A DNA stretch of 64,000 bases, from the NCBI GenBank assembly GCA_965200315.1, contig OZ241362.1, positions 4,896,001 through 4,960,000 on the forward strand, given 5' to 3'. The DNA comes from Candidatus Latescibacterota bacterium. Its GTDB lineage: Bacteria; Latescibacterota; UBA2968; UBA8231. The notes below the pieces were generated by a model. It was not told the DNA's origin, searched no databases, and saw nothing but the letters and a program-made list of their open reading frames with translations. Shown here in pieces: positions 1-64,000 of this stretch. The translations under genes were made by a program, and so were the position numbers. The first letter of the stretch is position 1. Each line of letters begins with the position of its first letter.

Positions 1-2055
1 CACGGCGGCCATTTGCTCGGTCGTGGCGGCGCGGGTGACGAGGACGTGGGATTGCGGCGCGGGTTCGAGGATGCCGGGTGGGAAGACCGCCAAAAAGTTG
101 GGCATGATGCGCTGCCAGTTGACTTGGCGCAGACTGCCGACGACCACTTCGAGCGGGACTCCTTGGACATCAAAGGTCAGCGAGTCGCCAACGCCCACGC
201 CCAAGGAGGAAGCAACGCCCGTTTCCAAGGAGACGTAGAGGGTATCGCCCGCAGGTTGGCTGCGCCATGTGCCGGCGACGATCTCTTCGGTCTCGGTGAG
301 AAAGTCGCGGTACGTGGCGCGGTATTCGTGCCGCAAGGCCCAATTGCCGCGTCGGCGTCGGTTGCTGGTGGTGGTATCGCGGAGTATGGCGCGGGTGGGT
401 TGGCCTTTGACGCTGTGGACGTGCATGGTGACGATGGGCATCTGTTGCAACAGCGGCAGATCCATCCCGGCGACGAGGGCATTTAGCCCTTGGCGCTGAT
501 CGGTTTGGATGTCGAAGAGCACGACGTTGGGGTTTTGGTCGGAGCCGACGCTTTTGATGTGGGACAGCAAGTTGGTTTGGGTCAGGAAGAGGGTGCTGAG
601 CAGAAAGGTCCCCAGCCCGAGGCCCAACATCAGCAGTGTGGTTTGGTTGTTGGGCCGATAGAGGTTGGCCAAGCCCTGACGCCAGATATAGCTCCAAGAG
701 GCGGGGAAGAACCGCCGAGTGCCGTAGATGATTGCGCGGGCCGTAAGCGTTAGGAGCGCAAAGGCGGCGCCAACCCCGCCGACAAAGCCGAGTGCCAGCG
801 CCCATTGGCCGGTGAGTCGGTAGGCAAAAAGCGCGGTCGTCAGGACGATTCCCAAGTATAAAGCCCAGCGCAGCAAGCCGCCGTCGGCTGGTTGATCGTC
901 TTCAAACGAGGCGCGCAGGGTCAAAAGCGGCGAGGTCTTGCGGATGGCCAGCAGCGGGCGGGCGGCAAACAGCAGCGACAGGCCAAGGCCGAGGCCGAGG
1001 CCCTCCAAGACGGCGAGGAGATCAAAGCTTGGCTCGACTTGGAGGGGTAGCACATCGGCGAGGACATTGGGGAGCAGATAAAGGACTCCGACGCCGAGCA
1101 GGGCACCAACGAGCGAGCCGATCAAGCCCATGCCTCCGGCTTGGATTAGATAGATCAAGACGGTCTGACGGGCCGTGGCCCCGAGACTGCGCAGCACCGC
1201 GACGGTGGGTAGTTTCTGCCGAGTATAGGTGTGGATGGCACTGGCCACGCCCACGCCGCCGAGCAGCAGGGCGATAAAGCTGCCGAGGTTTAAGAAGCGA
1301 TAGAGGTTGTTGAGGGTGCGGCCTAGGCGCGCTTTGCGGCTGTCGATGGTTTCGAGCCGGAGGCGGTCGCCTCGGGTGTGAGGGCGGATGGACTGGGCTA
1401 GTGCTTGGACATCTCGCTCGGGGAAGCGGAAGAAGGCGGTGTAGGTGACGCGGCTGCCCCGTTGGATCAGGCGAGTGCGGTCGAGGTAGGACATCGGGAT
1501 ATAGACGCGCGGCTGGATGTCGCTGAAGAGGGCGTTCTCGCCGGGGATGCGCAGGAGCCGCCCACCAATGCGGAAGACCGTGTCGCCGATCTTGATCGAG
1601 TCGCCGACTGCCGCGCCAAACTGCAACATGAGCGCCTCGTCAACGAGGGCTTCGGGCTGGGTGCGAAAGCCGTGCGCGGCCTCCGCCGGTGCCGTTTTTA
1701 GCTCGCCGTAAAAGGGGAAAGGGCCGGAGAGGGCGCGGATTTGGGCGAGGCGAGTGCTCTGGCTCTTGGGCAGGTAAATCATGGAGTTGAAGGCGACTTG
1801 GCGCGCCTGAATTCCGCCGAGCGAGTCGATGAGGCTCTCGGTGGCGGGCGTGAAGGGCTGGCGGCTCGTCAGCGCCATATCGGCTCCTAAGAGCGCGGCG
1901 GCTTGTTGGTCCATCGCCTCTTGCAGGGTGGAGCTGAGGCTGCCCAAGCCGACGAGCGCACCGATGCCGATGGAGATCGAAGAGGTAAAAAGCAGCAGTT
2001 TGCGGCGGTGGCTGCGGCTGTCGCGCCAAGCCATTTTGCCGATCCAGACCATCAT
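1..2055 (-). CDS. ABC transporter permease (FtsX/YbbP-like), 3' end outside the window
   Basis: Manual translation from ATG at 2055: MMVWIGKMAWRDSRSHRRKLLLFTSSISIGIGALVGLGSL...; the start overlaps the stop of the ABC ATPase (ATGA); hydrophobic segments follow. Absent from the ORF track, presumably because it has no stop inside the window. Confidence 0.85.
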   Translation of the reverse strand, partial: MMVWIGKMAWRDSRSHRRKLLLFTSSISIGIGALVGLGSLSSTLQEAMDQQAAALLGADMALTSRQPFTPATESLIDSLGGIQARQVAFNSMIYLPKSQSTRLAQIRALSGPFPFYGELKTAPAEAAHGFRTQPEALVDEALMLQFGAAVGDSIKIGDTVFRIGGRLLRIPGENALFSDIQPRVYIPMSYLDRTRLIQRGSRVTYTAFFRFPERDVQALAQSIRPHTRGDRLRLETIDSRKARLGRTLNNLYRFLNLGSFIALLLGGVGVASAIHTYTRQKLPTVAVLRSLGATARQTVLIYLIQAGGMGLIGSLVGALLGVGVLYLLPNVLADVLPLQVEPSFDLLAVLEGLGLGLGLSLLFAARPLLAIRKTSPLLTLRASFEDDQPADGGLLRWALYLGIVLTTALFAYRLTGQWALALGFVGGVGAAFALLTLTARAIIYGTRRFFPASWSYIWRQGLANLYRPNNQTTLLMLGLGLGTFLLSTLFLTQTNLLSHIKSVGSDQNPNVVLFDIQTDQRQGLNALVAGMDLPLLQQMPIVTMHVHSVKGQPTRAILRDTTTSNRRRRGNWALRHEYRATYRDFLTETEEIVAGTWRSQPAGDTLYVSLETGVASSLGVGVGDSLTFDVQGVPLEVVVGSLRQVNWQRIMPNFLAVFPPGILEPAPQSHVLVTRAATTEQMAAV

Positions 2056-2741
2056 GTAACTAGCTGATCGGCGGCCACCCGGCCGCCTTGAAGGCGAATG
2101 ATCCGCTGGGTGAGGCGGGCCAGCGTCAGATCGTGGGTGACCAGAATTAGGGTGGCCCCGGACTCCTCGTTGAGGCTGAAGAGCAGGTCTCGCACTGTGC
2201 TGCTGGTGTCGTCGTCGAGGTTGCCGGTAGGCTCGTCGGCAAACAGGAGCGCGGGGCGATTGATAAAGGCCCGGGCGAGCGCCACGCGCTGCTGCTCTCC
2301 TCCTGAAAGCTGCGCTGGGTAGTGGTGCAGCCGGTCGCCCAAGCCGACCCGGTTGAGCAGGTCAATGGCGCGTTCGCGGACGTTTGGCTCGCGGCGCAAT
2401 TCGAGCGGCACCATGGCGTTTTCAAGGGCACTGAGGGTGGGGATGAGTTGGAAGGTCTGGAAGACGAAGCCGACTTTTTCGCTGCGGAGATGCGCGCGCT
2501 GGTCTTCGTCGAGACCGCCTAAATCCACGCCGTCGAGCGCGACCGTTCCCGAGCTGGCGCGATCTAGCCCCGCGCACAATCCGAGCAGCGTGGTCTTGCC
2601 GCTGCCCGAGGGGCCGACGACCGCGCAGGTAGCTCCGGTTGCGAGGGCGAAACTCACATCGTCGAGGACGGTTAGGGCGTTTGCTCCCGTACCGTAGGTT
2701 TTGGTTAAGTGTTGGACGTTTAGGGCTATTGGGTCGCCCAT
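2052..2741 (-). CDS. ABC transporter ATP-binding protein (YbbA/LolD-like)
   Basis: Walker A GPSGSGKT, signature LSGGEQQR, Walker B/D-loop LFADEPTGNLD, H-loop LVTHD. Confidence 0.95.
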   Translation of the reverse strand: MGDPIALNVQHLTKTYGTGANALTVLDDVSFALATGATCAVVGPSGSGKTTLLGLCAGLDRASSGTVALDGVDLGGLDEDQRAHLRSEKVGFVFQTFQLIPTLSALENAMVPLELRREPNVRERAIDLLNRVGLGDRLHHYPAQLSGGEQQRVALARAFINRPALLFADEPTGNLDDDTSSTVRDLLFSLNEESGATLILVTHDLTLARLTQRIIRLQGGRVAADQLVT

Positions 2742-3637
2742 GGTGCCTCCTCTGCGGGCTGGCGGTTCAGGATGCTTAGCAGGCGGTCGGGATAGTCGGT
2801 GATTAGGCCATCGACGCCTAGGTCTAGGTAGTGCTGCATGGCATCGGGATCGTTAATGGTCCAAGCGTGGACTTGGACGTTGTGGGCGTGGGCGCGGGCG
2901 ATGAAGCACTGGTCTATCAGGTCGATTTTGCCCAAGCGGGCCGGGAACTGAAAGGCTTGGCTGGTGGGGTGATACGCCGCGTCGAGCCGCAACCAGTGGA
3001 GAAAGACAAAGGATAGTCCTGCCGAAGAAGCAGCCGAAGTCGCCACTTCGGGGCAAGCCTGGCGCAAGCTCGCTAAGGGGCGGTTGTGGAAGGAGGCGGC
3101 GATGACGCGGTCGCTTAGCTTGAAGCGCTGGATTGTGCGGCAGAAGTCGCTTACTAATGAGGCGGAGTCGTCTTTGATTTCGATGAGAAAGCGCATGTTG
3201 GGAAAGGCTGTAAACACCTCGTCTAGGGTGGGGATGGCGACCCCTTGGCCGCGATAGGGAAAGGTTTGGCCGTCTAAACTGAAGTGGTAGCCGGCGTCTA
3301 GCTGCTTCAATTGGGCCAATCTCAGGCTATCGACTGCGCCTTGGCCGTTGGTCGTGCGGTCAACGCGCCGGTCGTGCAGGACGATGAGTGCGCCGTCGCT
3401 GCTTTGGCGCAAGTCCATTTCTAGCACATCGACCCCCAACGCGGCCGAGTGGGCAAAGGCCGTCAAGGTGTTTTCCGGTGCTAGCCTCTTGCCGCCTCGA
3501 TGGGCAATGACCAAAACGTCCCCTGATGCGAAGTAGGGATGCGGCTCTACGGGGCGCGAGGTCAGGGCGAAGGCACCGTACAACACTGGTGCTAAAAGCA
3601 GCAAGGCGATCAAGGGCCGCTTGAGGAATAGACGCAT
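2726..3637 (-). CDS. glycerophosphodiester phosphodiesterase, N-terminal signal/anchor
   Basis: IAHRGG..APENTL, LEMDL, HDRRVDRTTNG, WTIND, GVDGLITDYPD. Confidence 0.92.
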   Translation of the reverse strand: MRLFLKRPLIALLLLAPVLYGAFALTSRPVEPHPYFASGDVLVIAHRGGKRLAPENTLTAFAHSAALGVDVLEMDLRQSSDGALIVLHDRRVDRTTNGQGAVDSLRLAQLKQLDAGYHFSLDGQTFPYRGQGVAIPTLDEVFTAFPNMRFLIEIKDDSASLVSDFCRTIQRFKLSDRVIAASFHNRPLASLRQACPEVATSAASSAGLSFVFLHWLRLDAAYHPTSQAFQFPARLGKIDLIDQCFIARAHAHNVQVHAWTINDPDAMQHYLDLGVDGLITDYPDRLLSILNRQPAEEAPWATQ

Positions 3638-3764
3638 GGATTATGCAGGAATTCTATCGGGAAAGTTGCACAAGAAGATACCTAACGGATGGATTCGGGC
3701 AAGTTTTGAGCTGCCCGTTTCTTCTTTATGTTCCCGTTGCATAGACAATGGAAAGGAGCCGGTG

Positions 3765-4580
3765 ATGATCGTCGATACGCACGCACATATTTACCACGCA
3801 GACGAGACGCAGTACCCCATAATAGAAGCCCCCTTTCGGCCGCAGCCGGGCGTGGGGACCATCGAACACTTGCGGCGCGAGGCCCAAGCCAACGGCGTCA
3901 GTCGCGTGGTGCTGATCCAGACGGGGTCGGCCTATCGCTGGGACAATCGGTTGTTGGCGGATACGGCCCGGGCCCATGCCGACTGGACGGTTGGGGTTTG
4001 CACGTTGGACCCGGCTGGGGATGATAGCCCCGACGAGCTGGAGCGGCTGGTGACCGGATACAACGTCAAGGGCCTCCGCCTCGAAGCGGCACCTACGGGA
4101 TACGATCAGCCTCGGGCGGAGCGGCTCTGGCGTCGGGCCGGCGAAGTCGGCGCGGTGCTCTGCGCCCATTTGCGCGAGGAACAACTCGGCGAGTTGGCCG
4201 CTCTGCTAGCGCGATTTCCCCACGTCCCGGTGGTGCTGGACCACTGCGCCTATCCGGTGGCGGCTAACGGGGTTGAGGACGCGGCCGTGCGCCAAGCAGC
4301 GGATTTGGCGCGCTTTGACCAACTCCACGCCAAACTCACCTTTGCGGTGACCAGCTCGCAGCAGGAGTATCCGTTCGCCGATACGCACCCGCAACTGCGC
4401 CATTTGCTCGCCGCCTTTGGCCCTGAGCGCTGTATCTGGGGATCGGATTTTCCGTGTGAGCACTGGTTGGGAAACGCGACCTATGCTCAGCATCTGGCGG
4501 TGTTTACCGAGGAATTGGGATTGAGCGCAACGGAGCAGGAGCAGGTGTTGGGCGAGACGGCCATGCGGCTGTTTTTTTAG
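3765..4580 (+). CDS. amidohydrolase_2 family (lactonase-like)
   Basis: IVDTHAH, VVLDH, IWGSDFP; AAGGAG RBS before ATG 3765. Confidence 0.88.
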   Translation: MIVDTHAHIYHADETQYPIIEAPFRPQPGVGTIEHLRREAQANGVSRVVLIQTGSAYRWDNRLLADTARAHADWTVGVCTLDPAGDDSPDELERLVTGYNVKGLRLEAAPTGYDQPRAERLWRRAGEVGAVLCAHLREEQLGELAALLARFPHVPVVLDHCAYPVAANGVEDAAVRQAADLARFDQLHAKLTFAVTSSQQEYPFADTHPQLRHLLAAFGPERCIWGSDFPCEHWLGNATYAQHLAVFTEELGLSATEQEQVLGETAMRLFF

Positions 4581-4750
4581 ATCCGCCCGGCGATGCGGTG
4601 TTCGGGGCCGCTGGCAAAGTACGCGCTCATGTCGAGCGGTTGCCCTTGGCCGGGCAGGGTGGCAAAATCCTCGCCCGCTATGGCTTGGGCCAACATTTCG
4701 TCAACACTGCGCCATTCGGGCTGGCCGTCGGGTTGGCGGTGGGGCGGCAT
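4577..4750 (-). pseudogene. DUF1992-like N-terminal fragment
   Basis: VDEMLAQAIAGEDFATLPGQGQPLD resembles the DUF1992 motif (A...GeFdnLpG.GkPL); very short. Confidence 0.5.
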
Positions 4751-4763
4751 GGATGAGCTTCCT

Positions 4764-5423
4764 TTACTTCTGTTCACAGACGTAATCGAAGATAACGACC
4801 GCTACATGAGCGCAAGCAGCGGTCACCGCGTTCCAGTCGTGCCACTGTGCGGCGAGGTTCTTGTATTCAGAAAGTTCAGTACTCTCTAAGTCGTAGGGCA
4901 AGGGACTAGCAAGTTGCACCTGTAATTGTTGCAGTGCGGACTCTCCATTGTCTTGGTGGTACAACCTGTCGAAAGGTCGCAGGGCTTCTGCTGTGGCTTG
5001 GTCGCCCATGCGGTGGGCGAGCGCGGCGAAGTCGATATAGTCGCGCGTTGCGTTGCGTTTGAGAATCAGTACCCCTTTGATGCGGAGAATTTCCGCTGGG
5101 GTTGGAATGGTCAACGTCGCGTCCCGATGTTGGATCGCCGTTGTTTCCAACGGCTCGCTGCGGATCAGTTGACGCACCCCGGTCTCGATTCCGTCGAGGC
5201 TCCCGAGGATTTGCACCGGGCGCATCACGCGGGCCGTCTGCCATCCAGCCGCCGATTCTAATTGGGCGAGAATCTCGTCGAATCGGCGCAGGTCGAGCAC
5301 CACGTGATCCGCGCCTTGGGAAAGGCGATGCTCGGCATGGATTGCCGCTGCGGTCCCACCTACCAGCACAGCCGCCGACAGTACGCGGTCCCAATCAGGA
5401 AGGGCTGCGATGTTTTCTGACAT
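4764..5423 (-). CDS. AbiEii/DUF1814-like nucleotidyltransferase toxin, possibly degenerate
   Basis: VLVGGTAAAIH..HRLS.GADH and KG.LILKRNATRDYIDF motifs; lies downstream of a small overlapping ORF. Confidence 0.65.
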   Translation of the reverse strand: MSENIAALPDWDRVLSAAVLVGGTAAAIHAEHRLSQGADHVVLDLRRFDEILAQLESAAGWQTARVMRPVQILGSLDGIETGVRQLIRSEPLETTAIQHRDATLTIPTPAEILRIKGVLILKRNATRDYIDFAALAHRMGDQATAEALRPFDRLYHQDNGESALQQLQVQLASPLPYDLESTELSEYKNLAAQWHDWNAVTAACAHVAVVIFDYVCEQK

Positions 5424-5622
5424 AGTGCATCCAAAAGCGATAGCGCTGAGCGCGTGGGTCGGCAGCGCAATGGGCGCAGACGCGCTCGATTTTGTCGAGC
5501 AGGGCGCGGTCTTCAAGGGGCGCCCGGCGCAGTTCGGCCCAGTCGCGCCAGCGACCGCGACAGATCACGTCGTCGATGGCGGCCAGCGTAAAGCGTTGGT
5601 GATTCAGGTGGCGGTACTGCAC
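5395..5622 (-). CDS. small putative antitoxin partner of the nucleotidyltransferase
   Basis: 75 aa, TLAAIDDVICRGRWRDWAELRR; overlaps the start of the toxin-like gene; AAGGAAG RBS. Confidence 0.55.
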   Translation of the reverse strand: MQYRHLNHQRFTLAAIDDVICRGRWRDWAELRRAPLEDRALLDKIERVCAHCAADPRAQRYRFWMHYVRKHRSPS

Positions 5623-5779
5623 GGTTGCTTCTTCCTTTTGCGCGAGGGCCCGGTCTAAGTAAAAATAAACAGCGGCCCGAGGTGAGTAAATCTCTTGTCG
5701 CGGTCGTGTGTACTATGGACGACACAGTGGATTATAGCCGGATGTGCTCTTTTGGGTCGCCGACTTGATGGAGTTTGAT

Positions 5780-6631
5780 ATGGGTTCGGTGGCAGTCATT
5801 GGATCAGCGACGATAGACCGCGTGGTGCAAGGCGGTGTGGGTGCGTACAAGCGCGGGGGGGTGGTTGTGTATGCTGGGCTGACCCTTGCCGAATTGGGCG
5901 TAAAGACGCGGGTGTTGACTAATGTCGCTGCGGCCGACCGGGCGATGCTGGCGGTGTTGCAGCAGCGGAGTATTGCAGTCTATGTAGGCCAAAGCGCGGC
6001 GACGACCTGTTTTGTCAACTATGTGGATGGCGACGCACGGCGGCAGGAGTTACTCGCTTGCGCCGCGCCGATTGCCGCAGCCCAGCTTGGGCCGGTGCTC
6101 GCCGGCGTGGAGCACGTGCATTTGGGGCCGCTGCATCCGCATGATCTGGCCGAGGATGTGCTAGCGGCGATAGACGGCGTGGTGAGCTTGGACATCCAAG
6201 GCTACGTGCGGCGGGTTGAGGGGACGCAGGTGGACCAAGGGGTTGCTAGCGGTCTGTATGCTGCTCTGCAATGCGCGGATTATGTCAAAACCTCCAGCGA
6301 TGAATTAGAACTTGTGCTCGCCGATTGCGGCCTGACGCTGGACCAGTTGATGCGCGATTGCTCGGTAGCCGAGTGGGTCGTCACCGAAGGCTCGCACGGT
6401 GGCTGGGTGGCCAGCCGGCAGGGCCAGCGGACGAAGTTTGCGTCGGCGACGGTGGCGACGGTGGCTGATCCCACGGGAGCTGGTGACGTGTTTTTCGCCG
6501 CGTATTTGGCGCATCGGCTGCATCGGGGGGTGGAGATTGCTACGGCTGCTCAGTGCGCTGCGGCGTTGGCTGCGCGCCAAGTGGAGGGTGGGTTTATTGA
6601 CGAGGCGACGTTGCGTTTGGAGGCGGGGTGA
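5780..6631 (+). CDS. PfkB family carbohydrate kinase
   Basis: VIGSATIDRV, GG at N-terminus, C-terminal ADPTGAGDVF. Confidence 0.9.
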   Translation: MGSVAVIGSATIDRVVQGGVGAYKRGGVVVYAGLTLAELGVKTRVLTNVAAADRAMLAVLQQRSIAVYVGQSAATTCFVNYVDGDARRQELLACAAPIAAAQLGPVLAGVEHVHLGPLHPHDLAEDVLAAIDGVVSLDIQGYVRRVEGTQVDQGVASGLYAALQCADYVKTSSDELELVLADCGLTLDQLMRDCSVAEWVVTEGSHGGWVASRQGQRTKFASATVATVADPTGAGDVFFAAYLAHRLHRGVEIATAAQCAAALAARQVEGGFIDEATLRLEAG

Positions 6632-6637
6632 AGTTTA

Positions 6638-6706
6638 GATGCCGTGATCAGGATTATTTCAGCTCGCAAGGCCAACAGGAATGAACAGCGACAATACGAA
6701 AGGTTC
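6638..6706 (+). pseudogene. BrnT toxin C-terminal remnant
   Basis: Translation DAVIRIISARKANRNEQRQYERF matches the BrnT C-terminal IRIISARKA motif; no 5' part present. Confidence 0.7.
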
Positions 6707-6911
6707 ATGCAAAGAATGCGATTTCTCGAAGTCTGTCCGGAATCCCTATGCAAAGCATCTTAAGAAGCAGGTTACGCTTCGTTTGGGGACGGAGGTGATC
6801 GCGTATTTTAAGGATTTGGCGGGCGAAACGGGTATTCCATACCAGAGTTTGATCAATCTGTATCTACAGGATTGCGTACAGACGAAGAAAAAGCTCAAGT
6901 GGGCGTCGTGA
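6707..6911 (+). pseudogene. BrnA antitoxin, start codon out of frame
   Basis: KECDFSKSVRNPYAK.LKKQVTLRL...VIAYFK..A.ETGIPYQSLINLYL; the ATG at 6707 is out of frame with this body. Confidence 0.7.
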
Positions 6912-6925
6912 TCTAAAAGACGGTT

Positions 6926-7540
6926 TCATTCACAGGCAGCGTATTCACTACCGTTCACGAAAAATCGTTGGACATATTGACGTAAAGCCTTGTTGATCTT
7001 TGCATCAATCCGTTTCAGCAAATCGCCTGCGTGCCTGATTTTGTGGTAACTCTTCTGCGTGTCCTTCGTCGCCTCACGTAAGGAGCTTGCAACGTCAGTA
7101 TTGGCATCCGGTGTTCGTACGCGAATGTTGATCACCGGATGCCTTCGCTGGAAAGTATAGTAAAAATATGGCTCGACTCCCGGCGGAGTCGCTTCTTCAA
7201 TGGTCTCGTCGATGATATTGACCCGGGGGCCGATAGTGTAAAACGACAGACGATACCTTAATGGTTGGTCAATTTCCGAAAACGCACCGATTTCGACTTC
7301 TATTGTCGGCTGTTGGTGGTAATCGCCCTTCCACGACCACTCCTGTGCCCCACCCCCGTCCCGGATTGCGGCAGCGAAATCCGTCGGCGTGGCACGCAGG
7401 AGTTCCAATACCTCGATGAAATTCGTTTTCCCCGCTGCGTTTGGGCCGATAAGGACGTTCAATGGTTGCAATTCAAAGAAGTCCATATCGGGCGGAAACG
7501 ACAGCAAGCCACCCATGCGAAGGCGTTGGATGAATTGCAT
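6926..7540 (-). pseudogene. AAA_21-type ATPase N-terminus fused to a DUF4276-like C-terminal remnant
   Basis: LQPLNVLIGPNAAGKTNFIEVL (Walker A) with no signature or Walker B; ends in LREATKDTQKSYHKIRHAGDLLKRID. Confidence 0.6.
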
Positions 7541-7594
7541 TGGATTTGCCGTCCTCAAACGCTGCTGGGTATGAAGGTCCGATCGAAGTAAAGT

Positions 7595-8443
7595 TCAGCA
7601 CTCGGCGCCGCGCACTTCGCCGCCGAAGTGCTGCAGGCGCTCATCGGTGTCGATTTGGCCGGCGTTGGTGGGGCGGTAGTGTAGTTGCAGGGCGCGGCGC
7701 ATTTTTTGCGAGGGGTTGGTCGGGCTGCCGTGGTGGGTCATGCCGTGCCAGAGCAGGCAACCGCCAGGGGCGAGGGGCACGACGACGTCGCGCTCGGTCT
7801 GGACGTCGGTGTCGCATATCTGCCAATCGCGGCGCTTGAAGTGATGGACTGGACCCTCGCGGTGTGTGCCGGGCAGGATGTGCAGGCAGCCGTTGCTCGC
7901 GTCGGCGTGGTCGAGGGCGATCCAGACGCCGATGATGGTGGTGCCCAGAGGATAGTTGAAGTACGCGCAGTCTTGGTGCCAAGGTTTTTCGCGGCCTCTG
8001 GGCGGCTTGAGCAGGGCCATCTCTTGGAACAGAACGGGCGTGTCGTCCATCAGGCGGGCGAGGACGTCCAATAGGCCCGGGTCGGTGGCTAGGGGTTGGA
8101 AGCGCACATCCCAATCGACGAACTTCATCAGCTTGCGCACGGCCCTACGCCGCGCCGCGCCCGTCAGCTTTTGGCCCTGCGCGGCGACTTCCAACTGGAC
8201 GCCGCGAAATTCGGGCTGCTTGCCGTCAATTAGATCGTACACTGCGTTGGCGGCGTCGGCGACTTGGGCCGGAGAAAACGCCTCTGCTATCACGAGATAA
8301 CCCTGTTGGCGAAAGAAGGCTAGCTGCTCGGCGCCTATGTCGGCGAAGCGGGCGACCTGCTGGGCCTCGGCGTCGTAGCGATAGAGGCCCGGGGCGTAGT
8401 CGGCATGGACGCCGTCGTCCACGATGGGTTGGGCACTGGTCAT
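7595..8443 (-). CDS. phytanoyl-CoA dioxygenase (PhyH) family 2OG-Fe(II) oxygenase
   Basis: FFRQQGYL, PWHQD, VWIALD...NGCL..LPGTH, HHGSPTN; start reassigned to ATG 8443. Confidence 0.9.
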   Translation of the reverse strand: MTSAQPIVDDGVHADYAPGLYRYDAEAQQVARFADIGAEQLAFFRQQGYLVIAEAFSPAQVADAANAVYDLIDGKQPEFRGVQLEVAAQGQKLTGAARRRAVRKLMKFVDWDVRFQPLATDPGLLDVLARLMDDTPVLFQEMALLKPPRGREKPWHQDCAYFNYPLGTTIIGVWIALDHADASNGCLHILPGTHREGPVHHFKRRDWQICDTDVQTERDVVVPLAPGGCLLWHGMTHHGSPTNPSQKMRRALQLHYRPTNAGQIDTDERLQHFGGEVRGAEC

Positions 8444-8670
8444 GTCTGGTCCTCGTCTTCTTGGCCGACTGACGGGTCCCGGATCAAAATTGCCAAGGGA
8501 ATGAGCACGCAGTAGCCGACCACTAGGAGTACCGGCGCTAGGGTGAGGGATAAGAAACCCTCGGCTGGCGGGATGCGCAAAAACACATAGCCGAGCACGA
8601 TCACGGCTAAGCCGGCTATGGCCAAGTACCAGTTTTTGCGCGTAAAAGGCAGGTCTCCGCGTGGGGCCAT
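8440..8670 (-). CDS. small two-TM membrane protein (DUF3098-like)
   Basis: LPFTRKNWYL..GL.VIVLGY...SLTLAPVLLVVGY. Confidence 0.7.
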   Translation of the reverse strand: MAPRGDLPFTRKNWYLAIAGLAVIVLGYVFLRIPPAEGFLSLTLAPVLLVVGYCVLIPLAILIRDPSVGQEDEDQT

Positions 8671-8684
8671 GGCGCAGCCTCGGC

Positions 8685-9038
8685 TCAGCGCGCCCGCTTT
8701 TCGCGGATGCGAGCGGCGCGGCCTTTGCGACCGCGCAGGTAAAAGAGGCGGGCGCGGCGCACCCGGCCTTCGCGCAGGCGCTCGATCTTGGCGATGCGCG
8801 GCGAGTGCATGGGAAAGATGCGCTCGATGGCGATGCCCTGAGAGATCTTGCGCACGGTAAAAGTCTCTTGGATACCGCTGCCTCTGCGTTGGATGACGGT
8901 TCCTTCAAAGATTTGGGTGCGCTCCTTGTCGCCCTCGATGACCCGCACGTGGATGCGCACGGTGTCGCCCGCGCCGAATTCGGGAAGATCGGTTTTGAGT
9001 TGGTCCGAGGTTAGTTCGCGCAGGATACTTGCGTCCAT
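8685..9038 (-). CDS. rplS: 50S ribosomal protein L19
   Basis: [49 protein letters not shown]. Confidence 0.98.
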
Positions 9039-9052
9039 TGTATCACCTTTTG

Positions 9053-9793
9053 TTACGGGGCTTCTTCCAGCCCTTGCTCGTGCCAAGTGGCGATGAGCTG
9101 TTGTTCTTCTTCGTCGAGTTCGAGCTGTTGCAGCAAGTCGGGGCGGCGCGCAAACGTGCGCCGCAGGGCTTGGCGTCGCCGCCAGTGCTCTATGCGTGCG
9201 TGATCGCCCGAAAGCAACGCATCCGGGACGCGCTGGCCGCGAAATTCAACCGGCCGCGTGTACCAAGGACAATCGAGAACGACCTCTTGGAACGAGTCGT
9301 CCAAGGCCGAAGAAAAGTTGCCCAAAACGTTGGGTATGAGCCGCACCACCGCGTCGATGAGGACGAGGGCGGCCGGCTCGCCGCCGGTGAGCACGTAGTC
9401 GCCGATTGAAATTTCACGGTCGATAAGCCCGGTGCGGATCCGCTCATCTACTCCTTTGTAATGCCCGCACAACAACACCAACTGCTCCTCGAGCGCCAAC
9501 TCGACGGCGAGCGCTTGGTTGAGTGGCTGGCCGTCGGCCGTTAGGTAAATGCAGCGGCCGGCTGCTAGGCCCCGCTCTTGCCAAAGCTGGTACACGGGCT
9601 CGGGCTTGAGGACCATGCCGCCGCCGCCGCCGTAAGGCGCGTCATCCACGGTGCGGTGTTTGTCGGTTGCACAATCGCGCGGGTCGTGGCTCTCAACGGT
9701 CAACAAGCCCCGGGCGATGGCGCGGGCCATCATGCTGGTTGCCAACGGTGAGGCAAAGAAATCCGGAAAGAGGGTTACGATGTCTATTCTCAT
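9053..9793 (-). CDS. trmD: tRNA (guanine37-N1)-methyltransferase
   Basis: [51 protein letters not shown]. Confidence 0.98.
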
Positions 9794-10299
9794 GGTTTGA
9801 ATAGCTCTTCAATGGCCCGCACGACGACCCGCCCCGGCGCGATTTCTACGACAAAGTCGCCGACGGCTGGTACGAGGGCTTCGCCTTTATCGCCGCGAAC
9901 CACGTAGGCGTCTGTGGTCGGCATGGATAAGACATCGACGATGTGGCCCAATGGCTCTCCTGCCGAATTGACGACCGCGCAATCCACTAGGTCGTCGATG
10001 TAGTGCATGCCTTCCGGTAGGGGATCGCGCTGATCTGGGGCGATGGTGACATAGCCCCCGGCCAAGATTGAACGCGCCTGTTCGGGCGAGTCGATGCCAG
10101 CGAATTTGAGCAACAAGCTCTTGGCATCTGTGCGCCAGCGCTCGAGTTTGAGCGGTTGGTCGGGGCGGCCCGCGCATTGGAGGACGACGTCCCGCAGGTC
10201 GCTGAAGCGCTCGACGCGGTGCGTCAAGGCTTGAGCCCGAACTTCGCCGCGCAGTCCCCACGGGCGGGAGATATAGGCTACGGCGACGCGCCCGGCCAT
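9790..10299 (-). CDS. rimM: 16S rRNA processing protein RimM
   Basis: PWGLRGEV, HYIDDLVDCAV, position between rpsP and trmD. Confidence 0.92.
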   Translation of the reverse strand: MAGRVAVAYISRPWGLRGEVRAQALTHRVERFSDLRDVVLQCAGRPDQPLKLERWRTDAKSLLLKFAGIDSPEQARSILAGGYVTIAPDQRDPLPEGMHYIDDLVDCAVVNSAGEPLGHIVDVLSMPTTDAYVVRGDKGEALVPAVGDFVVEIAPGRVVVRAIEELFKP

Positions 10300-10310
10300 G
10301 CGTTGGCCCT

Positions 10311-10673
10311 CTACGCTTCCTCTTGCTCGTCCGCTGCAGCCGGTTGGACTGGCGTAGCGGCTGCTTTCTTGCGCCGGCGCTTGGGCTTGTCGCTGGTGAG
10401 GGCGTCGTCGCGCACCCGGCCCTCTAGGCCCTTCCAGCGAGCCAAAACTCCTTGGCTGTGGAAGAGGTCGGCTACGGTCTCGCTCATCTGTGCGCCATTG
10501 TTGAGCCACTCTATGGCCCGCTCTTCGTGGATTTTGACTGTCGCGTGCATGGGGTCGTAGAGGCCCACCTCTGCGATGGCGCGGCCGTTGCGGGCAACGC
10601 TGGCGTGGGTGGCGACGATCCGGTAGTAAGGCTGTTTGCGTTTGCCTATTCTCTTAAGGCGAAGTTTGACCAA
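10311..10673 (-). CDS. rpsP: 30S ribosomal protein S16
   Basis: VKLRLKRIGKRKQPYYRIV, GLYDP, WLNNGAQMSETV. Confidence 0.97.
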   Translation of the reverse strand: MVKLRLKRIGKRKQPYYRIVATHASVARNGRAIAEVGLYDPMHATVKIHEERAIEWLNNGAQMSETVADLFHSQGVLARWKGLEGRVRDDALTSDKPKRRRKKAAATPVQPAAADEQEEA

Positions 10674-10698
10674 TGCTATTCTCCTTGGCGAAGGATGC

Positions 10699-12027
10699 CT
10701 AGCCCACGAGGGGCATTCTCATTTTGGCGCGGCCGCCTTTGGCGCGGCCCATCTGCCTGAGCATTTTCTGCATCATCTGAAATTGTTTGACTAGTTGGTT
10801 CACCTCTTGGATGGTCGTGCCGCTGCCGCGGGCGATGCGCTTGCGGCGGCTGCCGTTGAGGATTTTGGGTTGGACTCGCTCTTGGCGGGTCATGGAGTTG
10901 ATGATGGCCTCGACTTGGGTGAAGGCGCTATCGTCGAGCTGCATGTTCTTGGCGGCCTTGCCGGCCCCGGGAATCATGCCCATGAGCTGGTCGAGTGGCC
11001 CCATGCGGCGCACCGCTTGCAACTGCGAGAGAAAATCCTCAAAAGTGAAAGAGGCCCGGCGGAACTTTTCTTCTAGCTGTTTGGCCTTGTCGCGCTCCAT
11101 GGCCTGCTCGGCCCTTTCCACGAGCGAGACAATGTCGCCCATGCCGAGGATGCGCGAGGCCATGCGATCGGGGTGAAAGGACTCTAGGTCTTCGATTTTC
11201 TCGCCGGTGCCGACGAATTTGATCGGCCGGCCAGTGACGGCGCGGATCGACAGCGCGGCCCCGCCGCGGGCGTCGCTGTCGAGCTTGGTCAGGGCACAGC
11301 CGGTAAACGCGAGACGCTGGTTAAAGCGGGTGGCGGTTTCCACGGCGTCTTGGCCCTGCAGGCTGTCGGCGACAAAGAGAATCTCGTGCGGCTCGACGGC
11401 CTGTTGGATGCGATCTAGTTCGTCCATCATCTCTTCGTCGATGCTCAGGCGGCCCGCCGTGTCTATGAGCGCGACGCTGCGGTGAGTCTGGCGGGCTTGG
11501 TCGATGCCGCGGCGGCAGATGGCGACTGGATCAACGCCTGCCGGCTGGCTAAAGACGGGCACGTCGATAGAGGCTCCCAGCGATTGGAGCTGGGCTATGG
11601 CGGCCGGGCGATACACGTCGGCGGCGATCAACAGCGGCGGCCGACCTCTTTCCTTGAACTGGCGGGCTAGCTTGGCGGCCATAGTCGTCTTGCCACAGCC
11701 TTGGAGGCCGACGAGCATGACGACGGTGGGGGGGGGCTCGGCGAGGTTGGGCGGGCTGTTGCTGCCTCCGAGCAGGGCGATGAGCTCGTTGTGGACGATT
11801 TTGACTAGCTGCTGGCCCGGGGTCAGGCTCTTGAGGACGTCTTGGCCGAGGGCCTGCTCTTTGACCCGCTGAATAAAGCCCCTAGCGACCTTAAAGTTGA
11901 CGTCGGCTTCGAGCAGCGAGCGGCGAATCTGGCGCAGGGTATCGTCGATATTGCGCTCGGTGATGCGCCCCTGCCCGCGAAGAGAGCGGAAAAGGTCGTC
12001 AAAGCGTTCGCTAAGTCGGTCAAACAT
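10699..12027 (-). CDS. ffh: signal recognition particle protein
   Basis: LLEADVNFKV, GLQGCGKTT, DTAGRL, TKLDSDARGGAALS, M-domain RRKRIARGSG. Confidence 0.98.
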   Translation of the reverse strand: MFDRLSERFDDLFRSLRGQGRITERNIDDTLRQIRRSLLEADVNFKVARGFIQRVKEQALGQDVLKSLTPGQQLVKIVHNELIALLGGSNSPPNLAEPPPTVVMLVGLQGCGKTTMAAKLARQFKERGRPPLLIAADVYRPAAIAQLQSLGASIDVPVFSQPAGVDPVAICRRGIDQARQTHRSVALIDTAGRLSIDEEMMDELDRIQQAVEPHEILFVADSLQGQDAVETATRFNQRLAFTGCALTKLDSDARGGAALSIRAVTGRPIKFVGTGEKIEDLESFHPDRMASRILGMGDIVSLVERAEQAMERDKAKQLEEKFRRASFTFEDFLSQLQAVRRMGPLDQLMGMIPGAGKAAKNMQLDDSAFTQVEAIINSMTRQERVQPKILNGSRRKRIARGSGTTIQEVNQLVKQFQMMQKMLRQMGRAKGGRAKMRMPLVG

Positions 12028-12106
12028 GGGCTGATGCGTCGAGTGGTAGAGTGCGACAAAGAAGCTAAAATATAAATTAATATATAGATATAGCAACAGA
12101 GGTAGG

Positions 12107-12757
12107 TTAGCCACGCAGGTCGGCGATAATGCGGGCTGGGTCTTGAGCACCGAAGACGGCTGAGCCGGCCACTAAGCTCTGGGCACCGGCTTGTCGGCAA
12201 GCGGCTGCGTTGCCGGGATGGACTCCGCCGTCGATGCCGACGGGTACTGCTAGTCCTCGGCGCTCGATTTCCGCGCACAGGTCGCGGATTTTGTCGAGGG
12301 CGGTGGGCTGGAAGGCTTGGCCGCCAAATCCGGGATCCACGGACATAATCAAGGCCGAATCGAGCTCGTCGAGATAGGGGTAGAGGGCGGAGACGGGCGT
12401 GTTTGGATTGACCGCGAGGCCGCACTGGAGATCGTGCTGGCGAATGGCGTCGAGTACGGCTCGAAGGTCGGACTCGAGTTCTAAGTGGACCACGAGCGAG
12501 TCCGCGCCCGCCTCTTTGAAGGGGCCGATAAAGGGCAAGGGATCTTGCAACATCAGGTGCGTATTGAGTTCGAGGTGGGTGGTTTGGCGCACGGCCGCCA
12601 CGACCGGCAGCCCAAAGCTGATGTTGGGGACGAAGTGCCCGTCCATTACGTCGAGATGGAGAAAATCGGCCCCGCCGCGCTCGACGCGGTCGATGTCCTC
12701 GGCTAGGCGGGCAAAGTCGGCGGCCAACAGGGAAGGGCCGATGCGCGTGGCGTTCAT
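12107..12757 (-). CDS. rpe: ribulose-phosphate 3-epimerase
   Basis: PSLLAADF, HLDVMDGHFVPNISFG, MSVDPGFGGQ, IDGG. Confidence 0.97.
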   Translation of the reverse strand: MNATRIGPSLLAADFARLAEDIDRVERGGADFLHLDVMDGHFVPNISFGLPVVAAVRQTTHLELNTHLMLQDPLPFIGPFKEAGADSLVVHLELESDLRAVLDAIRQHDLQCGLAVNPNTPVSALYPYLDELDSALIMSVDPGFGGQAFQPTALDKIRDLCAEIERRGLAVPVGIDGGVHPGNAAACRQAGAQSLVAGSAVFGAQDPARIIADLRG

Positions 12758-13524
12758 GGTTCTTCCCAATTGTCAAAGGTCTCTGGCTTTGGGGGGGGCG
12801 CGGCGCTGACGACGAGGTCGATGCGGCTGTGGCGCGAGATGCGCTGCTCACTCGTAGGCTCTTGCGCTAGGACCGTGCCGCCGCGCTTTTGCTCGTCGAT
12901 GCGCTTGGCGATGTGGCCGATGCGCAATTCGTATTTGCGCAGGGTGTCCTCCGCTGCTCTGATAGACAGGCCGATTAGATTCGGGACGCGCTTGAGGGCC
13001 GTGGGGGGGCCGTTGCTGACTTGGAGGTCAACCTCACTATCGAGAGCGAGCTGAGCACCGGGGGGAGGCGACTGCCCGACGACAGCGCCCGCGGGGAGGG
13101 TTTCTGAAGAGCGGTAGAAGATTTGGCCGATCTTTAGCTGGTTCCCCTCTAGCTGTAGGCGAGCCTCGCGGAGGCTAACGCGGCGCACATCGGGGACCTC
13201 GTAGTAGCGCGGCCCTTTGCTCACGGTCAAGACGATGCGTCGCCCCTTTTTGACTAATTGACCAACACTTGGATTTTGATCGAGGACCTCGTCGGCGGGA
13301 ACGGTTTCGTGGTGTAGCGAATCGCCGATGGTCGCTTTCAGTCCTGCTTCTTTGAGTCGGGCCGATGCCGCGGACGCGAAAAGGCCCTGGAGATTGGGTA
13401 CTTGAACGCTGGGCGTGTCGACTAGGTGCGGCATGATGACCTCGTCGAGCAGGATGAGGGCGATGATACCGGCGAGGAACGCGCCCGTCGCGAGCAGGAA
13501 CAATTGGCGGAGAAAGCTTTTCAC
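12754..13524 (-). CDS. PASTA-domain membrane protein (three PASTA repeats)
   Basis: N-terminal TM then VPNL/VPDV/VPNL repeats with Q.P..G motifs; the GTG start overlaps the rsmB stop. Confidence 0.88.
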   Translation of the reverse strand: MKSFLRQLFLLATGAFLAGIIALILLDEVIMPHLVDTPSVQVPNLQGLFASAASARLKEAGLKATIGDSLHHETVPADEVLDQNPSVGQLVKKGRRIVLTVSKGPRYYEVPDVRRVSLREARLQLEGNQLKIGQIFYRSSETLPAGAVVGQSPPPGAQLALDSEVDLQVSNGPPTALKRVPNLIGLSIRAAEDTLRKYELRIGHIAKRIDEQKRGGTVLAQEPTSEQRISRHSRIDLVVSAAPPPKPETFDNWEEP

Positions 13525-14837
13525 GATGCGGCCTTGCGGATGCGTGCGGCAAAACTGCCGTCGCCGGCGTGTCGGCCCGGTATGGTCAGGACGTAGCGAC
13601 CAGCCCAAGGCTGGGCGGGAAAGTGAGCATCGGCGCACTCTAGCTGCGCGGTCGGGGTTTGCTTTAAGAAGCGCTCGACAATGGCTTCGTTTTCCTCCGC
13701 TTCCAAGCTACAGGTGCTATACACCAAGACACCGCCGGGCCGCAGGTGCTCGTAAGCGCGTTGGATGAGCACCTGTTGGCGCGCGGTCAATGCTGCCAAT
13801 TCGGTGGGCTGGCGACGCCAGCGGGCGTCTGGTCGCCGTCCGAGTACGCCAGTGGAGCTACAGGGCACATCGGCGAGGACGCGATCGAAGGCACCGCACC
13901 CAGGAGTTGTGCCGTCGCGGGCCACGGGGCGGATGGCCTGTAGGCGCAGGCGTCGGGCGTTTTCGCGCACCCGCTTCAGGCGCGGCAGCGAAATGTCGGC
14001 CGCTACGACCCAGCCGCGGTCAGCCATCGCCATGGCCGCTTGCCCGGCTTTGCCGCCGGGTGCGCTGCACAGGTCGAGCAGGCGTTCGCCCGGCTGGGGG
14101 TCGAGCAGGGCCACGGCCAAGCCGGCGTTGGGATCTTGGACTTGAAACTGCCCCTGCTGATATGCGCGTGAGGCAAAGAGGGCCGCGCCGTTTGTTGCTC
14201 GATAAAAGCCCGGCCTCGCCTCGATTGGGACTAGATTGAGTTCGGCGAGAGTTTCGCGGTTGGCGCGCAGCGGATTGAGGTAGATGTTGAGCGGGGCGGG
14301 CTGGTTGTTGGTTAGGAGCAAGTGTTCGGCGATTTCGCGGCCCCAGCGGCTGACCCAGCGATCGACCAACCATTCGGGATGGGAGTGGTACACCGCTAGG
14401 TAATGAGTCGGGGTCTGCTGCTGATCTGGGTAGCGAACCTGTGCGCGTTGCCGCAGCAAGTTGCGGAGCACGGCATTGACTAGGGAGGCAATGCCGCGGT
14501 GGGTCAAGTGCTTGGCTAGCTCCACTGAGGTATGGACGGCTGCGGACTGGGGCACGCGGTCGAGCCAGAAGAGCTGATAGGTGCCGAGGCGCAAAATGTG
14601 GCGAGCCCAAGGCGAGAGTTGGGCGACCGGACGCACACAACAGGGGGCGATGATCCAATCGAGTCGCTTCTGCCACCGCACCACACCGAGGACTAGCTGG
14701 CGGGCGAAGCGCACGTCGCGGTTGGTCGGCAAGCGTGCGTCGAGAGCTTGGAGCAGTTCGTCGAAAGGTCGAGCTTGCTGCTCTAGGTCGCGGAGGAGGT
14801 GTACCGCTGCAAGGCGGGCTGAGTCGGGAGGACGCAC
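13521..14837 (-). CDS. rsmB: 16S rRNA m5C967 methyltransferase
   Basis: NusB-like N-terminus (LRLGTYQL, VNAVLR), VQD, DLCSAPGGK, DVPCSSTG, YSTCS. Confidence 0.95.
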   Translation of the reverse strand: MRPPDSARLAAVHLLRDLEQQARPFDELLQALDARLPTNRDVRFARQLVLGVVRWQKRLDWIIAPCCVRPVAQLSPWARHILRLGTYQLFWLDRVPQSAAVHTSVELAKHLTHRGIASLVNAVLRNLLRQRAQVRYPDQQQTPTHYLAVYHSHPEWLVDRWVSRWGREIAEHLLLTNNQPAPLNIYLNPLRANRETLAELNLVPIEARPGFYRATNGAALFASRAYQQGQFQVQDPNAGLAVALLDPQPGERLLDLCSAPGGKAGQAAMAMADRGWVVAADISLPRLKRVRENARRLRLQAIRPVARDGTTPGCGAFDRVLADVPCSSTGVLGRRPDARWRRQPTELAALTARQQVLIQRAYEHLRPGGVLVYSTCSLEAEENEAIVERFLKQTPTAQLECADAHFPAQPWAGRYVLTIPGRHAGDGSFAARIRKAAS

Positions 14838-14840
14838 GGC

Positions 14841-16076
14841 TCAGCGCAAGAGGAGCATGGCGGAGTGTAGCTCGGCCGAATCCGTCCGCAGCCGATAGAT
14901 GTACAGGCCGCTGGCCGCGGGTGCGCCGGTTGCCGACTGGCTGTCCCAGTGAACCACATGATACCCCGGGAGTGTGTCTGCCGCAAAAGGCGTGGCCACC
15001 TTTTGACCCATTAGGTTGAAGATGTCGATTTGGGCAAACTGAGGCCCTCCCTCGGGGATGGCGAAGGGGATAGAGGTGCCGGCGTTAAAGGGATTAGGGT
15101 AATTCGGCGCGAGGATGGGTTCGTGCGGCAGAGCGAATCCAGACGGCTCTGAGATGGACGTGGCAGCGTCCCCCCATACTACTTGGCTTTCTGCACACGA
15201 GCCTTCGGCGCAGGTATTGAAAACGAGCGTGGTTGCCTGTTCGGCGTCGAGGAGTAGATAAGTCTGACCGCGCTCGTCGCTAGTGGTCGTTATCTGCTGG
15301 GCTGCGCCGGCCGGTATGGGGATGACCTCGTCGTTGACGAGCGCGTATGCCGGCCCTGCTCCGGGATTGGCAATGTCCCAAGTAAAAGACGCGTTAGGGC
15401 GTAAGTATCCAGCTTGCAAGAGGCGCGCAGACACGAGGATTTCGCCAGCACTGCTGTCGGCTACGCTGCCGCTGCCGACGGCAGAAAAGGAGGGGTGTTG
15501 CCCGACCGAGCGAAAGAAGATGCCATCCGGCAACCCTTGGCCCTCGGCATCGCAGTAATTGCGCAAGAACGCAACTTGGGGGTGGATGTCGTCGCGCTCG
15601 TCAAAGGAAGGCCCGAGCGACACCACATCGAGGTAGATGTCTAGGGGTGTGGTGGGGCTGATAGAGTCGGCCAAGGTGAAAGTCAGGCTGGCGAGATGGC
15701 CCTCGCCGGCTATCCCTGCACCGCCGAGGGTCGCGATGCCCCATTGAGCGGTTTGGCCTCTTATCTGCGGCAGCCCTGGGGAGACAAAGGAATTGGCCCG
15801 CGCTGTCTCGCCTAGCGCGCCCTTGATCGCGGCGATAGCGTTGGCTGGTTCCCAGCTAAGTTCAAATTTGACTTGGCGCACGTCGCTCATGTTGCGCGCC
15901 GAGACGCTGAACTCCACGGTGCTATTGGCGGCAAACCCGCAAAAGGGGCCTTCTTCGCCAATGAAAATTTCGGCATCTGCATTGGCGCCAGCCGCCGCGA
16001 GGCGAGGCAACGCGATGGCACCGAGGAGGGCTATATAGCAGAGAAACATGCCTTTTCTCCGAGTGGTTAAGTTCAA
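14841..16076 (-). CDS. secreted protein with cohesin-like region and FlgD/T9SS type A-like C-terminal domain
   Basis: Signal peptide; C-terminal NYPNPFNAGTSIPF...IFNLMGQKV...WD...ASGLYIYRL...MLLLR. Confidence 0.75.
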   Translation of the reverse strand: MNLTTRRKGMFLCYIALLGAIALPRLAAAGANADAEIFIGEEGPFCGFAANSTVEFSVSARNMSDVRQVKFELSWEPANAIAAIKGALGETARANSFVSPGLPQIRGQTAQWGIATLGGAGIAGEGHLASLTFTLADSISPTTPLDIYLDVVSLGPSFDERDDIHPQVAFLRNYCDAEGQGLPDGIFFRSVGQHPSFSAVGSGSVADSSAGEILVSARLLQAGYLRPNASFTWDIANPGAGPAYALVNDEVIPIPAGAAQQITTTSDERGQTYLLLDAEQATTLVFNTCAEGSCAESQVVWGDAATSISEPSGFALPHEPILAPNYPNPFNAGTSIPFAIPEGGPQFAQIDIFNLMGQKVATPFAADTLPGYHVVHWDSQSATGAPAASGLYIYRLRTDSAELHSAMLLLR

Positions 16077-16229
16077 AAAATACAGCGAGTAAATGTACGC
16101 AACGCTAGCGTCTAGGCAAGCGCACCGGCCCCTCCTTGACCGGGTTTTGTCGCGTTTGACGCGTTTGATATTATTGTCTAAGCTGCGTTAGACCAACTGC
16201 CAAGTAATTATGGACTATTGAAGATACTT

Positions 16230-17915
16230 ATGCGCCGTTATCTCGTCTGGAATGTCCGCCGCAACGATCCATACGATAGTTTAATCGATGACCTGCTCGC
16301 CGGCCGCGGCCTGACCCGCGCCGAGCTGCAAGTCGGTCCTGAAGTCCTGCATCCGCCCGAGCAAATGCAGGACATGAGCACTGCGGTTGTGCGCCTAGAA
16401 CGCGCCGTGCGCGCCGGCGAAAAGATCGTCGTGTACGGCGATTACGACGTCGATGGGGTTTGTAGTACCGCCGTGCTGATGGATTTTCTCGAGCGCGTGG
16501 GTGCCGACTGCGACTGCCTCTTGCCCGATCGCCACAAGGACGGATACGGCCTAAAGCCGCCTGGGGTCGAGTGCGCCATGGCAAAGGGCGCGCACCTCAT
16601 CGTCACGGTTGACAATGGAATCTCGGCTTACGAAGCCCTAGAGTTGGCCGAGGCGCGCGGCGTGGAGGTCGTCGTCGTAGATCATCACCAACAGCTCGCC
16701 GAACTACCGCACGCTCTTGCCATCGTCAACCCCAATCGCCGCGATTGCGCGTATCCCTTCAAAGACTTGGCCGGCGTTGGCGTCACCTTCAAGCTGGTGC
16801 AGGCCCTCAGCGCCGCCTTTCTCGCCGGCGAGGAGCGCCGCCGCTATCTCAATGAATTGCTCGATCTAGTAGCCTTGGGGACGGTGGCCGATCTCGTGCC
16901 CGTGCTGGGGGAAAATCGCCTGTTCATCCAGCGCGGCTTGCAGATCCTCCAGCAGACCCAGCGCCTTGGGCTGCGTACGCTCAAGAAGGTGTCCAACTCT
17001 CGAGATCAGCTCCTCGATGCCGCCAGCTTGGGTTTTCGCTTGGGGCCGCGGATCAATGTCGCTGGTCGTTTGAAGACGCCCGATATAGCGCTGCGGCTTT
17101 TGCGCTCTACAAACGAGGGGGAGGCCGCGCAGTTGGCCGACGAACTCAACCGGCTCAACTCTCAGCGGCAGGCTTGGCAGCGCGAGGGCATACAGGAGGT
17201 CGAGGAACAGGTCGGCCCGGAGGAGGATGTGGAGGACCACATCATCGTAGTGCTGGGCGAGTGGAACGTGGGGATCGTCGGCCTGTTGGCCAGCAAGTTG
17301 TGCGAAAAATACGCCCGCCCGGCAGTCGTGTGTACCCAAGGCGGCAACCACGGCCTCTGCGTAGGTTCGGCCCGCAGCATCCGAGGCTACGACATCAGCG
17401 AAGGAATCCACGCCTGCGAAGAGCATTTGCAGACGCATGGCGGCCATCCGGCGGCCGCTGGTTTTTCGCTTGAAGCCGATGCCTTTGAGCGCTTTCGCCT
17501 CGCGCTGATAGACCATGCCAACGCCCGCATTAGCCCCGAGGCTCTGCAACCTGTATTGGACATTGACCTGATGCTCAAACCGGCCGATTTGACGTTGGGC
17601 ACGGTGGAACAACTCGCCGCGCTAGAGCCTTTTGGCAACGGCCACCGACGGCCGGTTTTTGCCCTAGAGGGCTGTCGGGTTATTGGGGCGCGGCAAATCG
17701 GTTCCGGCCGCCACTTCAAGGCCGAATTGGAGGTGGGTGGTCGCCGCTGTGCGGCGCTGTGGTGGAACCAAAAAGACCTCGCCGACCAAGTACGGCCGGG
17801 CGACCGACTGAGCGCGGCTTTCGAGTTGGAAGCAGACACCTATACTGGCAACGGTGCCGTGCAGATGGTGCTCAAGGACTTGTACTTGCAGGAGCCGGCG
17901 ATCACCAATCACTAA
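16230..17915 (+). CDS. recJ: single-stranded-DNA-specific exonuclease RecJ
   Basis: YGDYDVDG, TVDNGI, VDHH, LGTVAD, GPRIN.AGR, GSARS, GGHPAAAG; start uncertain (16218 TTG or 16230 ATG). Confidence 0.96.
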   Translation: MRRYLVWNVRRNDPYDSLIDDLLAGRGLTRAELQVGPEVLHPPEQMQDMSTAVVRLERAVRAGEKIVVYGDYDVDGVCSTAVLMDFLERVGADCDCLLPDRHKDGYGLKPPGVECAMAKGAHLIVTVDNGISAYEALELAEARGVEVVVVDHHQQLAELPHALAIVNPNRRDCAYPFKDLAGVGVTFKLVQALSAAFLAGEERRRYLNELLDLVALGTVADLVPVLGENRLFIQRGLQILQQTQRLGLRTLKKVSNSRDQLLDAASLGFRLGPRINVAGRLKTPDIALRLLRSTNEGEAAQLADELNRLNSQRQAWQREGIQEVEEQVGPEEDVEDHIIVVLGEWNVGIVGLLASKLCEKYARPAVVCTQGGNHGLCVGSARSIRGYDISEGIHACEEHLQTHGGHPAAAGFSLEADAFERFRLALIDHANARISPEALQPVLDIDLMLKPADLTLGTVEQLAALEPFGNGHRRPVFALEGCRVIGARQIGSGRHFKAELEVGGRRCAALWWNQKDLADQVRPGDRLSAAFELEADTYTGNGAVQMVLKDLYLQEPAITNH

Positions 17916-17938
17916 ACCACCAACCACTTTTAAAAACC

Positions 17939-19147
17939 GTGATAAGTTCCCAATACACCAAGGAATTGTGCATCCGGGACAGCGACGCCAAAATCGTCTT
18001 GTTGGTCGTCGATGGCTTGGGCGGGTTGCCCCATCCCACCACGGGTAAGTCCGAGTTGGAGACGGCCCAGTTGCCCAACTTAGACGCGCTGGCCAAAGGG
18101 GGCACCTGCGGCCTGCTTTCGCCGTTAGGGGCTGGCTTTACCCCGGGTAGCGGCCCGGCCCACTTAGCTCTCTTTGGCTACGATCCTTGGCAGAATCAAA
18201 TTGGTCGCGGCGCCCTTTCGGCTCTTGGCTTGGGGCTGGACTTCGCCCGCGGCGACGTGGCGGTGCGCCTCAATTTTTGCACGGTGGATGCGGCGGGCCG
18301 GGTGTGTGACCGCCGCGCCGGTCGCATCTCCACGGAAAAAGGCCGCCAGCTCTGCGAAGTGCTAAGAGCGGTCGCCGTGCCCGGCGTGGAGGTGCAAGTC
18401 GCCGCTGAGATGGAGTACCGCGCTGGCGTGGTGTTGCGCGGTGCGGGCTTGGGCGACCAAGTCTCGGATTCGGACCCACAGGTGACAGGCGTGCCGCCCA
18501 AGTCGCTGACGGCACTCGCGCCGGGTGCCGAGCGCACGGTCGAAGTGGCCAATGCCTTTTTAGAGCAAGCCGCCGCCTTGCTCGCCGACGAGCATCCTGC
18601 CAACATGGTGCTGCTGAGGGGATTTGGTCGCTACCCAGAGCTGATGTCCATGGATGAGGCGTACGGGCTGAAGGCGCTGGGCATCGCCGGGTATCCCATG
18701 TACCGCGGCGTAGCCGGGGCCGTGGGCATGGATGTGGAAGTGGTCGGCTGGGACCTTGAATCCGAGTTCGCCTTGCTCGAAAGCCGCTACGCGGACTACG
18801 ACTTTTTCTACGTCCACGCAAAAAAGACCGACAGCGCCGGCGAGGACGGCGATTTCGACCTGAAGGTGCGGTTACTAGAGGAATTAGACGCCTATATTCC
18901 GAGGTTGCTCGCCCTGCAGCCCGAGGTGCTCATCGTCACCGGCGACCACTCGACCCCGGCGATTATGCGCAGCCACAGTTGGCACCCCGTGCCCACGGTC
19001 ATAGTCAGCCGCTGGGCGTTGGCCGATGCGGCGGATGAATTTTCCGAGCGCGGTTGCCGCACCGGCAGCCTCGGAATCGCGCCGGCGACCAGCTTGATGG
19101 CTCTCGCGTTGGCCCACGCGCGTCGGCTCGACAAATTCGGTGCTTGA
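17939..19147 (+). CDS. apgM: 2,3-bisphosphoglycerate-independent phosphoglycerate mutase (ApgM type)
   Basis: VVDGLGG, PGSGPAHLALFGYDP, DRRAGRI, KTDSAGEDG, TGDHSTP, HSWHPVP. Confidence 0.92.
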   Translation: MISSQYTKELCIRDSDAKIVLLVVDGLGGLPHPTTGKSELETAQLPNLDALAKGGTCGLLSPLGAGFTPGSGPAHLALFGYDPWQNQIGRGALSALGLGLDFARGDVAVRLNFCTVDAAGRVCDRRAGRISTEKGRQLCEVLRAVAVPGVEVQVAAEMEYRAGVVLRGAGLGDQVSDSDPQVTGVPPKSLTALAPGAERTVEVANAFLEQAAALLADEHPANMVLLRGFGRYPELMSMDEAYGLKALGIAGYPMYRGVAGAVGMDVEVVGWDLESEFALLESRYADYDFFYVHAKKTDSAGEDGDFDLKVRLLEELDAYIPRLLALQPEVLIVTGDHSTPAIMRSHSWHPVPTVIVSRWALADAADEFSERGCRTGSLGIAPATSLMALALAHARRLDKFGA

Positions 19148-19148
19148 G

Positions 19149-19997
19149 ATGATCACCCCCCTGCGCATTGCCCACCGCGGCGCCTCCGGTCCGGGGCTGG
19201 CACCCGAAAACACGTTGGCCGCTTGCGAAAAGGCACTCCAGATCGGCGTCGATATGCTCGAAATCGATGTCCGTGCCACCCGCGACGGCCAGATCGTGGT
19301 CCTGCACGACGCGGCGCTCGACCGGACCACTAACGGCACCGGATTAGTCGCCGACCTCTTGGGCGAGGAAGTGCGTCAATTCGATGCGGGCCGCTGGTTT
19401 AGCGCAGATTTTGCCGGCGAACGCGTACCCCTGCTCGAAGACGTGCTCGACTTGGCGCGGAACCAAGCCCTCGTGCTGATAGAGATCAAGGCCGCCGGCA
19501 TTGCCGAGCGCGTCCTACAGGTGATTGAAGCGGCGAGTGCGACCGAGCGCGTCGTGGTGCAGGCGTTCAATCCGCAAACTATCCGGCGGCTCAATTTGCT
19601 CGCGCCGACCCTGCCCACTGCGCTGTTGGTCGGTCAGTTGCCGACCCCGCCCTCGCGGGGGCGTGCGCGCCGCCTCGTGCGCCAAGTGCTGCAAGTGGGG
19701 GCCAACGCGCTGGCGATGTGGTACGCGGCGCTGACCCCGCCCTTCCTCGAAGAGATGCGCCAGCGGGGCATTGCGGTCTGGGCTTGGACCGTTGACGAGG
19801 ATATTGCCATGCGCGACTTGGCGACGATGGGGGTGCAGGGGATCATCACCAATCGGCCAGACCAGCTCAATCAAGTGCTCGATGAACTAGTCGCCGACGG
19901 GCCACTACGGCTGCCGTTGGGCCGGCGCATCAAGCGCAGCCGCTGGGGTCGCCGGCGTCAATTGCGCAAGCTCCAAGCCGCCAAGCGGGGCCGCTGA
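19149..19997 (+). CDS. glycerophosphodiester phosphodiesterase with basic C-terminal tail
   Basis: IAHRGAS..APENTL, LEIDV, HD..LDRTTNG, WTVD, GIITNRPD. Confidence 0.9.
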   Translation: MITPLRIAHRGASGPGLAPENTLAACEKALQIGVDMLEIDVRATRDGQIVVLHDAALDRTTNGTGLVADLLGEEVRQFDAGRWFSADFAGERVPLLEDVLDLARNQALVLIEIKAAGIAERVLQVIEAASATERVVVQAFNPQTIRRLNLLAPTLPTALLVGQLPTPPSRGRARRLVRQVLQVGANALAMWYAALTPPFLEEMRQRGIAVWAWTVDEDIAMRDLATMGVQGIITNRPDQLNQVLDELVADGPLRLPLGRRIKRSRWGRRRQLRKLQAAKRGR

Positions 19998-20005
19998 GGT
20001 TGCAG

Positions 20006-20209
20006 ATGCTCTACACCTTGTTGGCCATATTGCTGCTGGTCGTGGTGGTGCTGAAGTTCTGGTCGCCCTTTGGTCAGCGCTGCCCCCAGTGCCAAGCTCG
20101 CCGGGAGGACGCGGAATATCCCTTGTGTCCAAATTGTGGGTGGATTTACGAAGTGCCTGGGGAAGAATACGATGATTTTGCGCCGGACGACGAAAATGCG
20201 AAATTCTGA
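20006..20209 (+). CDS. small membrane-anchored zinc-ribbon protein
   Basis: Hydrophobic N-terminus then CPQC...CPNC. Confidence 0.65.
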   Translation: MLYTLLAILLLVVVVLKFWSPFGQRCPQCQARREDAEYPLCPNCGWIYEVPGEEYDDFAPDDENAKF

Positions 20210-20246
20210 AGGGTGCGCAGCCGCGCTGCCACGCCCTGATTTGCGC

Positions 20247-20276
20247 TTGACAATCCCCTCTACTTCCCTTTAGATT
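20247..20276 (+). promoter_or_regulatory. sigma70-type promoter candidate for the lipoprotein/L,D-transpeptidase operon
   Basis: TTGACA-N18-TAGATT upstream of ATG 20327. Confidence 0.55.
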
Positions 20277-20326
20277 GTCTGATTATATAGGGAAGCACAG
20301 AACGTTCAAACTCAGGAAGGTGGACC

Positions 20327-20950
20327 ATGAAAATGCGGGCAATATCGCTGTTTGTCGCCGTCGCGGTTTTGGCGGGCTGTGACGATCCCCCCACAGCGGA
20401 GCTCGGTGCGGCTAAGCAAGCGCTGGACGCGGCCCGGGACGCCGACGCCGAGCGCTTTGCCGCAAACGAGTACTCGGCCGCGCAGCGCGCGTACAGCGAA
20501 GCTGAAGCAACGACCAAAACCGAAGACGAGCGCTTTTTCCTCTTCAAGGACTTTGAGCAGGCGCGGGCGCAAATCGCCGATGCCAAAAGCAAGTCCACGC
20601 AGGCCGAGTCGGCTGCGCACGCCGAAAAGAAACGCCAGCGGGAGTCGGCCGAAGCCGTGATTGCCGCGGCTCACGACGCGATCACCGCCGCATATACCAG
20701 CCTAGAGGAAGCGCCGTCCGGCAAGGGCACGGAAGCCGACATTGAGGCTCTGCAAGCCGAGTTAAGTGCGGCCGAAGCCGACATGGACGCGGCCGAAGCC
20801 GCATTGGACAGCGAGAATTTCTCCGAAGCTGAGTCCCTCGCCGGAAGCGCGGATCAAAGGGCCACCGAGGTCGCCGACGGCGTGATAGTGGCCGTAGATA
20901 AATACCACGCGCTGGTCGAGAAGATGCGCCCTTGGTACGAGCGCTTCTAA
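20327..20950 (+). CDS. Ala/Glu-rich helical lipoprotein (DUF4398-like)
   Basis: Lipobox LAGC; PP..EL..A..AL..A...A..FA..EY..A pattern. Confidence 0.75.
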   Translation: MKMRAISLFVAVAVLAGCDDPPTAELGAAKQALDAARDADAERFAANEYSAAQRAYSEAEATTKTEDERFFLFKDFEQARAQIADAKSKSTQAESAAHAEKKRQRESAEAVIAAAHDAITAAYTSLEEAPSGKGTEADIEALQAELSAAEADMDAAEAALDSENFSEAESLAGSADQRATEVADGVIVAVDKYHALVEKMRPWYERF

Positions 20951-20960
20951 GCGCACACTC

Positions 20961-21554
20961 TTGCAAGCTTCAATCACAGGCGGCCGGGAGTTCCTCCCGG
21001 TCGCTTTGTTTTTTTGTGCGCTGCTGTGGGGGCCGCCCGCCGCCGCAGCGTCTGCGCTCTCGCTAGAGCACCAGCAACTGGTGCAAGCCGTTGAGCGCCA
21101 CGGTTTAGCTACTCCCTACATCGTCATCAATACCCAAGACAATCTAATCGTGCTGCGCGACGGGGAGCAGGTGTTGCGCCAAGCCGCTTGTGCAACGGGC
21201 AGCGGCCGCAAGCTCGAAGGGGCCAAGCGATGGCATCGCTGGACCTTCGACACGCCCAAGGGCCGCTTCGCCATCCGCCGCAAAGTTGCCGATCCCCTGT
21301 GGACGCGGCCGACTTGGTACTTTATCGAAAACGACGAAGAGATTCCCATTTTCGCCGAGGACCCGCGGCGATTCCAACGCGGGGTCTTGGGCGCGTACGC
21401 ATTGTATTTCCTCAAAGATTTTATGATCCACGGCACGCTCTTTGAAATCAACTTGGGCAAGAGCATAACCCACGGCTGCGTCCGGGTGGGCAGCGAGGAC
21501 CTAAAGTACCTGTACGAAGCTGTCGAAATCGGCTGGCCGGTCTTTATCTACTAA
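20961..21554 (+). CDS. L,D-transpeptidase (YkuD family)
   Basis: IVIN, CATG, TPKGRF, DPLW, LG.YALY, IHGT...LGKSITHGCVRV. Confidence 0.92.
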   Translation: MQASITGGREFLPVALFFCALLWGPPAAAASALSLEHQQLVQAVERHGLATPYIVINTQDNLIVLRDGEQVLRQAACATGSGRKLEGAKRWHRWTFDTPKGRFAIRRKVADPLWTRPTWYFIENDEEIPIFAEDPRRFQRGVLGAYALYFLKDFMIHGTLFEINLGKSITHGCVRVGSEDLKYLYEAVEIGWPVFIY

Positions 21555-22075
21555 TGAAGCACCTAGCGTTGTTCTGGGCCTTTGTGTGCGGCGCGAGCGC
21601 GGCGTCGGCCGAGGACTTGGCCTATGTCAACGCCGCGCTGCGGGCTTGGTTGCAGGCCATAGAAGCGGATGCGCCGTACTTGCTGGTGGATCGGGGCGCG
21701 GCCGATCTGCGGCTGATGCACGGAAGGGCGCTCTTGCGGCGCGTACCGCTCGCGGCCGATTCCCTCGGAGAGCAGCCGCCGGTGCAAGACTCGCTCGCGG
21801 CCCGGTTGCGACGCTATCGACCCAGCAATCCTTGGCGCGGCTTGGTGCCTAGCCCGTTTGACTGGGAGCAGAACTTGGTTGCCGATGCGTCGGCGGCCAC
21901 TGCCTTGTATTTTGCGAGCGGGCTGCTGCTCTACGCCAGCCCGGCGTGGCATCGTCGAGGTGCTATGGACCTGCAAATTGGGGCTGATGATTTGCGTGCG
22001 CTGTACAATGCCTGCGGCCGGGGCACCCCGCTCGTCGTCCTACCGGCCAATTGGAGAGAGGGGCCTCAGCAGTGA
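21554..22075 (+). CDS. secreted protein resembling a catalytically degenerate YkuD domain
   Basis: YLLVDR..L.L..G..LLR, ALYF..GLLL, DLRALY...G.P.VV parallel the adjacent LDT but HGT/HGC are missing. Confidence 0.55.
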   Translation: MKHLALFWAFVCGASAASAEDLAYVNAALRAWLQAIEADAPYLLVDRGAADLRLMHGRALLRRVPLAADSLGEQPPVQDSLAARLRRYRPSNPWRGLVPSPFDWEQNLVADASAATALYFASGLLLYASPAWHRRGAMDLQIGADDLRALYNACGRGTPLVVLPANWREGPQQ

Positions 22076-23331
22076 CCTTGCACTTTGGCATGGCGGCCGC
22101 CGACATCACGCCGCCGGTCGGCATCGCAATGGGCGGGTACTGGGGGCGGCGATCTGGGGCCACACACATCCGCGACCGCCTCATGGCCAAGGCCCTCGTC
22201 TGTGGCCGAGGTGCAGCGCAGGTCGCCCTTGTCGCCGTCGATTTGGTGGGGTTGGACGCGGATGTTGTGCGGGAGATTCGGGAGAAGATAGGGTGCGCCA
22301 CTGGTATTGAGGGCGCGGCCATCATGGTCTGCGCCTCCCACACCCACTCCGGCCCGCTGACCTTTCCCTTCCGGGGCATGGGTCGCATCGACAGCCGCTA
22401 CTTGGAGCAGGTTGCGGCCGCCGTGGTGGAGGTGGTGGTAGCTGCGGCCGCCGCTAGCCGACCGGGCCGCTTGTACTATGCGCGTCCCCAAGTGCAGATA
22501 GGCCGCAACCGCCGCCCGCAGAGCGTCAAAGGCCCGGTTGTGCCCTACGCGCACGTGTTGCGCTTTGTCGCCGAGTGCGGGACGGAAGCCACGCTTTTTA
22601 GCTGCGCTTGCCATCCAGTGGTTTTGGGCCGCGACAACCACCAAATCAGTGCCGACTTCCCTGGGGCGGCGGCCCGCTGCATTGAGGCTGCGACCAGAGG
22701 GCCGGCTCTGTTTGTGAATGGGGCCTGTGGCGACATCAATCCGCGGCTCGCCAATGGCTCGTTTGCCGATGTGGAGTGCTTGGGGCAGGAGTTGGGTCGG
22801 GGCGTGCTGGAGGGGCGGTCTGCGGCCGCGCCTTTGGAGGTTTCCGCGATAAGCTGGGCGCACGAGCACTTGGACTTGCCGCTGCGACCCCCGCCGCCGC
22901 GCTGGCGTACCGAAGTCGAGCAACTCAAAGCGCACCTGCGGGCGCGTCTGGCGCAGGGCGGCGAGGGGGCCAAGGCCCAGCTCGAATGGGCTGTGGCCCT
23001 GCGCAAATGGGTGCGGGCAGGCGCGGAGCGCACTCGGGTGCAGCCCTTTGAGATGCAGGCGTTGGCTCTCGGTGAGTTGGTGCTTTTGGGGATGGAAGGG
23101 GAGCTCTTCGCCCGCTATCAGCTCGACTTGGAGGCCGCGCATGGGCCAGCCGTCTTGTGCGGCTTTGCCAATGGCTGCATTGGCTACGTGCCCACGGCCG
23201 ACGAGTATGCGCACGGCGGCTACGAGATCGACTTGGCCTACAAGTTCTATCCGAGCGTGCAGATGATCGCGCCGACGAGCGAGCCGCTGATACGACAGCG
23301 GGCCGCGGCGTTGATCGCAAAGGTGCGCTAG
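22072..23331 (+). CDS. neutral/alkaline ceramidase-like amidohydrolase
   Basis: DITPPVGI.MGGY, CASHTHSGP, ACHPV, ISADFPG, GACGDINP, GYVPT.DEY.HGGYE. Confidence 0.85.
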   Translation: MTLHFGMAAADITPPVGIAMGGYWGRRSGATHIRDRLMAKALVCGRGAAQVALVAVDLVGLDADVVREIREKIGCATGIEGAAIMVCASHTHSGPLTFPFRGMGRIDSRYLEQVAAAVVEVVVAAAAASRPGRLYYARPQVQIGRNRRPQSVKGPVVPYAHVLRFVAECGTEATLFSCACHPVVLGRDNHQISADFPGAAARCIEAATRGPALFVNGACGDINPRLANGSFADVECLGQELGRGVLEGRSAAAPLEVSAISWAHEHLDLPLRPPPPRWRTEVEQLKAHLRARLAQGGEGAKAQLEWAVALRKWVRAGAERTRVQPFEMQALALGELVLLGMEGELFARYQLDLEAAHGPAVLCGFANGCIGYVPTADEYAHGGYEIDLAYKFYPSVQMIAPTSEPLIRQRAAALIAKVR

Positions 23332-23348
23332 CTTACACGGGAGGATGT

Positions 23349-24023
23349 ATGCGCGATCTAGAGGTGCTATACGATCAAGTTCCGGCGACGCGGTGCGCAG
23401 GTACGGGCGATTGCTGCTGGCTTGCGGACGAGGAGTTCGACAACTACTATGCTACCATGTTCCCGCTCTACCGAGTCGAATACGTCCACATCGTCGCCTA
23501 TGTGGAGCAGCACTTTTCCCGGCAGCGTCGCCAAGAGTTGCTGAGCTTTACCGAGGAGCGGCCGCGCCGCTGCCCCTTTTTAGGCGCGGACCATAGCTGT
23601 ACCATCTATCCGGTGCGCCCGCTGATCTGCCGCACGTATGGGGCGATGAATCCGGTCTCGATTGCCCGCCAAGCTATTGCTCATCAGGGCGATTTGCCGT
23701 TGGCGCAAATTCGCGCCTTTGTGCGGCGCGAGGCCGGTATGGTGTGTCCGCGGGTGGCGGTGCTGGAGCCGGAAAAGGTCGCACGGCACGCCCGCATGCT
23801 CATGGAGGGAACGTACGATCGCGAATTGGCGTGGCTCAGTGCCGAGGTGGAGTTGGCGGGCGCAGAGCGGAAACAGCTATTCCAACGGCTCACCGACCGG
23901 AAAGAGTGGCCGCTGCGCTGGTCTTGGGGAGGCTTTAATGCGCTGCGCTTTGCGCCGCTGACATGGTTGCGCCAGCACTTTGCTGCGTATTGGAAAAAAG
24001 CCGAGCTAATCGATGGCAAATGA
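23349..24023 (+). CDS. YkgJ-type cysteine-cluster (Fe-S/Zn) protein
   Basis: CAGTGDCC, CPFL....CTIYPVRPLICRTYG; GGAGG RBS. Confidence 0.8.
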   Translation: MRDLEVLYDQVPATRCAGTGDCCWLADEEFDNYYATMFPLYRVEYVHIVAYVEQHFSRQRRQELLSFTEERPRRCPFLGADHSCTIYPVRPLICRTYGAMNPVSIARQAIAHQGDLPLAQIRAFVRREAGMVCPRVAVLEPEKVARHARMLMEGTYDRELAWLSAEVELAGAERKQLFQRLTDRKEWPLRWSWGGFNALRFAPLTWLRQHFAAYWKKAELIDGK

Positions 24024-24055
24024 CGCCCGCATTGGCGTCGCAAGGAGATTGCACC

Positions 24056-25213
24056 ATGCAACAATACCGAGTCGCTATTTTGGGCTGCCGCGGCCGCGGC
24101 ACGGCCGCAGGCCGCGCGTATCACCAGCATCCCCGCACTGAGGTTGTGGCTCTGTGCGACCTCGTGCCCGAGCGGCTGGCGGCCCTCGGCGACGAGTTGG
24201 GGGTTGTGGCCCGCTACGACGATCTCGACCGGATGATCGAAGCCGAGGCTCCGGACATCGTCGCCATTCCCACGGGCACCGAGTTCCACTATCCGCTCGC
24301 CATGCGGGTGCTAGAGCACGGAGTCCACATCGACATTGAAAAGCCGATCTGCACGACCTTGGCCGAGGCCGACGCGGTGTTGGCCAAAGCCGCGGAGCAA
24401 GGGGTGCAAGTGGCCGTGCATCACCAAGGGCGCAGCGGCGGCGCACTGCAAGCGGTCAAAGCGGCGATTGCCGAGGGCCGGATCGGCGACTTGCGCTATG
24501 TCCAGGGCAGCGGCAAGGGCTACTATGGAGGTTACGGCCTGATGAAAATCGCCACGCACTCGCTCAACGCCATGCTCGGCGTGGCCGGGCCGGTGCGGAG
24601 CGTCCAAGCCGTGGCCCTGACCGATGGCCGCCCGATCACGCCCGAGGATGTGGTGCCGTCGCCGAGCGGCATGGGCTACATTGCCGGCGAGCACGTGACG
24701 GTAGCCCTCGCCTTTGAATGCGGGATTTCGGGCACGCTCTTGCAACACCGCTTTCCCAAGGTGGATTCAACGGCCTATATGATTGAGCTCTACGGCACCG
24801 AGGGGCGGCTCTACTGGAAGAGCGGTGCCCCGTGGTCTTTGTCCACGCCGCACTTTGCCCCCGGCCAAGTCGAGTGGCAGCCGCTCGATCCCATAGTGCC
24901 CGAGCACTACGACCCGGCGGGTCCGGCGGCTGTGGAGGACTACCAGTTCGCCGACGAGTACGTGCAGGCACTCGACGAGGGCCGTGCGCACGAGTGCTCG
25001 GGCGCGGCCGGTCTCCACGTGCTAGAGATATTGATGGGGATTTTTGAGTCAGGTGCCCGTGGTCAGCGCGTGGATTTGCCGCAAGCAGACCGCGACCACC
25101 CGCTCTTGCGCTGGCGCGAGGAACACGGCTTAGGCCTGCCCACCCCTATGCCGCGCCCGTATGCTGAGTGGCTCGCCGCCGAAGATTGCCGCTTGGGCCG
25201 GGGTGCGAGTTAG
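24056..25213 (+). CDS. Gfo/Idh/MocA oxidoreductase
   Basis: ILGCRGRG, GVHIDIEKPI, THSL; AAGGAG RBS. Confidence 0.9.
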   Translation: MQQYRVAILGCRGRGTAAGRAYHQHPRTEVVALCDLVPERLAALGDELGVVARYDDLDRMIEAEAPDIVAIPTGTEFHYPLAMRVLEHGVHIDIEKPICTTLAEADAVLAKAAEQGVQVAVHHQGRSGGALQAVKAAIAEGRIGDLRYVQGSGKGYYGGYGLMKIATHSLNAMLGVAGPVRSVQAVALTDGRPITPEDVVPSPSGMGYIAGEHVTVALAFECGISGTLLQHRFPKVDSTAYMIELYGTEGRLYWKSGAPWSLSTPHFAPGQVEWQPLDPIVPEHYDPAGPAAVEDYQFADEYVQALDEGRAHECSGAAGLHVLEILMGIFESGARGQRVDLPQADRDHPLLRWREEHGLGLPTPMPRPYAEWLAAEDCRLGRGAS

Positions 25214-26664
25214 CCGCTGAGTTTGCCCAACAAGCCCCAACCGCTGACGGCGGACGAGGCGATCAGGACTAGGGTTGAGAGCACTGCGCCAATGAGGACC
25301 CATGCGCGGGTGCGGTAGGAGGCGGGCAACTTGAAGTTGAGGTAGATGGCTGCCACCATCATTATGGCAATGGCCAGATTGGCGATGAGGAAGCCGGCTA
25401 TTTGGGTCAGGATGTCGAAGGGGATGTTGTTCCAGACGATGAGCATGGTGGTGGCGAAGATGTAGAGACAGATGACGCGCTTGATCGCCTGGTATTCCCA
25501 AGTGCGGTTGGGCCAGCGGGCGGCGAGAAACTCTTGCGCCACGCGGGCGTAGATTTCGGGCAGGGCTTGCAGGGTGCCCCACAGCGCGGCGAGGATGCAG
25601 ACGTAGTAAATCCACACCAAGCTCGGATGAATCTGCCGCCAGACGTGGGCTTGGTGCGTCAGCAAGTTCCAGCCTTCAAAGCGGGTTTCGAGCGGGAAGA
25701 GCACGGCCGCCCCGGAGATCATAAAGGCCCCAGTGACGATAAAGAGGACCAGCGCTCCCAGCCCCACGTCCCAGCGCAGCGGAGACACGCGTTGCCGCAA
25801 GTGGTGGATTTGCTGGGGATCGTCGGGTAGGTAGTCGATGCTCTCGCTGCGGGAGGCGCGGTCGCGGATGGCCTCGATATCTTGGTGGCCAGTCAGTCCC
25901 CACTTGTGCAGACCGACCCAGTTGGCGTAGGCGATGTAGCCAATGACCGAGCCGCCGACGTAGCCAAAGGTGGTGCCCAACGTCAGCAGCGGATGCGCGA
26001 CGGTGTCCGCAGGTGCCCAGTCCGGGAACGGCGGCAGGTCGCCAAAGCGGAAGGTCCCCACAAGCGCCGCGATAAAGTCTGGACGCACAATGAGGGTGCC
26101 GCCGATAGTGCCCGTGACTAGGATTCCACAGATGATGAGTTGTTGCTTTTCGAGGCGTTCAAAGGACAGGCGGATGCCAAAGAACAACGCGAAGGCAATA
26201 AAGGCCGAGGTTATGGCGTTTTCCCAGAAGACTTCTTGCTCGCCAGCGGGCAGCATGTCGCGCAGCAAGAAGTGAAAGAGGTCGCCGCAGGGCTTGGAGA
26301 CGGGCACCCAAGCTAGGGGTGCGCCGATCATCTCAAAAAGCAAAATGGTCAACAGCAGCCATCCGCGCGGCCCGGGCAGGCGCACGAGGCGGTGGCCGAT
26401 CAGCTCGCCGCTGACGGCTGTGTAGCGGCCAATCAGGTAGGTGAAGAAGACGCCCTTGACCAAGCAACTGAGCAAGACCATCCACAACAAGCCATAGCCG
26501 GCCCAAGCACCGGCCCGCACCACGACGATGGTCTCGCCGGCACCGATGGCGACCGAGGCGACGATGGCCGCCGGGCCGAAGACGGCGAGCATACCTACGA
26601 GTTTCTTTAGCGACCACGGCTGGGAGAAGACGCCTTCGGGTGGCGAGATTTCTACTTTGTTCAT
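25210..26664 (-). CDS. Nramp-like/APC-superfamily membrane transporter
   Basis: FGPAAIVASVAIGAGE...GYGLLW...GRYT..SGE; many TM segments. Confidence 0.8.
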   Translation of the reverse strand: MNKVEISPPEGVFSQPWSLKKLVGMLAVFGPAAIVASVAIGAGETIVVVRAGAWAGYGLLWMVLLSCLVKGVFFTYLIGRYTAVSGELIGHRLVRLPGPRGWLLLTILLFEMIGAPLAWVPVSKPCGDLFHFLLRDMLPAGEQEVFWENAITSAFIAFALFFGIRLSFERLEKQQLIICGILVTGTIGGTLIVRPDFIAALVGTFRFGDLPPFPDWAPADTVAHPLLTLGTTFGYVGGSVIGYIAYANWVGLHKWGLTGHQDIEAIRDRASRSESIDYLPDDPQQIHHLRQRVSPLRWDVGLGALVLFIVTGAFMISGAAVLFPLETRFEGWNLLTHQAHVWRQIHPSLVWIYYVCILAALWGTLQALPEIYARVAQEFLAARWPNRTWEYQAIKRVICLYIFATTMLIVWNNIPFDILTQIAGFLIANLAIAIMMVAAIYLNFKLPASYRTRAWVLIGAVLSTLVLIASSAVSGWGLLGKLSG

Positions 26665-26729
26665 GCGAGGAGATGCGCTTTGCAGAGGGGAATAAAGCAC
26701 TGGGCGGCGATGCTGAGGCATAAATTCAT
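26661..26729 (-). other. 22-codon uORF derived from the 5' end of a Gfo/Idh/MocA gene
   Basis: MNLCLSIAAQCFIPLCKAHLLA aligns with MSLRIGI...AQGFIILFKAHPL of the gene at 26809-28005; its stop overlaps the transporter ATG. Confidence 0.6.
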
Positions 26730-26733
26730 GGTG

Positions 26734-26769
26734 GGGCAAGATACAGCGGGCGGATAGGCGGCGCAATAG
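26734..26769 (-). repeat. 36-bp direct repeat copy 1, promoter-like
   Basis: 33/36 identical to 28009-28044; minus strand reads TTGCGC-N17-TATCTT. Confidence 0.85.
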
Positions 26770-26808
26770 GCCGCTTTTAAGCCGTGGATGAGTTGTGCTG
26801 ATGGGCTG

Positions 26809-28005
26809 TTATGATTTTTCGCGTTGCACTTCAGGATCGCCCAAGTCAGGTACGGGGATGAGGGTGCCGCCTTGGAGAGCGGACTCGTGGGCGACGAGGC
26901 CGGGGAGCATGTAGCGCGCCGCATCCCAGGCGTTGTTGGGCGGAAGCTGGCCGATGGCACAGGCAGTGACGAAGTCGTGGACGAGAAATTGATGGGCGCC
27001 CGCGTGACCATTGGGCAGGCCGGCGAACTCGCGCGGCAGGTGCTCGACCGGGTGAACGGCCGATGCGCCGAGGTGGGTGCCGTCGGCCGCGGTGACTTTA
27101 TCCATGGGGTCGTCGGCTTGGCGCGGCTGGCCGGTGCAAGCGAGGAGCGGATCCAAGTTCTCCTGTTGGGCGTGGTCTTTGGTCAGCCAACGGGCACCGC
27201 TGGCGGATTGTTCAAAGCAGCCTTCGGTGCCTTGGAGCATCATTTGTACGCAGCCGGGGTGGCCGATGCGGCGGAACTCGTTGATGCGGCAGGTGCTGCC
27301 GTCGGACATCTTGTACAGGGCGCTTTGGTTGCTAAAGGGGTTTTGCCAGTCGTTGTGCTGGTAGATGCCGTCGGTGTGCTCGTCGCGGAAGCCTTGGCAG
27401 GACACGTGCGTCATGTAGGCACCCGTAACGGAGATGATCTGACTCGTCGAATGGGTTGGGTAATACATCGGGGGGATGCCAGCGGTCTCGCGCCAGTTTT
27501 CTCCGCCGCGCCAGCGGGCCACCTCGTAGAGGCCGTGATCCCAGTCGTGGTAGTACTCGGCTTGGCCATAGACGATCTGGCCAAACGCGCCGCGGGTGTG
27601 CTGCTGGCGGCAGTAGAGCACGCCGGGGTAGTAATAGCTGGTCTCGCCGAGCATGTACACCTTGTTGCTGCGCGTGGCGGCCGCGATCAGGTTTTCTATT
27701 TCCGCATAGCTGATACCAGGGGGGACGGCTGAATACACGTGTTTGCCGGCCTCTAGGGCTTGGACGGCTTGGGGGCCGTGGAGCCAGTTTTGGGTGAAGA
27801 GGCAAACGGCGTCGATGGACGAGCCGCAGAGCGCGTCGAGCGAGGGGCTGGTATCGGCGATTTGGTGTCTGGCAGCACTGTGCATCAACTTCTCGCTGTC
27901 CAAATCGCAGAGGACGACTTGGCCGACGAGGGGGTGTGCTTTGAAGAGGATAATAAAGCCTTGGGCGAAAGCGCCCGTGCCGACGATGCCGATGCGTAAA
28001 CTCAT
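26809..28005 (-). CDS. Gfo/Idh/MocA oxidoreductase
   Basis: IGIVGTG, GKHVYSAVP, YMLGETSYY, PPMYYPTHS. Confidence 0.9.
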   Translation of the reverse strand: MSLRIGIVGTGAFAQGFIILFKAHPLVGQVVLCDLDSEKLMHSAARHQIADTSPSLDALCGSSIDAVCLFTQNWLHGPQAVQALEAGKHVYSAVPPGISYAEIENLIAAATRSNKVYMLGETSYYYPGVLYCRQQHTRGAFGQIVYGQAEYYHDWDHGLYEVARWRGGENWRETAGIPPMYYPTHSTSQIISVTGAYMTHVSCQGFRDEHTDGIYQHNDWQNPFSNQSALYKMSDGSTCRINEFRRIGHPGCVQMMLQGTEGCFEQSASGARWLTKDHAQQENLDPLLACTGQPRQADDPMDKVTAADGTHLGASAVHPVEHLPREFAGLPNGHAGAHQFLVHDFVTACAIGQLPPNNAWDAARYMLPGLVAHESALQGGTLIPVPDLGDPEVQREKS

Positions 28006-28008
28006 GGA

Positions 28009-28044
28009 GGGCAAGGTATAGCGGGCGGATGGGCGGCGCAATAG
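28009..28044 (-). repeat. 36-bp direct repeat copy 2, promoter-like (leaderless geometry)
   Basis: Minus strand TTGCGC-N17-TACCTT, then 7 nt to ATG 28005. Confidence 0.85.
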
Positions 28045-28067
28045 TCTGCAGGCGCGGTCCGATCTCG

Positions 28068-29582
28068 CTAACGGATCACGGCCAACTTGTGAGCGATCTC
28101 AGCGCCGCCAGCCTGCAAGCGATACAAGTACACCCCGGTCGCTAGATCGCCGGCTGCCCAGGCAATGGTATGCCAGCCGGCCTCCCGGTGGCCCTTGCTT
28201 ATCTGCCCGACGCGCTGGCCTTGGAGATTGTACACCGCTAGATCGACTGGCCCCGCCACGGGCAGCCAAAAGCGTATCTGGGTCGAATTGTTGAAGGGAT
28301 TGGGCGCATTGGCGGCCAGAATCGGCGCACCGGTCGCGTCCAGCGACTCTACCTCCTCCACCGCGGTAGCCATTTCTGACTCGGCAATGTCGAACTGGAC
28401 GAACCACAACTCGTAGTTGGGATGAGGTCCTGCGCTGAATACCGCAGTGGGCAGGCTCGGCATCAGGCTACCGCTGGCCGGGGAAATGCCGTGGAGGAAG
28501 AAACTGGAGACTAGGCCGTAGCTGGCCAAATCGACCAGCGGCTCCGCCTGCCAGCTACCCCCGCGATCGTCCGATCTATAGAGCCGCAAGTCGGACCCGT
28601 ATGTGCTGGCAACCCACACGGCACTGCTTCCACTCGGTCTTTGATAGGCCGCAGCCACCTGTGCATTGCTCAGGGCTTGGCGGCTCCACGCGCCGGTATG
28701 CGGGTCTCGTACAAAGACGAACAGTTGATTAGCCTCGCCGGGGGATTGGTATTGTCCGGTGACGTATATGTAGCCAGCTAAATCGCGCCACATGGCCTCG
28801 CCGAAAGCTATGAAATCGCCTTCGGGCGCGATCTCGACTACAACCTCGGGCGCGACCGGACCGGGATCGCCGTAGGGCAAGTGCATGTAGAGGATGCGGT
28901 TGTAGAGTGCTCTGGGGTTGGGCTGATTGCTCACCAGCAAGTGATAACCCGTCTCATCTGGCTGAATGACCGGGTAGAGCCAAGTCGTCCACGGCTCCTT
29001 TGTCCTTTGCGCCGGCGCGAGGACGTAGGGACCGTCCCAAGTGCCGGTGCGCAAATCGAGCATGGCCGTCTTGAAGGTATAGGTCGCCGGATCGCCGATA
29101 TAGCCGATGACTAGGCGCTCTTCGCAAATACCAGCACCCATGTACCCGGCCTTGCCAATAGCGGCCGGCACTTCGAGTTGTTCAAACTGGTCGATCTGCC
29201 CCGGTGCTGTGGCCCGCAGAATGACCGGCTTTTCGTTGAGCTTTGGATAGATCAGGAGCAGCCGCCGTTGCTCGTCGAGCAATACCATGCCCGGCTGGTA
29301 GTTCAAACCGTCCCACTCGTAGCCCCGGTGCCACTGCCCGTCGCGCCATTGGTAGAGCGCCCCCCGCGCTGTGGCCTGCTCCGGCCCCCACAGCGCGACC
29401 GTGTAATAGCTCTCGCCATCGTACACCAGTTTGGGGGCGTTGTAGCCCCAGTACGAACTAACCCAAGCTACGCCCGAGTCGATTTTGGCTAGATGCACGT
29501 CGATTTCTTGTCCCGAGACCCCAACGGCATTCCACTTTAGGGAGATGACAGCTAGCCATAGCCACGCGACTCGTCCTTCCAC
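28068..29582 (-). CDS. secreted BNR/beta-propeller-like protein with FlgD/T9SS type A-like CTD
   Basis: Asp-box YRSDDRGGSW; C-terminal NAPNPFNNSTQIRF...VYNLQGQRV...ATGVYLYRL. Confidence 0.72.
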   Translation of the reverse strand: MEGRVAWLWLAVISLKWNAVGVSGQEIDVHLAKIDSGVAWVSSYWGYNAPKLVYDGESYYTVALWGPEQATARGALYQWRDGQWHRGYEWDGLNYQPGMVLLDEQRRLLLIYPKLNEKPVILRATAPGQIDQFEQLEVPAAIGKAGYMGAGICEERLVIGYIGDPATYTFKTAMLDLRTGTWDGPYVLAPAQRTKEPWTTWLYPVIQPDETGYHLLVSNQPNPRALYNRILYMHLPYGDPGPVAPEVVVEIAPEGDFIAFGEAMWRDLAGYIYVTGQYQSPGEANQLFVFVRDPHTGAWSRQALSNAQVAAAYQRPSGSSAVWVASTYGSDLRLYRSDDRGGSWQAEPLVDLASYGLVSSFFLHGISPASGSLMPSLPTAVFSAGPHPNYELWFVQFDIAESEMATAVEEVESLDATGAPILAANAPNPFNNSTQIRFWLPVAGPVDLAVYNLQGQRVGQISKGHREAGWHTIAWAAGDLATGVYLYRLQAGGAEIAHKLAVIR

Positions 29583-29706
29583 AACAGCCTCCTTTGCAGC
29601 GGCACCTGACCCGGCGGCCTAGCCTTTCTCGGGTTGGGTTGGCGTTGACAAGGCCGTGCATTATTTTGCAGCCGACCTGTCCACCCTTTTGCCCGGCTAA
29701 AATCCC

Positions 29707-30534
29707 ATGTCCAGTCCCATTGCAGCAGGCCGACCGTACTCGCCGGAAGAAACCCAACGCATAATCGAGCAGTTCAACCGCGACGGCTACTATCACTTGG
29801 GGGCCATCCTCGCAGCCGCCGAGGTTGAGGCCCTGCGCGAGGCCATGGCGCGCAAAGTCGCCGATCCCCGCATCCTAAACGACCCAGCCGGCGACCACGT
29901 CCGCGGCATCAGCCTCATGCGTATGTTTGAATATAGCGAGGCATTCCGCGACTTGGTAGTTCGCGAGCCCTTTGCCAGCCTGGCCGAAGCCATCCTCGGA
30001 GACAACTGCCACCTCATGTCGCAAAACGCCCTGTACACCGAACCCGACCCCAGCAAAGTGCCCGACGGCCCCGGCGGCTGGCACCTCGACGATTTGATCC
30101 ACTTTCCCCTGCCCGATGAGGTGGAACAGCACGACCCGCGCATCACCATGCCCTGCTTGGTGCTACAGATATTCACCCCGGTCAGCGATGTGGAAAGCGT
30201 TGAATATGGCCCCACGCAGGTCGTGCCCGGCAGCCACCGCGCCGGCCGCGGGCCCGCCGGGCAAGACAAGCCCACGTTTTGCGGGACGGAACCAGTCTCT
30301 TTGTTCGCCCGAGCTGGCGACGCTTATATGTTCAGCAACCAGCTCTGGCACCGGGGGGCACCCAATGCCTCGGATCGCACTCGCTTCATGGCCGGTGCCA
30401 CGTACAGCAAGCGTTTTATCGCCCAACGTTTCTACCCTTTTATCGACTACCGCATGCCGCCGCAGGTGATGGAGGGTGCCTCGCCCCGGTTGCAACGCTT
30501 GCTCGGCCGCCACGAGAAAGGGGCCTACGGCTGA
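29707..30534 (+). CDS. PhyH family dioxygenase
   Basis: FNRDGY, WHLD, GPTQVVPGSH, LWHRGAPN. Confidence 0.88.
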   Translation: MSSPIAAGRPYSPEETQRIIEQFNRDGYYHLGAILAAAEVEALREAMARKVADPRILNDPAGDHVRGISLMRMFEYSEAFRDLVVREPFASLAEAILGDNCHLMSQNALYTEPDPSKVPDGPGGWHLDDLIHFPLPDEVEQHDPRITMPCLVLQIFTPVSDVESVEYGPTQVVPGSHRAGRGPAGQDKPTFCGTEPVSLFARAGDAYMFSNQLWHRGAPNASDRTRFMAGATYSKRFIAQRFYPFIDYRMPPQVMEGASPRLQRLLGRHEKGAYG

Positions 30535-30544
30535 GGTCAGATTT

Positions 30545-31124
30545 ATGGGCCGCCCCCGGATTTCGATCCTGTTTCGCGCCGTTCTCCTGCTGTTTATGCT
30601 GATGCTCCACGCCAACCAGCCAGCCGCTGCCCTTGAGCGCAGCACCCCCGAGGCTTTGGGCATCTCCAGCCGGGCCATTCTCGGCTTCGTCGATGCCGCC
30701 GAGGGTTCGATTGATGCCCTGCACAGCTTTATGCTGCTACGCGGAGGGAAAGTGGTGGCCGAGGGCTGGTGGTATCCCTATAACCCCGACAGCCCCCATC
30801 GCCTCTATTCTCTGAGCAAGAGCTTCACCTCCACAGCAGTGGGTCTGGCGGTCGAGGAAGGGCTGCTGAGTCTCGACGATCTGGTCCTCGACCACTTTCA
30901 CCAGCGACCATTCTCAACCGGTCGCCGCCAGCGGCGCATGGAGCGCGGACAGCACCTACAAAGTGAGGCTTTGCTTCTACGAGACGCCCTTTCGCTCCCT
31001 GCTGACTTTCCGCTTCGCCGAAGACCGGCTGCTCTTCGACATGGAGTACAATGTCGGCTTTGGGGAGACGAAGTGGGAAGAGCTGACTGCGAGGGCGCAG
31101 ATGGGCGAGGGAGTTGATCCCTGA
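30545..31124 (+). pseudogene. serine hydrolase (class C beta-lactamase fold) with a large internal deletion
   Basis: N-terminus with SLSKSFTSTAVG (SxxK) breaks at about 30900; another frame gives the C-terminal QPVAASGAWSADSTYKVRLCFYETPF...GVDP*. Confidence 0.8.
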
Positions 31125-31186
31125 ACTATGAGACGGGGGGCGGTCTCGAAGATGAGCCTCCGCCTCGCCGGGACAAGGATTTCACC

Positions 31187-32200
31187 ATGAAATTTGGCAT
31201 CATCGGCTGTGGCTCCATAGCCGAGAACTCGTTCGGGCCGAGCCTGCTGGCTTCGGAACGGAACCATCTCGTCGCTGTCTGCCGTCGCGACCTCGAAGCC
31301 GCTAGGGCATTCGCGGCGCGATTTGGTGGCCCGCGTGCCTATAGCTCGGCGGTGGAGTTGGTGCGCGACGACCGGGTGGAGGCTGTCATCGTGTCGACGC
31401 CGACCGATACCCATTGCGACTACACCTGCCTAGCGGCGGAGCACGGAAAGCACGTCTTGTGCGAGAAGCCGATGGCGCGAAACGCCGCCGAGTGTCGCGC
31501 AATGATCGCCGTGTGCCGGGCTCACGGCGTGACCCTAGCGGTCGCCTACCGCCGGCGCACCAGTCCGCAAGTGGTCGCGGCCAAGCGGTTGATCGCTGCG
31601 GGCCGCATCGGCCGGGTCGTTTTCGTGCGCACCCATTACAGCGGGCGCTGGGACCCGGAAGTGGGGGATTGGCGGATCGAACCGGGCATCGGCGGGGCCC
31701 TGATGGAAATGGCGTCGCATCGCATCGAAGTGCTGTTGAACTTCGGCGGTCGGCCGCAGTCGGTGAGCGCCGTGGTCGACGCGGTCGGCCACGACTGGCC
31801 CGTTGATGACACCGACGCCCTGATCGTGCGCTTCGAGGATGGCGGGATCGGCATGCACTCGACAATCCTGACCTCGCCACCGCGCCGCGACTTTGCCCAG
31901 ATCGACGGCGATGGCGGCAGGATACTGATCGACCCTCTGGAGTTGACGGCGGGTCACCTGATTCTGGAGCTACCTGATGGAACGGAGAGGATTGAGGTGG
32001 AGCCGCTGCCAGAGAAGCTGTTCGATCTGCCGATGATTGAGGATTTCGCCGCCGCCGCGGAGCGCGGTGAAAAACCGGTCTGTGACGCGGAGAGCGGATA
32101 CTGGGTGCAGGCGGTTGCCGACGCCGCCCGCGCCTCATCGCGTTCCGGTGCCGCTGTCGCTGTCGAACCGCTAACCGCCGTCGGTCAAGGTCGGGAATAA
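31187..32200 (+). CDS. Gfo/Idh/MocA oxidoreductase
   Basis: FGIIGCGSIA, GKHVLCEKPMA, GGALMEMASH. Confidence 0.92.
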   Translation: MKFGIIGCGSIAENSFGPSLLASERNHLVAVCRRDLEAARAFAARFGGPRAYSSAVELVRDDRVEAVIVSTPTDTHCDYTCLAAEHGKHVLCEKPMARNAAECRAMIAVCRAHGVTLAVAYRRRTSPQVVAAKRLIAAGRIGRVVFVRTHYSGRWDPEVGDWRIEPGIGGALMEMASHRIEVLLNFGGRPQSVSAVVDAVGHDWPVDDTDALIVRFEDGGIGMHSTILTSPPRRDFAQIDGDGGRILIDPLELTAGHLILELPDGTERIEVEPLPEKLFDLPMIEDFAAAAERGEKPVCDAESGYWVQAVADAARASSRSGAAVAVEPLTAVGQGRE

Positions 32201-32204
32201 GGCG

Positions 32205-33293
32205 CTATTGTTGGTGCTCAGCGATGGCGCGGACTTCGGCGGACCAATCCCGCCAGATGTCGCCGTTGGTGTTGTCCACTACGAGTGGGTCGGGGAGGGA
32301 TGCCGGCGTTTTGAGGAAACCGTAGATGGTTGCTTGGCGGATGACGTCGGTAGATAAATTCTGCCCGGCCATGTGCAAAATTTTGGTGTGCCACAAGACC
32401 ACTGTGCCAGCGGGTCCGTGGCAATCGAAAGGCTCGGTATCACCCTTGATGCGTTGGATGACGGGGTCGTTGTAGCCGCCGGCTTTGCGTTTTGCCAAGT
32501 GTTTGTCCGTGTGCTTTTCACCGGCGAGGAAGGCCTCCCACTGCTCGCGCCAGATCCGGCTGTGGCTGCCCGGCCACACGGTGAAGCCCCCGGAGTTGGG
32601 CGGCAGGTCGTCGATGTAAGCCGACATTTGCAGTCGCCAGCGGCCGTAGCAGGCACCGTCGGAGTGGGCACTGCGATATTCCGGCCCGGGAGACGGGCTG
32701 TTGGGCAGGGTGCAATACAAGCCGCGCGTCCCTTGGCCGTTGAGCCACACCGGCCCGGTTTTGGGCAGGCGCAGTGCTTCCTCGGTGGTGAAGGACCCTT
32801 TCTCTGGCCATCTCTCGATCTCTTTGCCCAAATGGGTGGCTAGCCCTCCCATCGCGTCGTCGCACAGGAAGCACGGCCCCGTCGTGATGCCCGCGTCATC
32901 CTCGCCAGCGGGCCACACCACCGTACCCTCACCAAGCAATTGCTCGGCGACTTGCCACAAGGCCCGGGGGGCCAAGTCGAGCATGAACTGTTCAGCGCCG
33001 TTGCGGACGTAGAAGCGGTGGCCGCTGCCGGCGAAATAGGGATCGCCGCCGATTGCGGGCCGCTGCGCGTTGAGCGCGGCGCTTTCTTCCTCGGTGAGCG
33101 GCCCCCAAGTGGCGGGGTCGTCTCGCTTCAGGCGAGGCAGATGGGTGGCAATCGCGGCCCACATGGCGTCTCTGGCCTGGCGGCAGAGTGCGGGGTCGAG
33201 CACGGCGGGGAGCACGAGGAATCCGTCGCGCTTGAACTGGGCTATCTGGCTCGCTGTCAGGAGCGGGATGGGGGTGGTTGGTGTTGGTTGCAT
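32205..33293 (-). CDS. PhyH family dioxygenase
   Basis: QIAQFKRDGFL, AHSDG, GGFTVWPGSH, LWH..ILHMAGQN. Confidence 0.85.
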   Translation of the reverse strand: MQPTPTTPIPLLTASQIAQFKRDGFLVLPAVLDPALCRQARDAMWAAIATHLPRLKRDDPATWGPLTEEESAALNAQRPAIGGDPYFAGSGHRFYVRNGAEQFMLDLAPRALWQVAEQLLGEGTVVWPAGEDDAGITTGPCFLCDDAMGGLATHLGKEIERWPEKGSFTTEEALRLPKTGPVWLNGQGTRGLYCTLPNSPSPGPEYRSAHSDGACYGRWRLQMSAYIDDLPPNSGGFTVWPGSHSRIWREQWEAFLAGEKHTDKHLAKRKAGGYNDPVIQRIKGDTEPFDCHGPAGTVVLWHTKILHMAGQNLSTDVIRQATIYGFLKTPASLPDPLVVDNTNGDIWRDWSAEVRAIAEHQQ

Positions 33294-33410
33294 TGTTCTG
33301 ACCGTCGGTTGGGGTGAGGTGTAGGCGTTACAAAGGGCCTTTTGGGGTTTGGTCGAGCGGCGTCTATAGTTGATGGTGAGGCGGCGCACACGTCCAACCC
33401 TACCATTGGA

Positions 33411-34030
33411 TCACGGAGTCTGCACCTGAGCAAATCTGGTTCGGACATACTCTTTAGCATCATCGGGTGATAGCTTCACGGTTCTCGGACCGCTGCGCAC
33501 AAAGAAGTCGCCTTCCGCTGCCGTCTCGACTCCCTTCCAAGTGAGGAAGACAGGTTCTGGGCTCCGCTGGCAGCTCACCACGCAGACACTCTTGCCATCG
33601 ACGATTTGTATCTTGGGGTCGATGCACGTCCCGGCGCGGTTGCCAAGTCCGCTGCGCACGGCCTGCGCGAGATGGAGCATGAATTTGTCATCGTTGTCGA
33701 GCCGATCGCGTTCGATACCAACGACGGTACCGTTGTCAGCCACGCCGAGCAGAAGATCCCCGCCCTCCGTGTTCAAGAACGCCGCGATGGTCTTGAGCGA
33801 AGCATGAGTGATGCGCCTACCGTCCTTGCGGTCCTCCTTGAGGTTCCAGCGTAGCGTTGACTTGAACTCTAGGGTTTTCGACTCGCCTTGTTTGATGAGT
33901 TCCTCGGCGTTGCGTTGGCTGCGGAGATATTGGTCAAAGAGGAGGTTCTTGAATTCCGCTCCGAAGGCGCGATCGTCGGTGATGCGCTTGTACAGATCAA
34001 AGTTGGAATCGACGATCTCTTGGATCACTC
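33411..34030 (-). pseudogene. C-terminal remnant of a probable type I restriction subunit R fused to a Schlafen/AlbA_2 domain
   Basis: FDLYKRITDD..F...LFDQY then ELIKQGESKTLEFKSTLRW...KTIAAFLNTEGGDLLLGVADNG...FFVRSG; no own start. Confidence 0.65.
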
Positions 34031-34622
34031 CGATTCCAGCCGGTCGAGGGCGCGCCGAGCCGTGGTATAGGCGACTGCTAGCCTTGGCGCAATTTCGCGT
34101 GCGGTCCAAAAGGGGTTTTCGACAAAAAGCTCCAATACCTTCTCCGATTGCCCCGACTGCATCCCGGCGAGTTGCGCCGACCCATGCTGAAACAATTCGT
34201 CGATGCGTTGGCTGCGGCCAATAGCGTCCTCGGCCTGGAGTGCCACCCCACGCAGGAAGTATGTCAGCCACTCCTCCGAACTCTAACGCGACGACGTAGT
34301 TGGAGACCTCGCGCAAATCAGCGGAGCTTTGCTCGACCTTGGCCCCGGCCTGTGCGGCAAGCAGTTCGCCTAGGGTTGTCTGTGTGCCTTCAATGCGGCT
34401 GGAGAGCACGGCTTCCCAGCGCAGGAATAGCCTGATGAAAAGGTGCGGATTTGGCAGCCGCCGACCTTCGCCCGCGAGCCGGCCTATTGCTTGGTCGGCG
34501 CGGGAGAGCGCGGCGATTAGGGCTTCGTCCCAAGCAATTGGTGGCGGTAGGGGTGCCGGGACGTAGGCTCGATGGCCGCTCGGACATTGGGGTCGGCGTG
34601 TCCCATTAATGCTAGGAGGCAC
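34025..34622 (-). pseudogene. Fic family protein lacking the catalytic core
   Basis: N-terminal YVPAPLPP, EAVLSSRIEGT, EVSNY; frameshifted C-terminal EEWLTYFLRGV...HTH (TAREIA..L.VAY.TARRALDRL); no HPFxDGNGR. Confidence 0.8.
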
Positions 34623-34630
34623 AATGTTCC

Positions 34631-34703
34631 CTTATTTTCGGGTATGAAAATAAGAATGGCTCTTATTATCGTTGATGCTGTAATACGATAATAAGAGCCA
34701 TTC
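34631..34703. promoter_or_regulatory. two adjacent perfect inverted repeats upstream of fic
   Basis: CTTATTTTC-N6-GAAAATAAG (34631-34654) and GAATGGCTCTTATTATCGT-N12-ACGATAATAAGAGCCATTC (34654-34703). Confidence 0.75.
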
Positions 34704-34749
34704 GACTATGAAATCGCAAGCACTCACGTCCGCTCTCGGTTATCAGCGC

Positions 34750-35763
34750 TCAAACGCCACCAGCGTCGGTAAGCAGATCGACGACCGCCGAGAGCCGATC
34801 CCGGTCTTTGACCTTGGAGCGCAACGCAGTCGCCAGCGGCGTTGCGCCCTTGTCGTCCTTGGCGTTTACCGCGGCCCCGCGGTTGAGCAGCAAGGCGACG
34901 ATTGGCCCGAACCCTGCTTTGGCGGCGCAGTGCAAGGCCGTCTGGCCCTTGTGGTTTTTGACGTTGACGTCGGCCCCGGCGTCGAGCAGGTCGCGCACGC
35001 GCTGGACATTGCCGCCGCGGTCGCCGCGCGACTGGAAGACAAGAGGCGGCCAGCCGCCCTCGGCGTGGTCCACATCCACGGCGACGCCGCGAGCGGTCAA
35101 CAACTCGATGATCTCGGCATTGACGATGCCGGCACGAGGGGCCTCGGCGTGGGTCGGATCGGCCCCGGCGTCGAGCAGGGCCTTGAGGATGTCGGCGCGA
35201 TCGCGCCACACGGCAAAGCGAATCAGTGCGCCACTGTACGGCCGCGGATCAGCACCCCGCGCCAACAGCAGCGCGACGATGGCGAGGTGCCCGGCGCTGA
35301 CTGCGTAGTGCAAGGCCGTCATGCGCTGGCTGGAATCGTGCTGGGCTTTCTCGGCTGTTGCCAGCTCTGGTTCGCGGTCGAGGTAACAGGCGACGGCGTC
35401 GCTTTCGCCGAGAAAGGCAGCGGTGTAAATATCAGTCGCGGCACCGCGGGTTAGCAGCCGGTCGGCGACCGCGTGGTGCCGCTTGTAACGGGCGGCGCAG
35501 TAGGGGGAGATTTCGACCAGCAGCGGCGTGAAGTGACAGCCGCAGGCGTGGATGTCAGCGCCGCGATCGAGCAGGTAATCGACCATGGCGAGCCGTCCCC
35601 GGTAGGCCGCTTCCCACAACATGGTGCGGCCGTGCGAACCGACGCGGCCAATCCACGCTGGTTGCTGCGCCAATACCGCTTGGACCGTTTGCAGGTCGCC
35701 GCGCCCGGCCGCCGCGACCGCGACCTTGAGGAAATCACTAATTTTTCCCGGCAGCATCGACAT
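34750..35763 (-). CDS. ankyrin-repeat protein
   Basis: GRTMLWEAA, TALHYAV..GH..IVALLLARGAD, GQTALHCAA, GATPL. Confidence 0.92.
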   Translation of the reverse strand: MSMLPGKISDFLKVAVAAAGRGDLQTVQAVLAQQPAWIGRVGSHGRTMLWEAAYRGRLAMVDYLLDRGADIHACGCHFTPLLVEISPYCAARYKRHHAVADRLLTRGAATDIYTAAFLGESDAVACYLDREPELATAEKAQHDSSQRMTALHYAVSAGHLAIVALLLARGADPRPYSGALIRFAVWRDRADILKALLDAGADPTHAEAPRAGIVNAEIIELLTARGVAVDVDHAEGGWPPLVFQSRGDRGGNVQRVRDLLDAGADVNVKNHKGQTALHCAAKAGFGPIVALLLNRGAAVNAKDDKGATPLATALRSKVKDRDRLSAVVDLLTDAGGV

Positions 35764-35775
35764 CGTCGCCTGACC

Positions 35776-37146
35776 TTATGGGCTATAGTAGTTCCAAGTC
35801 ATCTTGCTGCGGCGGTAGTGGCCTTGCGACCACAGGCGCGGACGATCTGCACTTAGATTCTCGGCCTCGTTGAAGTAGATGCGGAGTTGGTTGCCGTGCA
35901 AGACGATCAGCTCTTCGCGCCAATCTCCGGCCACATCGGCGACATAGAGCCGGTCGGCTTTTTCCGCGAAGCGGTGAAGAAACCGTCCATCAAGCGGATC
36001 GAAGATGCCAATATCGCCGGCGGTATGGCGCTCTTTGGCTGCGGCAAGCTGTTTGCGCTCGCCCGTCCAATCGATCTTGTGGATGACCTCAACGCCTCTT
36101 GCGGTCCAGCCTTCGGGTGCTACATCGTCCATTTGGTACTCCGCGATTTGCTCGCCTTGTGAGTCAAAAATGAAAGGTTGCTGGTGCTCGTTATAGCGGC
36201 TCCGACACCATATCTCCAGGCCCGGCCGCTCGAGATCGAACTCGCCGACCGCCGCATTCTGGGGTTCTTGATGGCGAAAGTGCGTTGCCCAGAAGAGTTG
36301 TTCGTGGTTGTAGAGGAAAACGCGATTGCCGCCCCCTTCCTCCAAGGCGACGATTTCCAAGCCCGGTACATTGGGTAACACTTCGTAGATGAAGATCGAG
36401 TCGATGTGCCCGCGCAGGGGAATTTGCAGTAGAATGTCGCCACCGGCAGAGACGACCGTAGCACCGATTACCTCGTCTTGCCCATCTCCATTCAGATCGG
36501 CCAGCCGCGCGCCGTTGTGGGCGCAGGAGACGAAATCATCGCGTTCCCACAGAGGGACAAAATGGCCGCGCCGGAGGTCGTCTAGCGCGTAAGCTGCTAG
36601 AAAGCGACCTATGCGGTAGGCTTCGTCATGGGTGGCTTGGAGGAGTAGATCGCGATCGCCCGCGCCGCGGAAATTGGCGACGACCAAATGCTCCCAGCGT
36701 TGGACGCCTTGGGGGATGGGCGGCTTGACGGTCCACTGCCCGCGCCCTGTGGTGCCATCGACTACGTGGAGGGTGCCATCGCGAGTAAGGAACAGCACTT
36801 CGGTTTGTTTATCGCCGTCAATGTCTGCGGCCTGAACACCTGGACCGTGATGGCCGGGTAGGCCGACGCGCTCTGAGGAGCCGCCTACACAGAGGTCGGT
36901 TTCGAGGACCCAGAGCTTGCGGCCATCGTGGGCATGAGCCGTGATATAATTGGGAACGGTGACCAAGTAATCCATGCGCCCATCCCCATTCAGATCGGCG
37001 ACAATGAGGCCGCCGGCCGAATCCGTAGGGCCGGGGATGTCTAAGTGGATGACGAATGGGTTTACGGGGTATGCAGGCCACGGCGACCGGATGTTCCCGG
37101 TGGTGGAACAACTGGCTAGGATTAACAGCGGCAGGAGGAGTTGCAA
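35776..37146 (-). CDS. FG-GAP/rhamnogalacturonan-lyase-like beta-propeller lipoprotein
   Basis: Lipobox LASC; repeated ADLNGDG.D, ADIDGD...EV, ADVAGDWREEL. Confidence 0.75.
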   Translation of the reverse strand: MQLLLPLLILASCSTTGNIRSPWPAYPVNPFVIHLDIPGPTDSAGGLIVADLNGDGRMDYLVTVPNYITAHAHDGRKLWVLETDLCVGGSSERVGLPGHHGPGVQAADIDGDKQTEVLFLTRDGTLHVVDGTTGRGQWTVKPPIPQGVQRWEHLVVANFRGAGDRDLLLQATHDEAYRIGRFLAAYALDDLRRGHFVPLWERDDFVSCAHNGARLADLNGDGQDEVIGATVVSAGGDILLQIPLRGHIDSIFIYEVLPNVPGLEIVALEEGGGNRVFLYNHEQLFWATHFRHQEPQNAAVGEFDLERPGLEIWCRSRYNEHQQPFIFDSQGEQIAEYQMDDVAPEGWTARGVEVIHKIDWTGERKQLAAAKERHTAGDIGIFDPLDGRFLHRFAEKADRLYVADVAGDWREELIVLHGNQLRIYFNEAENLSADRPRLWSQGHYRRSKMTWNYYSP

Positions 37147-37149
37147 TGC

Positions 37150-38082
37150 TTAGACCCCGTTTGAGCGGGCGCAGGCCACGGCGACAATGGCAGCGGGTGC
37201 GCGCCAAAACGCAGACCAACTCTCGCCCCTATCCTCGCTGCGATAGAGCTGATCCTCGACAGCAGCCCAAGCAACTCCCGCCGAGTCAAAGGCGAGTTGG
37301 AAGGTGTCGATGTTGCCCCTGACTTCGGGGAAGCCAGCGAGTGCCCGGGCCCAAGTGCGGCCAGCGTCGTGCGAAAAGTAGAGCTTGCCTTGCACATCGC
37401 CGCCATGACCGGGCCCTTTGCTGACGCTGGCCAACAGGCAGTCGGGATCGTGCGGGTGGACGGCCACGGCGCGGCCATAGCGGTTTGCCAATCCCTCCGG
37501 CCGATGCTCCCAAGAGAGGCCGTAGTCGTCGCTGACAAAGACCGCGTCCGCGGTGTTGGCGTACAAGCGTCCTGCGCGGCTAGGGGCGGTGGCCACCTGA
37601 TGCACATCGGCGTGCAAGCTCGGTGTCACCGGCTCCCAGGTAGCGCCGCGGTCGGGCGAGCGCATGATGCTGCCGACGTGGATATCGGCAAAAACCCAGT
37701 CGCCACTGCATGCCACGCTGCGCACGGCTGGCGGACCACCCCAAGGCGTGTACCAGCTCTGGCGGCATTCCAGCGCGTCAAAGGATTCTAGCCGGTGCGC
37801 TGGCTCGTGGCCGTTGAGACAATACACGTGGGGCGGCTCAGTGCCCAGCAGCACTTGCAGCGGCTCTTCGGACAGCAGGGCGATGCACTCGACTAAGTCG
37901 CCGATGCTGGTGGCCTGCGGTTGGGCTTGACCATGGGTTAAAACGACTACTTGGCCGTCGGCCAGACCAACGGCGGAACAACGGACGCCCTCGTCTAGGC
38001 AGCGAATGCCGTCCGTGGCCAAGCGCTGCGTGGGCGTGCCATTCTCTACAGTGAAGACCTGATTGCTGGTGGCTATGAGCAT
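37150..38082 (-). CDS. BNR/Asp-box beta-propeller protein
   Basis: Four Asp-boxes: SPDRGATW, SDDYGLSW, SHDAGRTW, SEDRGESW. Confidence 0.85.
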   Translation of the reverse strand: MLIATSNQVFTVENGTPTQRLATDGIRCLDEGVRCSAVGLADGQVVVLTHGQAQPQATSIGDLVECIALLSEEPLQVLLGTEPPHVYCLNGHEPAHRLESFDALECRQSWYTPWGGPPAVRSVACSGDWVFADIHVGSIMRSPDRGATWEPVTPSLHADVHQVATAPSRAGRLYANTADAVFVSDDYGLSWEHRPEGLANRYGRAVAVHPHDPDCLLASVSKGPGHGGDVQGKLYFSHDAGRTWARALAGFPEVRGNIDTFQLAFDSAGVAWAAVEDQLYRSEDRGESWSAFWRAPAAIVAVACARSNGV

Positions 38083-38115
38083 GGTAGTTCTCCTGACGTT
38101 GGTCTTACAAAAGCC

Positions 38116-38160
38116 AAACCCGCCGACGCATGGCATAGAGCGCATGGTGCCGGCGGGTTT
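38116..38160. terminator. intergenic hairpin, possible terminator
   Basis: AAACCCGCCG ... CGGCGGGTTT arms around a long loop, with T-rich flanks. Confidence 0.35.
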
Positions 38161-38279
38161 TGTGGCAGCCTGTTAAGCCGTATGAAAGCGATAGCTGCTA
38201 ACCCTGTCAAGGCCGCATCGTGCATTTCTCGACGACTTGGGCCTTGCACAAATGCAGGCCGATAATTTGACGCACCGTT

Positions 38280-39569
38280 TCAGTGCTTGAAGTCGTATTC
38301 CATCAGCTCGGCAGTGCCCTGCCATACGATACCATTGTGTCCCAGCCGACGTGCTTCGGCGACGATGCGGTCGATTGCCTCTGGTGGCCAACCCTCTCCG
38401 TGGATAATCGGATAGGAAGGCATGTCCGCCGGCAGGTACAGTTTGGCCTTCACCAGATCCCGCAAAACCAAATTGGCCGTGGGAATCCGATAGGCCAGCG
38501 TCGCCGGTTCGTCAGCACCGTATGCGGCTATGGTCTCTGGCAACCCCATGCCGTCGTACCCCGTAAAGCGATAGACAAGCTGTAGCGCATCCTCTTCCTG
38601 CAGGTTGGGAATTTCTTCCTGTAGAAAGCGGGCCCACTCGATGAACGTGTTGCAGACAAAGGCGGAAATGTGGGACACTAGCGGGCTAGCAAAATCGGCC
38701 ATCTCACCCCAGCGCCGATAATCGTGGCCCGCCATCAGGGCCATGGAGGCCGGGTAGGTGTCGGTGCCAAAAGACTTGTTAGGGGCCGCCGCGTGTACCG
38801 CTGCCCGAAAACGCGCCAGATTGCGCACGATCAGGTCGCAGCGGAAGCGGACCCAGTCGAGTACCCCCGACCGCAGACCGAGCGCGTGGACCACATCGAA
38901 GAAACCAATCCCGAGACGGACTACCTCGCCGAGGCGAGCACCGTCGAGCTGGCGCAGGCCCTCCCGGGCATGCTGCAAGTCCTCGACCATCGCTTCCATG
39001 TCGTAACCCAGCTCTTGGGCGGCGGCGGTGCAAGAAGAGCAGGTGCAGCCAAAAAGCCCCAGGGGAAAACTGCCCATCGGATAGCGGAAGTGGGTGATGT
39101 CGAGCGCGTCGAGATCGTACTGAGTCGCCCAATACACGCACACGGCCTCGATCCAGTCTTGCACATCCTGCCGCGATGGACAGAACATGAGACGGCGGAT
39201 CGTCCAAGCTCCTCCGTACGTCCACACGTTCAGTCCGGCCTCCTTGAGCTGTCCCACAGCCTTTCTGAATGTTTTGTCGTCGCCTTGGGCCGCAACGCCG
39301 GGACCGCACAGGGCTTGGGCCTGCTGGTATTCCCGCGGGTCTATGGGCCGACCATCGAAATGCCGTATAACGAGCTGGCCCAGTTCCGCTTCTGTCGGCG
39401 TGCGACCTCCATAGGGACTGAGGGCGAGCACCTCTTCCGATAGCTGGCCCGTAAAGGAGAGAACCACTGTATTCAGGCCGATCTCATCGCGCAGTCGCTC
39501 GACATAATCGGGGTATTTGAGGACCTCATTCGTGGTCAGATAAATTCCCGTGAGCCAAGTATTGGTCAT
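38280..39569 (-). CDS. hypothetical protein, glycoside-hydrolase-like TIM barrel
   Basis: FCPSRQDVQDW, DALDITHFRY, CTCSSC, WVRFR pattern typical of GH-like barrels; AAGGA RBS. Confidence 0.6.
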   Translation of the reverse strand: MTNTWLTGIYLTTNEVLKYPDYVERLRDEIGLNTVVLSFTGQLSEEVLALSPYGGRTPTEAELGQLVIRHFDGRPIDPREYQQAQALCGPGVAAQGDDKTFRKAVGQLKEAGLNVWTYGGAWTIRRLMFCPSRQDVQDWIEAVCVYWATQYDLDALDITHFRYPMGSFPLGLFGCTCSSCTAAAQELGYDMEAMVEDLQHAREGLRQLDGARLGEVVRLGIGFFDVVHALGLRSGVLDWVRFRCDLIVRNLARFRAAVHAAAPNKSFGTDTYPASMALMAGHDYRRWGEMADFASPLVSHISAFVCNTFIEWARFLQEEIPNLQEEDALQLVYRFTGYDGMGLPETIAAYGADEPATLAYRIPTANLVLRDLVKAKLYLPADMPSYPIIHGEGWPPEAIDRIVAEARRLGHNGIVWQGTAELMEYDFKH

Positions 39570-39720
39570 TTGTTTCCTTTCTCTGGGGAGTCGTAGCGAA
39601 TCCACATCCGTCGTTGAACTCGAAATAATTGATTTTTATAGCTGACTATATATGCGGTTACAGAAAACAGCACAAGGGAGATATTCGACGGCCTGCGCTA
39701 GATCGCGTCCCGCCAGCATT

Positions 39721-39748
39721 TTGACGCTGATACAAGGCTTGGTATCTT
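39721..39748 (+). promoter_or_regulatory. sigma70-type promoter candidate
   Basis: TTGACG-N16-TATCTT with TG extension upstream of ATG 39799. Confidence 0.45.
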
Positions 39749-39798
39749 CCTTGCCAAACTACGCCTTTTCCCAATCATCCCCTAACCGGAGCCTCGCC

Positions 39799-41163
39799 AT
39801 GACCGCGCCCATTGCCTTGGGAGCCCGCCGCGAATTATTCGTCGATCACTTCCTCGTTGAACATCTCGATGGGGCCGCTCTACACCTGCATCCGCCCATC
39901 CGCCGCGAAGTGGTCTATCAAGTCTCTCAGCCTTGGGACAACGCCTGCACGGGCTGCTACAATCTCATTCAGGACGGGGGCCGCGTCCTCCTATACTATC
40001 GGGGCTTCTATCCGATTGGCGCGGACTATGCCGACGGCGCCGCCAGCCAGACCACCAATTTGGCCGTCAGCACCGACGGCCTCCACTTCGAGCAGCCCGA
40101 ACTAGGCTTGGTCGAATTCAACGGCACGCGCAAAAACAACGTCCTCATCCAAGGCCACGAAAGCCACAATTTCTGCGTTTTTCTCGACGCCAACCCGGCG
40201 GCCGATCCGGCGCAGCGCTTCAAAGCCGTGGGCGGCACGGGCCAGTCCAACTTGCACGGTTTTGCCTCGCCCGACGGCCTCCACTGGACTCCGGTCAAAG
40301 AAGGCCCCTTGGACGTCACCGGTGCTTTTGACTCGCTCAACGTCGCCCTGTGGGACGCCCACATTGAGCGCTATCGGCTCTTTAGCCGCTACTTCGACAC
40401 CACCGGCGCTCGGGTGCGGGCCATTCAAAGCTGCACTTCTGAAGACTTCATCCACTGGACGCGGCCGCAACCCCACCAGTACGCCGCCAACGTGCCGCTG
40501 GAACACTTCTATACTAATGCGACCACGCCTTGTCCTAATGCCGAGCACATTCTGCTGTCGTTTCCCATGCGCTTTTTGCCCGAGCGCCAGCTCGACATCG
40601 CGGCGATGGATTACCCTGGGTCGGGCCTGTCCGACGCGGTGTTTATGAGTAGCCGCGACGGCGTCCACTGGGACCGCCCCTTCATGGAAGCCTGGGTGCG
40701 CCCCGGCACGGATCGGCGCAACTGGTCCCACCGCAGTTGTACGCCCGCCCCCGGCTTGGTGCAAACAGCCCCCGACGAATGGTCCATGTACATCTCGGAA
40801 AACTACGGCTGGTCAACTAACCGCCTGCGCCGCTTGGTCGTGAGGCCGCACGGTTTTGCCTCGGTGCGGGCCGGGTATAGAGGAGGTGAATTGCTCACCC
40901 GTCCCTTGCTGTTGGAAGGGGCCGCCTTGCGCCTCAACTACGCGACCTCGGCGGCGGGGTCGTTGCGGGTGGAACTCCAAGACGAGTCGGGCCAGCCCCT
41001 GCCTCGGTATGCCTTGGAGGAAATGGACCCGATCTACGGAGACCAACTCGACTCGCCGGTAGCTTGGAAAACAGGCGGCGACTTGTCCGCTCTCAAGGGC
41101 CGTCCAGTGCGCTTGCGGGTGGTGTTACAGGACGCTGATTTGTTTGCCGTGCGGGCCGCGTGA
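39799..41163 (+). CDS. GH32/43-like five-bladed beta-propeller hydrolase
   Basis: RELFVD, STDGLHF, SPDGLHW, SEDFIHW, SRDGVHW, C-terminal GFAS...GELLTRP...ADLFA. Confidence 0.75.
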   Translation: MTAPIALGARRELFVDHFLVEHLDGAALHLHPPIRREVVYQVSQPWDNACTGCYNLIQDGGRVLLYYRGFYPIGADYADGAASQTTNLAVSTDGLHFEQPELGLVEFNGTRKNNVLIQGHESHNFCVFLDANPAADPAQRFKAVGGTGQSNLHGFASPDGLHWTPVKEGPLDVTGAFDSLNVALWDAHIERYRLFSRYFDTTGARVRAIQSCTSEDFIHWTRPQPHQYAANVPLEHFYTNATTPCPNAEHILLSFPMRFLPERQLDIAAMDYPGSGLSDAVFMSSRDGVHWDRPFMEAWVRPGTDRRNWSHRSCTPAPGLVQTAPDEWSMYISENYGWSTNRLRRLVVRPHGFASVRAGYRGGELLTRPLLLEGAALRLNYATSAAGSLRVELQDESGQPLPRYALEEMDPIYGDQLDSPVAWKTGGDLSALKGRPVRLRVVLQDADLFAVRAA

Positions 41164-41166
41164 ACG

Positions 41167-41365
41167 CTACGAATTATTACCTCTCAGCCTTGCGTCGTTG
41201 ATAGAACCTTTTCCACTTTCTTCGATGTTGACGGATTTTTTTAACCAAACGTCAAACATCACGACGGCCGTTCCACCCTCATTATGAATCACGTCTGCTA
41301 CCTGCCAGCGCTTGGTATTGGAATTTAGGATCCGATCCGTTGCTTTTTGCACCTCGTCGACGTTG
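41167..41365 (-). pseudogene. C-terminal fragment of an unidentified gene
   Basis: Protein-like NVDEVQKATDRILNSNTKRWQVADV...FDVWLKKS; AT-richer than flanks; no convincing start. Confidence 0.35.
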
Positions 41366-41409
41366 CACGGCCGCGTCCAGCGATAGACCCAAGTGCTTGG
41401 AAAATACCT

Positions 41410-41597
41410 TGATCATCTAACCATCCGGCCTTTTTTGCAATGGAGTGGGTGATACCCGGCGACAGCGTGTTGTATCTTGGCAAGGTGATGCTGCCCTTGA
41501 TGAGAGGATGTCGGTAAATGTCATGCCTGCCCCCGTGGCGTGCCATATCCAACCTTCTCTTTCTACTTTCTTTTAATCAGGTTGTCCTAGTTTTCAT
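41410..41597 (-). pseudogene. HicA toxin pseudogene
   Basis: RHGGRHDIYRHP...ITLPRYNTLSPGITHSIAKKAGW; the ATG at 41597 meets a stop after 6 codons; no hicB. Confidence 0.75.
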
Positions 41598-41709
41598 ATT
41601 TGCGGCCCGATATATGCACTTTCTCGGTTAAGCATGATTCGCTCATAGGCATCTAGGTTGTAGATTGTAGATTATTGCCGCATGCTACCATCCATCAGGA
41701 GAACGTCTT

Positions 41710-41969
41710 ATGCAACTAACCCCCGAACAGGTCGCCCAATTCGCAGAAGACGGCTATCTGCTGCTGCGCGGCGCGTTGACCGACGCCGACATCAGGCGAC
41801 CGGGACGCCGACCGGCCGCCCCTTTCATCCCGACTTCGTGGCGCGCAGCCGCGCCAACCCCGCGTCCGAGCGGAGGGATTACGACGAATGGTGTCGGCGG
41901 TGGGTAGAGTCGCTAGCGGCCGTGCAAGGGCAGGGGATTAAGGCGCATCGGTGGGCGGTCGTCGAGTAG
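41710..41969 (+). pseudogene. PhyH dioxygenase with the core deleted
   Basis: AGGAG RBS + MQLTPEQVAQFAEDGYLLLRGAL joined out of frame to the C-terminal PTGRPFHPDFVARSR...W...W. Confidence 0.75.
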
Positions 41970-42546
41970 CGACGATGCGGCGGAAGGTGAGGTTGAGGCG
42001 CAGGGCGCAGGGCCGTCGGGTCTTGGGGACTTGGTGCTGCCAGTGGGCTTGGGTTGGGCCGCGCATGATGAGCAGCGCACCGTGCCCGAGGGGTATTTCG
42101 ACCGGGGGGTGGTCGCGGCGTTTGTGCCGCAGGAGGAAGCGCCGGGTCTCGCCCAAGCTCAGCGAGGCGATCGTCGGGTTGGCTCCCAACTCGGGCTCGT
42201 CGTCGCTGTGCCAGCCCATGCTGTCGCGACCATCGCGGTACTGATTGAGCAAGACGCTGTTGAAGGGACAGTCGGCGGCGGCTTCGAGCCGCGTCTTGAG
42301 GTCTAGCAGCGGCGCGGTCCACGGGCGCGGCTCTAGCGTTAGTCCCGAATAGGCGTAGTGGGCCTCCGTGGCCCCGTGCCACGCCGAAAGCCGCGGCGCG
42401 GGATGCTGGCGGCCAAAGACGACGACGTGGTGTTGTTGCCACTCAATGTCGTCCAACAGTTGCCGCATGAATTGGTCGGCCTCGGCCGGGGCCAAGAAGT
42501 CGGGGGCGTAGCGGAGGTCGCTGTCTGGGAGGGGAATGGGCCTCAT
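41938..42546 (-). CDS. alkB: AlkB-family 2OG-Fe(II) dioxygenase
   Basis: FNSVLLNQYRDGRDSMGWHSDDE, IASLSLG, WQHQVPK, RLNLTFR. Confidence 0.92.
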   Translation of the reverse strand: MRPIPLPDSDLRYAPDFLAPAEADQFMRQLLDDIEWQQHHVVVFGRQHPAPRLSAWHGATEAHYAYSGLTLEPRPWTAPLLDLKTRLEAAADCPFNSVLLNQYRDGRDSMGWHSDDEPELGANPTIASLSLGETRRFLLRHKRRDHPPVEIPLGHGALLIMRGPTQAHWQHQVPKTRRPCALRLNLTFRRIVATRRPPTDAP

Positions 42547-43442
42547 TCCACTGAGAAGCCGAGGCCGTCTAGTGCTTGGCACAGCGCGGCGCGGCCCGCC
42601 TCGTCGAACGGGACGCGGGGCGGGCGAGCAGGGCCTACGGGTAGTCCGCGCATGGTCAACATCTCTTTGACGGCCGCTAGCAGGTCAAAGTGGAATAAGG
42701 TGGAGATGACCTCGTTGGCCCGCGCTTGCAGGGCCATGGCTGGCTGGATGTCGCTGGCTTCAAAGTGTTGCCGCATTTCCACGAACAGTTTGGGCATGAT
42801 GTTGTAGGTCGAGCCAATGGCCGCGTCGCTGCCGGCGACCATACCGCCGAGGCAGATTTCGTCCGGGCCGGAGATGAGGTTAAGGTGGTCGCCGCCTAGC
42901 TGCACGAGGCGCTGGAAGAAGTAGAAATTGCTGTCAGTGAACTTGAGGCCGCTAAAGTTGGGCACGGCTTGCATGGCTTCGAGGAACTGTTCGGTCGTAA
43001 CGTCTTTGTCGGCCGTGTGGGCGAGCCAATACACGTAGAAAGGCCGGTCGGTGGCCGCGCCAATGGCGGCGTAGTGAGCGACGGCCGCTTGGAGGTCGTT
43101 GGGCTGGTCTATCGGTGCGACCGAAGCCACGGCGTCGGCACCGGCGTCTGCCGCATGCTGGGCCAATTCGACCGCATTGGCCGTGCTCGTCGCGCCGACT
43201 TGGAAGATCAGCGGCACGGCACCGGCGACCGCGGCGATGGTCGCCTCGGCCATGGCCTTGCGTTCAGACACGCTCATGGCGTTCCCCTCGCCCGTGCCGC
43301 CGCAGACGAAGAAGCCATTCGAGCCCGCGTCGATCAGGTGCTTGACGAGCGGCTCGACGCGGGCGGGAGCCAAGGCGCTGCCGTCGTCAGTGAACGGAGT
43401 GACGAGCGCGGGCCAGATCCCGCGCGCCAGTTTGTCGGTCAT
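42543..43442 (-). CDS. DHDPS/N-acetylneuraminate-lyase family aldolase
   Basis: PALVTPF, CGGTGEG, GLKFTD, AIGSTYN. Confidence 0.9.
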   Translation of the reverse strand: MTDKLARGIWPALVTPFTDDGSALAPARVEPLVKHLIDAGSNGFFVCGGTGEGNAMSVSERKAMAEATIAAVAGAVPLIFQVGATSTANAVELAQHAADAGADAVASVAPIDQPNDLQAAVAHYAAIGAATDRPFYVYWLAHTADKDVTTEQFLEAMQAVPNFSGLKFTDSNFYFFQRLVQLGGDHLNLISGPDEICLGGMVAGSDAAIGSTYNIMPKLFVEMRQHFEASDIQPAMALQARANEVISTLFHFDLLAAVKEMLTMRGLPVGPARPPRVPFDEAGRAALCQALDGLGFSVE

Positions 43443-43477
43443 GGTGTGTTGATCCTCTACTATTGAAATGGACGGCC

Positions 43478-44608
43478 CTAAACCACTTGGCCGCCGCGGA
43501 TGGTAGCGACCGGCTCCCAACAGCCACCGGGCCGCTCCTCGCCGTTGACATCGCACAGAGGCAAGGCCGCCTCGTTCCAGTGCAGCACCGCCAAGTCGGC
43601 GCAGGCACCCGGGGCCAAGGTGCCGACTTCGCCCTTTAGGCCCAGCACCTCGGCGGGGCGGGCCGTGGCGCGAGCGAATACCTCGGCTTCGGCCATGCCC
43701 GCAGCAATGAGCTTGGACATGGTGCGGGGCAGGTCGTGTTGGGGGCGGCTGTTGACGTGGCGGTGGTACTAGTCGGTTGAAACCGTGTCGACGAGAAACC
43801 CCTCGGCAATGGTGGCCTCGGCAATGGGAAAGCTGAAGGAGTTCATGCCGTGGCCCAAGTCGAAGAGGACGCCGCGCTGGCGGGCTTGCCATACGTCGTC
43901 GGCAATGCAGTCGCCGTCCATCAGGTTTTCGGGGAGGGCGTTGAGGGAGTAAGTCACTACGTCGCCGGGGCGCAACAGGGCGAGTTGTTCGCGGCGAGAC
44001 CAGTCGGGTTTGAGACGGGTGCCTACCAGCAGCGGTTTGCCGCTCAATTCCGCGGCCTCCAGCCCGGCGGCCATAATGGGGCGCGGGTCCAGGCCGTCGG
44101 CGCAGGCACCGCCAGTGACGGTGACGGCAATGCCCCATATACTCAGGTCGTCTGCGGCGGCTATGGAGTCGGCGCAGGCTTGGGCATCGGCGTCGGCCAA
44201 GTCGTTGAAGCAGCGCACGGGGTGGGTTTCGCCGTGTTTGCACAGGTTGATGGCCAGCAGGACCCGCGTCCGCGAGGCTTCGATCACGGTGCGGCGGTAG
44301 TCGTCTATGTTCACAGCACCGGCATCGCCTTGGGACAGGACGGTGGTGACGCCGCGCGGCAAAAAGTGGATGTCCGGGTCGATGCCAAAGCGCGATTGAC
44401 CGCGCGCTGGGTGGGCGTGCAGATCGACTAGGCCGGGCAGGAGAAGGGCGTCTGGGAAGTCGAGCACGGTGTGGGCTGATCCTTCGATGTCGGGGCCGGC
44501 GGCGACAATGCGGTCGCCGCGGATGGCCACTGCGCCGGGGCCGTCTAGGCCGCTATCCGCGCAGAAGAGCCGCGGGGCACGCACTAATAGGTCGTAGGGT
44601 TCGGTCAT
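43478..44608 (-). pseudogene. dihydroorotase-like amidohydrolase/deacetylase interrupted by an in-frame TAG at 43769-43771
   Basis: PGLVDLHAH, GVTTVLSQGDAG, FDLGHG..SFSF, DTVSTD*YHRH...MSKL...PAEVLGL..EVGTLAPGACADL, all in one frame. Confidence 0.85.
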
Positions 44609-44612
44609 AGTG

Positions 44613-46967
44613 TTAGTAGGCCACGGCGATGGTGCGGAGCGCGGTGTCGTTGCCGGCATCGGCACCTAGATTGACGCGCAGGACGTACAGGCCGGGGGTG
44701 GCACTCGCTCCGTCGGCGTCGCGGCCATCCCAGGTGAAGAGGCGTTGCGAGCCTTCTGTGCTTGGGGTGAGAGCCGCTACTTGGCGTCCGGCTAGGTCAA
44801 AAATTTCCACCTGTGGCTCGCTACCCTCGACTTTGAAGGCGACGAATCGCACCTCTAGCTGGTCGTTGATGCCGTCGCCGTTGGGGGTTACGGTTGCCGA
44901 GGCCAGTTGCAGGTTGCTGATGAGCTGGCCGCTGCTGGTCAGTTCGGGCAGCATGACGATGTTGGAGCGGCGCTCGGCCGCCTCGACCGACTGCCACAGG
45001 CCCGGTACTTCGCTCGACCCTAGGTCGAGGGCAAAGACGGTGGCGTTTTGCAGCAGGCGAGTAGTGAAGCTCACTTGCAGCGAATCGCCGGAAACCATCT
45101 GCGGCAACGCGATGAGCAGCGAGTCGGCCTGCACGTCCAAGGTGGCCGGAACGACCGGTTCTGAGCCGACCAGTACCGACACGCTCTGGAGGTCAACCGG
45201 CTCGGGGACAGTGAAGCGCATTAGGTCGAAGCCGCTGTCGAGTTCGTCGGTCTCGGGCCAGAGGGTGTAGGTGAAGTGCGTGTCTTGGTTGGGGCTGGCT
45301 TCGCGGGGAGCGACGCTGCCGCGCGCGCCTTGGACTAAGGCGTTTTCGTATTCGACCGAGACCGAATTGACGGTTGGGGCGACAGCGGGGTCGTCGGTGG
45401 AGAGGATCATCTCCAACAGCATGAAGCGGCGCGGGCTATCCGACTTGAAAGACTCACCGGAAAACTGGTACACATTGCTCCAGGCGTCCCAGTCCTCGCC
45501 GACAACGAGGGTGGTGTCGATAGGGCCGCGCAGCACTTTGGGCGAACTAGTCCATTTTTCTTCGGTGATTTCTTCGCCGAGCTTATTGCGGAACGTAAAG
45601 ACCGGGGCTAGCGCGTTGCCCGAACGCGAGCGCAATTGCATTCGGGTGCCCGGAGGCAACTCGGCGTCCCAGTGCAGGGCCTTGATGACTTTGGGCCGTC
45701 CATCGCCGGCTTCCTCGCCGAGGTTGATAAAGGCCGACTGCAACTCGACTTGGGCTGGATAACCCGGAGAGAACAGTTGGATTTCACCCCATTTGGTGAT
45801 GCCCCATCCCCTACAGGTAACGCCGTGCCAGAACAGGTAGCGAGCCTTGCGCGGTGCGAATAGGTAGCGCATGTAAAGCAGGTTGTCGGCGTTGGGGGCC
45901 AGATGGGTGAAGACCTGTTCGTAATCGACGTTTTCGGGCACTTCGACGAGGGGGGCAGTGCCCGTGGCTGGGGTGCCATCGGAAAAGAGGAGGGTATGCC
46001 CCGGCCCGGTGCCAGAGATGGTAAAACCCAAGGTCCCTTCATCCGGCTGCATGGAGTAGATGAACATCTCGTCGATAAAGAACGTCGCGCCCAGGTCTGC
46101 GCGGAACCAAGTGCCGCCTTCGGCCCATTCCGACAGCGCGCCGCGACAGTCGGTGACGGTGTTGTTGGTGTTGAGGTTGGCGTCAAAGAGGTTGAAGGTA
46201 GAGCCGGTGCCATCGCCTTCGGCGAAATTGCCGCGCTGGCTGGTGCCGATGGCAATGTTGTCCCCAATGCCGATGACCTCAATCTCGGCGATGGCAGCGT
46301 CGGCGTTTTGCTCTTCGGAAATGATTTGGATGTACTGGATCAATCGGTAGTGGTTGCGTTCTGCGGGTGTTAAGTCCAAATCGGGGTCCAACACTAGCGC
46401 ACTGTCGCGGCCAGCATAGTGCAGCGGGATGAAGATTTCGGAGTCCGTGTTGGGCCGCGTGGTGCGGAAGGCTTGGCGGTAAAGAAAAAGGTCGTCCGTA
46501 GCCGCGATGCGCACGCCAGAGGTGATGAAGACTCGGAATTGGCGGAATGGACGTGCGCCCTCTTGGTCGGGGAATTTCAGGCGAATCTCGCGGGCCAGAG
46601 CCGCGCGACCTAGGTCGATGGTGATAAACCAATCCTCGCGGGCGTCGTCCGGGCGGGGTTGCCAATAGGTCGTTGGGTCGCCGTCGATGGCCCGCGGAGC
46701 ATCGGCCTCGTTGGAACCGGCTTGCCAGAGGCCGCCGGCGACGGCATCGCCCCGTTTGCGGGTCTCATGCGTGAAAAGGTGGGCATCCTCGACGAGGTTG
46801 ATATCCTTGCGAAATTTGACGACCGAGAGCTGGCCCTGCTCGCCGACTTGGACCAAGCCGAAGGGCTGTTGCCATTGGGCCCATTTCTCGGCGGTGTCAA
46901 AGGAGAGCATGTCAGCCGCAAGTGGGGTGGCTAGTGCGAGGCAGGCGATAATTGCGCGTCGCATCAC
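44613..46967 (-). CDS. secreted type-B paralog 3 (discoidin-like modules + FlgD/CHU_C-like CTD)
   Basis: Signal peptide; IDGDP.TYW...IDLG; TPNGDGIND...WDG...GLY...IAVAY. Confidence 0.85.
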   Translation of the reverse strand: MMRRAIIACLALATPLAADMLSFDTAEKWAQWQQPFGLVQVGEQGQLSVVKFRKDINLVEDAHLFTHETRKRGDAVAGGLWQAGSNEADAPRAIDGDPTTYWQPRPDDAREDWFITIDLGRAALAREIRLKFPDQEGARPFRQFRVFITSGVRIAATDDLFLYRQAFRTTRPNTDSEIFIPLHYAGRDSALVLDPDLDLTPAERNHYRLIQYIQIISEEQNADAAIAEIEVIGIGDNIAIGTSQRGNFAEGDGTGSTFNLFDANLNTNNTVTDCRGALSEWAEGGTWFRADLGATFFIDEMFIYSMQPDEGTLGFTISGTGPGHTLLFSDGTPATGTAPLVEVPENVDYEQVFTHLAPNADNLLYMRYLFAPRKARYLFWHGVTCRGWGITKWGEIQLFSPGYPAQVELQSAFINLGEEAGDGRPKVIKALHWDAELPPGTRMQLRSRSGNALAPVFTFRNKLGEEITEEKWTSSPKVLRGPIDTTLVVGEDWDAWSNVYQFSGESFKSDSPRRFMLLEMILSTDDPAVAPTVNSVSVEYENALVQGARGSVAPREASPNQDTHFTYTLWPETDELDSGFDLMRFTVPEPVDLQSVSVLVGSEPVVPATLDVQADSLLIALPQMVSGDSLQVSFTTRLLQNATVFALDLGSSEVPGLWQSVEAAERRSNIVMLPELTSSGQLISNLQLASATVTPNGDGINDQLEVRFVAFKVEGSEPQVEIFDLAGRQVAALTPSTEGSQRLFTWDGRDADGASATPGLYVLRVNLGADAGNDTALRTIAVAY

Positions 46968-46976
46968 AATCTCCTC

Positions 46977-49019
46977 TTAGTAGGCAATGCCCAAAGGGCG
47001 GAGTTGGGGGGCGGCGGCAAATTCCGAGCGCAGGTTTAAGGCCGTCAGGTAGAGGCCGGGCGGCAGCCACTGGCCCGTTTCGTCGCGGCCATCCCAGCGC
47101 AAACTCTGCGGACCCGCGTTCTGCAAGCCAGCCTCGACGAAGGCCACGCGCCGCCCGTCGAGGCTATAGACCTCGAGGACGACAGGCACGGGTTCGGGCA
47201 GGCGGAACAGCGAGTAGGCCACTCGCAACTCGTCGTTGATGCCGTCGCCGTTGGGCGTGAAGACCGCGGAGGACAAAGTCAGGTTCTGAATGAAGGCGGT
47301 TGTTTGCTCGGTAGCGCCGAGTACGCGCAGGCTGTTGGTCGAGAGGGCCTCGCCGACATCGGCACCGATTACAGGTTGCGGCAGGATGTCGCGTTCGCTG
47401 TCTAGTACTTCGCTTTGGAATGTGGTAGCGAATTCAAAGATCTCCGTGCCAAAGACAATGCGGATCGGTGGATTGTTGGTGCGGGTGATGCGCTCGGGTA
47501 GGCGGATGAGTAGGCCCTCGGGCTCTTGGACGACCTCGGCGGGCGCAGTTTCCGTGCGGTTCGCGCCTAGTTGCAGGCTTTTGAGTTCGGTGTGGTGCCC
47601 GGTGCGAATGCGCAGCAGGTCGAAGCCGGGGGCATTTACGGCCTCAAAATCGGCTTGGAGATCATAGACGAATTCTATGGATTCGCCGAGGGGGACTTGG
47701 GTGATCCCGCCGACAGGTTGTGGGTCGTCTAGGAGAGCGACTTCGCCGCGCACATTGGCGGCCAACAGCGGGGCGGTTTCGAGCCACAGCGAGTCGAGGC
47801 GCACGAAATCGTCGAAGGAATCGCTTTCCATGATGACGCGGAACTGCAAATAGGTGCCGTTGCGCAGGCTGATCGGTTGACCCGATTCGACGAAGGGTGC
47901 AGACCAGAAGGTCCAGTTGTCTGAATCGTAGCCGATGGACGCGCGGACGCCGGGTTTGGGCTGGCGTTCGCTCAGGTCGGATGTGGCGGTGATGCGCACG
48001 AAGCGGGTGCGCAGGGCGTTTTCGTAGTGGTCGCGCGAGACCACGCGCTCTAGCCCGGTGTCCATGTACTCGTGATAGACGGCCGGGTCGTCGTCTAGTC
48101 CGGTGCGGATTTCGATCTTGATCTGGGCCGCTGCATCGGGGGTTTCCACCGGGGTCCCATTGACCATGCGGAATTTTGTCGCCTGCCAGAACAGCCGTCC
48201 GAAATTCACCGGTTCGCCGAGGTCGGTTATCTTGGTCTTGTAGATGGTCCGTTGCGGTACCCCTTGGGCAAACAGTTGGAACTCGCTGATCGAGCCGATG
48301 AGGGCAAAGGCGACCAAGTTGTTGGCCGCGGTCAGGGTTACGCGGTCTTCGTCGAGGAGCGAAAGTCGCCGTTGGTAGCGGAAAAAGCGCAGATACTGGC
48401 GGTTGAAGTCAATGCGGACCTGCGGGACAAAATTGTTGTCAACATCGGCGATGACAGTGGAGAGCGGGTTGACATTGCCTTCGAGTACTGGGACTTCGGG
48501 CGCGACTGAGGCGGTTACCTGAAAAGCGGGAATGAAGTCCGTTTCCAGTGGGGTGCCGTCGGAGCGGAAACCCTCGCTGGGCGGGATAAAGCCGAAGGCA
48601 ACCGCCGGCACCGACACGGCCAAATCCATGGTGAAGGTTTCTTTTTGGATGAGGTCGGCTTTGGGGGGGTTATAGGTGAGAGGGTCGCCGTCGATGAGCC
48701 AAGAGCCGTTTTCCGAAGGGTCGGGCACGCCGTGGTTCCACTTCCACATCCGCGGCGTTTCGCCATCGAGGTAGTCGAAGACGCGGTCGCTGGGGTCGCG
48801 CCAGAAGGCCCAATTGTCGATGTGAGAAAAAACCGTTTCATCCAGCGTGAAGTACGTGGGCTGGATGGCACCGGGGGTGGTTGCGAAATCGACGAAGAGG
48901 CGGGTGGTGTCGTTCTCACTCCAGGATAGGCCGCTGCCGCCTAGCTGCCAGTGGGAAATCTGGGCGGTGGTGTTTTGCGCTAAAATTAGGGTGAGCAGGA
49001 CGATTGTGGCACGGCGCAT
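46977..49019 (-). CDS. secreted type-A paralog 3
   Basis: Signal peptide; WQLGGSG, GFRSDGTPL, VNFGRLFW, WTFWS, STNSLRVL, TPNGDGIND, LGIAY; AGGAG RBS. Confidence 0.85.
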   Translation of the reverse strand: MRRATIVLLTLILAQNTTAQISHWQLGGSGLSWSENDTTRLFVDFATTPGAIQPTYFTLDETVFSHIDNWAFWRDPSDRVFDYLDGETPRMWKWNHGVPDPSENGSWLIDGDPLTYNPPKADLIQKETFTMDLAVSVPAVAFGFIPPSEGFRSDGTPLETDFIPAFQVTASVAPEVPVLEGNVNPLSTVIADVDNNFVPQVRIDFNRQYLRFFRYQRRLSLLDEDRVTLTAANNLVAFALIGSISEFQLFAQGVPQRTIYKTKITDLGEPVNFGRLFWQATKFRMVNGTPVETPDAAAQIKIEIRTGLDDDPAVYHEYMDTGLERVVSRDHYENALRTRFVRITATSDLSERQPKPGVRASIGYDSDNWTFWSAPFVESGQPISLRNGTYLQFRVIMESDSFDDFVRLDSLWLETAPLLAANVRGEVALLDDPQPVGGITQVPLGESIEFVYDLQADFEAVNAPGFDLLRIRTGHHTELKSLQLGANRTETAPAEVVQEPEGLLIRLPERITRTNNPPIRIVFGTEIFEFATTFQSEVLDSERDILPQPVIGADVGEALSTNSLRVLGATEQTTAFIQNLTLSSAVFTPNGDGINDELRVAYSLFRLPEPVPVVLEVYSLDGRRVAFVEAGLQNAGPQSLRWDGRDETGQWLPPGLYLTALNLRSEFAAAPQLRPLGIAY

Positions 49020-49088
49020 GATGGCTCTCCTTCCCGAGGGAGGCATGTAATATAATGAGCGGCAAGCAATTGTCCTATTTGCGGCAGA

Positions 49089-51422
49089 TTAGTACGCCAC
49101 GGCGATGGTGCGCAGCGCCGTATCGTCGCCAGCGTCAGCGCCTAAGTTGATGTGGCAGAGGTAGGTGCCGGGCGGCACGAGGTCGTCTTGAGTGGTGAGT
49201 CCGTTCCAAGTAAAGACGTGAGCCACGCCGTCGATGGTGGGAGGAGCTAGCTGGGCGATGGGCCGTCCGGCGAGGTCGAAAATGCGCACTCGGGGTGTGC
49301 GTTGCCTGACCTTGAAGGCGACGAAGCGGATAACCACTGAGTCGTTGATGCCGTCGCCGTTGGGGGAGAGCACTGGCGGGGAAATCGAGAGGTCGTCGAT
49401 GAGTTGGGTCGTGCCGGTCAGGTCGGGCAGCATGACGATATTGGCGCGGCGCGTGATGGGTTCGACCGATTGCCACAAGTCTGGATGGCTGCTCGAACCT
49501 AGGTCGAGACTGAAGAGCGTGGCGTTGTGTAACACGCGGGTGGTGAAGCTGACTTGGACGGAGTCGGCGCTGATTGCGCGGGGCAGGCCGATTTGTAGGG
49601 TATCGGCGCTGATGTCGATGGAAGATGGCTCGACCTGAGTGCTGCCCACGCGGACTTCGACCGCGGAGGCCTCCGAGGGTAGGTCAAAGCGCAGCAGGTC
49701 GAAACCCGCGTCCGCGGCATCGGCGGCGGAGACTAGGGTGTACGTGAAGCGGGTGTCCTCGTTGGGCTGGGCGACTTTTGGGGTGATCAGGCCGCGTGCG
49801 CCCTGCAACAGCGCGTCCTCGTACTCAAGCGATAGTGCGTCAATCGCCGGGGCCACCTGTGGATCGTCGGTTGAGAGGATCAATTCCAACTGCGCGAAGC
49901 GGCGCGGACTTTGCGACTTAAATGCCTCGCCGGAAAAGGTGTACGCCTCGCTCCATCCATCCCAGTCTTCGCTGACCACGACGGTGGTGTCGATTTTTCC
50001 CCGCAGCACTTTGGGCAGGCTGATCCATTGCTCCTCGGTAATCGGCTCGCCGATCTTGTCGTGAAAGGCATAGACTTCGCCTTGGGTATTGCCCGAGCGC
50101 GAGCGCACTTGCAGGTGCGAACCGGGCGGGATGTCGGCGTCCCAAGAGAGACGGCTGATGACTTTGGGCCGCCCGTCGCCAGCGGCCGCGCCGAGATCGA
50201 TAAAGTCCGAGCGCATGATCACTTCGGCGGGATGGCCCGGCGAAAACAGCATCAGTTCGGTCCAGCGCGAGCCCCAGCCTTGGGGGGTGTGGGCGTGCCA
50301 AAACATGTAGCGGACTCTGCGCGGTTGGAACAAATAGCGCAGATAACGCATGGGGTTGAGGTCGGGTTGGTTGATGAGGGCGGCGAAGTCGAAGGATTCG
50401 GGGATGGGGAGTTGAGAGCTGATGACGCGGGTGCCGTCTGAGTGGAGAAAGGTAAAGCCGCGCGGAGGGCTGGCCACGGAACCGACCGTGCCTTCGCGCG
50501 GCCGGAGCGCGTACAGGAAAAGCTCGTCGATCCAGAATACGGCTCCTAGGTCGATGAAAAACCAAGTGCCCTGATCCTCCCAAGTGCGGACGCGGCCCTC
50601 AAAGCCCACGGGCAAAATGGAACTGGCAGTGTTCATGTCGCCGTCGAGGATGTTTTCGGTGGAGCGGGCGGTGAGTCCGTCGATGATGCTGCCGCGGCGG
50701 TCGTTGCCCAAGCTGACGTTGTCGCCGACAGCCATGACTTCGATCTCGGCTAGCGCGCCTTCAGGATCAAAGTCTTCAACGGTGAAATTGATGTACTGGA
50801 TGAGGCGGTACTGGTTGAATTTTTCTAGATCGACGGCGCGGCCGGAGTCGAGGACTTGGGCGCTGTCTTGGAGGTCAAAGGCGAGGGGGAACGAGAGCGT
50901 GGTGTCCCGGTTGGGTCGGGTCGTGAGATAGACCGGGCGAAAGATAAAGAGGTCGTCGAGGGCGTCGGAAGTGATGCCGGTGGCGGTGAAGACTGTGAAC
51001 TGGCGGAAGGGACGAGCGCCTTCTTGGTCGGGAAAGTGCAGGCGGATCTCTTTGGCCAGCACGGCGCGACCGAGGTCAATCTGCACGAACCAGTCGCCGA
51101 GCGCGTCGTCGGGAGAGGCCTGCCAGAAGGTCTCGCGGTCGCCGTCGATGATTCGCCTAGCCGCGGTCGGGTTGCTGCCGGCTTCCCAGATTCCGCCGCG
51201 CACGTTGGCACCGCGCGAGCGGGTGCGGTGGGTAAAGTGGGGCGCGTCGGCTACGGCGTTGATGTCCTTGCGGAATTTGACTAGTCGCAACCGACCGCCA
51301 TCGTCGAACTCGATCAGGCCGTAGGGCCGCTTCCAAGTGGACCAGCTAGCGGCGCTGTCGAAGCGGAATTCCGCGGCCGCGAGAGCCGTTGCCGAACAAA
51401 GGACTGAAAGCAGCAGGCGCAT
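49089..51422 (-). CDS. secreted type-B paralog 2
   Basis: Same motifs as B1/B3: KFRKDINA, FPDQEGARPFRQF, GDGRPKVI, RSRSGN, GADAGDDTALRTIAVAY. Confidence 0.85.
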   Translation of the reverse strand: MRLLLSVLCSATALAAAEFRFDSAASWSTWKRPYGLIEFDDGGRLRLVKFRKDINAVADAPHFTHRTRSRGANVRGGIWEAGSNPTAARRIIDGDRETFWQASPDDALGDWFVQIDLGRAVLAKEIRLHFPDQEGARPFRQFTVFTATGITSDALDDLFIFRPVYLTTRPNRDTTLSFPLAFDLQDSAQVLDSGRAVDLEKFNQYRLIQYINFTVEDFDPEGALAEIEVMAVGDNVSLGNDRRGSIIDGLTARSTENILDGDMNTASSILPVGFEGRVRTWEDQGTWFFIDLGAVFWIDELFLYALRPREGTVGSVASPPRGFTFLHSDGTRVISSQLPIPESFDFAALINQPDLNPMRYLRYLFQPRRVRYMFWHAHTPQGWGSRWTELMLFSPGHPAEVIMRSDFIDLGAAAGDGRPKVISRLSWDADIPPGSHLQVRSRSGNTQGEVYAFHDKIGEPITEEQWISLPKVLRGKIDTTVVVSEDWDGWSEAYTFSGEAFKSQSPRRFAQLELILSTDDPQVAPAIDALSLEYEDALLQGARGLITPKVAQPNEDTRFTYTLVSAADAADAGFDLLRFDLPSEASAVEVRVGSTQVEPSSIDISADTLQIGLPRAISADSVQVSFTTRVLHNATLFSLDLGSSSHPDLWQSVEPITRRANIVMLPDLTGTTQLIDDLSISPPVLSPNGDGINDSVVIRFVAFKVRQRTPRVRIFDLAGRPIAQLAPPTIDGVAHVFTWNGLTTQDDLVPPGTYLCHINLGADAGDDTALRTIAVAY

Positions 51423-51428
51423 CAGACG

Positions 51429-53438
51429 TTAGTACGCAACGCTGAGGGCCAATAGTTGCTTGGCTTGGACGGATTGGGTGTGCAGCGCGAGGGAGAGCAG
51501 GTAGAGGCCCGGTGGAAGAAGCTGGCCGGTCTCGTCGCGGCCATCCCAAGTGATCACTTGAGGGCCGGAGTCTTGCAGGCCCTTGTCGAGGCGGGCGATG
51601 CGGCGGCCATCCAAGGCGTACACTTCGAGTGCTAAGGGCACCGCGCCGGGAAGGCGAAAGAGCGAATAACGCATCTGGAGTTGGTCGTGGACGCCGTCGC
51701 GATTGGGGGTCAGCACCGGGGTAGACAAAGCGAGCGATTGGATAAAGCCGGGCGTTGCGTCGTCTGCACCCAACACCCGCAGGCTGTTGGTGGAAACTGC
51801 CGCGCCGGCGTCGCCGGCCAAAATCGGCTGGGGGAGCGATTGGCTGTCAGCGGCAAAAATTTCGCCGGTGAAGGTGGAGGCGAATTCAAAAACGGCAGTG
51901 GCGAAGGTCACGCGGATCGGCGCGTTGTTGGTGCTGGTGACGCGCTGGGGCAATTGGATCGTCAGCCCGTCGTCTTCGGTTATTGCGACGGGGTTGACGG
52001 GAGCGAGCGGAGTGCCCATTTCGAGGCTGCCGAAGGCCGTGCGGCTGCCGGTGTGAATCCTGAGCGCGTCGAAGCCGGGCGCGCTGGCGTCGTCGAATGC
52101 GGCCCGCACCTGATAGACAAATTCGGTCTCTTGGCCCAAGGCCACTTCGGTAAAGCCGCGCTTGGGTTGCGGGTCGTCGCGCCGCGCCACTTCGGCCAAG
52201 ACCTCGGCGGCCAAGAGCGGCGCGGTCTCAAGCCACAGCGAATCAATCCGCATCCAAGCGTCGAAGTCGCGGCTTTCTAAGGAGAGGTCCACCTGTAAAT
52301 GCGAGCCGCTTCTGAGCCGGACGGTTCGACCCGACTCGGTAAAAGGCTCCGACCAGAAGGACCAGTTGGCTGAATCGTAGCCAATAGAGGCGCGAATGCC
52401 GGGTCGTGGGTCGCGGTTGAGCTGGGCGGTGAGCGCCTCGTAGTGCTCGCGTGCGACCTCCTTTTCGCGGCCGATGTTGGTGTATTCGTGGTACGTCGCC
52501 GGGCTGTCGTCGCGGCCGACGCGGACCCTCGCCTTGAGCCAGACGGGGGCGTCGGGATCTGCGACGACTGCGCCATCGACCAAGCGCAGCGGCGTACCTG
52601 CCCAGTGCAGGCGACCAAAATTTACGACTTGGCCGAGACCGACGACTTGGCTGAGGTACACGACGCGCTGGGGTATGCCTTGGCCGAAAATTTCGAATCC
52701 CCCGATTGAGCCTTTGAGCGCGATGGCTTGGTTGCCTTGGCCGCCGCAGTCGCGGCAGATGTTGAGGGCTTCCTCGTCGGCCAGCGACGTCTGCCGGCGC
52801 CAGCGAAAGAAGCGCACGTATTGGCGCGGGAAGTCGATGCGGACGACGGGGTCGAAGTTGGTCCCCACGTTGGCGATGACTTGCGTGAACAGCTCTCTAC
52901 CGCCCGAGTTGACCGCGGGTTCTGAGTCCGAACCGACGGAGACGTCGAAGGCCGGCGTGGTGTCGAACGGCAGCGGCGTACCATCGGAGCGAAAACCCTG
53001 CGAGGGCGTGAAAAAGCCGAAGCCCACACCGGGGATCGGCACGGCCGTGTCAAGCGAAAAGAAGGTGCTGGCTATCGATTGGCTCCTAGGAGCGTTGTAG
53101 GTGGTGGAATCGCGATCGACTAAGAAGACGCCGCTCTGGGTAGGATCGCCGCCGACGCCGTTCCAGCGGTTCCAAAAGCGCGGCTTTTGGCCATCGACGT
53201 AGCCGAGGTTGTGCAGGGAGGGCTCGCGCCAGAATTGCCAGTTGTCGAGTAGGTGAATGACGTTTTGCTGCGGCTGCAAGTAGCGCGGCTGGATCGCACC
53301 GTCGGCAAAATCGACGAGGACGTGGAGGGAGTCGCGCTGGTCCCACGCCGCCCCACTGCCGCCGAGTTGCCACTTTTCTACTTGCGCGTAGCTAGGGGAG
53401 ATCGCGAGGCCTAGAATCAAAGGCCAAGCTCTGCACAT
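51429..53438 (-). CDS. secreted type-A paralog 2
   Basis: WQLGGSG, GFRSDGTPL, VNFGRLHW, WSFWS, STNSLRVL, LSVAY; GGAGG RBS. Confidence 0.85.
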   Translation of the reverse strand: MCRAWPLILGLAISPSYAQVEKWQLGGSGAAWDQRDSLHVLVDFADGAIQPRYLQPQQNVIHLLDNWQFWREPSLHNLGYVDGQKPRFWNRWNGVGGDPTQSGVFLVDRDSTTYNAPRSQSIASTFFSLDTAVPIPGVGFGFFTPSQGFRSDGTPLPFDTTPAFDVSVGSDSEPAVNSGGRELFTQVIANVGTNFDPVVRIDFPRQYVRFFRWRRQTSLADEEALNICRDCGGQGNQAIALKGSIGGFEIFGQGIPQRVVYLSQVVGLGQVVNFGRLHWAGTPLRLVDGAVVADPDAPVWLKARVRVGRDDSPATYHEYTNIGREKEVAREHYEALTAQLNRDPRPGIRASIGYDSANWSFWSEPFTESGRTVRLRSGSHLQVDLSLESRDFDAWMRIDSLWLETAPLLAAEVLAEVARRDDPQPKRGFTEVALGQETEFVYQVRAAFDDASAPGFDALRIHTGSRTAFGSLEMGTPLAPVNPVAITEDDGLTIQLPQRVTSTNNAPIRVTFATAVFEFASTFTGEIFAADSQSLPQPILAGDAGAAVSTNSLRVLGADDATPGFIQSLALSTPVLTPNRDGVHDQLQMRYSLFRLPGAVPLALEVYALDGRRIARLDKGLQDSGPQVITWDGRDETGQLLPPGLYLLSLALHTQSVQAKQLLALSVAY

Positions 53439-53524
53439 CGAGCACCGTACCTCCGCTGAGGTGAATAATATGTGGGAAGATAAGGCAAAAAGAGCTATGC
53501 GCCGAATTAATGGGATAGGACTTC

Positions 53525-55870
53525 CTAATAGGCGACGGAGATCGTGCGTAGGGCCGTATCGTCACCGGCGTCGGCACCCAGATTGACGCGCAGGACGTAG
53601 ATGCCAGGCTCTACGACTGCGCCACTGGCTTGGGTGCCGTCCCAAGCGAAGAGGTGGTGCAAGCCCTCGGCGACTGGCGTGAGAACCGCTACTTTGCGCC
53701 CGGCGAGGTTGAATACTTCCACTCGGGGCTCGCGGCCTTCGACTTTAAGGACGATGAACCGCACCTCTAGCTGATCGTTGATGCCGTCGCCGTTGGGCGT
53801 GAGTGTCGGCGAGGAAATGAAGAAGTCGTCGATAAGCTGGCTGCTACGGGTCAGTTCGGGCAGCATGACGATATTGGCCCGGCGTGTTGCCGGTTCGACC
53901 GACTGCCAGAGGCCCGGATGCGCGCTGGAGCCTAAGTCCAACGCAAAGAGCGTGGCATTGCGCACTAAGCGGGTGGTAAAGTGGACGCGGACCGAATCGT
54001 CTCTGACTGGTTCGGGTAAAGCGATGAGCAGGGAGTCGCCGCGCCGGGAAGCTGCTGCCGAGACGGTTTCTACGCCCTTTTCCACGCTCACGCTAGGCAG
54101 GTTAATCGGCCCCGGTAGGTCGAAGCGCATGAGGTCGAAGCCGACGTCATCGGGGCCGGCGCTGGGCAGCAGAGTATAGGTGAAGGCCGTCTCCTCATTG
54201 GGAGGAGCACTGCGCGGCTCGACGCGCCCGTGGGCACTCAGGAGTAGCGCCGCGTCGAATTCGATCGACAGGGTGTTGACTGTGGGCGCGACCTCGGGGT
54301 CGTCGGTGGCGAGAATCAACTCCAGTTGTACAAAGCGCCGCGGACTTTGCGATTTAAAGGTTTCACCGGAAAATTGGTACACATTGCTCCACGCATCCCA
54401 GTCCTCGCCGACCACTAGCGTGGAGTCAACCGGGCCGCGCAGCACTTTGGGCGAGCTATTCCATTTTTCTTCGGTGATTTCCTCGCCGATTTTGTTGTGG
54501 AAGGTATAGATCGGTGCCAGCGCGTTGCCCGAACGCGAGCGCAGTTGCATTCTGGCTGCTGGAGGCAGGTCGGCGTCCCAGTGCAGGGCCTTGATGACTT
54601 TGGGCCGCTCGTCGCCGGCTTCGGCACCGAGGTCGATGAAGCCCGAAGTAAGCACAACTTGGGCGGGATGACCTAACGAGAACAGCATAAATTCGGCCCA
54701 TTTGGATTCGAGCCAGCCTTGGTCGGACAGGCCGTGCCAGAACAGATAACGCATCTGGCGCGGGCGGAATTTGTAGCGGATGCGGTAGAGGTCTGCGGCT
54801 GCGGGATTGTCGTGGGTGAGCAGTTCGCTGTAGTCGAGTGGCGCGGGTACGGGCAGAGAAGTGCCCACGCTGCGGCTGCCGTCGGAGAACAGGATGCGGT
54901 GCCCTGAGCCAGCACTGCCGCGATGACTGCCGGTGGTGCCCTCAAAGCGGCGCAAGACGTAGATAAACAGCTCATCGACGAAGAACACGGCCCCCATATC
55001 GACGTAAAACCAAGTGCCGGCCCCCTCCCACCCTTGGTCGCCGCGGCCCGAGGTGATGAGGTTGTTGGTGTTGATATCGGCGTCGAAGAGATTGGCGGGT
55101 GCGGCGGCGACCGTGCCGTTGAGGAAGCTGCCGCGCTCGGCGGCGCCGATGCTGATGTTGTCGCCCACAGTGAGTATTTCGACTTCGGCGAGCGCGGCAG
55201 CTAGGCTCTGGTCTTCGACGACGATACTGATGTACTGAATTACTTGATAGCGGTTTTCAAAGGTTCGATCAATGGCCATATCTGGATCAACCGTCAGGAC
55301 GGTATCGGTGGCCGGATACTCGAGGGGAATGGTCAGGGAAGTGGCGCGGTTGGGCTGGGTGGTGCGATAGACTGGCTCGTATTTGAAAACGTCGGCCGTA
55401 GCTTGGATGCGCGCCCCGGTGGTGCCATAAACGGTGAACTGCCGCAGCGGGTGCGCACCTTGTTGGTCGGGGAAGGTCAGGCGAATGTGGCGGGCGAGTA
55501 CAGCGCGTCCCAAGTCTATATCGAGGAACCAATTTTTGAGCTCGTCGTTCGGGTCGGGTTGCCAGAAGGTCGCGGGATCGCCATCGATGGCGTTTGCGGC
55601 TGTCGTGCGCCCGCTGCCGGCCTGCCAAATTCCGCCTGCCACTTCGCCGCGTTCTTGGGTGGAATGGGTGAAGAGATGGGCGTCGCGGATGGCATCCACT
55701 TCCTTGCGGTATTTGGTCAGGCGCAGCACACCTTCTGCATCCACCTGGACCAGCCCGGCAGGCATGGTCCAGCTTTGCCATTTTTCTGCGCTGTCGAAAC
55801 TCAGCATTTCGGCCCAGCCGGCAACAGCCGGCACAGCGAGCCAAGCTATAAGGGCAACGAGAAAGCGCAT
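53525..55870 (-). CDS. secreted type-B paralog 1
   Basis: Signal peptide MRFLVALIAWLAVPAVA; B-family motifs; ends ISVAY. Confidence 0.85.
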   Translation of the reverse strand: MRFLVALIAWLAVPAVAGWAEMLSFDSAEKWQSWTMPAGLVQVDAEGVLRLTKYRKEVDAIRDAHLFTHSTQERGEVAGGIWQAGSGRTTAANAIDGDPATFWQPDPNDELKNWFLDIDLGRAVLARHIRLTFPDQQGAHPLRQFTVYGTTGARIQATADVFKYEPVYRTTQPNRATSLTIPLEYPATDTVLTVDPDMAIDRTFENRYQVIQYISIVVEDQSLAAALAEVEILTVGDNISIGAAERGSFLNGTVAAAPANLFDADINTNNLITSGRGDQGWEGAGTWFYVDMGAVFFVDELFIYVLRRFEGTTGSHRGSAGSGHRILFSDGSRSVGTSLPVPAPLDYSELLTHDNPAAADLYRIRYKFRPRQMRYLFWHGLSDQGWLESKWAEFMLFSLGHPAQVVLTSGFIDLGAEAGDERPKVIKALHWDADLPPAARMQLRSRSGNALAPIYTFHNKIGEEITEEKWNSSPKVLRGPVDSTLVVGEDWDAWSNVYQFSGETFKSQSPRRFVQLELILATDDPEVAPTVNTLSIEFDAALLLSAHGRVEPRSAPPNEETAFTYTLLPSAGPDDVGFDLMRFDLPGPINLPSVSVEKGVETVSAAASRRGDSLLIALPEPVRDDSVRVHFTTRLVRNATLFALDLGSSAHPGLWQSVEPATRRANIVMLPELTRSSQLIDDFFISSPTLTPNGDGINDQLEVRFIVLKVEGREPRVEVFNLAGRKVAVLTPVAEGLHHLFAWDGTQASGAVVEPGIYVLRVNLGADAGDDTALRTISVAY

Positions 55871-55871
55871 T

Positions 55872-57884
55872 TTAGTAGGCGATGCCCAGCGGATGCAGCA
55901 GGCGTTCACTGATGCCTTCGGATTGCAGCGCTACTTCGAGCAGGTAGAGGCCGGGCTGTAGGAGTTGCCCCTGCGCGTCGCGTCCATCCCAGCGAAGGTG
56001 CTGCGGTCCAGCAGCCTGCGGCGCAAACGACAGGCGTGCGACTTGCCGGCCATCGAGAGAATAGGCCCGCAGTTCGACGGGTACGCTAGCAGGCAGGCGG
56101 AAGAGGGAATAAGATACCTGCACTAGGTCGTTTACCCGGTCGCCGTTGGGAGTCAAAACTGGCGTTGAAAAGCGCAGGTTCTGGATGGCGTTGACAGGAC
56201 CGCCTTTTGCACTCAGAACGCGCAGGCTGTTGGTCGATACGGCGGGTGTGGCATCGCCGCCGCGGATGGGTTGGGGTAGGCTTTGGGTTGCGGTGTCGAT
56301 GGCCTCGCCTTCAAAGGTCGTGGCGAAGACGAAGACATCGGCCATGAACTCGATGCGGATGGGCGCGTTGTTGGCGGCGTGGACCCGCTCGGGCAGTTCG
56401 ATGAAGAACTCGTCGTCGTTGATCTCGACCCGGCGGGGCTCGACGGACACCAATGGATCGCCCATTGCCAACGTTGGAAGGTGGACTCGGCTGCCGGTGC
56501 GGATGCGCAGCGCGTCGAAGCCTAGCTCTGAGGCGGCGAAGTCGGCGCGAATATCGTAGCTGAAGCCAGTCGCCTGCCCTAGGGCCACTTCGGTGAAACC
56601 GCTCGGTTGCGGGTCGTCGAGGCGGGCGACTTCGCCAATGATCTGACTGGCGAGAAGCGGTGCTTGCTCGATCCACAGCGAATCTAGGCGCGTAAAGGCG
56701 TCGAAATCCGCGCTGTCGAGGGTAATTTTGACTTGGATATGGGAGCCGCTGTGGAGGTTGAATGGCTGGCCAGACGCGGTGAAGGCGGGCGACCAGAAGG
56801 TCCAGTGGTCCTCGTCATAGGCTATTGACGCGCGGACTCCAGGCCGCTCGCCGGCGACGTAGCCGTAGCCCTGCGACTCCTTGAGTTCAAACTCGTACCG
56901 CTGGCGCGAGACTTCAACCTCGCGGCCCTTGTCGTCAAATTCGCGGTACACGTTGGGGTCTTGGTCTCTACCGGTGCGCACCTCGACGCGCAACCCGACA
57001 GCCGCGGCCGGATCCGGGACCAAGGTGCTGTCCACCATTCGCATGGAGGTCGCCGACCAGAACAGCCGGCCAAAGTTCACTTCCGAGCCCAGATCGATGA
57101 TTTTGGATAGATATAGTACGCGTTGCGGGATTCCGCGGGCGTAGAGTTCAAAGTCGCCGATGGTGCCTGGCCGCGCTTGACCCGACAGCGAATTCTTTTG
57201 GATGACCAAGGTCGGATCGAGTACCGACTCGTTGCGACGCCAGCGGATGAAGCGGACATATTGGCGCGGCATGTCGATTTGCACGGTGGGGGACAGATTT
57301 TCGGCGACATTGGCGATAAGCGGGCCAATGGGCGCGTAGGCGTTGTGCCCATGCCATTCGGGATCGGCTTCGGTGGCAACGCTCACTTCAAAGGCGGGCA
57401 CCGCATCTTCGGCCAGTGGAGTACCATCCGAGCGGAACCCACGCGGTGGCGTGAAAAAGCCGAAGCGGGTGGCCGGGACGGGCACCGCCACGTCAAAAGT
57501 AAACCAGTCGAAGTTCCGCAGGTCCGAGGACGGGGGGTTGTAGGTGGTGCTGTCGCCGTCAACTAGATACGTGGCATTGTGTACGGGTCGCGAGTCGCCC
57601 AAGCCCAGCTTCCAAGCGCGGGGCCGCTGGCCATCGACATAGCCGAGTTCGCGGGGGAATTTCCACGGAGACCAGTTGTCGAGGTGCGAAAAAACGGTTT
57701 GGGCCGAGGTCAGGTAGATGGGCTGGATGGCCCCGGGGACGGAATCGAAGTCGATGAAGATGCGTACCGAATCGCTCGCCGACCATGCAAGGCCACCGCT
57801 GCCGCCGAGCTGCCAAGTGCTTATTTGCGCCGACAGAACACTGGGCAGGAGAAGCGGAAAGAGGGTGGCAAAGATGCGGTGCAT
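55872..57884 (-). CDS. secreted type-A paralog 1
   Basis: Signal peptide; A-family motifs; TPNGDRVND; ends LGIAY. Confidence 0.85.
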   Translation of the reverse strand: MHRIFATLFPLLLPSVLSAQISTWQLGGSGGLAWSASDSVRIFIDFDSVPGAIQPIYLTSAQTVFSHLDNWSPWKFPRELGYVDGQRPRAWKLGLGDSRPVHNATYLVDGDSTTYNPPSSDLRNFDWFTFDVAVPVPATRFGFFTPPRGFRSDGTPLAEDAVPAFEVSVATEADPEWHGHNAYAPIGPLIANVAENLSPTVQIDMPRQYVRFIRWRRNESVLDPTLVIQKNSLSGQARPGTIGDFELYARGIPQRVLYLSKIIDLGSEVNFGRLFWSATSMRMVDSTLVPDPAAAVGLRVEVRTGRDQDPNVYREFDDKGREVEVSRQRYEFELKESQGYGYVAGERPGVRASIAYDEDHWTFWSPAFTASGQPFNLHSGSHIQVKITLDSADFDAFTRLDSLWIEQAPLLASQIIGEVARLDDPQPSGFTEVALGQATGFSYDIRADFAASELGFDALRIRTGSRVHLPTLAMGDPLVSVEPRRVEINDDEFFIELPERVHAANNAPIRIEFMADVFVFATTFEGEAIDTATQSLPQPIRGGDATPAVSTNSLRVLSAKGGPVNAIQNLRFSTPVLTPNGDRVNDLVQVSYSLFRLPASVPVELRAYSLDGRQVARLSFAPQAAGPQHLRWDGRDAQGQLLQPGLYLLEVALQSEGISERLLHPLGIAY

Positions 57885-57955
57885 GGGCAGGACTCGCGGG
57901 AGACAGGCGGCCTATAAAAGTTAAATACGCAAAATCGGTCGCTTGGACAAGTGGC

Positions 57956-59176
57956 CTAGGCCCTGAATGGCACCAGCCAATCCTCCTCAATCCCCAAGTC
58001 AAAGCCCGGTCCGCACGGCGCAAATTCCAAGTAGCTTTCTTTAGGCACCAGTGCCCCGGACTCGGCTACTTCCTCCAGCGGAATCCCCGGGGCCGAGCCA
58101 ATGTAGTACTCGCCCCAAGGCGTGTTGGGCATGGCCCAAGTCAAGTGCTGGCCGTAAGGATCGCGCCCGCCGCCGTGGAGGCAGACTTCGAGGCCGGCGG
58201 CCTCGGCCATGTGGCAGATTTTGATACAGGCGGTCAGCCCGCCGACCCAGTGGATATCGGGTTGCAGCACATCGAGGGCGCGGTGCTCGATCATTTGTTG
58301 ATAGGGGTAGTGCGTGTAGAAGTGCTCGCCGCTGGCCAGCGTTTGCCAAGGCAGGCATTCTTTGAGTTTGATGTGGCTTTTGACGTCTTCGGGGATCAGG
58401 CACTCCTCCAGCCAGCGCAACTTGTAGGGTCTGAGGCGCTCGGCTAGGCGGACGCTGTATTCGACGTCAAAGGCCATGTAGCAGTCGAGCATGAGTTCGC
58501 AGTCATCGCCGATTAATGCGCGGACTTCGGCAATCCGCCGCTCGTTTTGGTCTAGGCCCCACAGGCCGTCGACCGGGCCGTATTGGCAGGGGAGTTTGAA
58601 GGCTCTGAAGCCCAGCTCGCGGTACCAATCGACGTCGTCGCCGGTGGCGTAGGTGAAGATGCGCTCGCGGGCCGGGCCGCCGATGAGCTGGTACACGGGC
58701 TTTTGTTGCAGCTTGCCGGCCAAGTCCCACAGCGCGAGGTCCACGGCGCTGATGGCGACGGTGGCGATGCCGACCGTGCCGAAAGGTTTGGAGACGCGGA
58801 ACATCATATCCCACAACTTGTCGATGGCCAAGCAGTCTTCGCCTATGAGGATATGGGCGAAAGCGTCTTCGACGACCGCAGCGGCGGGCCGACCAGCCGC
58901 CGTGCCCAGCCCCCAAGTGCCGTCTTCGGCTGTGACTTTGACCGCGAAGCCGGGCCATTGCCGGGCACCGTAGAGTTGACGCCGGGGCTTGAAACGCGGA
59001 AAGCGCGACATTGGGTTGGCCACTTCGATTTCGGTGGGCCAAGCCTTGCGGTGGGGTTGGCTCTGCTGAGCCGGGGCCGTCGAGGCGGAGAGCGTCGAGC
59101 CGGCTTGGGAACGGGCGCGGAGCGAAGGCCCGTCGGGGCGTTCGACGCGGACTAGGTCGATGGATTTGATTTTCAT
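57956..59176 (-). CDS. enolase-superfamily acid-sugar dehydratase (L-rhamnonate dehydratase-like)
   Basis: VANPMSRFP, AISAVDLALWDL.GK, LMLDCYM, WLEE, ASGEH, LQPDIHWVGGLT. Confidence 0.88.
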   Translation of the reverse strand: MKIKSIDLVRVERPDGPSLRARSQAGSTLSASTAPAQQSQPHRKAWPTEIEVANPMSRFPRFKPRRQLYGARQWPGFAVKVTAEDGTWGLGTAAGRPAAAVVEDAFAHILIGEDCLAIDKLWDMMFRVSKPFGTVGIATVAISAVDLALWDLAGKLQQKPVYQLIGGPARERIFTYATGDDVDWYRELGFRAFKLPCQYGPVDGLWGLDQNERRIAEVRALIGDDCELMLDCYMAFDVEYSVRLAERLRPYKLRWLEECLIPEDVKSHIKLKECLPWQTLASGEHFYTHYPYQQMIEHRALDVLQPDIHWVGGLTACIKICHMAEAAGLEVCLHGGGRDPYGQHLTWAMPNTPWGEYYIGSAPGIPLEEVAESGALVPKESYLEFAPCGPGFDLGIEEDWLVPFRA

Positions 59177-59340
59177 TGCTTTAGACGCCTTAGAGTTAAA
59201 TTTCCGTGAATGTATCTTATATCTAATGAATCCATAAAAACCAGCGGTGCTATTCGCTGGAGGCAATCAGCCACAGTCAATCTCGATCAGCAAGCGGCAA
59301 TGGTCGCTTGATCCCTCGTTGCATAAATTCCTTTGTCGAA

Positions 59341-59457
59341 ATGACTTGGAATGCTGAATATACGAACGAATTTGGCGAATGGTGGGATGGATTTTCAGAG
59401 AGCGGACAGGACGACATTACCGCCTCTAGTTCTTGTCTTGCTTTTTCGCTTCCCTAA
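59341..59457 (+). pseudogene. RelE/HigB (Gp49-like) toxin N-terminal remnant
   Basis: MTWNAEYTNEFGEWWDGFSESGQDDITAS resembles the W.VEYTDEF..WW..L start of this family; then stops. Confidence 0.6.
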
Positions 59458-59641
59458 TCATTGACCGCAAGAATTTTTCGACATTCTCGGTCTGTTCAAA
59501 TTGCTCAATAGGAACAGAAAGAGTTTTTCCATCCACTTGAACGCTGATGTCGCTATACGTCATCCTAAACTCTCTCGTACCTGCTCGAAACTGCCAATTT
59601 CCAAGCTCCTCACTGAATACTTCATCAATAGTAAGAGCTAT
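59426..59641 (-). CDS. 71-aa hypothetical protein with an ATA start
   Basis: GAGGAG-N6-ATA then an open frame (I/M)ALTIDEVFSEELGNWQFRAG...KKQDKN*. Confidence 0.5.
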   Translation of the reverse strand: MALTIDEVFSEELGNWQFRAGTREFRMTYSDISVQVDGKTLSVPIEQFEQTENVEKFLRSMIREAKKQDKN

Positions 59642-59658
59642 ACTGTGCTCCTCTTTTC

Positions 59659-60696
59659 TTATCCGTTACCGCCCCACGCGAGGGCCTCGGCTTCGGCTGC
59701 CGACAGGGTGAGATTGGCTTCTTCGGCGGCTGGTTCTTTCCACTCAGCTAACAGATCGGCCAACTCGGCGAGAGAAGCGGTTGTCAGTAGGCGGCGGCGC
59801 AGTTCGGAGGCGCGGGGCAGGCTTTTGAAGTAGAGGGCGAGGTGCTTGCGCGTCTCGCGGACGCCGGTGCGCTCGCCTTTGTACGCGGCCATCAGGCGCA
59901 GTTGCTCCAGTGCTAAGTCGATGCGCTCGGCAAGGGTCGCGCCGCTGCGGCCGGAAAAAAGCCAGGGATTCGCCAGCGCTGCCCGCCCGACCATGACTGC
60001 GGCGCAGCCTGTTTCCCGCTGCATGAGACGGGCGTCGTCGAGGGTGAGTACGTCGCCGTTGCCGATGATGGGCAGCGAAGACGCTTCGACGGCGCGGCCG
60101 ATCCAGTGCCAGTTGGCGCGGCCCTTGTACTTTTGCACGACGGTGCGGGCGTGGATGGCCACGGCTTGGGCACCGGCGTCCTCGCAGCGGCTCACTACTT
60201 CGAGGATATTGATCTCCTCTTCGTCCCAGCCGAGGCGCGTCTTGACAATGACCGGAACCGAGACGGCCTTGACCGTGCGCTCGACGGCTTGATAGAGCCG
60301 ATCGAGATCGCGCAAATAGGCCGCGCCGCAGCCTTTGGCGACGATCTTGGGTACGGAACAGCCGAAGTTGATGTCCACCACCTGCGCGCCGCGCCGCTCG
60401 AATTCTCGCGCTCCATTGGCTATCAAGTCGATGTCGTTGCCGTAGATTTGCGCGGCCAGCAGCGAGATGCCGGTGTCGGCGTAGATTTGCGCGTCGGAAA
60501 AATCGAGCATCTGCAAGCTCTTGCGCGAGCGGATGCCGATGGCGCGGCAGTTGATAAATTCGACCCCGACCAGCCGCGCCCCGAGGCGTGCGCAGATAAG
60601 GCGAAAGACCCAGTTGCTCACCCCGGCCATCGGCGCTAGGGTGAGGATGGGCATGTTTTCCCGGAGGGGGTTGAGCTGGTGAGGCCCGAGTTGCAC
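59659..60696 (-). CDS. dusB: tRNA-dihydrouridine synthase
   Basis: LAPMAGVS, DINFGC.VPK, VKTRLGW, IHART, IGNGDV, VMVGR...NPW. Confidence 0.93.
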   Translation of the reverse strand: MQLGPHQLNPLRENMPILTLAPMAGVSNWVFRLICARLGARLVGVEFINCRAIGIRSRKSLQMLDFSDAQIYADTGISLLAAQIYGNDIDLIANGAREFERRGAQVVDINFGCSVPKIVAKGCGAAYLRDLDRLYQAVERTVKAVSVPVIVKTRLGWDEEEINILEVVSRCEDAGAQAVAIHARTVVQKYKGRANWHWIGRAVEASSLPIIGNGDVLTLDDARLMQRETGCAAVMVGRAALANPWLFSGRSGATLAERIDLALEQLRLMAAYKGERTGVRETRKHLALYFKSLPRASELRRRLLTTASLAELADLLAEWKEPAAEEANLTLSAAEAEALAWGGNG

Positions 60697-60700
60697 GCGC

Positions 60701-61024
60701 TTACAGAGGGTTTTCCATTTGCAGCCGGGCGGCGATGGCCTTTTCCCGTTCGGCCTCGGCGATCATGCCTTTGCGCTGGTAGAACATGGACAGGCTGGTG
60801 TGGACGAGGAAGTCGTCGGGGTCGTGCTCGGCGGCCTTCTGCGCCGCGCTAAGGGCTTGGTCGAGGTCGCCCAACTTCTCGTGGCAATGCGCCATAGCTT
60901 GGTAGGCATCGGCAAATTGCGGGTCGAGGGCGATGGCTTGGGCTAGGTCGTCCAAAGCACCGGCAAAGTCTTGTTGGACGAATTTGTTCATGCCACTCTT
61001 GTAGAGGGCCATTTTGTCGGTCAT
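60701..61024 (-). CDS. TPR protein
   Basis: AIALDPQFADAY..MAHC..KLG..DQAL, HTSLSMFYQRKGMI.EAE. Confidence 0.85.
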   Translation of the reverse strand: MTDKMALYKSGMNKFVQQDFAGALDDLAQAIALDPQFADAYQAMAHCHEKLGDLDQALSAAQKAAEHDPDDFLVHTSLSMFYQRKGMIAEAEREKAIAARLQMENPL

Positions 61025-61085
61025 GGTATGGGTCCGCTTGGGGTGAATTGTTGATATAGCAATTCTACATCACTTACAAGATGAG

Positions 61086-61112
61086 CCACAGATGGACGCA
61101 GATAGACGCAGA
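61086..61112 (+). repeat. short 10-nt tandem repeat
   Basis: CCA CAGATGGACG CAGATAGACG CAGA in the divergent intergenic region. Confidence 0.5.
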
Positions 61113-61252
61113 ATAGGATGCACCAGACGATCCACCGCTCGAATCGTTCAAATCATGCCGAATGGCTATATTGCACATTCAAAAAGTAGCGCAAAGTGAT
61201 ATATTGATGCAATGGCGTCAGACTTGGGAGATGAGCGAACAAAGGAGGAGCC

Positions 61253-62347
61253 ATGTTACACCGGGCTATGTTCGGCGCGGCCTTGCTGGCTTCTGTCGCC
61301 GAGGGACAACCGCGCTTCGACATCGACTACGTAGAGAGCATCGAGCCGCGAAGTTATGTGGCGTATCGCACGGCTGGGGCTATCGACATTGACGGCAATC
61401 TCGACGAGCCGTCTTGGCAACGGGCGGATTGGACCGAGCCTTTTGTAGATATCGAGGGCGAGCGCAAACCCGTGCCGCGCCTGCAGACGCGGGCCAAGAT
61501 GCTGTGGGACGACGAGTATCTATACATCGCCGCTGATTTGGAGGAGCCGCACGTTTGGGCCACCATTGACCTGCGCGACGCGACGATCTACCAAGAAAAC
61601 GATTTTGAAGTTTTTATCGACCCGGACGGCGATACTCATCAGTACTACGAGTTTGAGATCAATGCCCTCGGCACGGAGTGGGATTTGTTGATGATCAAGC
61701 CCTACCGCGACGGCGGCCCCTACATCAGTGCTTGGGACATCGCCGACCTGCAAACGGCTGTGCGGGTGTGGGGTAGCATTAATGACCCCACTGACGAGGA
61801 CCAGGGCTGGTCGGTGGAGATGGCCTTCCCGTGGGCCGTACTGGCCGAAGCTACATCCCAGAAGGTGCCGCCTCTAGATGGCGATCAATGGCGGATCAAT
61901 TTTTCGCGCGTGCAATGGGCCTTGGCCACCGACGTGGGCAAGTACGTCAAAGTAGCGGACCATAGCCCAGACAACTGGGTTTGGTCGCCGCAAGGGTTGG
62001 TTAATATGCACTACCCGGAAAAGTGGGGGTTCGTGCAGTTTGCCACCGAGGTAGTAGGGCGGCAAGAGGTGTCCTTTCGTCCGGCCGCCGCCGAGGAGGC
62101 CAAGCGCGTTTTGCGCGGAATCTACTATCGCCAACAGAGGTTTCGCCGCGAGCGCAGCTACTATGCGCCTAGCTTGGACTCGCTCGGCATGGAAGCGCGG
62201 GTTTTGCAGTACTTCCGCTGGCCGCCGGTCATCCAAGTGACGGACCACCAGTTTGAGGCGCAGCTAGAGGAAGCGGTTGATTTGGACGAGGATGGCCAGA
62301 TCAACCGCTGGTTCATCCGCGCGGACTCGCGCACTTGGCGCGATTAG
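61253..62347 (+). CDS. secreted CBM9-like (DOMON-type) protein
   Basis: IDIDGNLDEPSW, MLWDDEYLYI, DFEVFIDPDGD...YYEFEINALGT, WRINFSRV; AGGAGG RBS. Confidence 0.85.
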   Translation: MLHRAMFGAALLASVAEGQPRFDIDYVESIEPRSYVAYRTAGAIDIDGNLDEPSWQRADWTEPFVDIEGERKPVPRLQTRAKMLWDDEYLYIAADLEEPHVWATIDLRDATIYQENDFEVFIDPDGDTHQYYEFEINALGTEWDLLMIKPYRDGGPYISAWDIADLQTAVRVWGSINDPTDEDQGWSVEMAFPWAVLAEATSQKVPPLDGDQWRINFSRVQWALATDVGKYVKVADHSPDNWVWSPQGLVNMHYPEKWGFVQFATEVVGRQEVSFRPAAAEEAKRVLRGIYYRQQRFRRERSYYAPSLDSLGMEARVLQYFRWPPVIQVTDHQFEAQLEEAVDLDEDGQINRWFIRADSRTWRD

Positions 62348-62352
62348 GGCCG

Positions 62353-62381
62353 TTGCCCCGCCCGCGAAATCGCCCTATAAT
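62353..62381 (+). promoter_or_regulatory. sigma70 promoter of sodN
   Basis: TTGCCC-N17-TATAAT upstream of AAGGAGG and GTG 62424. Confidence 0.7.
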
Positions 62382-62423
62382 GCCTTGCCCATATCCAAGA
62401 ACCATTTTGTCAAGGAGGCCCTT

Positions 62424-62882
62424 GTGAAGAACGGAAAATTAACGCTCTTGATCGCCTGTTGTCTTTTGGCCCCAGCCGCGCCGCTGTGGGCGCACTGCGA
62501 GATTCCCTGCGGCATTTATGGGGACGAGGTGCGTTTTGCCGCGATTGCGGAAGACCTGACGACCATTGAGAAGGCCATGAAGCAGATCGCGGCGCTGGCC
62601 GGCCAAAGCGATGCCCAAAGCGCGAATCAGCTAGCGCGATGGGTGGCGAACAAGGAAGAACACGCCAACAGAATCCAGCACGTCGTCACTCAGTATTTTA
62701 TGACGCAGCGGCTCAAGGCGGTGGAAGAAGGAGACGAGGGAAGGGCCGCATATACCGAGAAGCTGGTGCTTTTGCACAAGATGCTGCGGGGGGCCATGAA
62801 GTGCAAGCAGACGGTGGATGTGGAGGAGGTGGAGAAGATGCGAACCTTGTTACACGAGTTTAAGCACGCCTACCAAAACTGA
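62424..62882 (+). CDS. sodN: nickel superoxide dismutase with signal peptide
   Basis: Ni-hook HCEIPCGIY after a signal-like leader; NQLARWV.NKE.HA, YFMTQR, MKCKQTVD. Confidence 0.93.
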   Translation: MKNGKLTLLIACCLLAPAAPLWAHCEIPCGIYGDEVRFAAIAEDLTTIEKAMKQIAALAGQSDAQSANQLARWVANKEEHANRIQHVVTQYFMTQRLKAVEEGDEGRAAYTEKLVLLHKMLRGAMKCKQTVDVEEVEKMRTLLHEFKHAYQN

Positions 62883-62907
62883 CGGCCTGCGCAAGCCTCA
62901 TTGGTAG

Positions 62908-62944
62908 AAGCCCCGTCTCCCTTTGTGGAGATGGGGCTTTTTTT
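62908..62944 (+). terminator. rho-independent terminator after sodN
   Basis: AAGCCCCGTCTCC-loop-GGAGATGGGGCTT followed by a T run. Confidence 0.85.
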
Positions 62945-64000
62945 AGCGGAGGAGGATGAGCTTGGCGTATCGCAGGGAGCTATGTTCGATGCGGAAACGG
63001 GCGAAGTACAGACCAGTCGCCGCCCCATGACCGCGTTCGTCGCGGCCATCCCATTGCATCTGATGTATGCCAGCGTGGAGCGGCGCGTTCACCAGCGTGC
63101 GCACAAGCTGGCCTTGGACGTTGTAGATAGCTACGTGAACGGAGGCGGCCTGCTGGAGGTGGAAGCCGAGATGGGCGGTGGTGTTGAAGGGATTGGGCCA
63201 CACTTGAAGCGAGGGGGGCGAGATTTTAGCCGCTGATGCAAAGGGCGCGTCTGGGGCGCGTCCGGGTGAGAAGGCGGCTTGGGTCGGCGAGGCGGTTTGG
63301 TGTGGGACCAAGGCTCCATCGTCTGGTGGCGTACGGACGAGGGATTGGTCGTCGGGCCACGTGGAGTGAGAAAGGAATGCGACCTCATCGCCGCGCTCGC
63401 TGATCAGGTGGATAGACTCGCCGCTGTCGGTCAATCCATCGCCGATAGTTCCGTCGTCCGTATAGACGGGGACGGAAAAATCGGACGGATTGCCACCGCC
63501 GAAGAGGACGACATACGAGCGCGGCTTAATGACGGCCCCGGGCGGGAAGTGGAAGTAATTACTTAGGGAGCTTGCGTCGCCCAACCGCCAGCCAGCTAGA
63601 GAAACGGGCACGGGACCGTCGTTGTACAGTTCGATAAACTCGTCTTCATGCGGATCGCGCCGGCCGTCTCGATTGGCATCGCCAACTCGTCTCTCCGGCG
63701 GATCGGCGAGCACTTCGCTGATGGACAGAGGATAGATTAAAATGGGCCGCGTTTCTGGAGCATGTCCGGCTGAGAAGGGTGCCTCGATTGGCGAGGCGAT
63801 TTTGTGCGGGACCAACGCGCCGCTGTCGGGTGGGGTGCGGACGAGGGACTGGGCGTTGGGCCACGTGGAGTGGAAAAGAGACGCGGCCTCATGGCCATGA
63901 TCGTTGATCAGGTGGATGGCCTCGCCGCTGTCGGCTAGGCCATCGCCGATGGTTCCGTCGTCGGTATAGACGGGGATGGTAAACCCTAAAGGCTTGCCGC
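62943..64000 (-). CDS. lamin-tail-domain repeat protein with FlgD/T9SS type A-like CTD, 5' end outside the window
   Basis: ISEVLADPP..GDANRDG..D...DEFIELYN...SLAGWRLGD; the frame stays open to 64000 with a second repeat copy; C-terminal WPNPFN...IYNVQGQLV...WDGRD...ATGLY. Confidence 0.85.
   Translation of the reverse strand, partial: GKPLGFTIPVYTDDGTIGDGLADSGEAIHLINDHGHEAASLFHSTWPNAQSLVRTPPDSGALVPHKIASPIEAPFSAGHAPETRPILIYPLSISEVLADPPERRVGDANRDGRRDPHEDEFIELYNDGPVPVSLAGWRLGDASSLSNYFHFPPGAVIKPRSYVVLFGGGNPSDFSVPVYTDDGTIGDGLTDSGESIHLISERGDEVAFLSHSTWPDDQSLVRTPPDDGALVPHQTASPTQAAFSPGRAPDAPFASAAKISPPSLQVWPNPFNTTAHLGFHLQQAASVHVAIYNVQGQLVRTLVNAPLHAGIHQMQWDGRDERGHGAATGLYFARFRIEHSSLRYAKLILLR

Follow-up and report, generated by a model that had tools for sequence, protein, structure and literature searches.

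Cargo proteins of the T9SS include the gingipains of Porphyromonas gingivalis and ChiA, SprB and RemA of Flavobacterium johnsoniae. CBM32/F5/8 type C modules are found in glycosidases and peptidases such as the Clostridium perfringens proteins GH89, NanJ and ZmpB, and similar paired domains occur in neuropilin (b1b2) and in coagulation factors V and VIII (C1-C2). A CBM32-like fold alone does not prove sugar binding, as the ligands of discoidin domains also include lipids, collagen and other proteins. A further point of reference is the surface glycan-binding proteins (SusD, SusE/SusF-like) of Bacteroidota PULs. In a 64,000 nt window of a Candidatus Latescibacterota genome (contig OZ241362.1), we analyzed an array of six large genes of two types, A and B. 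On balance, we favor reading the array as three tandem A-then-B modules of a lineage-restricted, hugely expanded family of secreted, non-catalytic all-β proteins, with a putative role in surface glycan binding. Literature searches gave no description of the A/B family, in agreement with the first-pass annotation, which recognized no described system with this architecture.

The ORF listing of the window upholds the strict A1-B1-A2-B2-A3-B3 order described earlier, with all six ORFs on the minus strand and near-abutting partners (intra-pair gaps of 1, 6 and 9 nt in the three pairs). The inter-pair spacers, previously put at about 70–85 nt, are indeed AT-richer than the array as a whole (61.7% GC; Table 1).

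Table 1. Coordinates of the array genes, their domains and spacers, and the flanking genes (nt positions in the window; Pfam scores in bits)
Feature	Position (nt)	Strand	Size or residues	Remarks
Sugar-acid dehydratase-like gene (enolase superfamily)	57956-59266	-		Upstream; MR_MLE_N + MR_MLE_C; closest to L-rhamnonate dehydratase (NF011968 278 bits, cut-off 393)
Spacer 5′ of A1	57885-57955	-	71 nt	54.9% GC
A1	55872-57884	-	670 aa	ORF
A1 CBM32-like domain	57129-57713	-	~58-252	After signal peptide and N-terminal strands
A1 β-sandwich D2		-	253-410	
A1 Ig-like D3		-	411-562	
A1 T9SS-type CTD	55875-56198	-	563-670	FlgD_ig 30.3 (cut-off 27); PorU CTD fold
B1	53525-55870	-	781 aa	ORF, counted from ATG; longest ORF (794 aa, GTG start) would overlap A1; F5_F8_type_C 28.4 (cut-off 28.2)
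B1 CBM32-like domain a	55166-55708	-	~55-235	After signal peptide
B1 CBM32-like domain b	54671-55153	-	~240-400	
B1 D2		-	401-545	
B1 Ig-like D3		-	546-675	
B1 CTD	53528-53845	-	676-781	CHU_C 29.0 (cut-off 27); PorU CTD fold
Pair 1/pair 2 spacer	53439-53524	-	86 nt	47.7% GC
A2	51429-53438	-	669 aa	A-type paralog (ORF, BLASTP); FlgD_ig 28.9
B2	49089-51422	-	777 aa	B-type paralog (ORF, BLASTP); CHU_C 26.2, F5_F8_type_C_2 26.0, each slightly below cut-off
Pair 2/pair 3 spacer	49020-49088	-	69 nt	50.7% GC
A3	46977-49019	-	680 aa	A-type paralog (ORF, BLASTP); alternative start at 49046 gives 689 aa; FlgD_ig 31.3
B3	44613-46967	-	784 aa	B-type paralog (ORF, BLASTP); CHU_C 30.0, FlgD_ig 27.9, F5_F8_type_C_2 27.9, all above cut-offs
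Amidohydrolase/deacetylase-like gene	43481-44608	-		Downstream; begins 4 nt past B3; NF006689 172 bits (cut-off 371); broken by in-frame stop at 43769-43771 in this genome
DHDPS-family N-acetylneuraminate-lyase-like aldolase	42543-43450 (start approximate)	-		Next gene downstream; DHDPS 1.9e-57; NF003164 188.8 bits (cut-off 281)

Within the array, BLASTP comparisons show the A copies to be mutually 50–51% identical (A2 versus A1, 51%) and the B copies 53–60% identical (B2 and B3 versus B1, 53% and 60%, respectively). The array-internal trees do not fully agree, A1 being nearest to A2 but B1 nearest to B3. A and B proteins share 23–28% identity over 320–530 aligned C-terminal residues (typically about 430; E values of 1e-20 to 1e-28), a similarity that points to homology rather than chance. 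The copy-number search proposed in the first-pass annotation revealed 103 full-length family members in the 5.36 Mb genome (60 A-type, 38 B-type and 5 others), which together occupy 234,777 bp, or 4.4% of its DNA, the array being one among 67 family loci. A tree of the shared module places 38/38 B-type members in one clade and 59/60 A-type members in the other, consistent with the earlier proposal that A and B are ancient paralogs.

In all six proteins the N-terminus is hydrophobic and resembles a signal peptide, and the final residues are AY (both judged by eye; the first-pass annotation noted the same features). Pfam detects FlgD_ig or CHU_C in the C-terminal region of each. This shared region is a T9SS sorting-type domain (FlgD_ig/CHU_C), although the NCBIfam T9SS type A and type B sorting-domain models all score below cut-off for the array proteins. 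Discoidin motifs had been reported in all six; the Pfam F5/8 type C signal is limited to the B proteins, where it lies near the cut-offs, but iterated HMMs and fold comparison revealed the corresponding domain in A as well. The A N-terminal domain is homologous to both B N-terminal domains and closest to the second (iterated HMMs). AF2 models of A1 (pLDDT 87.7, pTM 0.77) and B1 (pLDDT 90.9, pTM 0.79) were used in fold searches, the match lists of which are dominated by CBM32 and barely cover D2 and D3. As single domains, the heads are matched best by bacterial CBM32 modules in complex with galactose, GalNAc or related sugars, and those of A1 and B1 both superpose on 4a42_B (Z 12.9, rmsd 2.5 over 123 aa, and Z 15.9, respectively). 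The tandem B1 heads match neuropilin b1b2 (2qqi_A; Z 13.6, rmsd 5.1 over 274 aa; Foldseek TMt 0.47–0.50), and the tails match the PorU CTD (A1 versus 6za2_B, Z 12.0, rmsd 2.4 over 99 aa; B1, Z 11.2). Searches of the array proteins with Pfam, NCBIfam and PDB sequences returned no enzyme match, nor did the whole-chain Foldseek comparison among the matches listed (TMq ≤0.18 for A1 and ≤0.24 for B1). All six are thus predicted to be all-β proteins without a recognizable enzyme fold, and the earlier statement that no catalytic motif is recognized holds so far, the heads being lectin-like CBM32/discoidin domains. A putative glycan- or ligand-binding role at the surface is the best reading of these proteins.

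The orthologous array is present in the genomes G011, G010, G001 and G009. Comparison with G011 and G010 gave dN/dS values of 0.12–0.21 for 6/6 array genes, showing that purifying selection maintains each paralog across related species. Among the paralogs, which are 25–60% identical, the CBM32 domains are most variable (mean identity 26% in A and 24% in B domain b) and D2 (A 31%, B 39%) and the CTD (A 37%, B 38%) least. A conserved, uncharacterised ~900-aa protein is encoded within 6 kb of 40/67 family loci, and SurA-like chaperones and TPR proteins are also usual neighbors elsewhere in the genome; this company may point to a wider envelope system that is as yet undescribed. Paralogs of the dehydratase-like gene lie within 6 kb of 10/67 loci.

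Metatranscriptome contigs (two libraries, one study) cover 30/30 bins of the stretch, with DNA carry-over possible. Assembled contigs bridge the A1/B1 and A3/B3 junctions, which does not imply a single transcript, and the gene upstream is likewise joined to A1 by a contig from an RNA library. A consensus scan found a σ70-like match (AGGACA, 16 nt, TATATT) in the pair 2/pair 3 spacer and no promoter-like site in the pair 1/pair 2 spacer; with 2 sites in the whole region versus 2.4 expected by chance, the match is no evidence by itself.

The co-phylogeny comparison foreseen in the first-pass annotation shows that A and B diverge together (Mantel r 0.93 over 20 adjacent A-then-B pairs; 0/5000 permutations reach this r), with nearest relatives agreeing between partners in 12/20 pairs. 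The placement of A immediately 5′ of B on the same strand recurs in five further families of the phylum (represented by G022, G026, G029, G044 and G046). Together, co-divergence and conserved order argue from sequence that the pair is, as had been proposed, a real unit of duplication. The further proposal, that each A combines with its neighboring B into a surface receptor that is an obligate heterodimer, neither protein functioning alone, would fit both observations, the 1–9 nt gaps, and the D2-D3 module common to A and B, through which side-by-side pairing is possible. However, duplication of the pair as a unit yields co-divergence without any contact between A and B, and A directly precedes only 20/38 B genes. 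The tally of unpaired homologs, named beforehand as bearing on the proposal, is as follows: counting both strands, an A gene lies within 400 nt of 22/38 B genes; 16/38 B and 23/60 A genes have no same-strand family member within that distance. An A gene is found within 10 kb of 33/38 B genes and of none of the remaining 5/38. AAB (5), ABA (4), AA (3) and BA (2) clusters also occur, A3 has an additional copy in G010 and G001 that no additional B accompanies, and a search of longer proteins turned up no A-B fusion, itself weak evidence. With unpaired, AAB and ABA arrangements so common, obligate heterodimerization falls short of support and we consider it unlikely.

The ligands of the heads might instead be cell-surface molecules or extracellular matrix of the sponge, in which case the proteins would serve colonization or recognition rather than capture of nutrient glycans. 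The genome is that of a sponge-associated bacterium, and DNA runs labelled sponge metagenome contain the stretch at 0.89–0.99 of sampled words; ankyrin-repeat, FG-GAP and BNR/sortilin-like proteins are also encoded in the window, and the tandem-domain matches include protein- and lipid-binding neuropilin and coagulation factor C domains. Such an adhesin role nevertheless seems rather improbable, given the sugar-bound CBM32 modules among the best matches, the sugar-acid catabolic neighbor genes, and the presence of both the family and the A-then-B order in small genomes from other families in the phylum. Were D2 a missed jelly-roll glycoside hydrolase or polysaccharide lyase targeted by the CBM32 domains, its place among the most conserved parts of the family and its invariant residues (Arg303, Gly305, Asp307, Asp357, Trp361 and Trp364 in A; Arg444, Arg446, Asp490 and Trp491 in B) would be accounted for, and its coverage in the fold searches is sparse. 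Against this cryptic enzyme, which we regard as very unlikely, stand the negative enzyme searches; moreover, matches spanning A1 residues 20–410 are phage tail β-sandwich proteins (9nwi_Y, Z 12.1 over 124 aa), and no hydrolase or lyase was matched via D2 among the best 50 matches listed per Foldseek search. The large size and surface direction of the family could also suit S-layer-like coat units whose paralogs provide surface variation, e.g. against phages or grazers. The S-layer protein 7ptp_A does appear among the weak whole-chain Foldseek matches, but its TMq of 0.15 is no better than that of dozens of unrelated multi-domain β proteins. Paralogs this divergent, each kept across species at low dN/dS, are more in line with fixed separate functions than with switching variation, and we regard a coat role as extremely improbable.

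The reading as exported glycan-binding modules suggests the following course. The genome encodes PorU (615 bits) and SprA, both above cut-off, and a PorV-like gene, scoring below cut-off, adjoins PorU; because the proteins carry the CTD and PorU and SprA are present, export to the surface, as anticipated in the first-pass annotation, is plausible. Sec would carry the proteins across the inner membrane and the T9SS (SprA, PorU and the PorV-like protein) across the outer one, after which they would be surface-anchored or released. The CBM32-like heads would be held outward, towards glycans or glycoconjugates, on a stalk formed by D3 and D2. A and B would be translated from a shared transcript and target one ligand, so that each module presents three lectin-like domains, and the three modules would differ in specificity. 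Since it lies beside the dehydratase, deacetylase-like and aldolase genes, the array may capture substrate for a pathway of sugar-acid dehydratase, deacetylase-like hydrolase and sialate/KDG-type aldolase.

Compared with described systems, the two N-terminal domains of B superpose as a pair on neuropilin b1b2 and factor V/VIII C1-C2, but these are eukaryotic receptors for proteins and lipids, related to B in fold but not detectably in sequence. The jelly-roll heads resemble the C. perfringens CBM32 modules (Z 12.9–15.9, rmsd 2.0–2.9 over 123–132 aa), share a DGD..T..W motif, and in B are arranged in tandem as in ZmpB CBM32-1/-2. Sequence identity to those modules is 9–22%; unlike them, the heads belong to polypeptides without an enzyme and are inserted between N-terminal strands and the remainder of a further β-sandwich. 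The A/B proteins are similar to T9SS cargo with respect to the N-terminal signal peptide, the ~100-aa C-terminal β-sandwich superposing on the PorU CTD, and the presence of PorU and SprA in the same genome. In contrast to such cargo, they lack catalytic domains and known adhesin repeat domains, carry a CTD of FlgD_ig/CHU_C flavor, and form co-diverging modules in about 100 copies per genome in a lineage outside Bacteroidota. SusD is not homologous to A/B, which have a T9SS CTD in place of a lipoprotein anchor. The first-pass annotation had set the array apart from SusC/SusD for want of a TonB-dependent barrel; no SusC-type transporter lies in or beside it, but the frequent ~900-aa neighbor makes the contrast less clear. 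As in Sus-type loci, there are many paralogous loci with adjoining sugar catabolic genes, and SusE-like BT2857 (7m1a) is among the fold matches (Z 9.7 and 11.3). The A/B proteins may work like these Bacteroidota glycan-binding proteins, as non-catalytic, surface-exposed tandem β-sandwiches.

Reading frames, gaps, spacers and paralog identities confirm the array of alternating A and B genes described in the first-pass annotation. The six genes lie in the order A1-B1-A2-B2-A3-B3 on the minus strand and, with the most plausible start codons, encode proteins of 670, 781, 669, 777, 680, and 784 residues. The genes of a pair are separated by 1, 6, and 9 nt, and successive pairs by spacers of 86 nt (47.7% GC) and 69 nt (50.7% GC), compared with 61.7% GC for the whole array. 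The A proteins are 50–51% identical to one another and the B proteins 53–60%; A aligns with B over the C-terminal 320–530 residues (mostly ~430) with 23–28% identity (E 1e-20 to 1e-28). HMMs built from the six array proteins and iterated across all ORFs of the genome revealed that the A N-terminal domain (~200 residues) is homologous to both B N-terminal domains, the second being the closest. A thus comprises one head and a shared module of ~420 residues, and B two heads (a and b) and the same module, which consists of the β-sandwiches D2 and D3 and a C-terminal domain (CTD).

Discoidin motifs had been proposed for all six proteins. Pfam places F5/8 type C domains in B proteins only, at about residues 90–165 and with scores around the gathering cut-offs (B1, PF00754, 28.4 versus 28.2; B3, PF22633, 27.9 versus 27.8); B2 falls below both cut-offs, and A1–A3 have no match at E ≤0.1, the proposal standing for A by HMM and fold. 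AlphaFold2 predicts confident all-β structures for A1 (pLDDT 87.7, pTM 0.77; 56-sequence alignment) and B1 (pLDDT 90.9, pTM 0.79; 55-sequence alignment). Comparison of the models with known structures identified a CBM32/discoidin jelly roll in A1 58–252 (4a42_B, Z 12.9, rmsd 2.5, 123 residues) and in B1 55–235 (4a42_B, Z 15.9, rmsd 2.0, 125 residues), 4a42_B being followed in both lists by dozens more CBM32 entries, while B1 55–404 superimposes on the tandem discoidin pair b1b2 of neuropilin (Z 13.6, 274 residues). Within the putative stalk, A1 411–561 resembles Ig- or pilin-like sandwiches (Z ~10) and B1 547–673 YcnI-like sandwiches (Z 12.1). D2 and D3 are two β-sandwich modules that lie outside every curated family.

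An enzyme or S-layer match was sought along whole chains. Foldseek gave no whole-chain relative (best TMq 0.18 for A1 and 0.24 for B1), and the hits of PDB profile searches were confined to FlgD, CBM32 segments, and the tail of the C5a peptidase. The fold searches revealed no enzyme fold, with D2 and D3 barely covered because CBM32 matches occupied the lists. Among the paralogs, the CBM32 domain of A and domain b of B are the most variable (mean pairwise identity 26% and 24%), and D2 (31% in A, 39% in B) and the CTD (37% and 38%) the least, although the difference is modest. Judged by fold and neighboring genes only, the proteins may bind glycans.

All six proteins begin with a probable signal peptide, read by eye as a charged stretch, a hydrophobic run of 12–18 residues, and a small-residue site, with putative cleavage at SVLSAQ|IS in A1 and AVAGWA|EM in B1. 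All six end in a FlgD_ig/CHU_C domain by Pfam: CHU_C is above cut-off in B1 (29.0 versus 27) and B3 (30.0) and below it in B2, A2, and A3, and FlgD_ig is above cut-off in A1, A2, A3, and B3. The NCBIfam type IX secretion (T9SS) models TIGR04131 (type B) and TIGR04183 (type A) give sub-cut-off matches only, as do those for FlgD and the PorU tail. By structure, the CTDs of A1 (563–670; Z 12.0, rmsd 2.4, 99 residues) and B1 (676–781; Z 11.2, rmsd 3.2, 97 residues) both match the PorU C-terminal domain 6za2_B. A search of the genome for PorU, SprA, and PorV found PorU (NF033707, 615 bits) and SprA (TIGR04189) above cut-off and, adjoining PorU, a PorV-like gene of 149.8 bits, below the cut-off of 250. 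The evidence best fits a non-catalytic surface role for A and B, which would be exported via Sec followed by the T9SS and would present one (A) or two (B) CBM32-like heads on a β-sandwich stalk.

The single-contig genome (5.36 Mb) encodes 103 full-length members of the family (60 A-type, 38 B-type, and 5 others), which take up 234,777 bp (4.4% of the total). In a FastTree phylogeny of the shared module all 38 B-type proteins group together (support 99), as do 59 of the 60 A-type proteins (support 95), which implies an old A/B split. When clusters are defined as same-strand genes with gaps <400 nt, the arrangement AB occurs eight times, AAB five, ABA four, AA three, BA twice, and ABABAB once, in the array studied here. 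The expected A-then-B adjacency holds in part: an A directly precedes 20 of the 38 B genes, but 23 A and 16 B genes, and 5 others, stand alone by the same criterion. Within 10 kb, an A lies near 33/38 B genes and a B near 49/60 A genes.

For the 20 adjacent A-then-B pairs, A–A and B–B distances are strongly correlated (Mantel r 0.93, a value reached in 0 of 5000 permutations), and in 12/20 cases the nearest relatives of A and B fall in the same other pair; the tree also contains sister loci that match as whole AAB and ABA triplets. This co-divergence indicates that the module was duplicated as a unit, as first proposed for the pair, but contact between A and B does not follow from it alone. 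The stronger proposal, that each pair is an obligate heterodimer, appears rather unlikely in its strict 1:1 form, against which the many unpaired genes, the AAB and ABA clusters, and the additional A3 of related species (below) argue. A complex prediction for A1 20–410 with B1 20–545, which spans the heads and D2 so as to remain below 1000 residues, scored 0.13 against a mark of 0.32 and weighs neither for nor against binding. No fused A-B protein was found at E ≤1e-10 among proteins of 1174–3350 residues, which is weak evidence. We propose that a two-gene module is the unit in which A and B are produced and duplicated, the array representing three diverged copies of it.

Orthologous arrays occur in related species. 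One relative (G011) has the same six genes with 86–92% amino-acid identity, two others (G010 and G001) carry a tandem extra A3, giving the order A1-B1-A2-B2-A3-A3′-B3, and in a fourth (G009) the upstream end of the array is variant. Compared with G011 and G010, dN/dS is 0.12–0.21 for every array gene and ≤0.34 for single domains, implying that every paralog is maintained as a functional gene and retains a sequence of its own; such maintenance would fit separate roles.

More widely, an A1 query (E ≤1e-40) matched 12/12 congeneric genomes and 0/8 genomes of two other families of the class. The D2-D3 module (E ≤1e-8) matched 86/168 genomes of the phylum: 71/75 in the organism's own family (f1), and, in other families, 2/3 (f5), 3/3 (f6), 2/2 (f9), 1/1 (f11), 5/6 (f12), and 1/5 (f14), with 0/31 in f2, 0/3 in f3, 0/22 in f4, 0/13 in f10, and 0/1 in each of f7, f8, and f13. 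First-look candidate counts were 38–174 per genome in the same genus and mostly <60 elsewhere. In five other families, represented by one genome apiece (G022, G026, G029, G044, and G046), an A-type ORF directly precedes a B-type ORF on the same strand; AAB and ABA recur in these genomes, and BB and BAA also occur in G029. Among 1.84 billion cluster representatives, a search with D2-D3 recovered only 409 proteins at E ≤0.001 (71 at E ≤1e-30), indicating a family that is globally rare and strongly expanded in this lineage. These relatives are named only "hypothetical protein" or "FlgD immunoglobulin-like domain containing protein" in their sources, and their genomes are labeled Latescibacterota or Gemmatimonadota. 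No description of the family was found in the searchable literature; in the searched passages of a report on sponge-Latescibacterota genomes, FlgD, secretion systems, discoidin, lectins, and adhesins are unmentioned, and CBM appears twice, in general mentions only (PMC12993501).

Sponge-metagenome-labeled runs contain the window almost fully, and two metatranscriptome libraries, from the study to which the probable source also belongs, contain 0.73 and 0.65 of its sampled words. Contigs from the RNA libraries (X6 and X7) cover 30/30 bins of 43500–59500, join A1 to B1 (X7 record 23) and A3 to B3 (X6 record 10, X7 record 18), and likewise connect B3 with the gene downstream and A1 with the gene upstream. 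These contigs fit expression and co-transcription, although contigs cannot show transcripts, DNA carry-over is possible, and the libraries come from one study. None of the RNA-library contigs listed crosses the B1-A2 spacer, contigs being uninformative on transcript ends. Scans of 44000–58500 found 2 consensus promoter-like sites versus 2.4 expected by chance, so that the spacers hold no demonstrated promoters, and 15 terminator-like sites versus 13.4 expected, which is not above chance. Contigs of all three runs (the DNA run X4, X6, and X7) also contain short-sided joints between paralogous array positions, e.g. 44999 to 53943 with 31 letters between; the sides measure only 21–30 letters, and other paralogs or strains are the most probable origin of these joints, ahead of real deletions.

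The same-strand gene upstream of A1 belongs to the enolase superfamily and is nearest to L-rhamnonate dehydratase (below cut-off). Downstream of B3 follow an amidohydrolase/deacetylase-like gene and an N-acetylneuraminate-lyase-like aldolase, and farther on BNR/sortilin-like, FG-GAP/RGL11-like, PhyH, and GFO/IDH/MocA genes and two additional CTD proteins; the remaining genes of the window are housekeeping. The amidohydrolase-like gene is interrupted by an in-frame stop, so that a frameshift was rejected, and its G011 orthologue is an intact ORF of 395 residues (91.7% identity). At position 43771, X4 and X7 have G, which removes the stop, and X6 has A, as in the window; the stop thus reflects either polymorphism between strains or an error in the assembly. 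An ORF combining Fic_N and Schlafen AlbA_2 domains may encode a regulator or defense-related protein. Two paralogs of the Lamin Tail Domain protein at the window's end adjoin other A/B loci.

Coordinates of the array, of other window features, and of examples from related loci
Feature	Location	Strand	Remarks
A1-B1-A2-B2-A3-B3	44613-57884	-	array
Amidohydrolase/deacetylase-like gene	43481-44608	-	directly downstream of B3
In-frame stop of this gene	43769-43771	-	
Por_Secre_tail CTD protein	28068-29582	-	secreted/eukaryote-like
Fic_N + Schlafen AlbA_2 ORF	33411-34622	-	
Ankyrin-repeat protein	34750-35763	-	secreted/eukaryote-like
FG-GAP/RGL11-like protein	35776-37146	-	secreted/eukaryote-like
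BNR/sortilin-like protein	37150-38145	-	secreted/eukaryote-like
Lamin Tail Domain + FlgD_ig/Por_Secre_tail CTD protein	62943-63998, past window end	-	genomic ORF 1583 aa
Lamin Tail Domain protein paralog	2982250-2984607		
Lamin Tail Domain protein paralog	5195386-5197818		
Extra-A3 stretch, G010	L064:10573-14873		both copies 88-91% identical to window A3
Extra-A3 stretch, G001	L065:4058-8643		both copies 88-91% identical to window A3
~900-aa family example	L070:13455-16112	+	
~900-aa family example	L068:4879-7506	+	
~900-aa family example	L071:4992-7940	-	
~320-aa family example	L070:3146-4129	+	
~320-aa family example	L071:2135-3160	-	

Eight gene families recur within 6 kb of the 67 A/B loci of the genome: a secreted protein of ~900 residues (40/67 loci), a secreted protein of ~320 residues (30/67), TPR proteins, sometimes with an N-terminal PMT_2 domain (27/67), SurA-like double PPIases with two PPIC-type domains (26/67), FG-GAP + UnbV_ASPIC proteins (17/67), a small lipoprotein-like ORF of ~250 residues (13/67), DUF6785 + DUF6784 proteins (12/67), and an enolase-superfamily gene (10/67), which is the only one present at the window's array. 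Loci L061, L062, L068, L070, and L071 supply the examples of the TPR, SurA-like, FG-GAP + UnbV_ASPIC, lipoprotein-like, and DUF6785 + DUF6784 neighbors. The ~900-residue family comprises 48 ORFs (some of them overlapping alternative calls) of about 870–1000 residues, which carry a signal peptide and repeats rich in Asp/Asn (DNDDQD, NQNDN) and share the conserved C-terminus F(I/V)T(V/I)YAGL (e.g. FITVYAGL). Five members have no Pfam match at E ≤0.001, two single members giving chance-level matches at E ≤5; two members have none in NCBIfam, and a seven-sequence profile has none among PDB sequences at E ≤10. The nearest named Atlas cluster is DUF6029 "TonB-dependent receptor-like beta-barrel" (0.88), a lead only. 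The ~320-residue family (26 ORFs of about 300–340 residues) has a signal peptide and the conserved C-terminus (S/T)WG(R/Q)IK(A/S)xF, with no match in Pfam (two members) or NCBIfam (one member); its length and aromatic terminus would be consistent with a small protein of the outer membrane. The A/B family points to conserved, uncharacterized, putative envelope proteins that travel with it.

The A-B modules could conceivably be the ligand-capturing arm of an undescribed, phylum-specific, T9SS-dependent envelope system whose other parts would be the seven recurrent families other than the enolase-superfamily gene, although we regard this as rather unlikely. It takes the ~900-residue protein to have an outer-membrane-barrel-like C-terminus and assumes that DUF6785/DUF6784 proteins are membrane-bound; the system would exist in dozens of copies differing in specificity, and the array of the window would be a stripped-down triple capture set. 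Such a system would be analogous, but unrelated, to Sus-type loci. The absence of a TonB-dependent barrel from the array, noted at the outset, holds up: Pfam detects no SusD family match in A or B, and neither a TonB-dependent receptor nor SusD among the 41 other window ORFs scanned. If the proteins are surface glycan binders, 4.4% of the genome is spent on ~100 paralogous capture proteins, which would offer a testable handle on how these uncultured, sponge-metagenome-associated bacteria find their substrates or host. Their co-evolving, T9SS-exported two-gene modules would then constitute a recognition repertoire that lies outside the Bacteroidota and operates without SusC/SusD.
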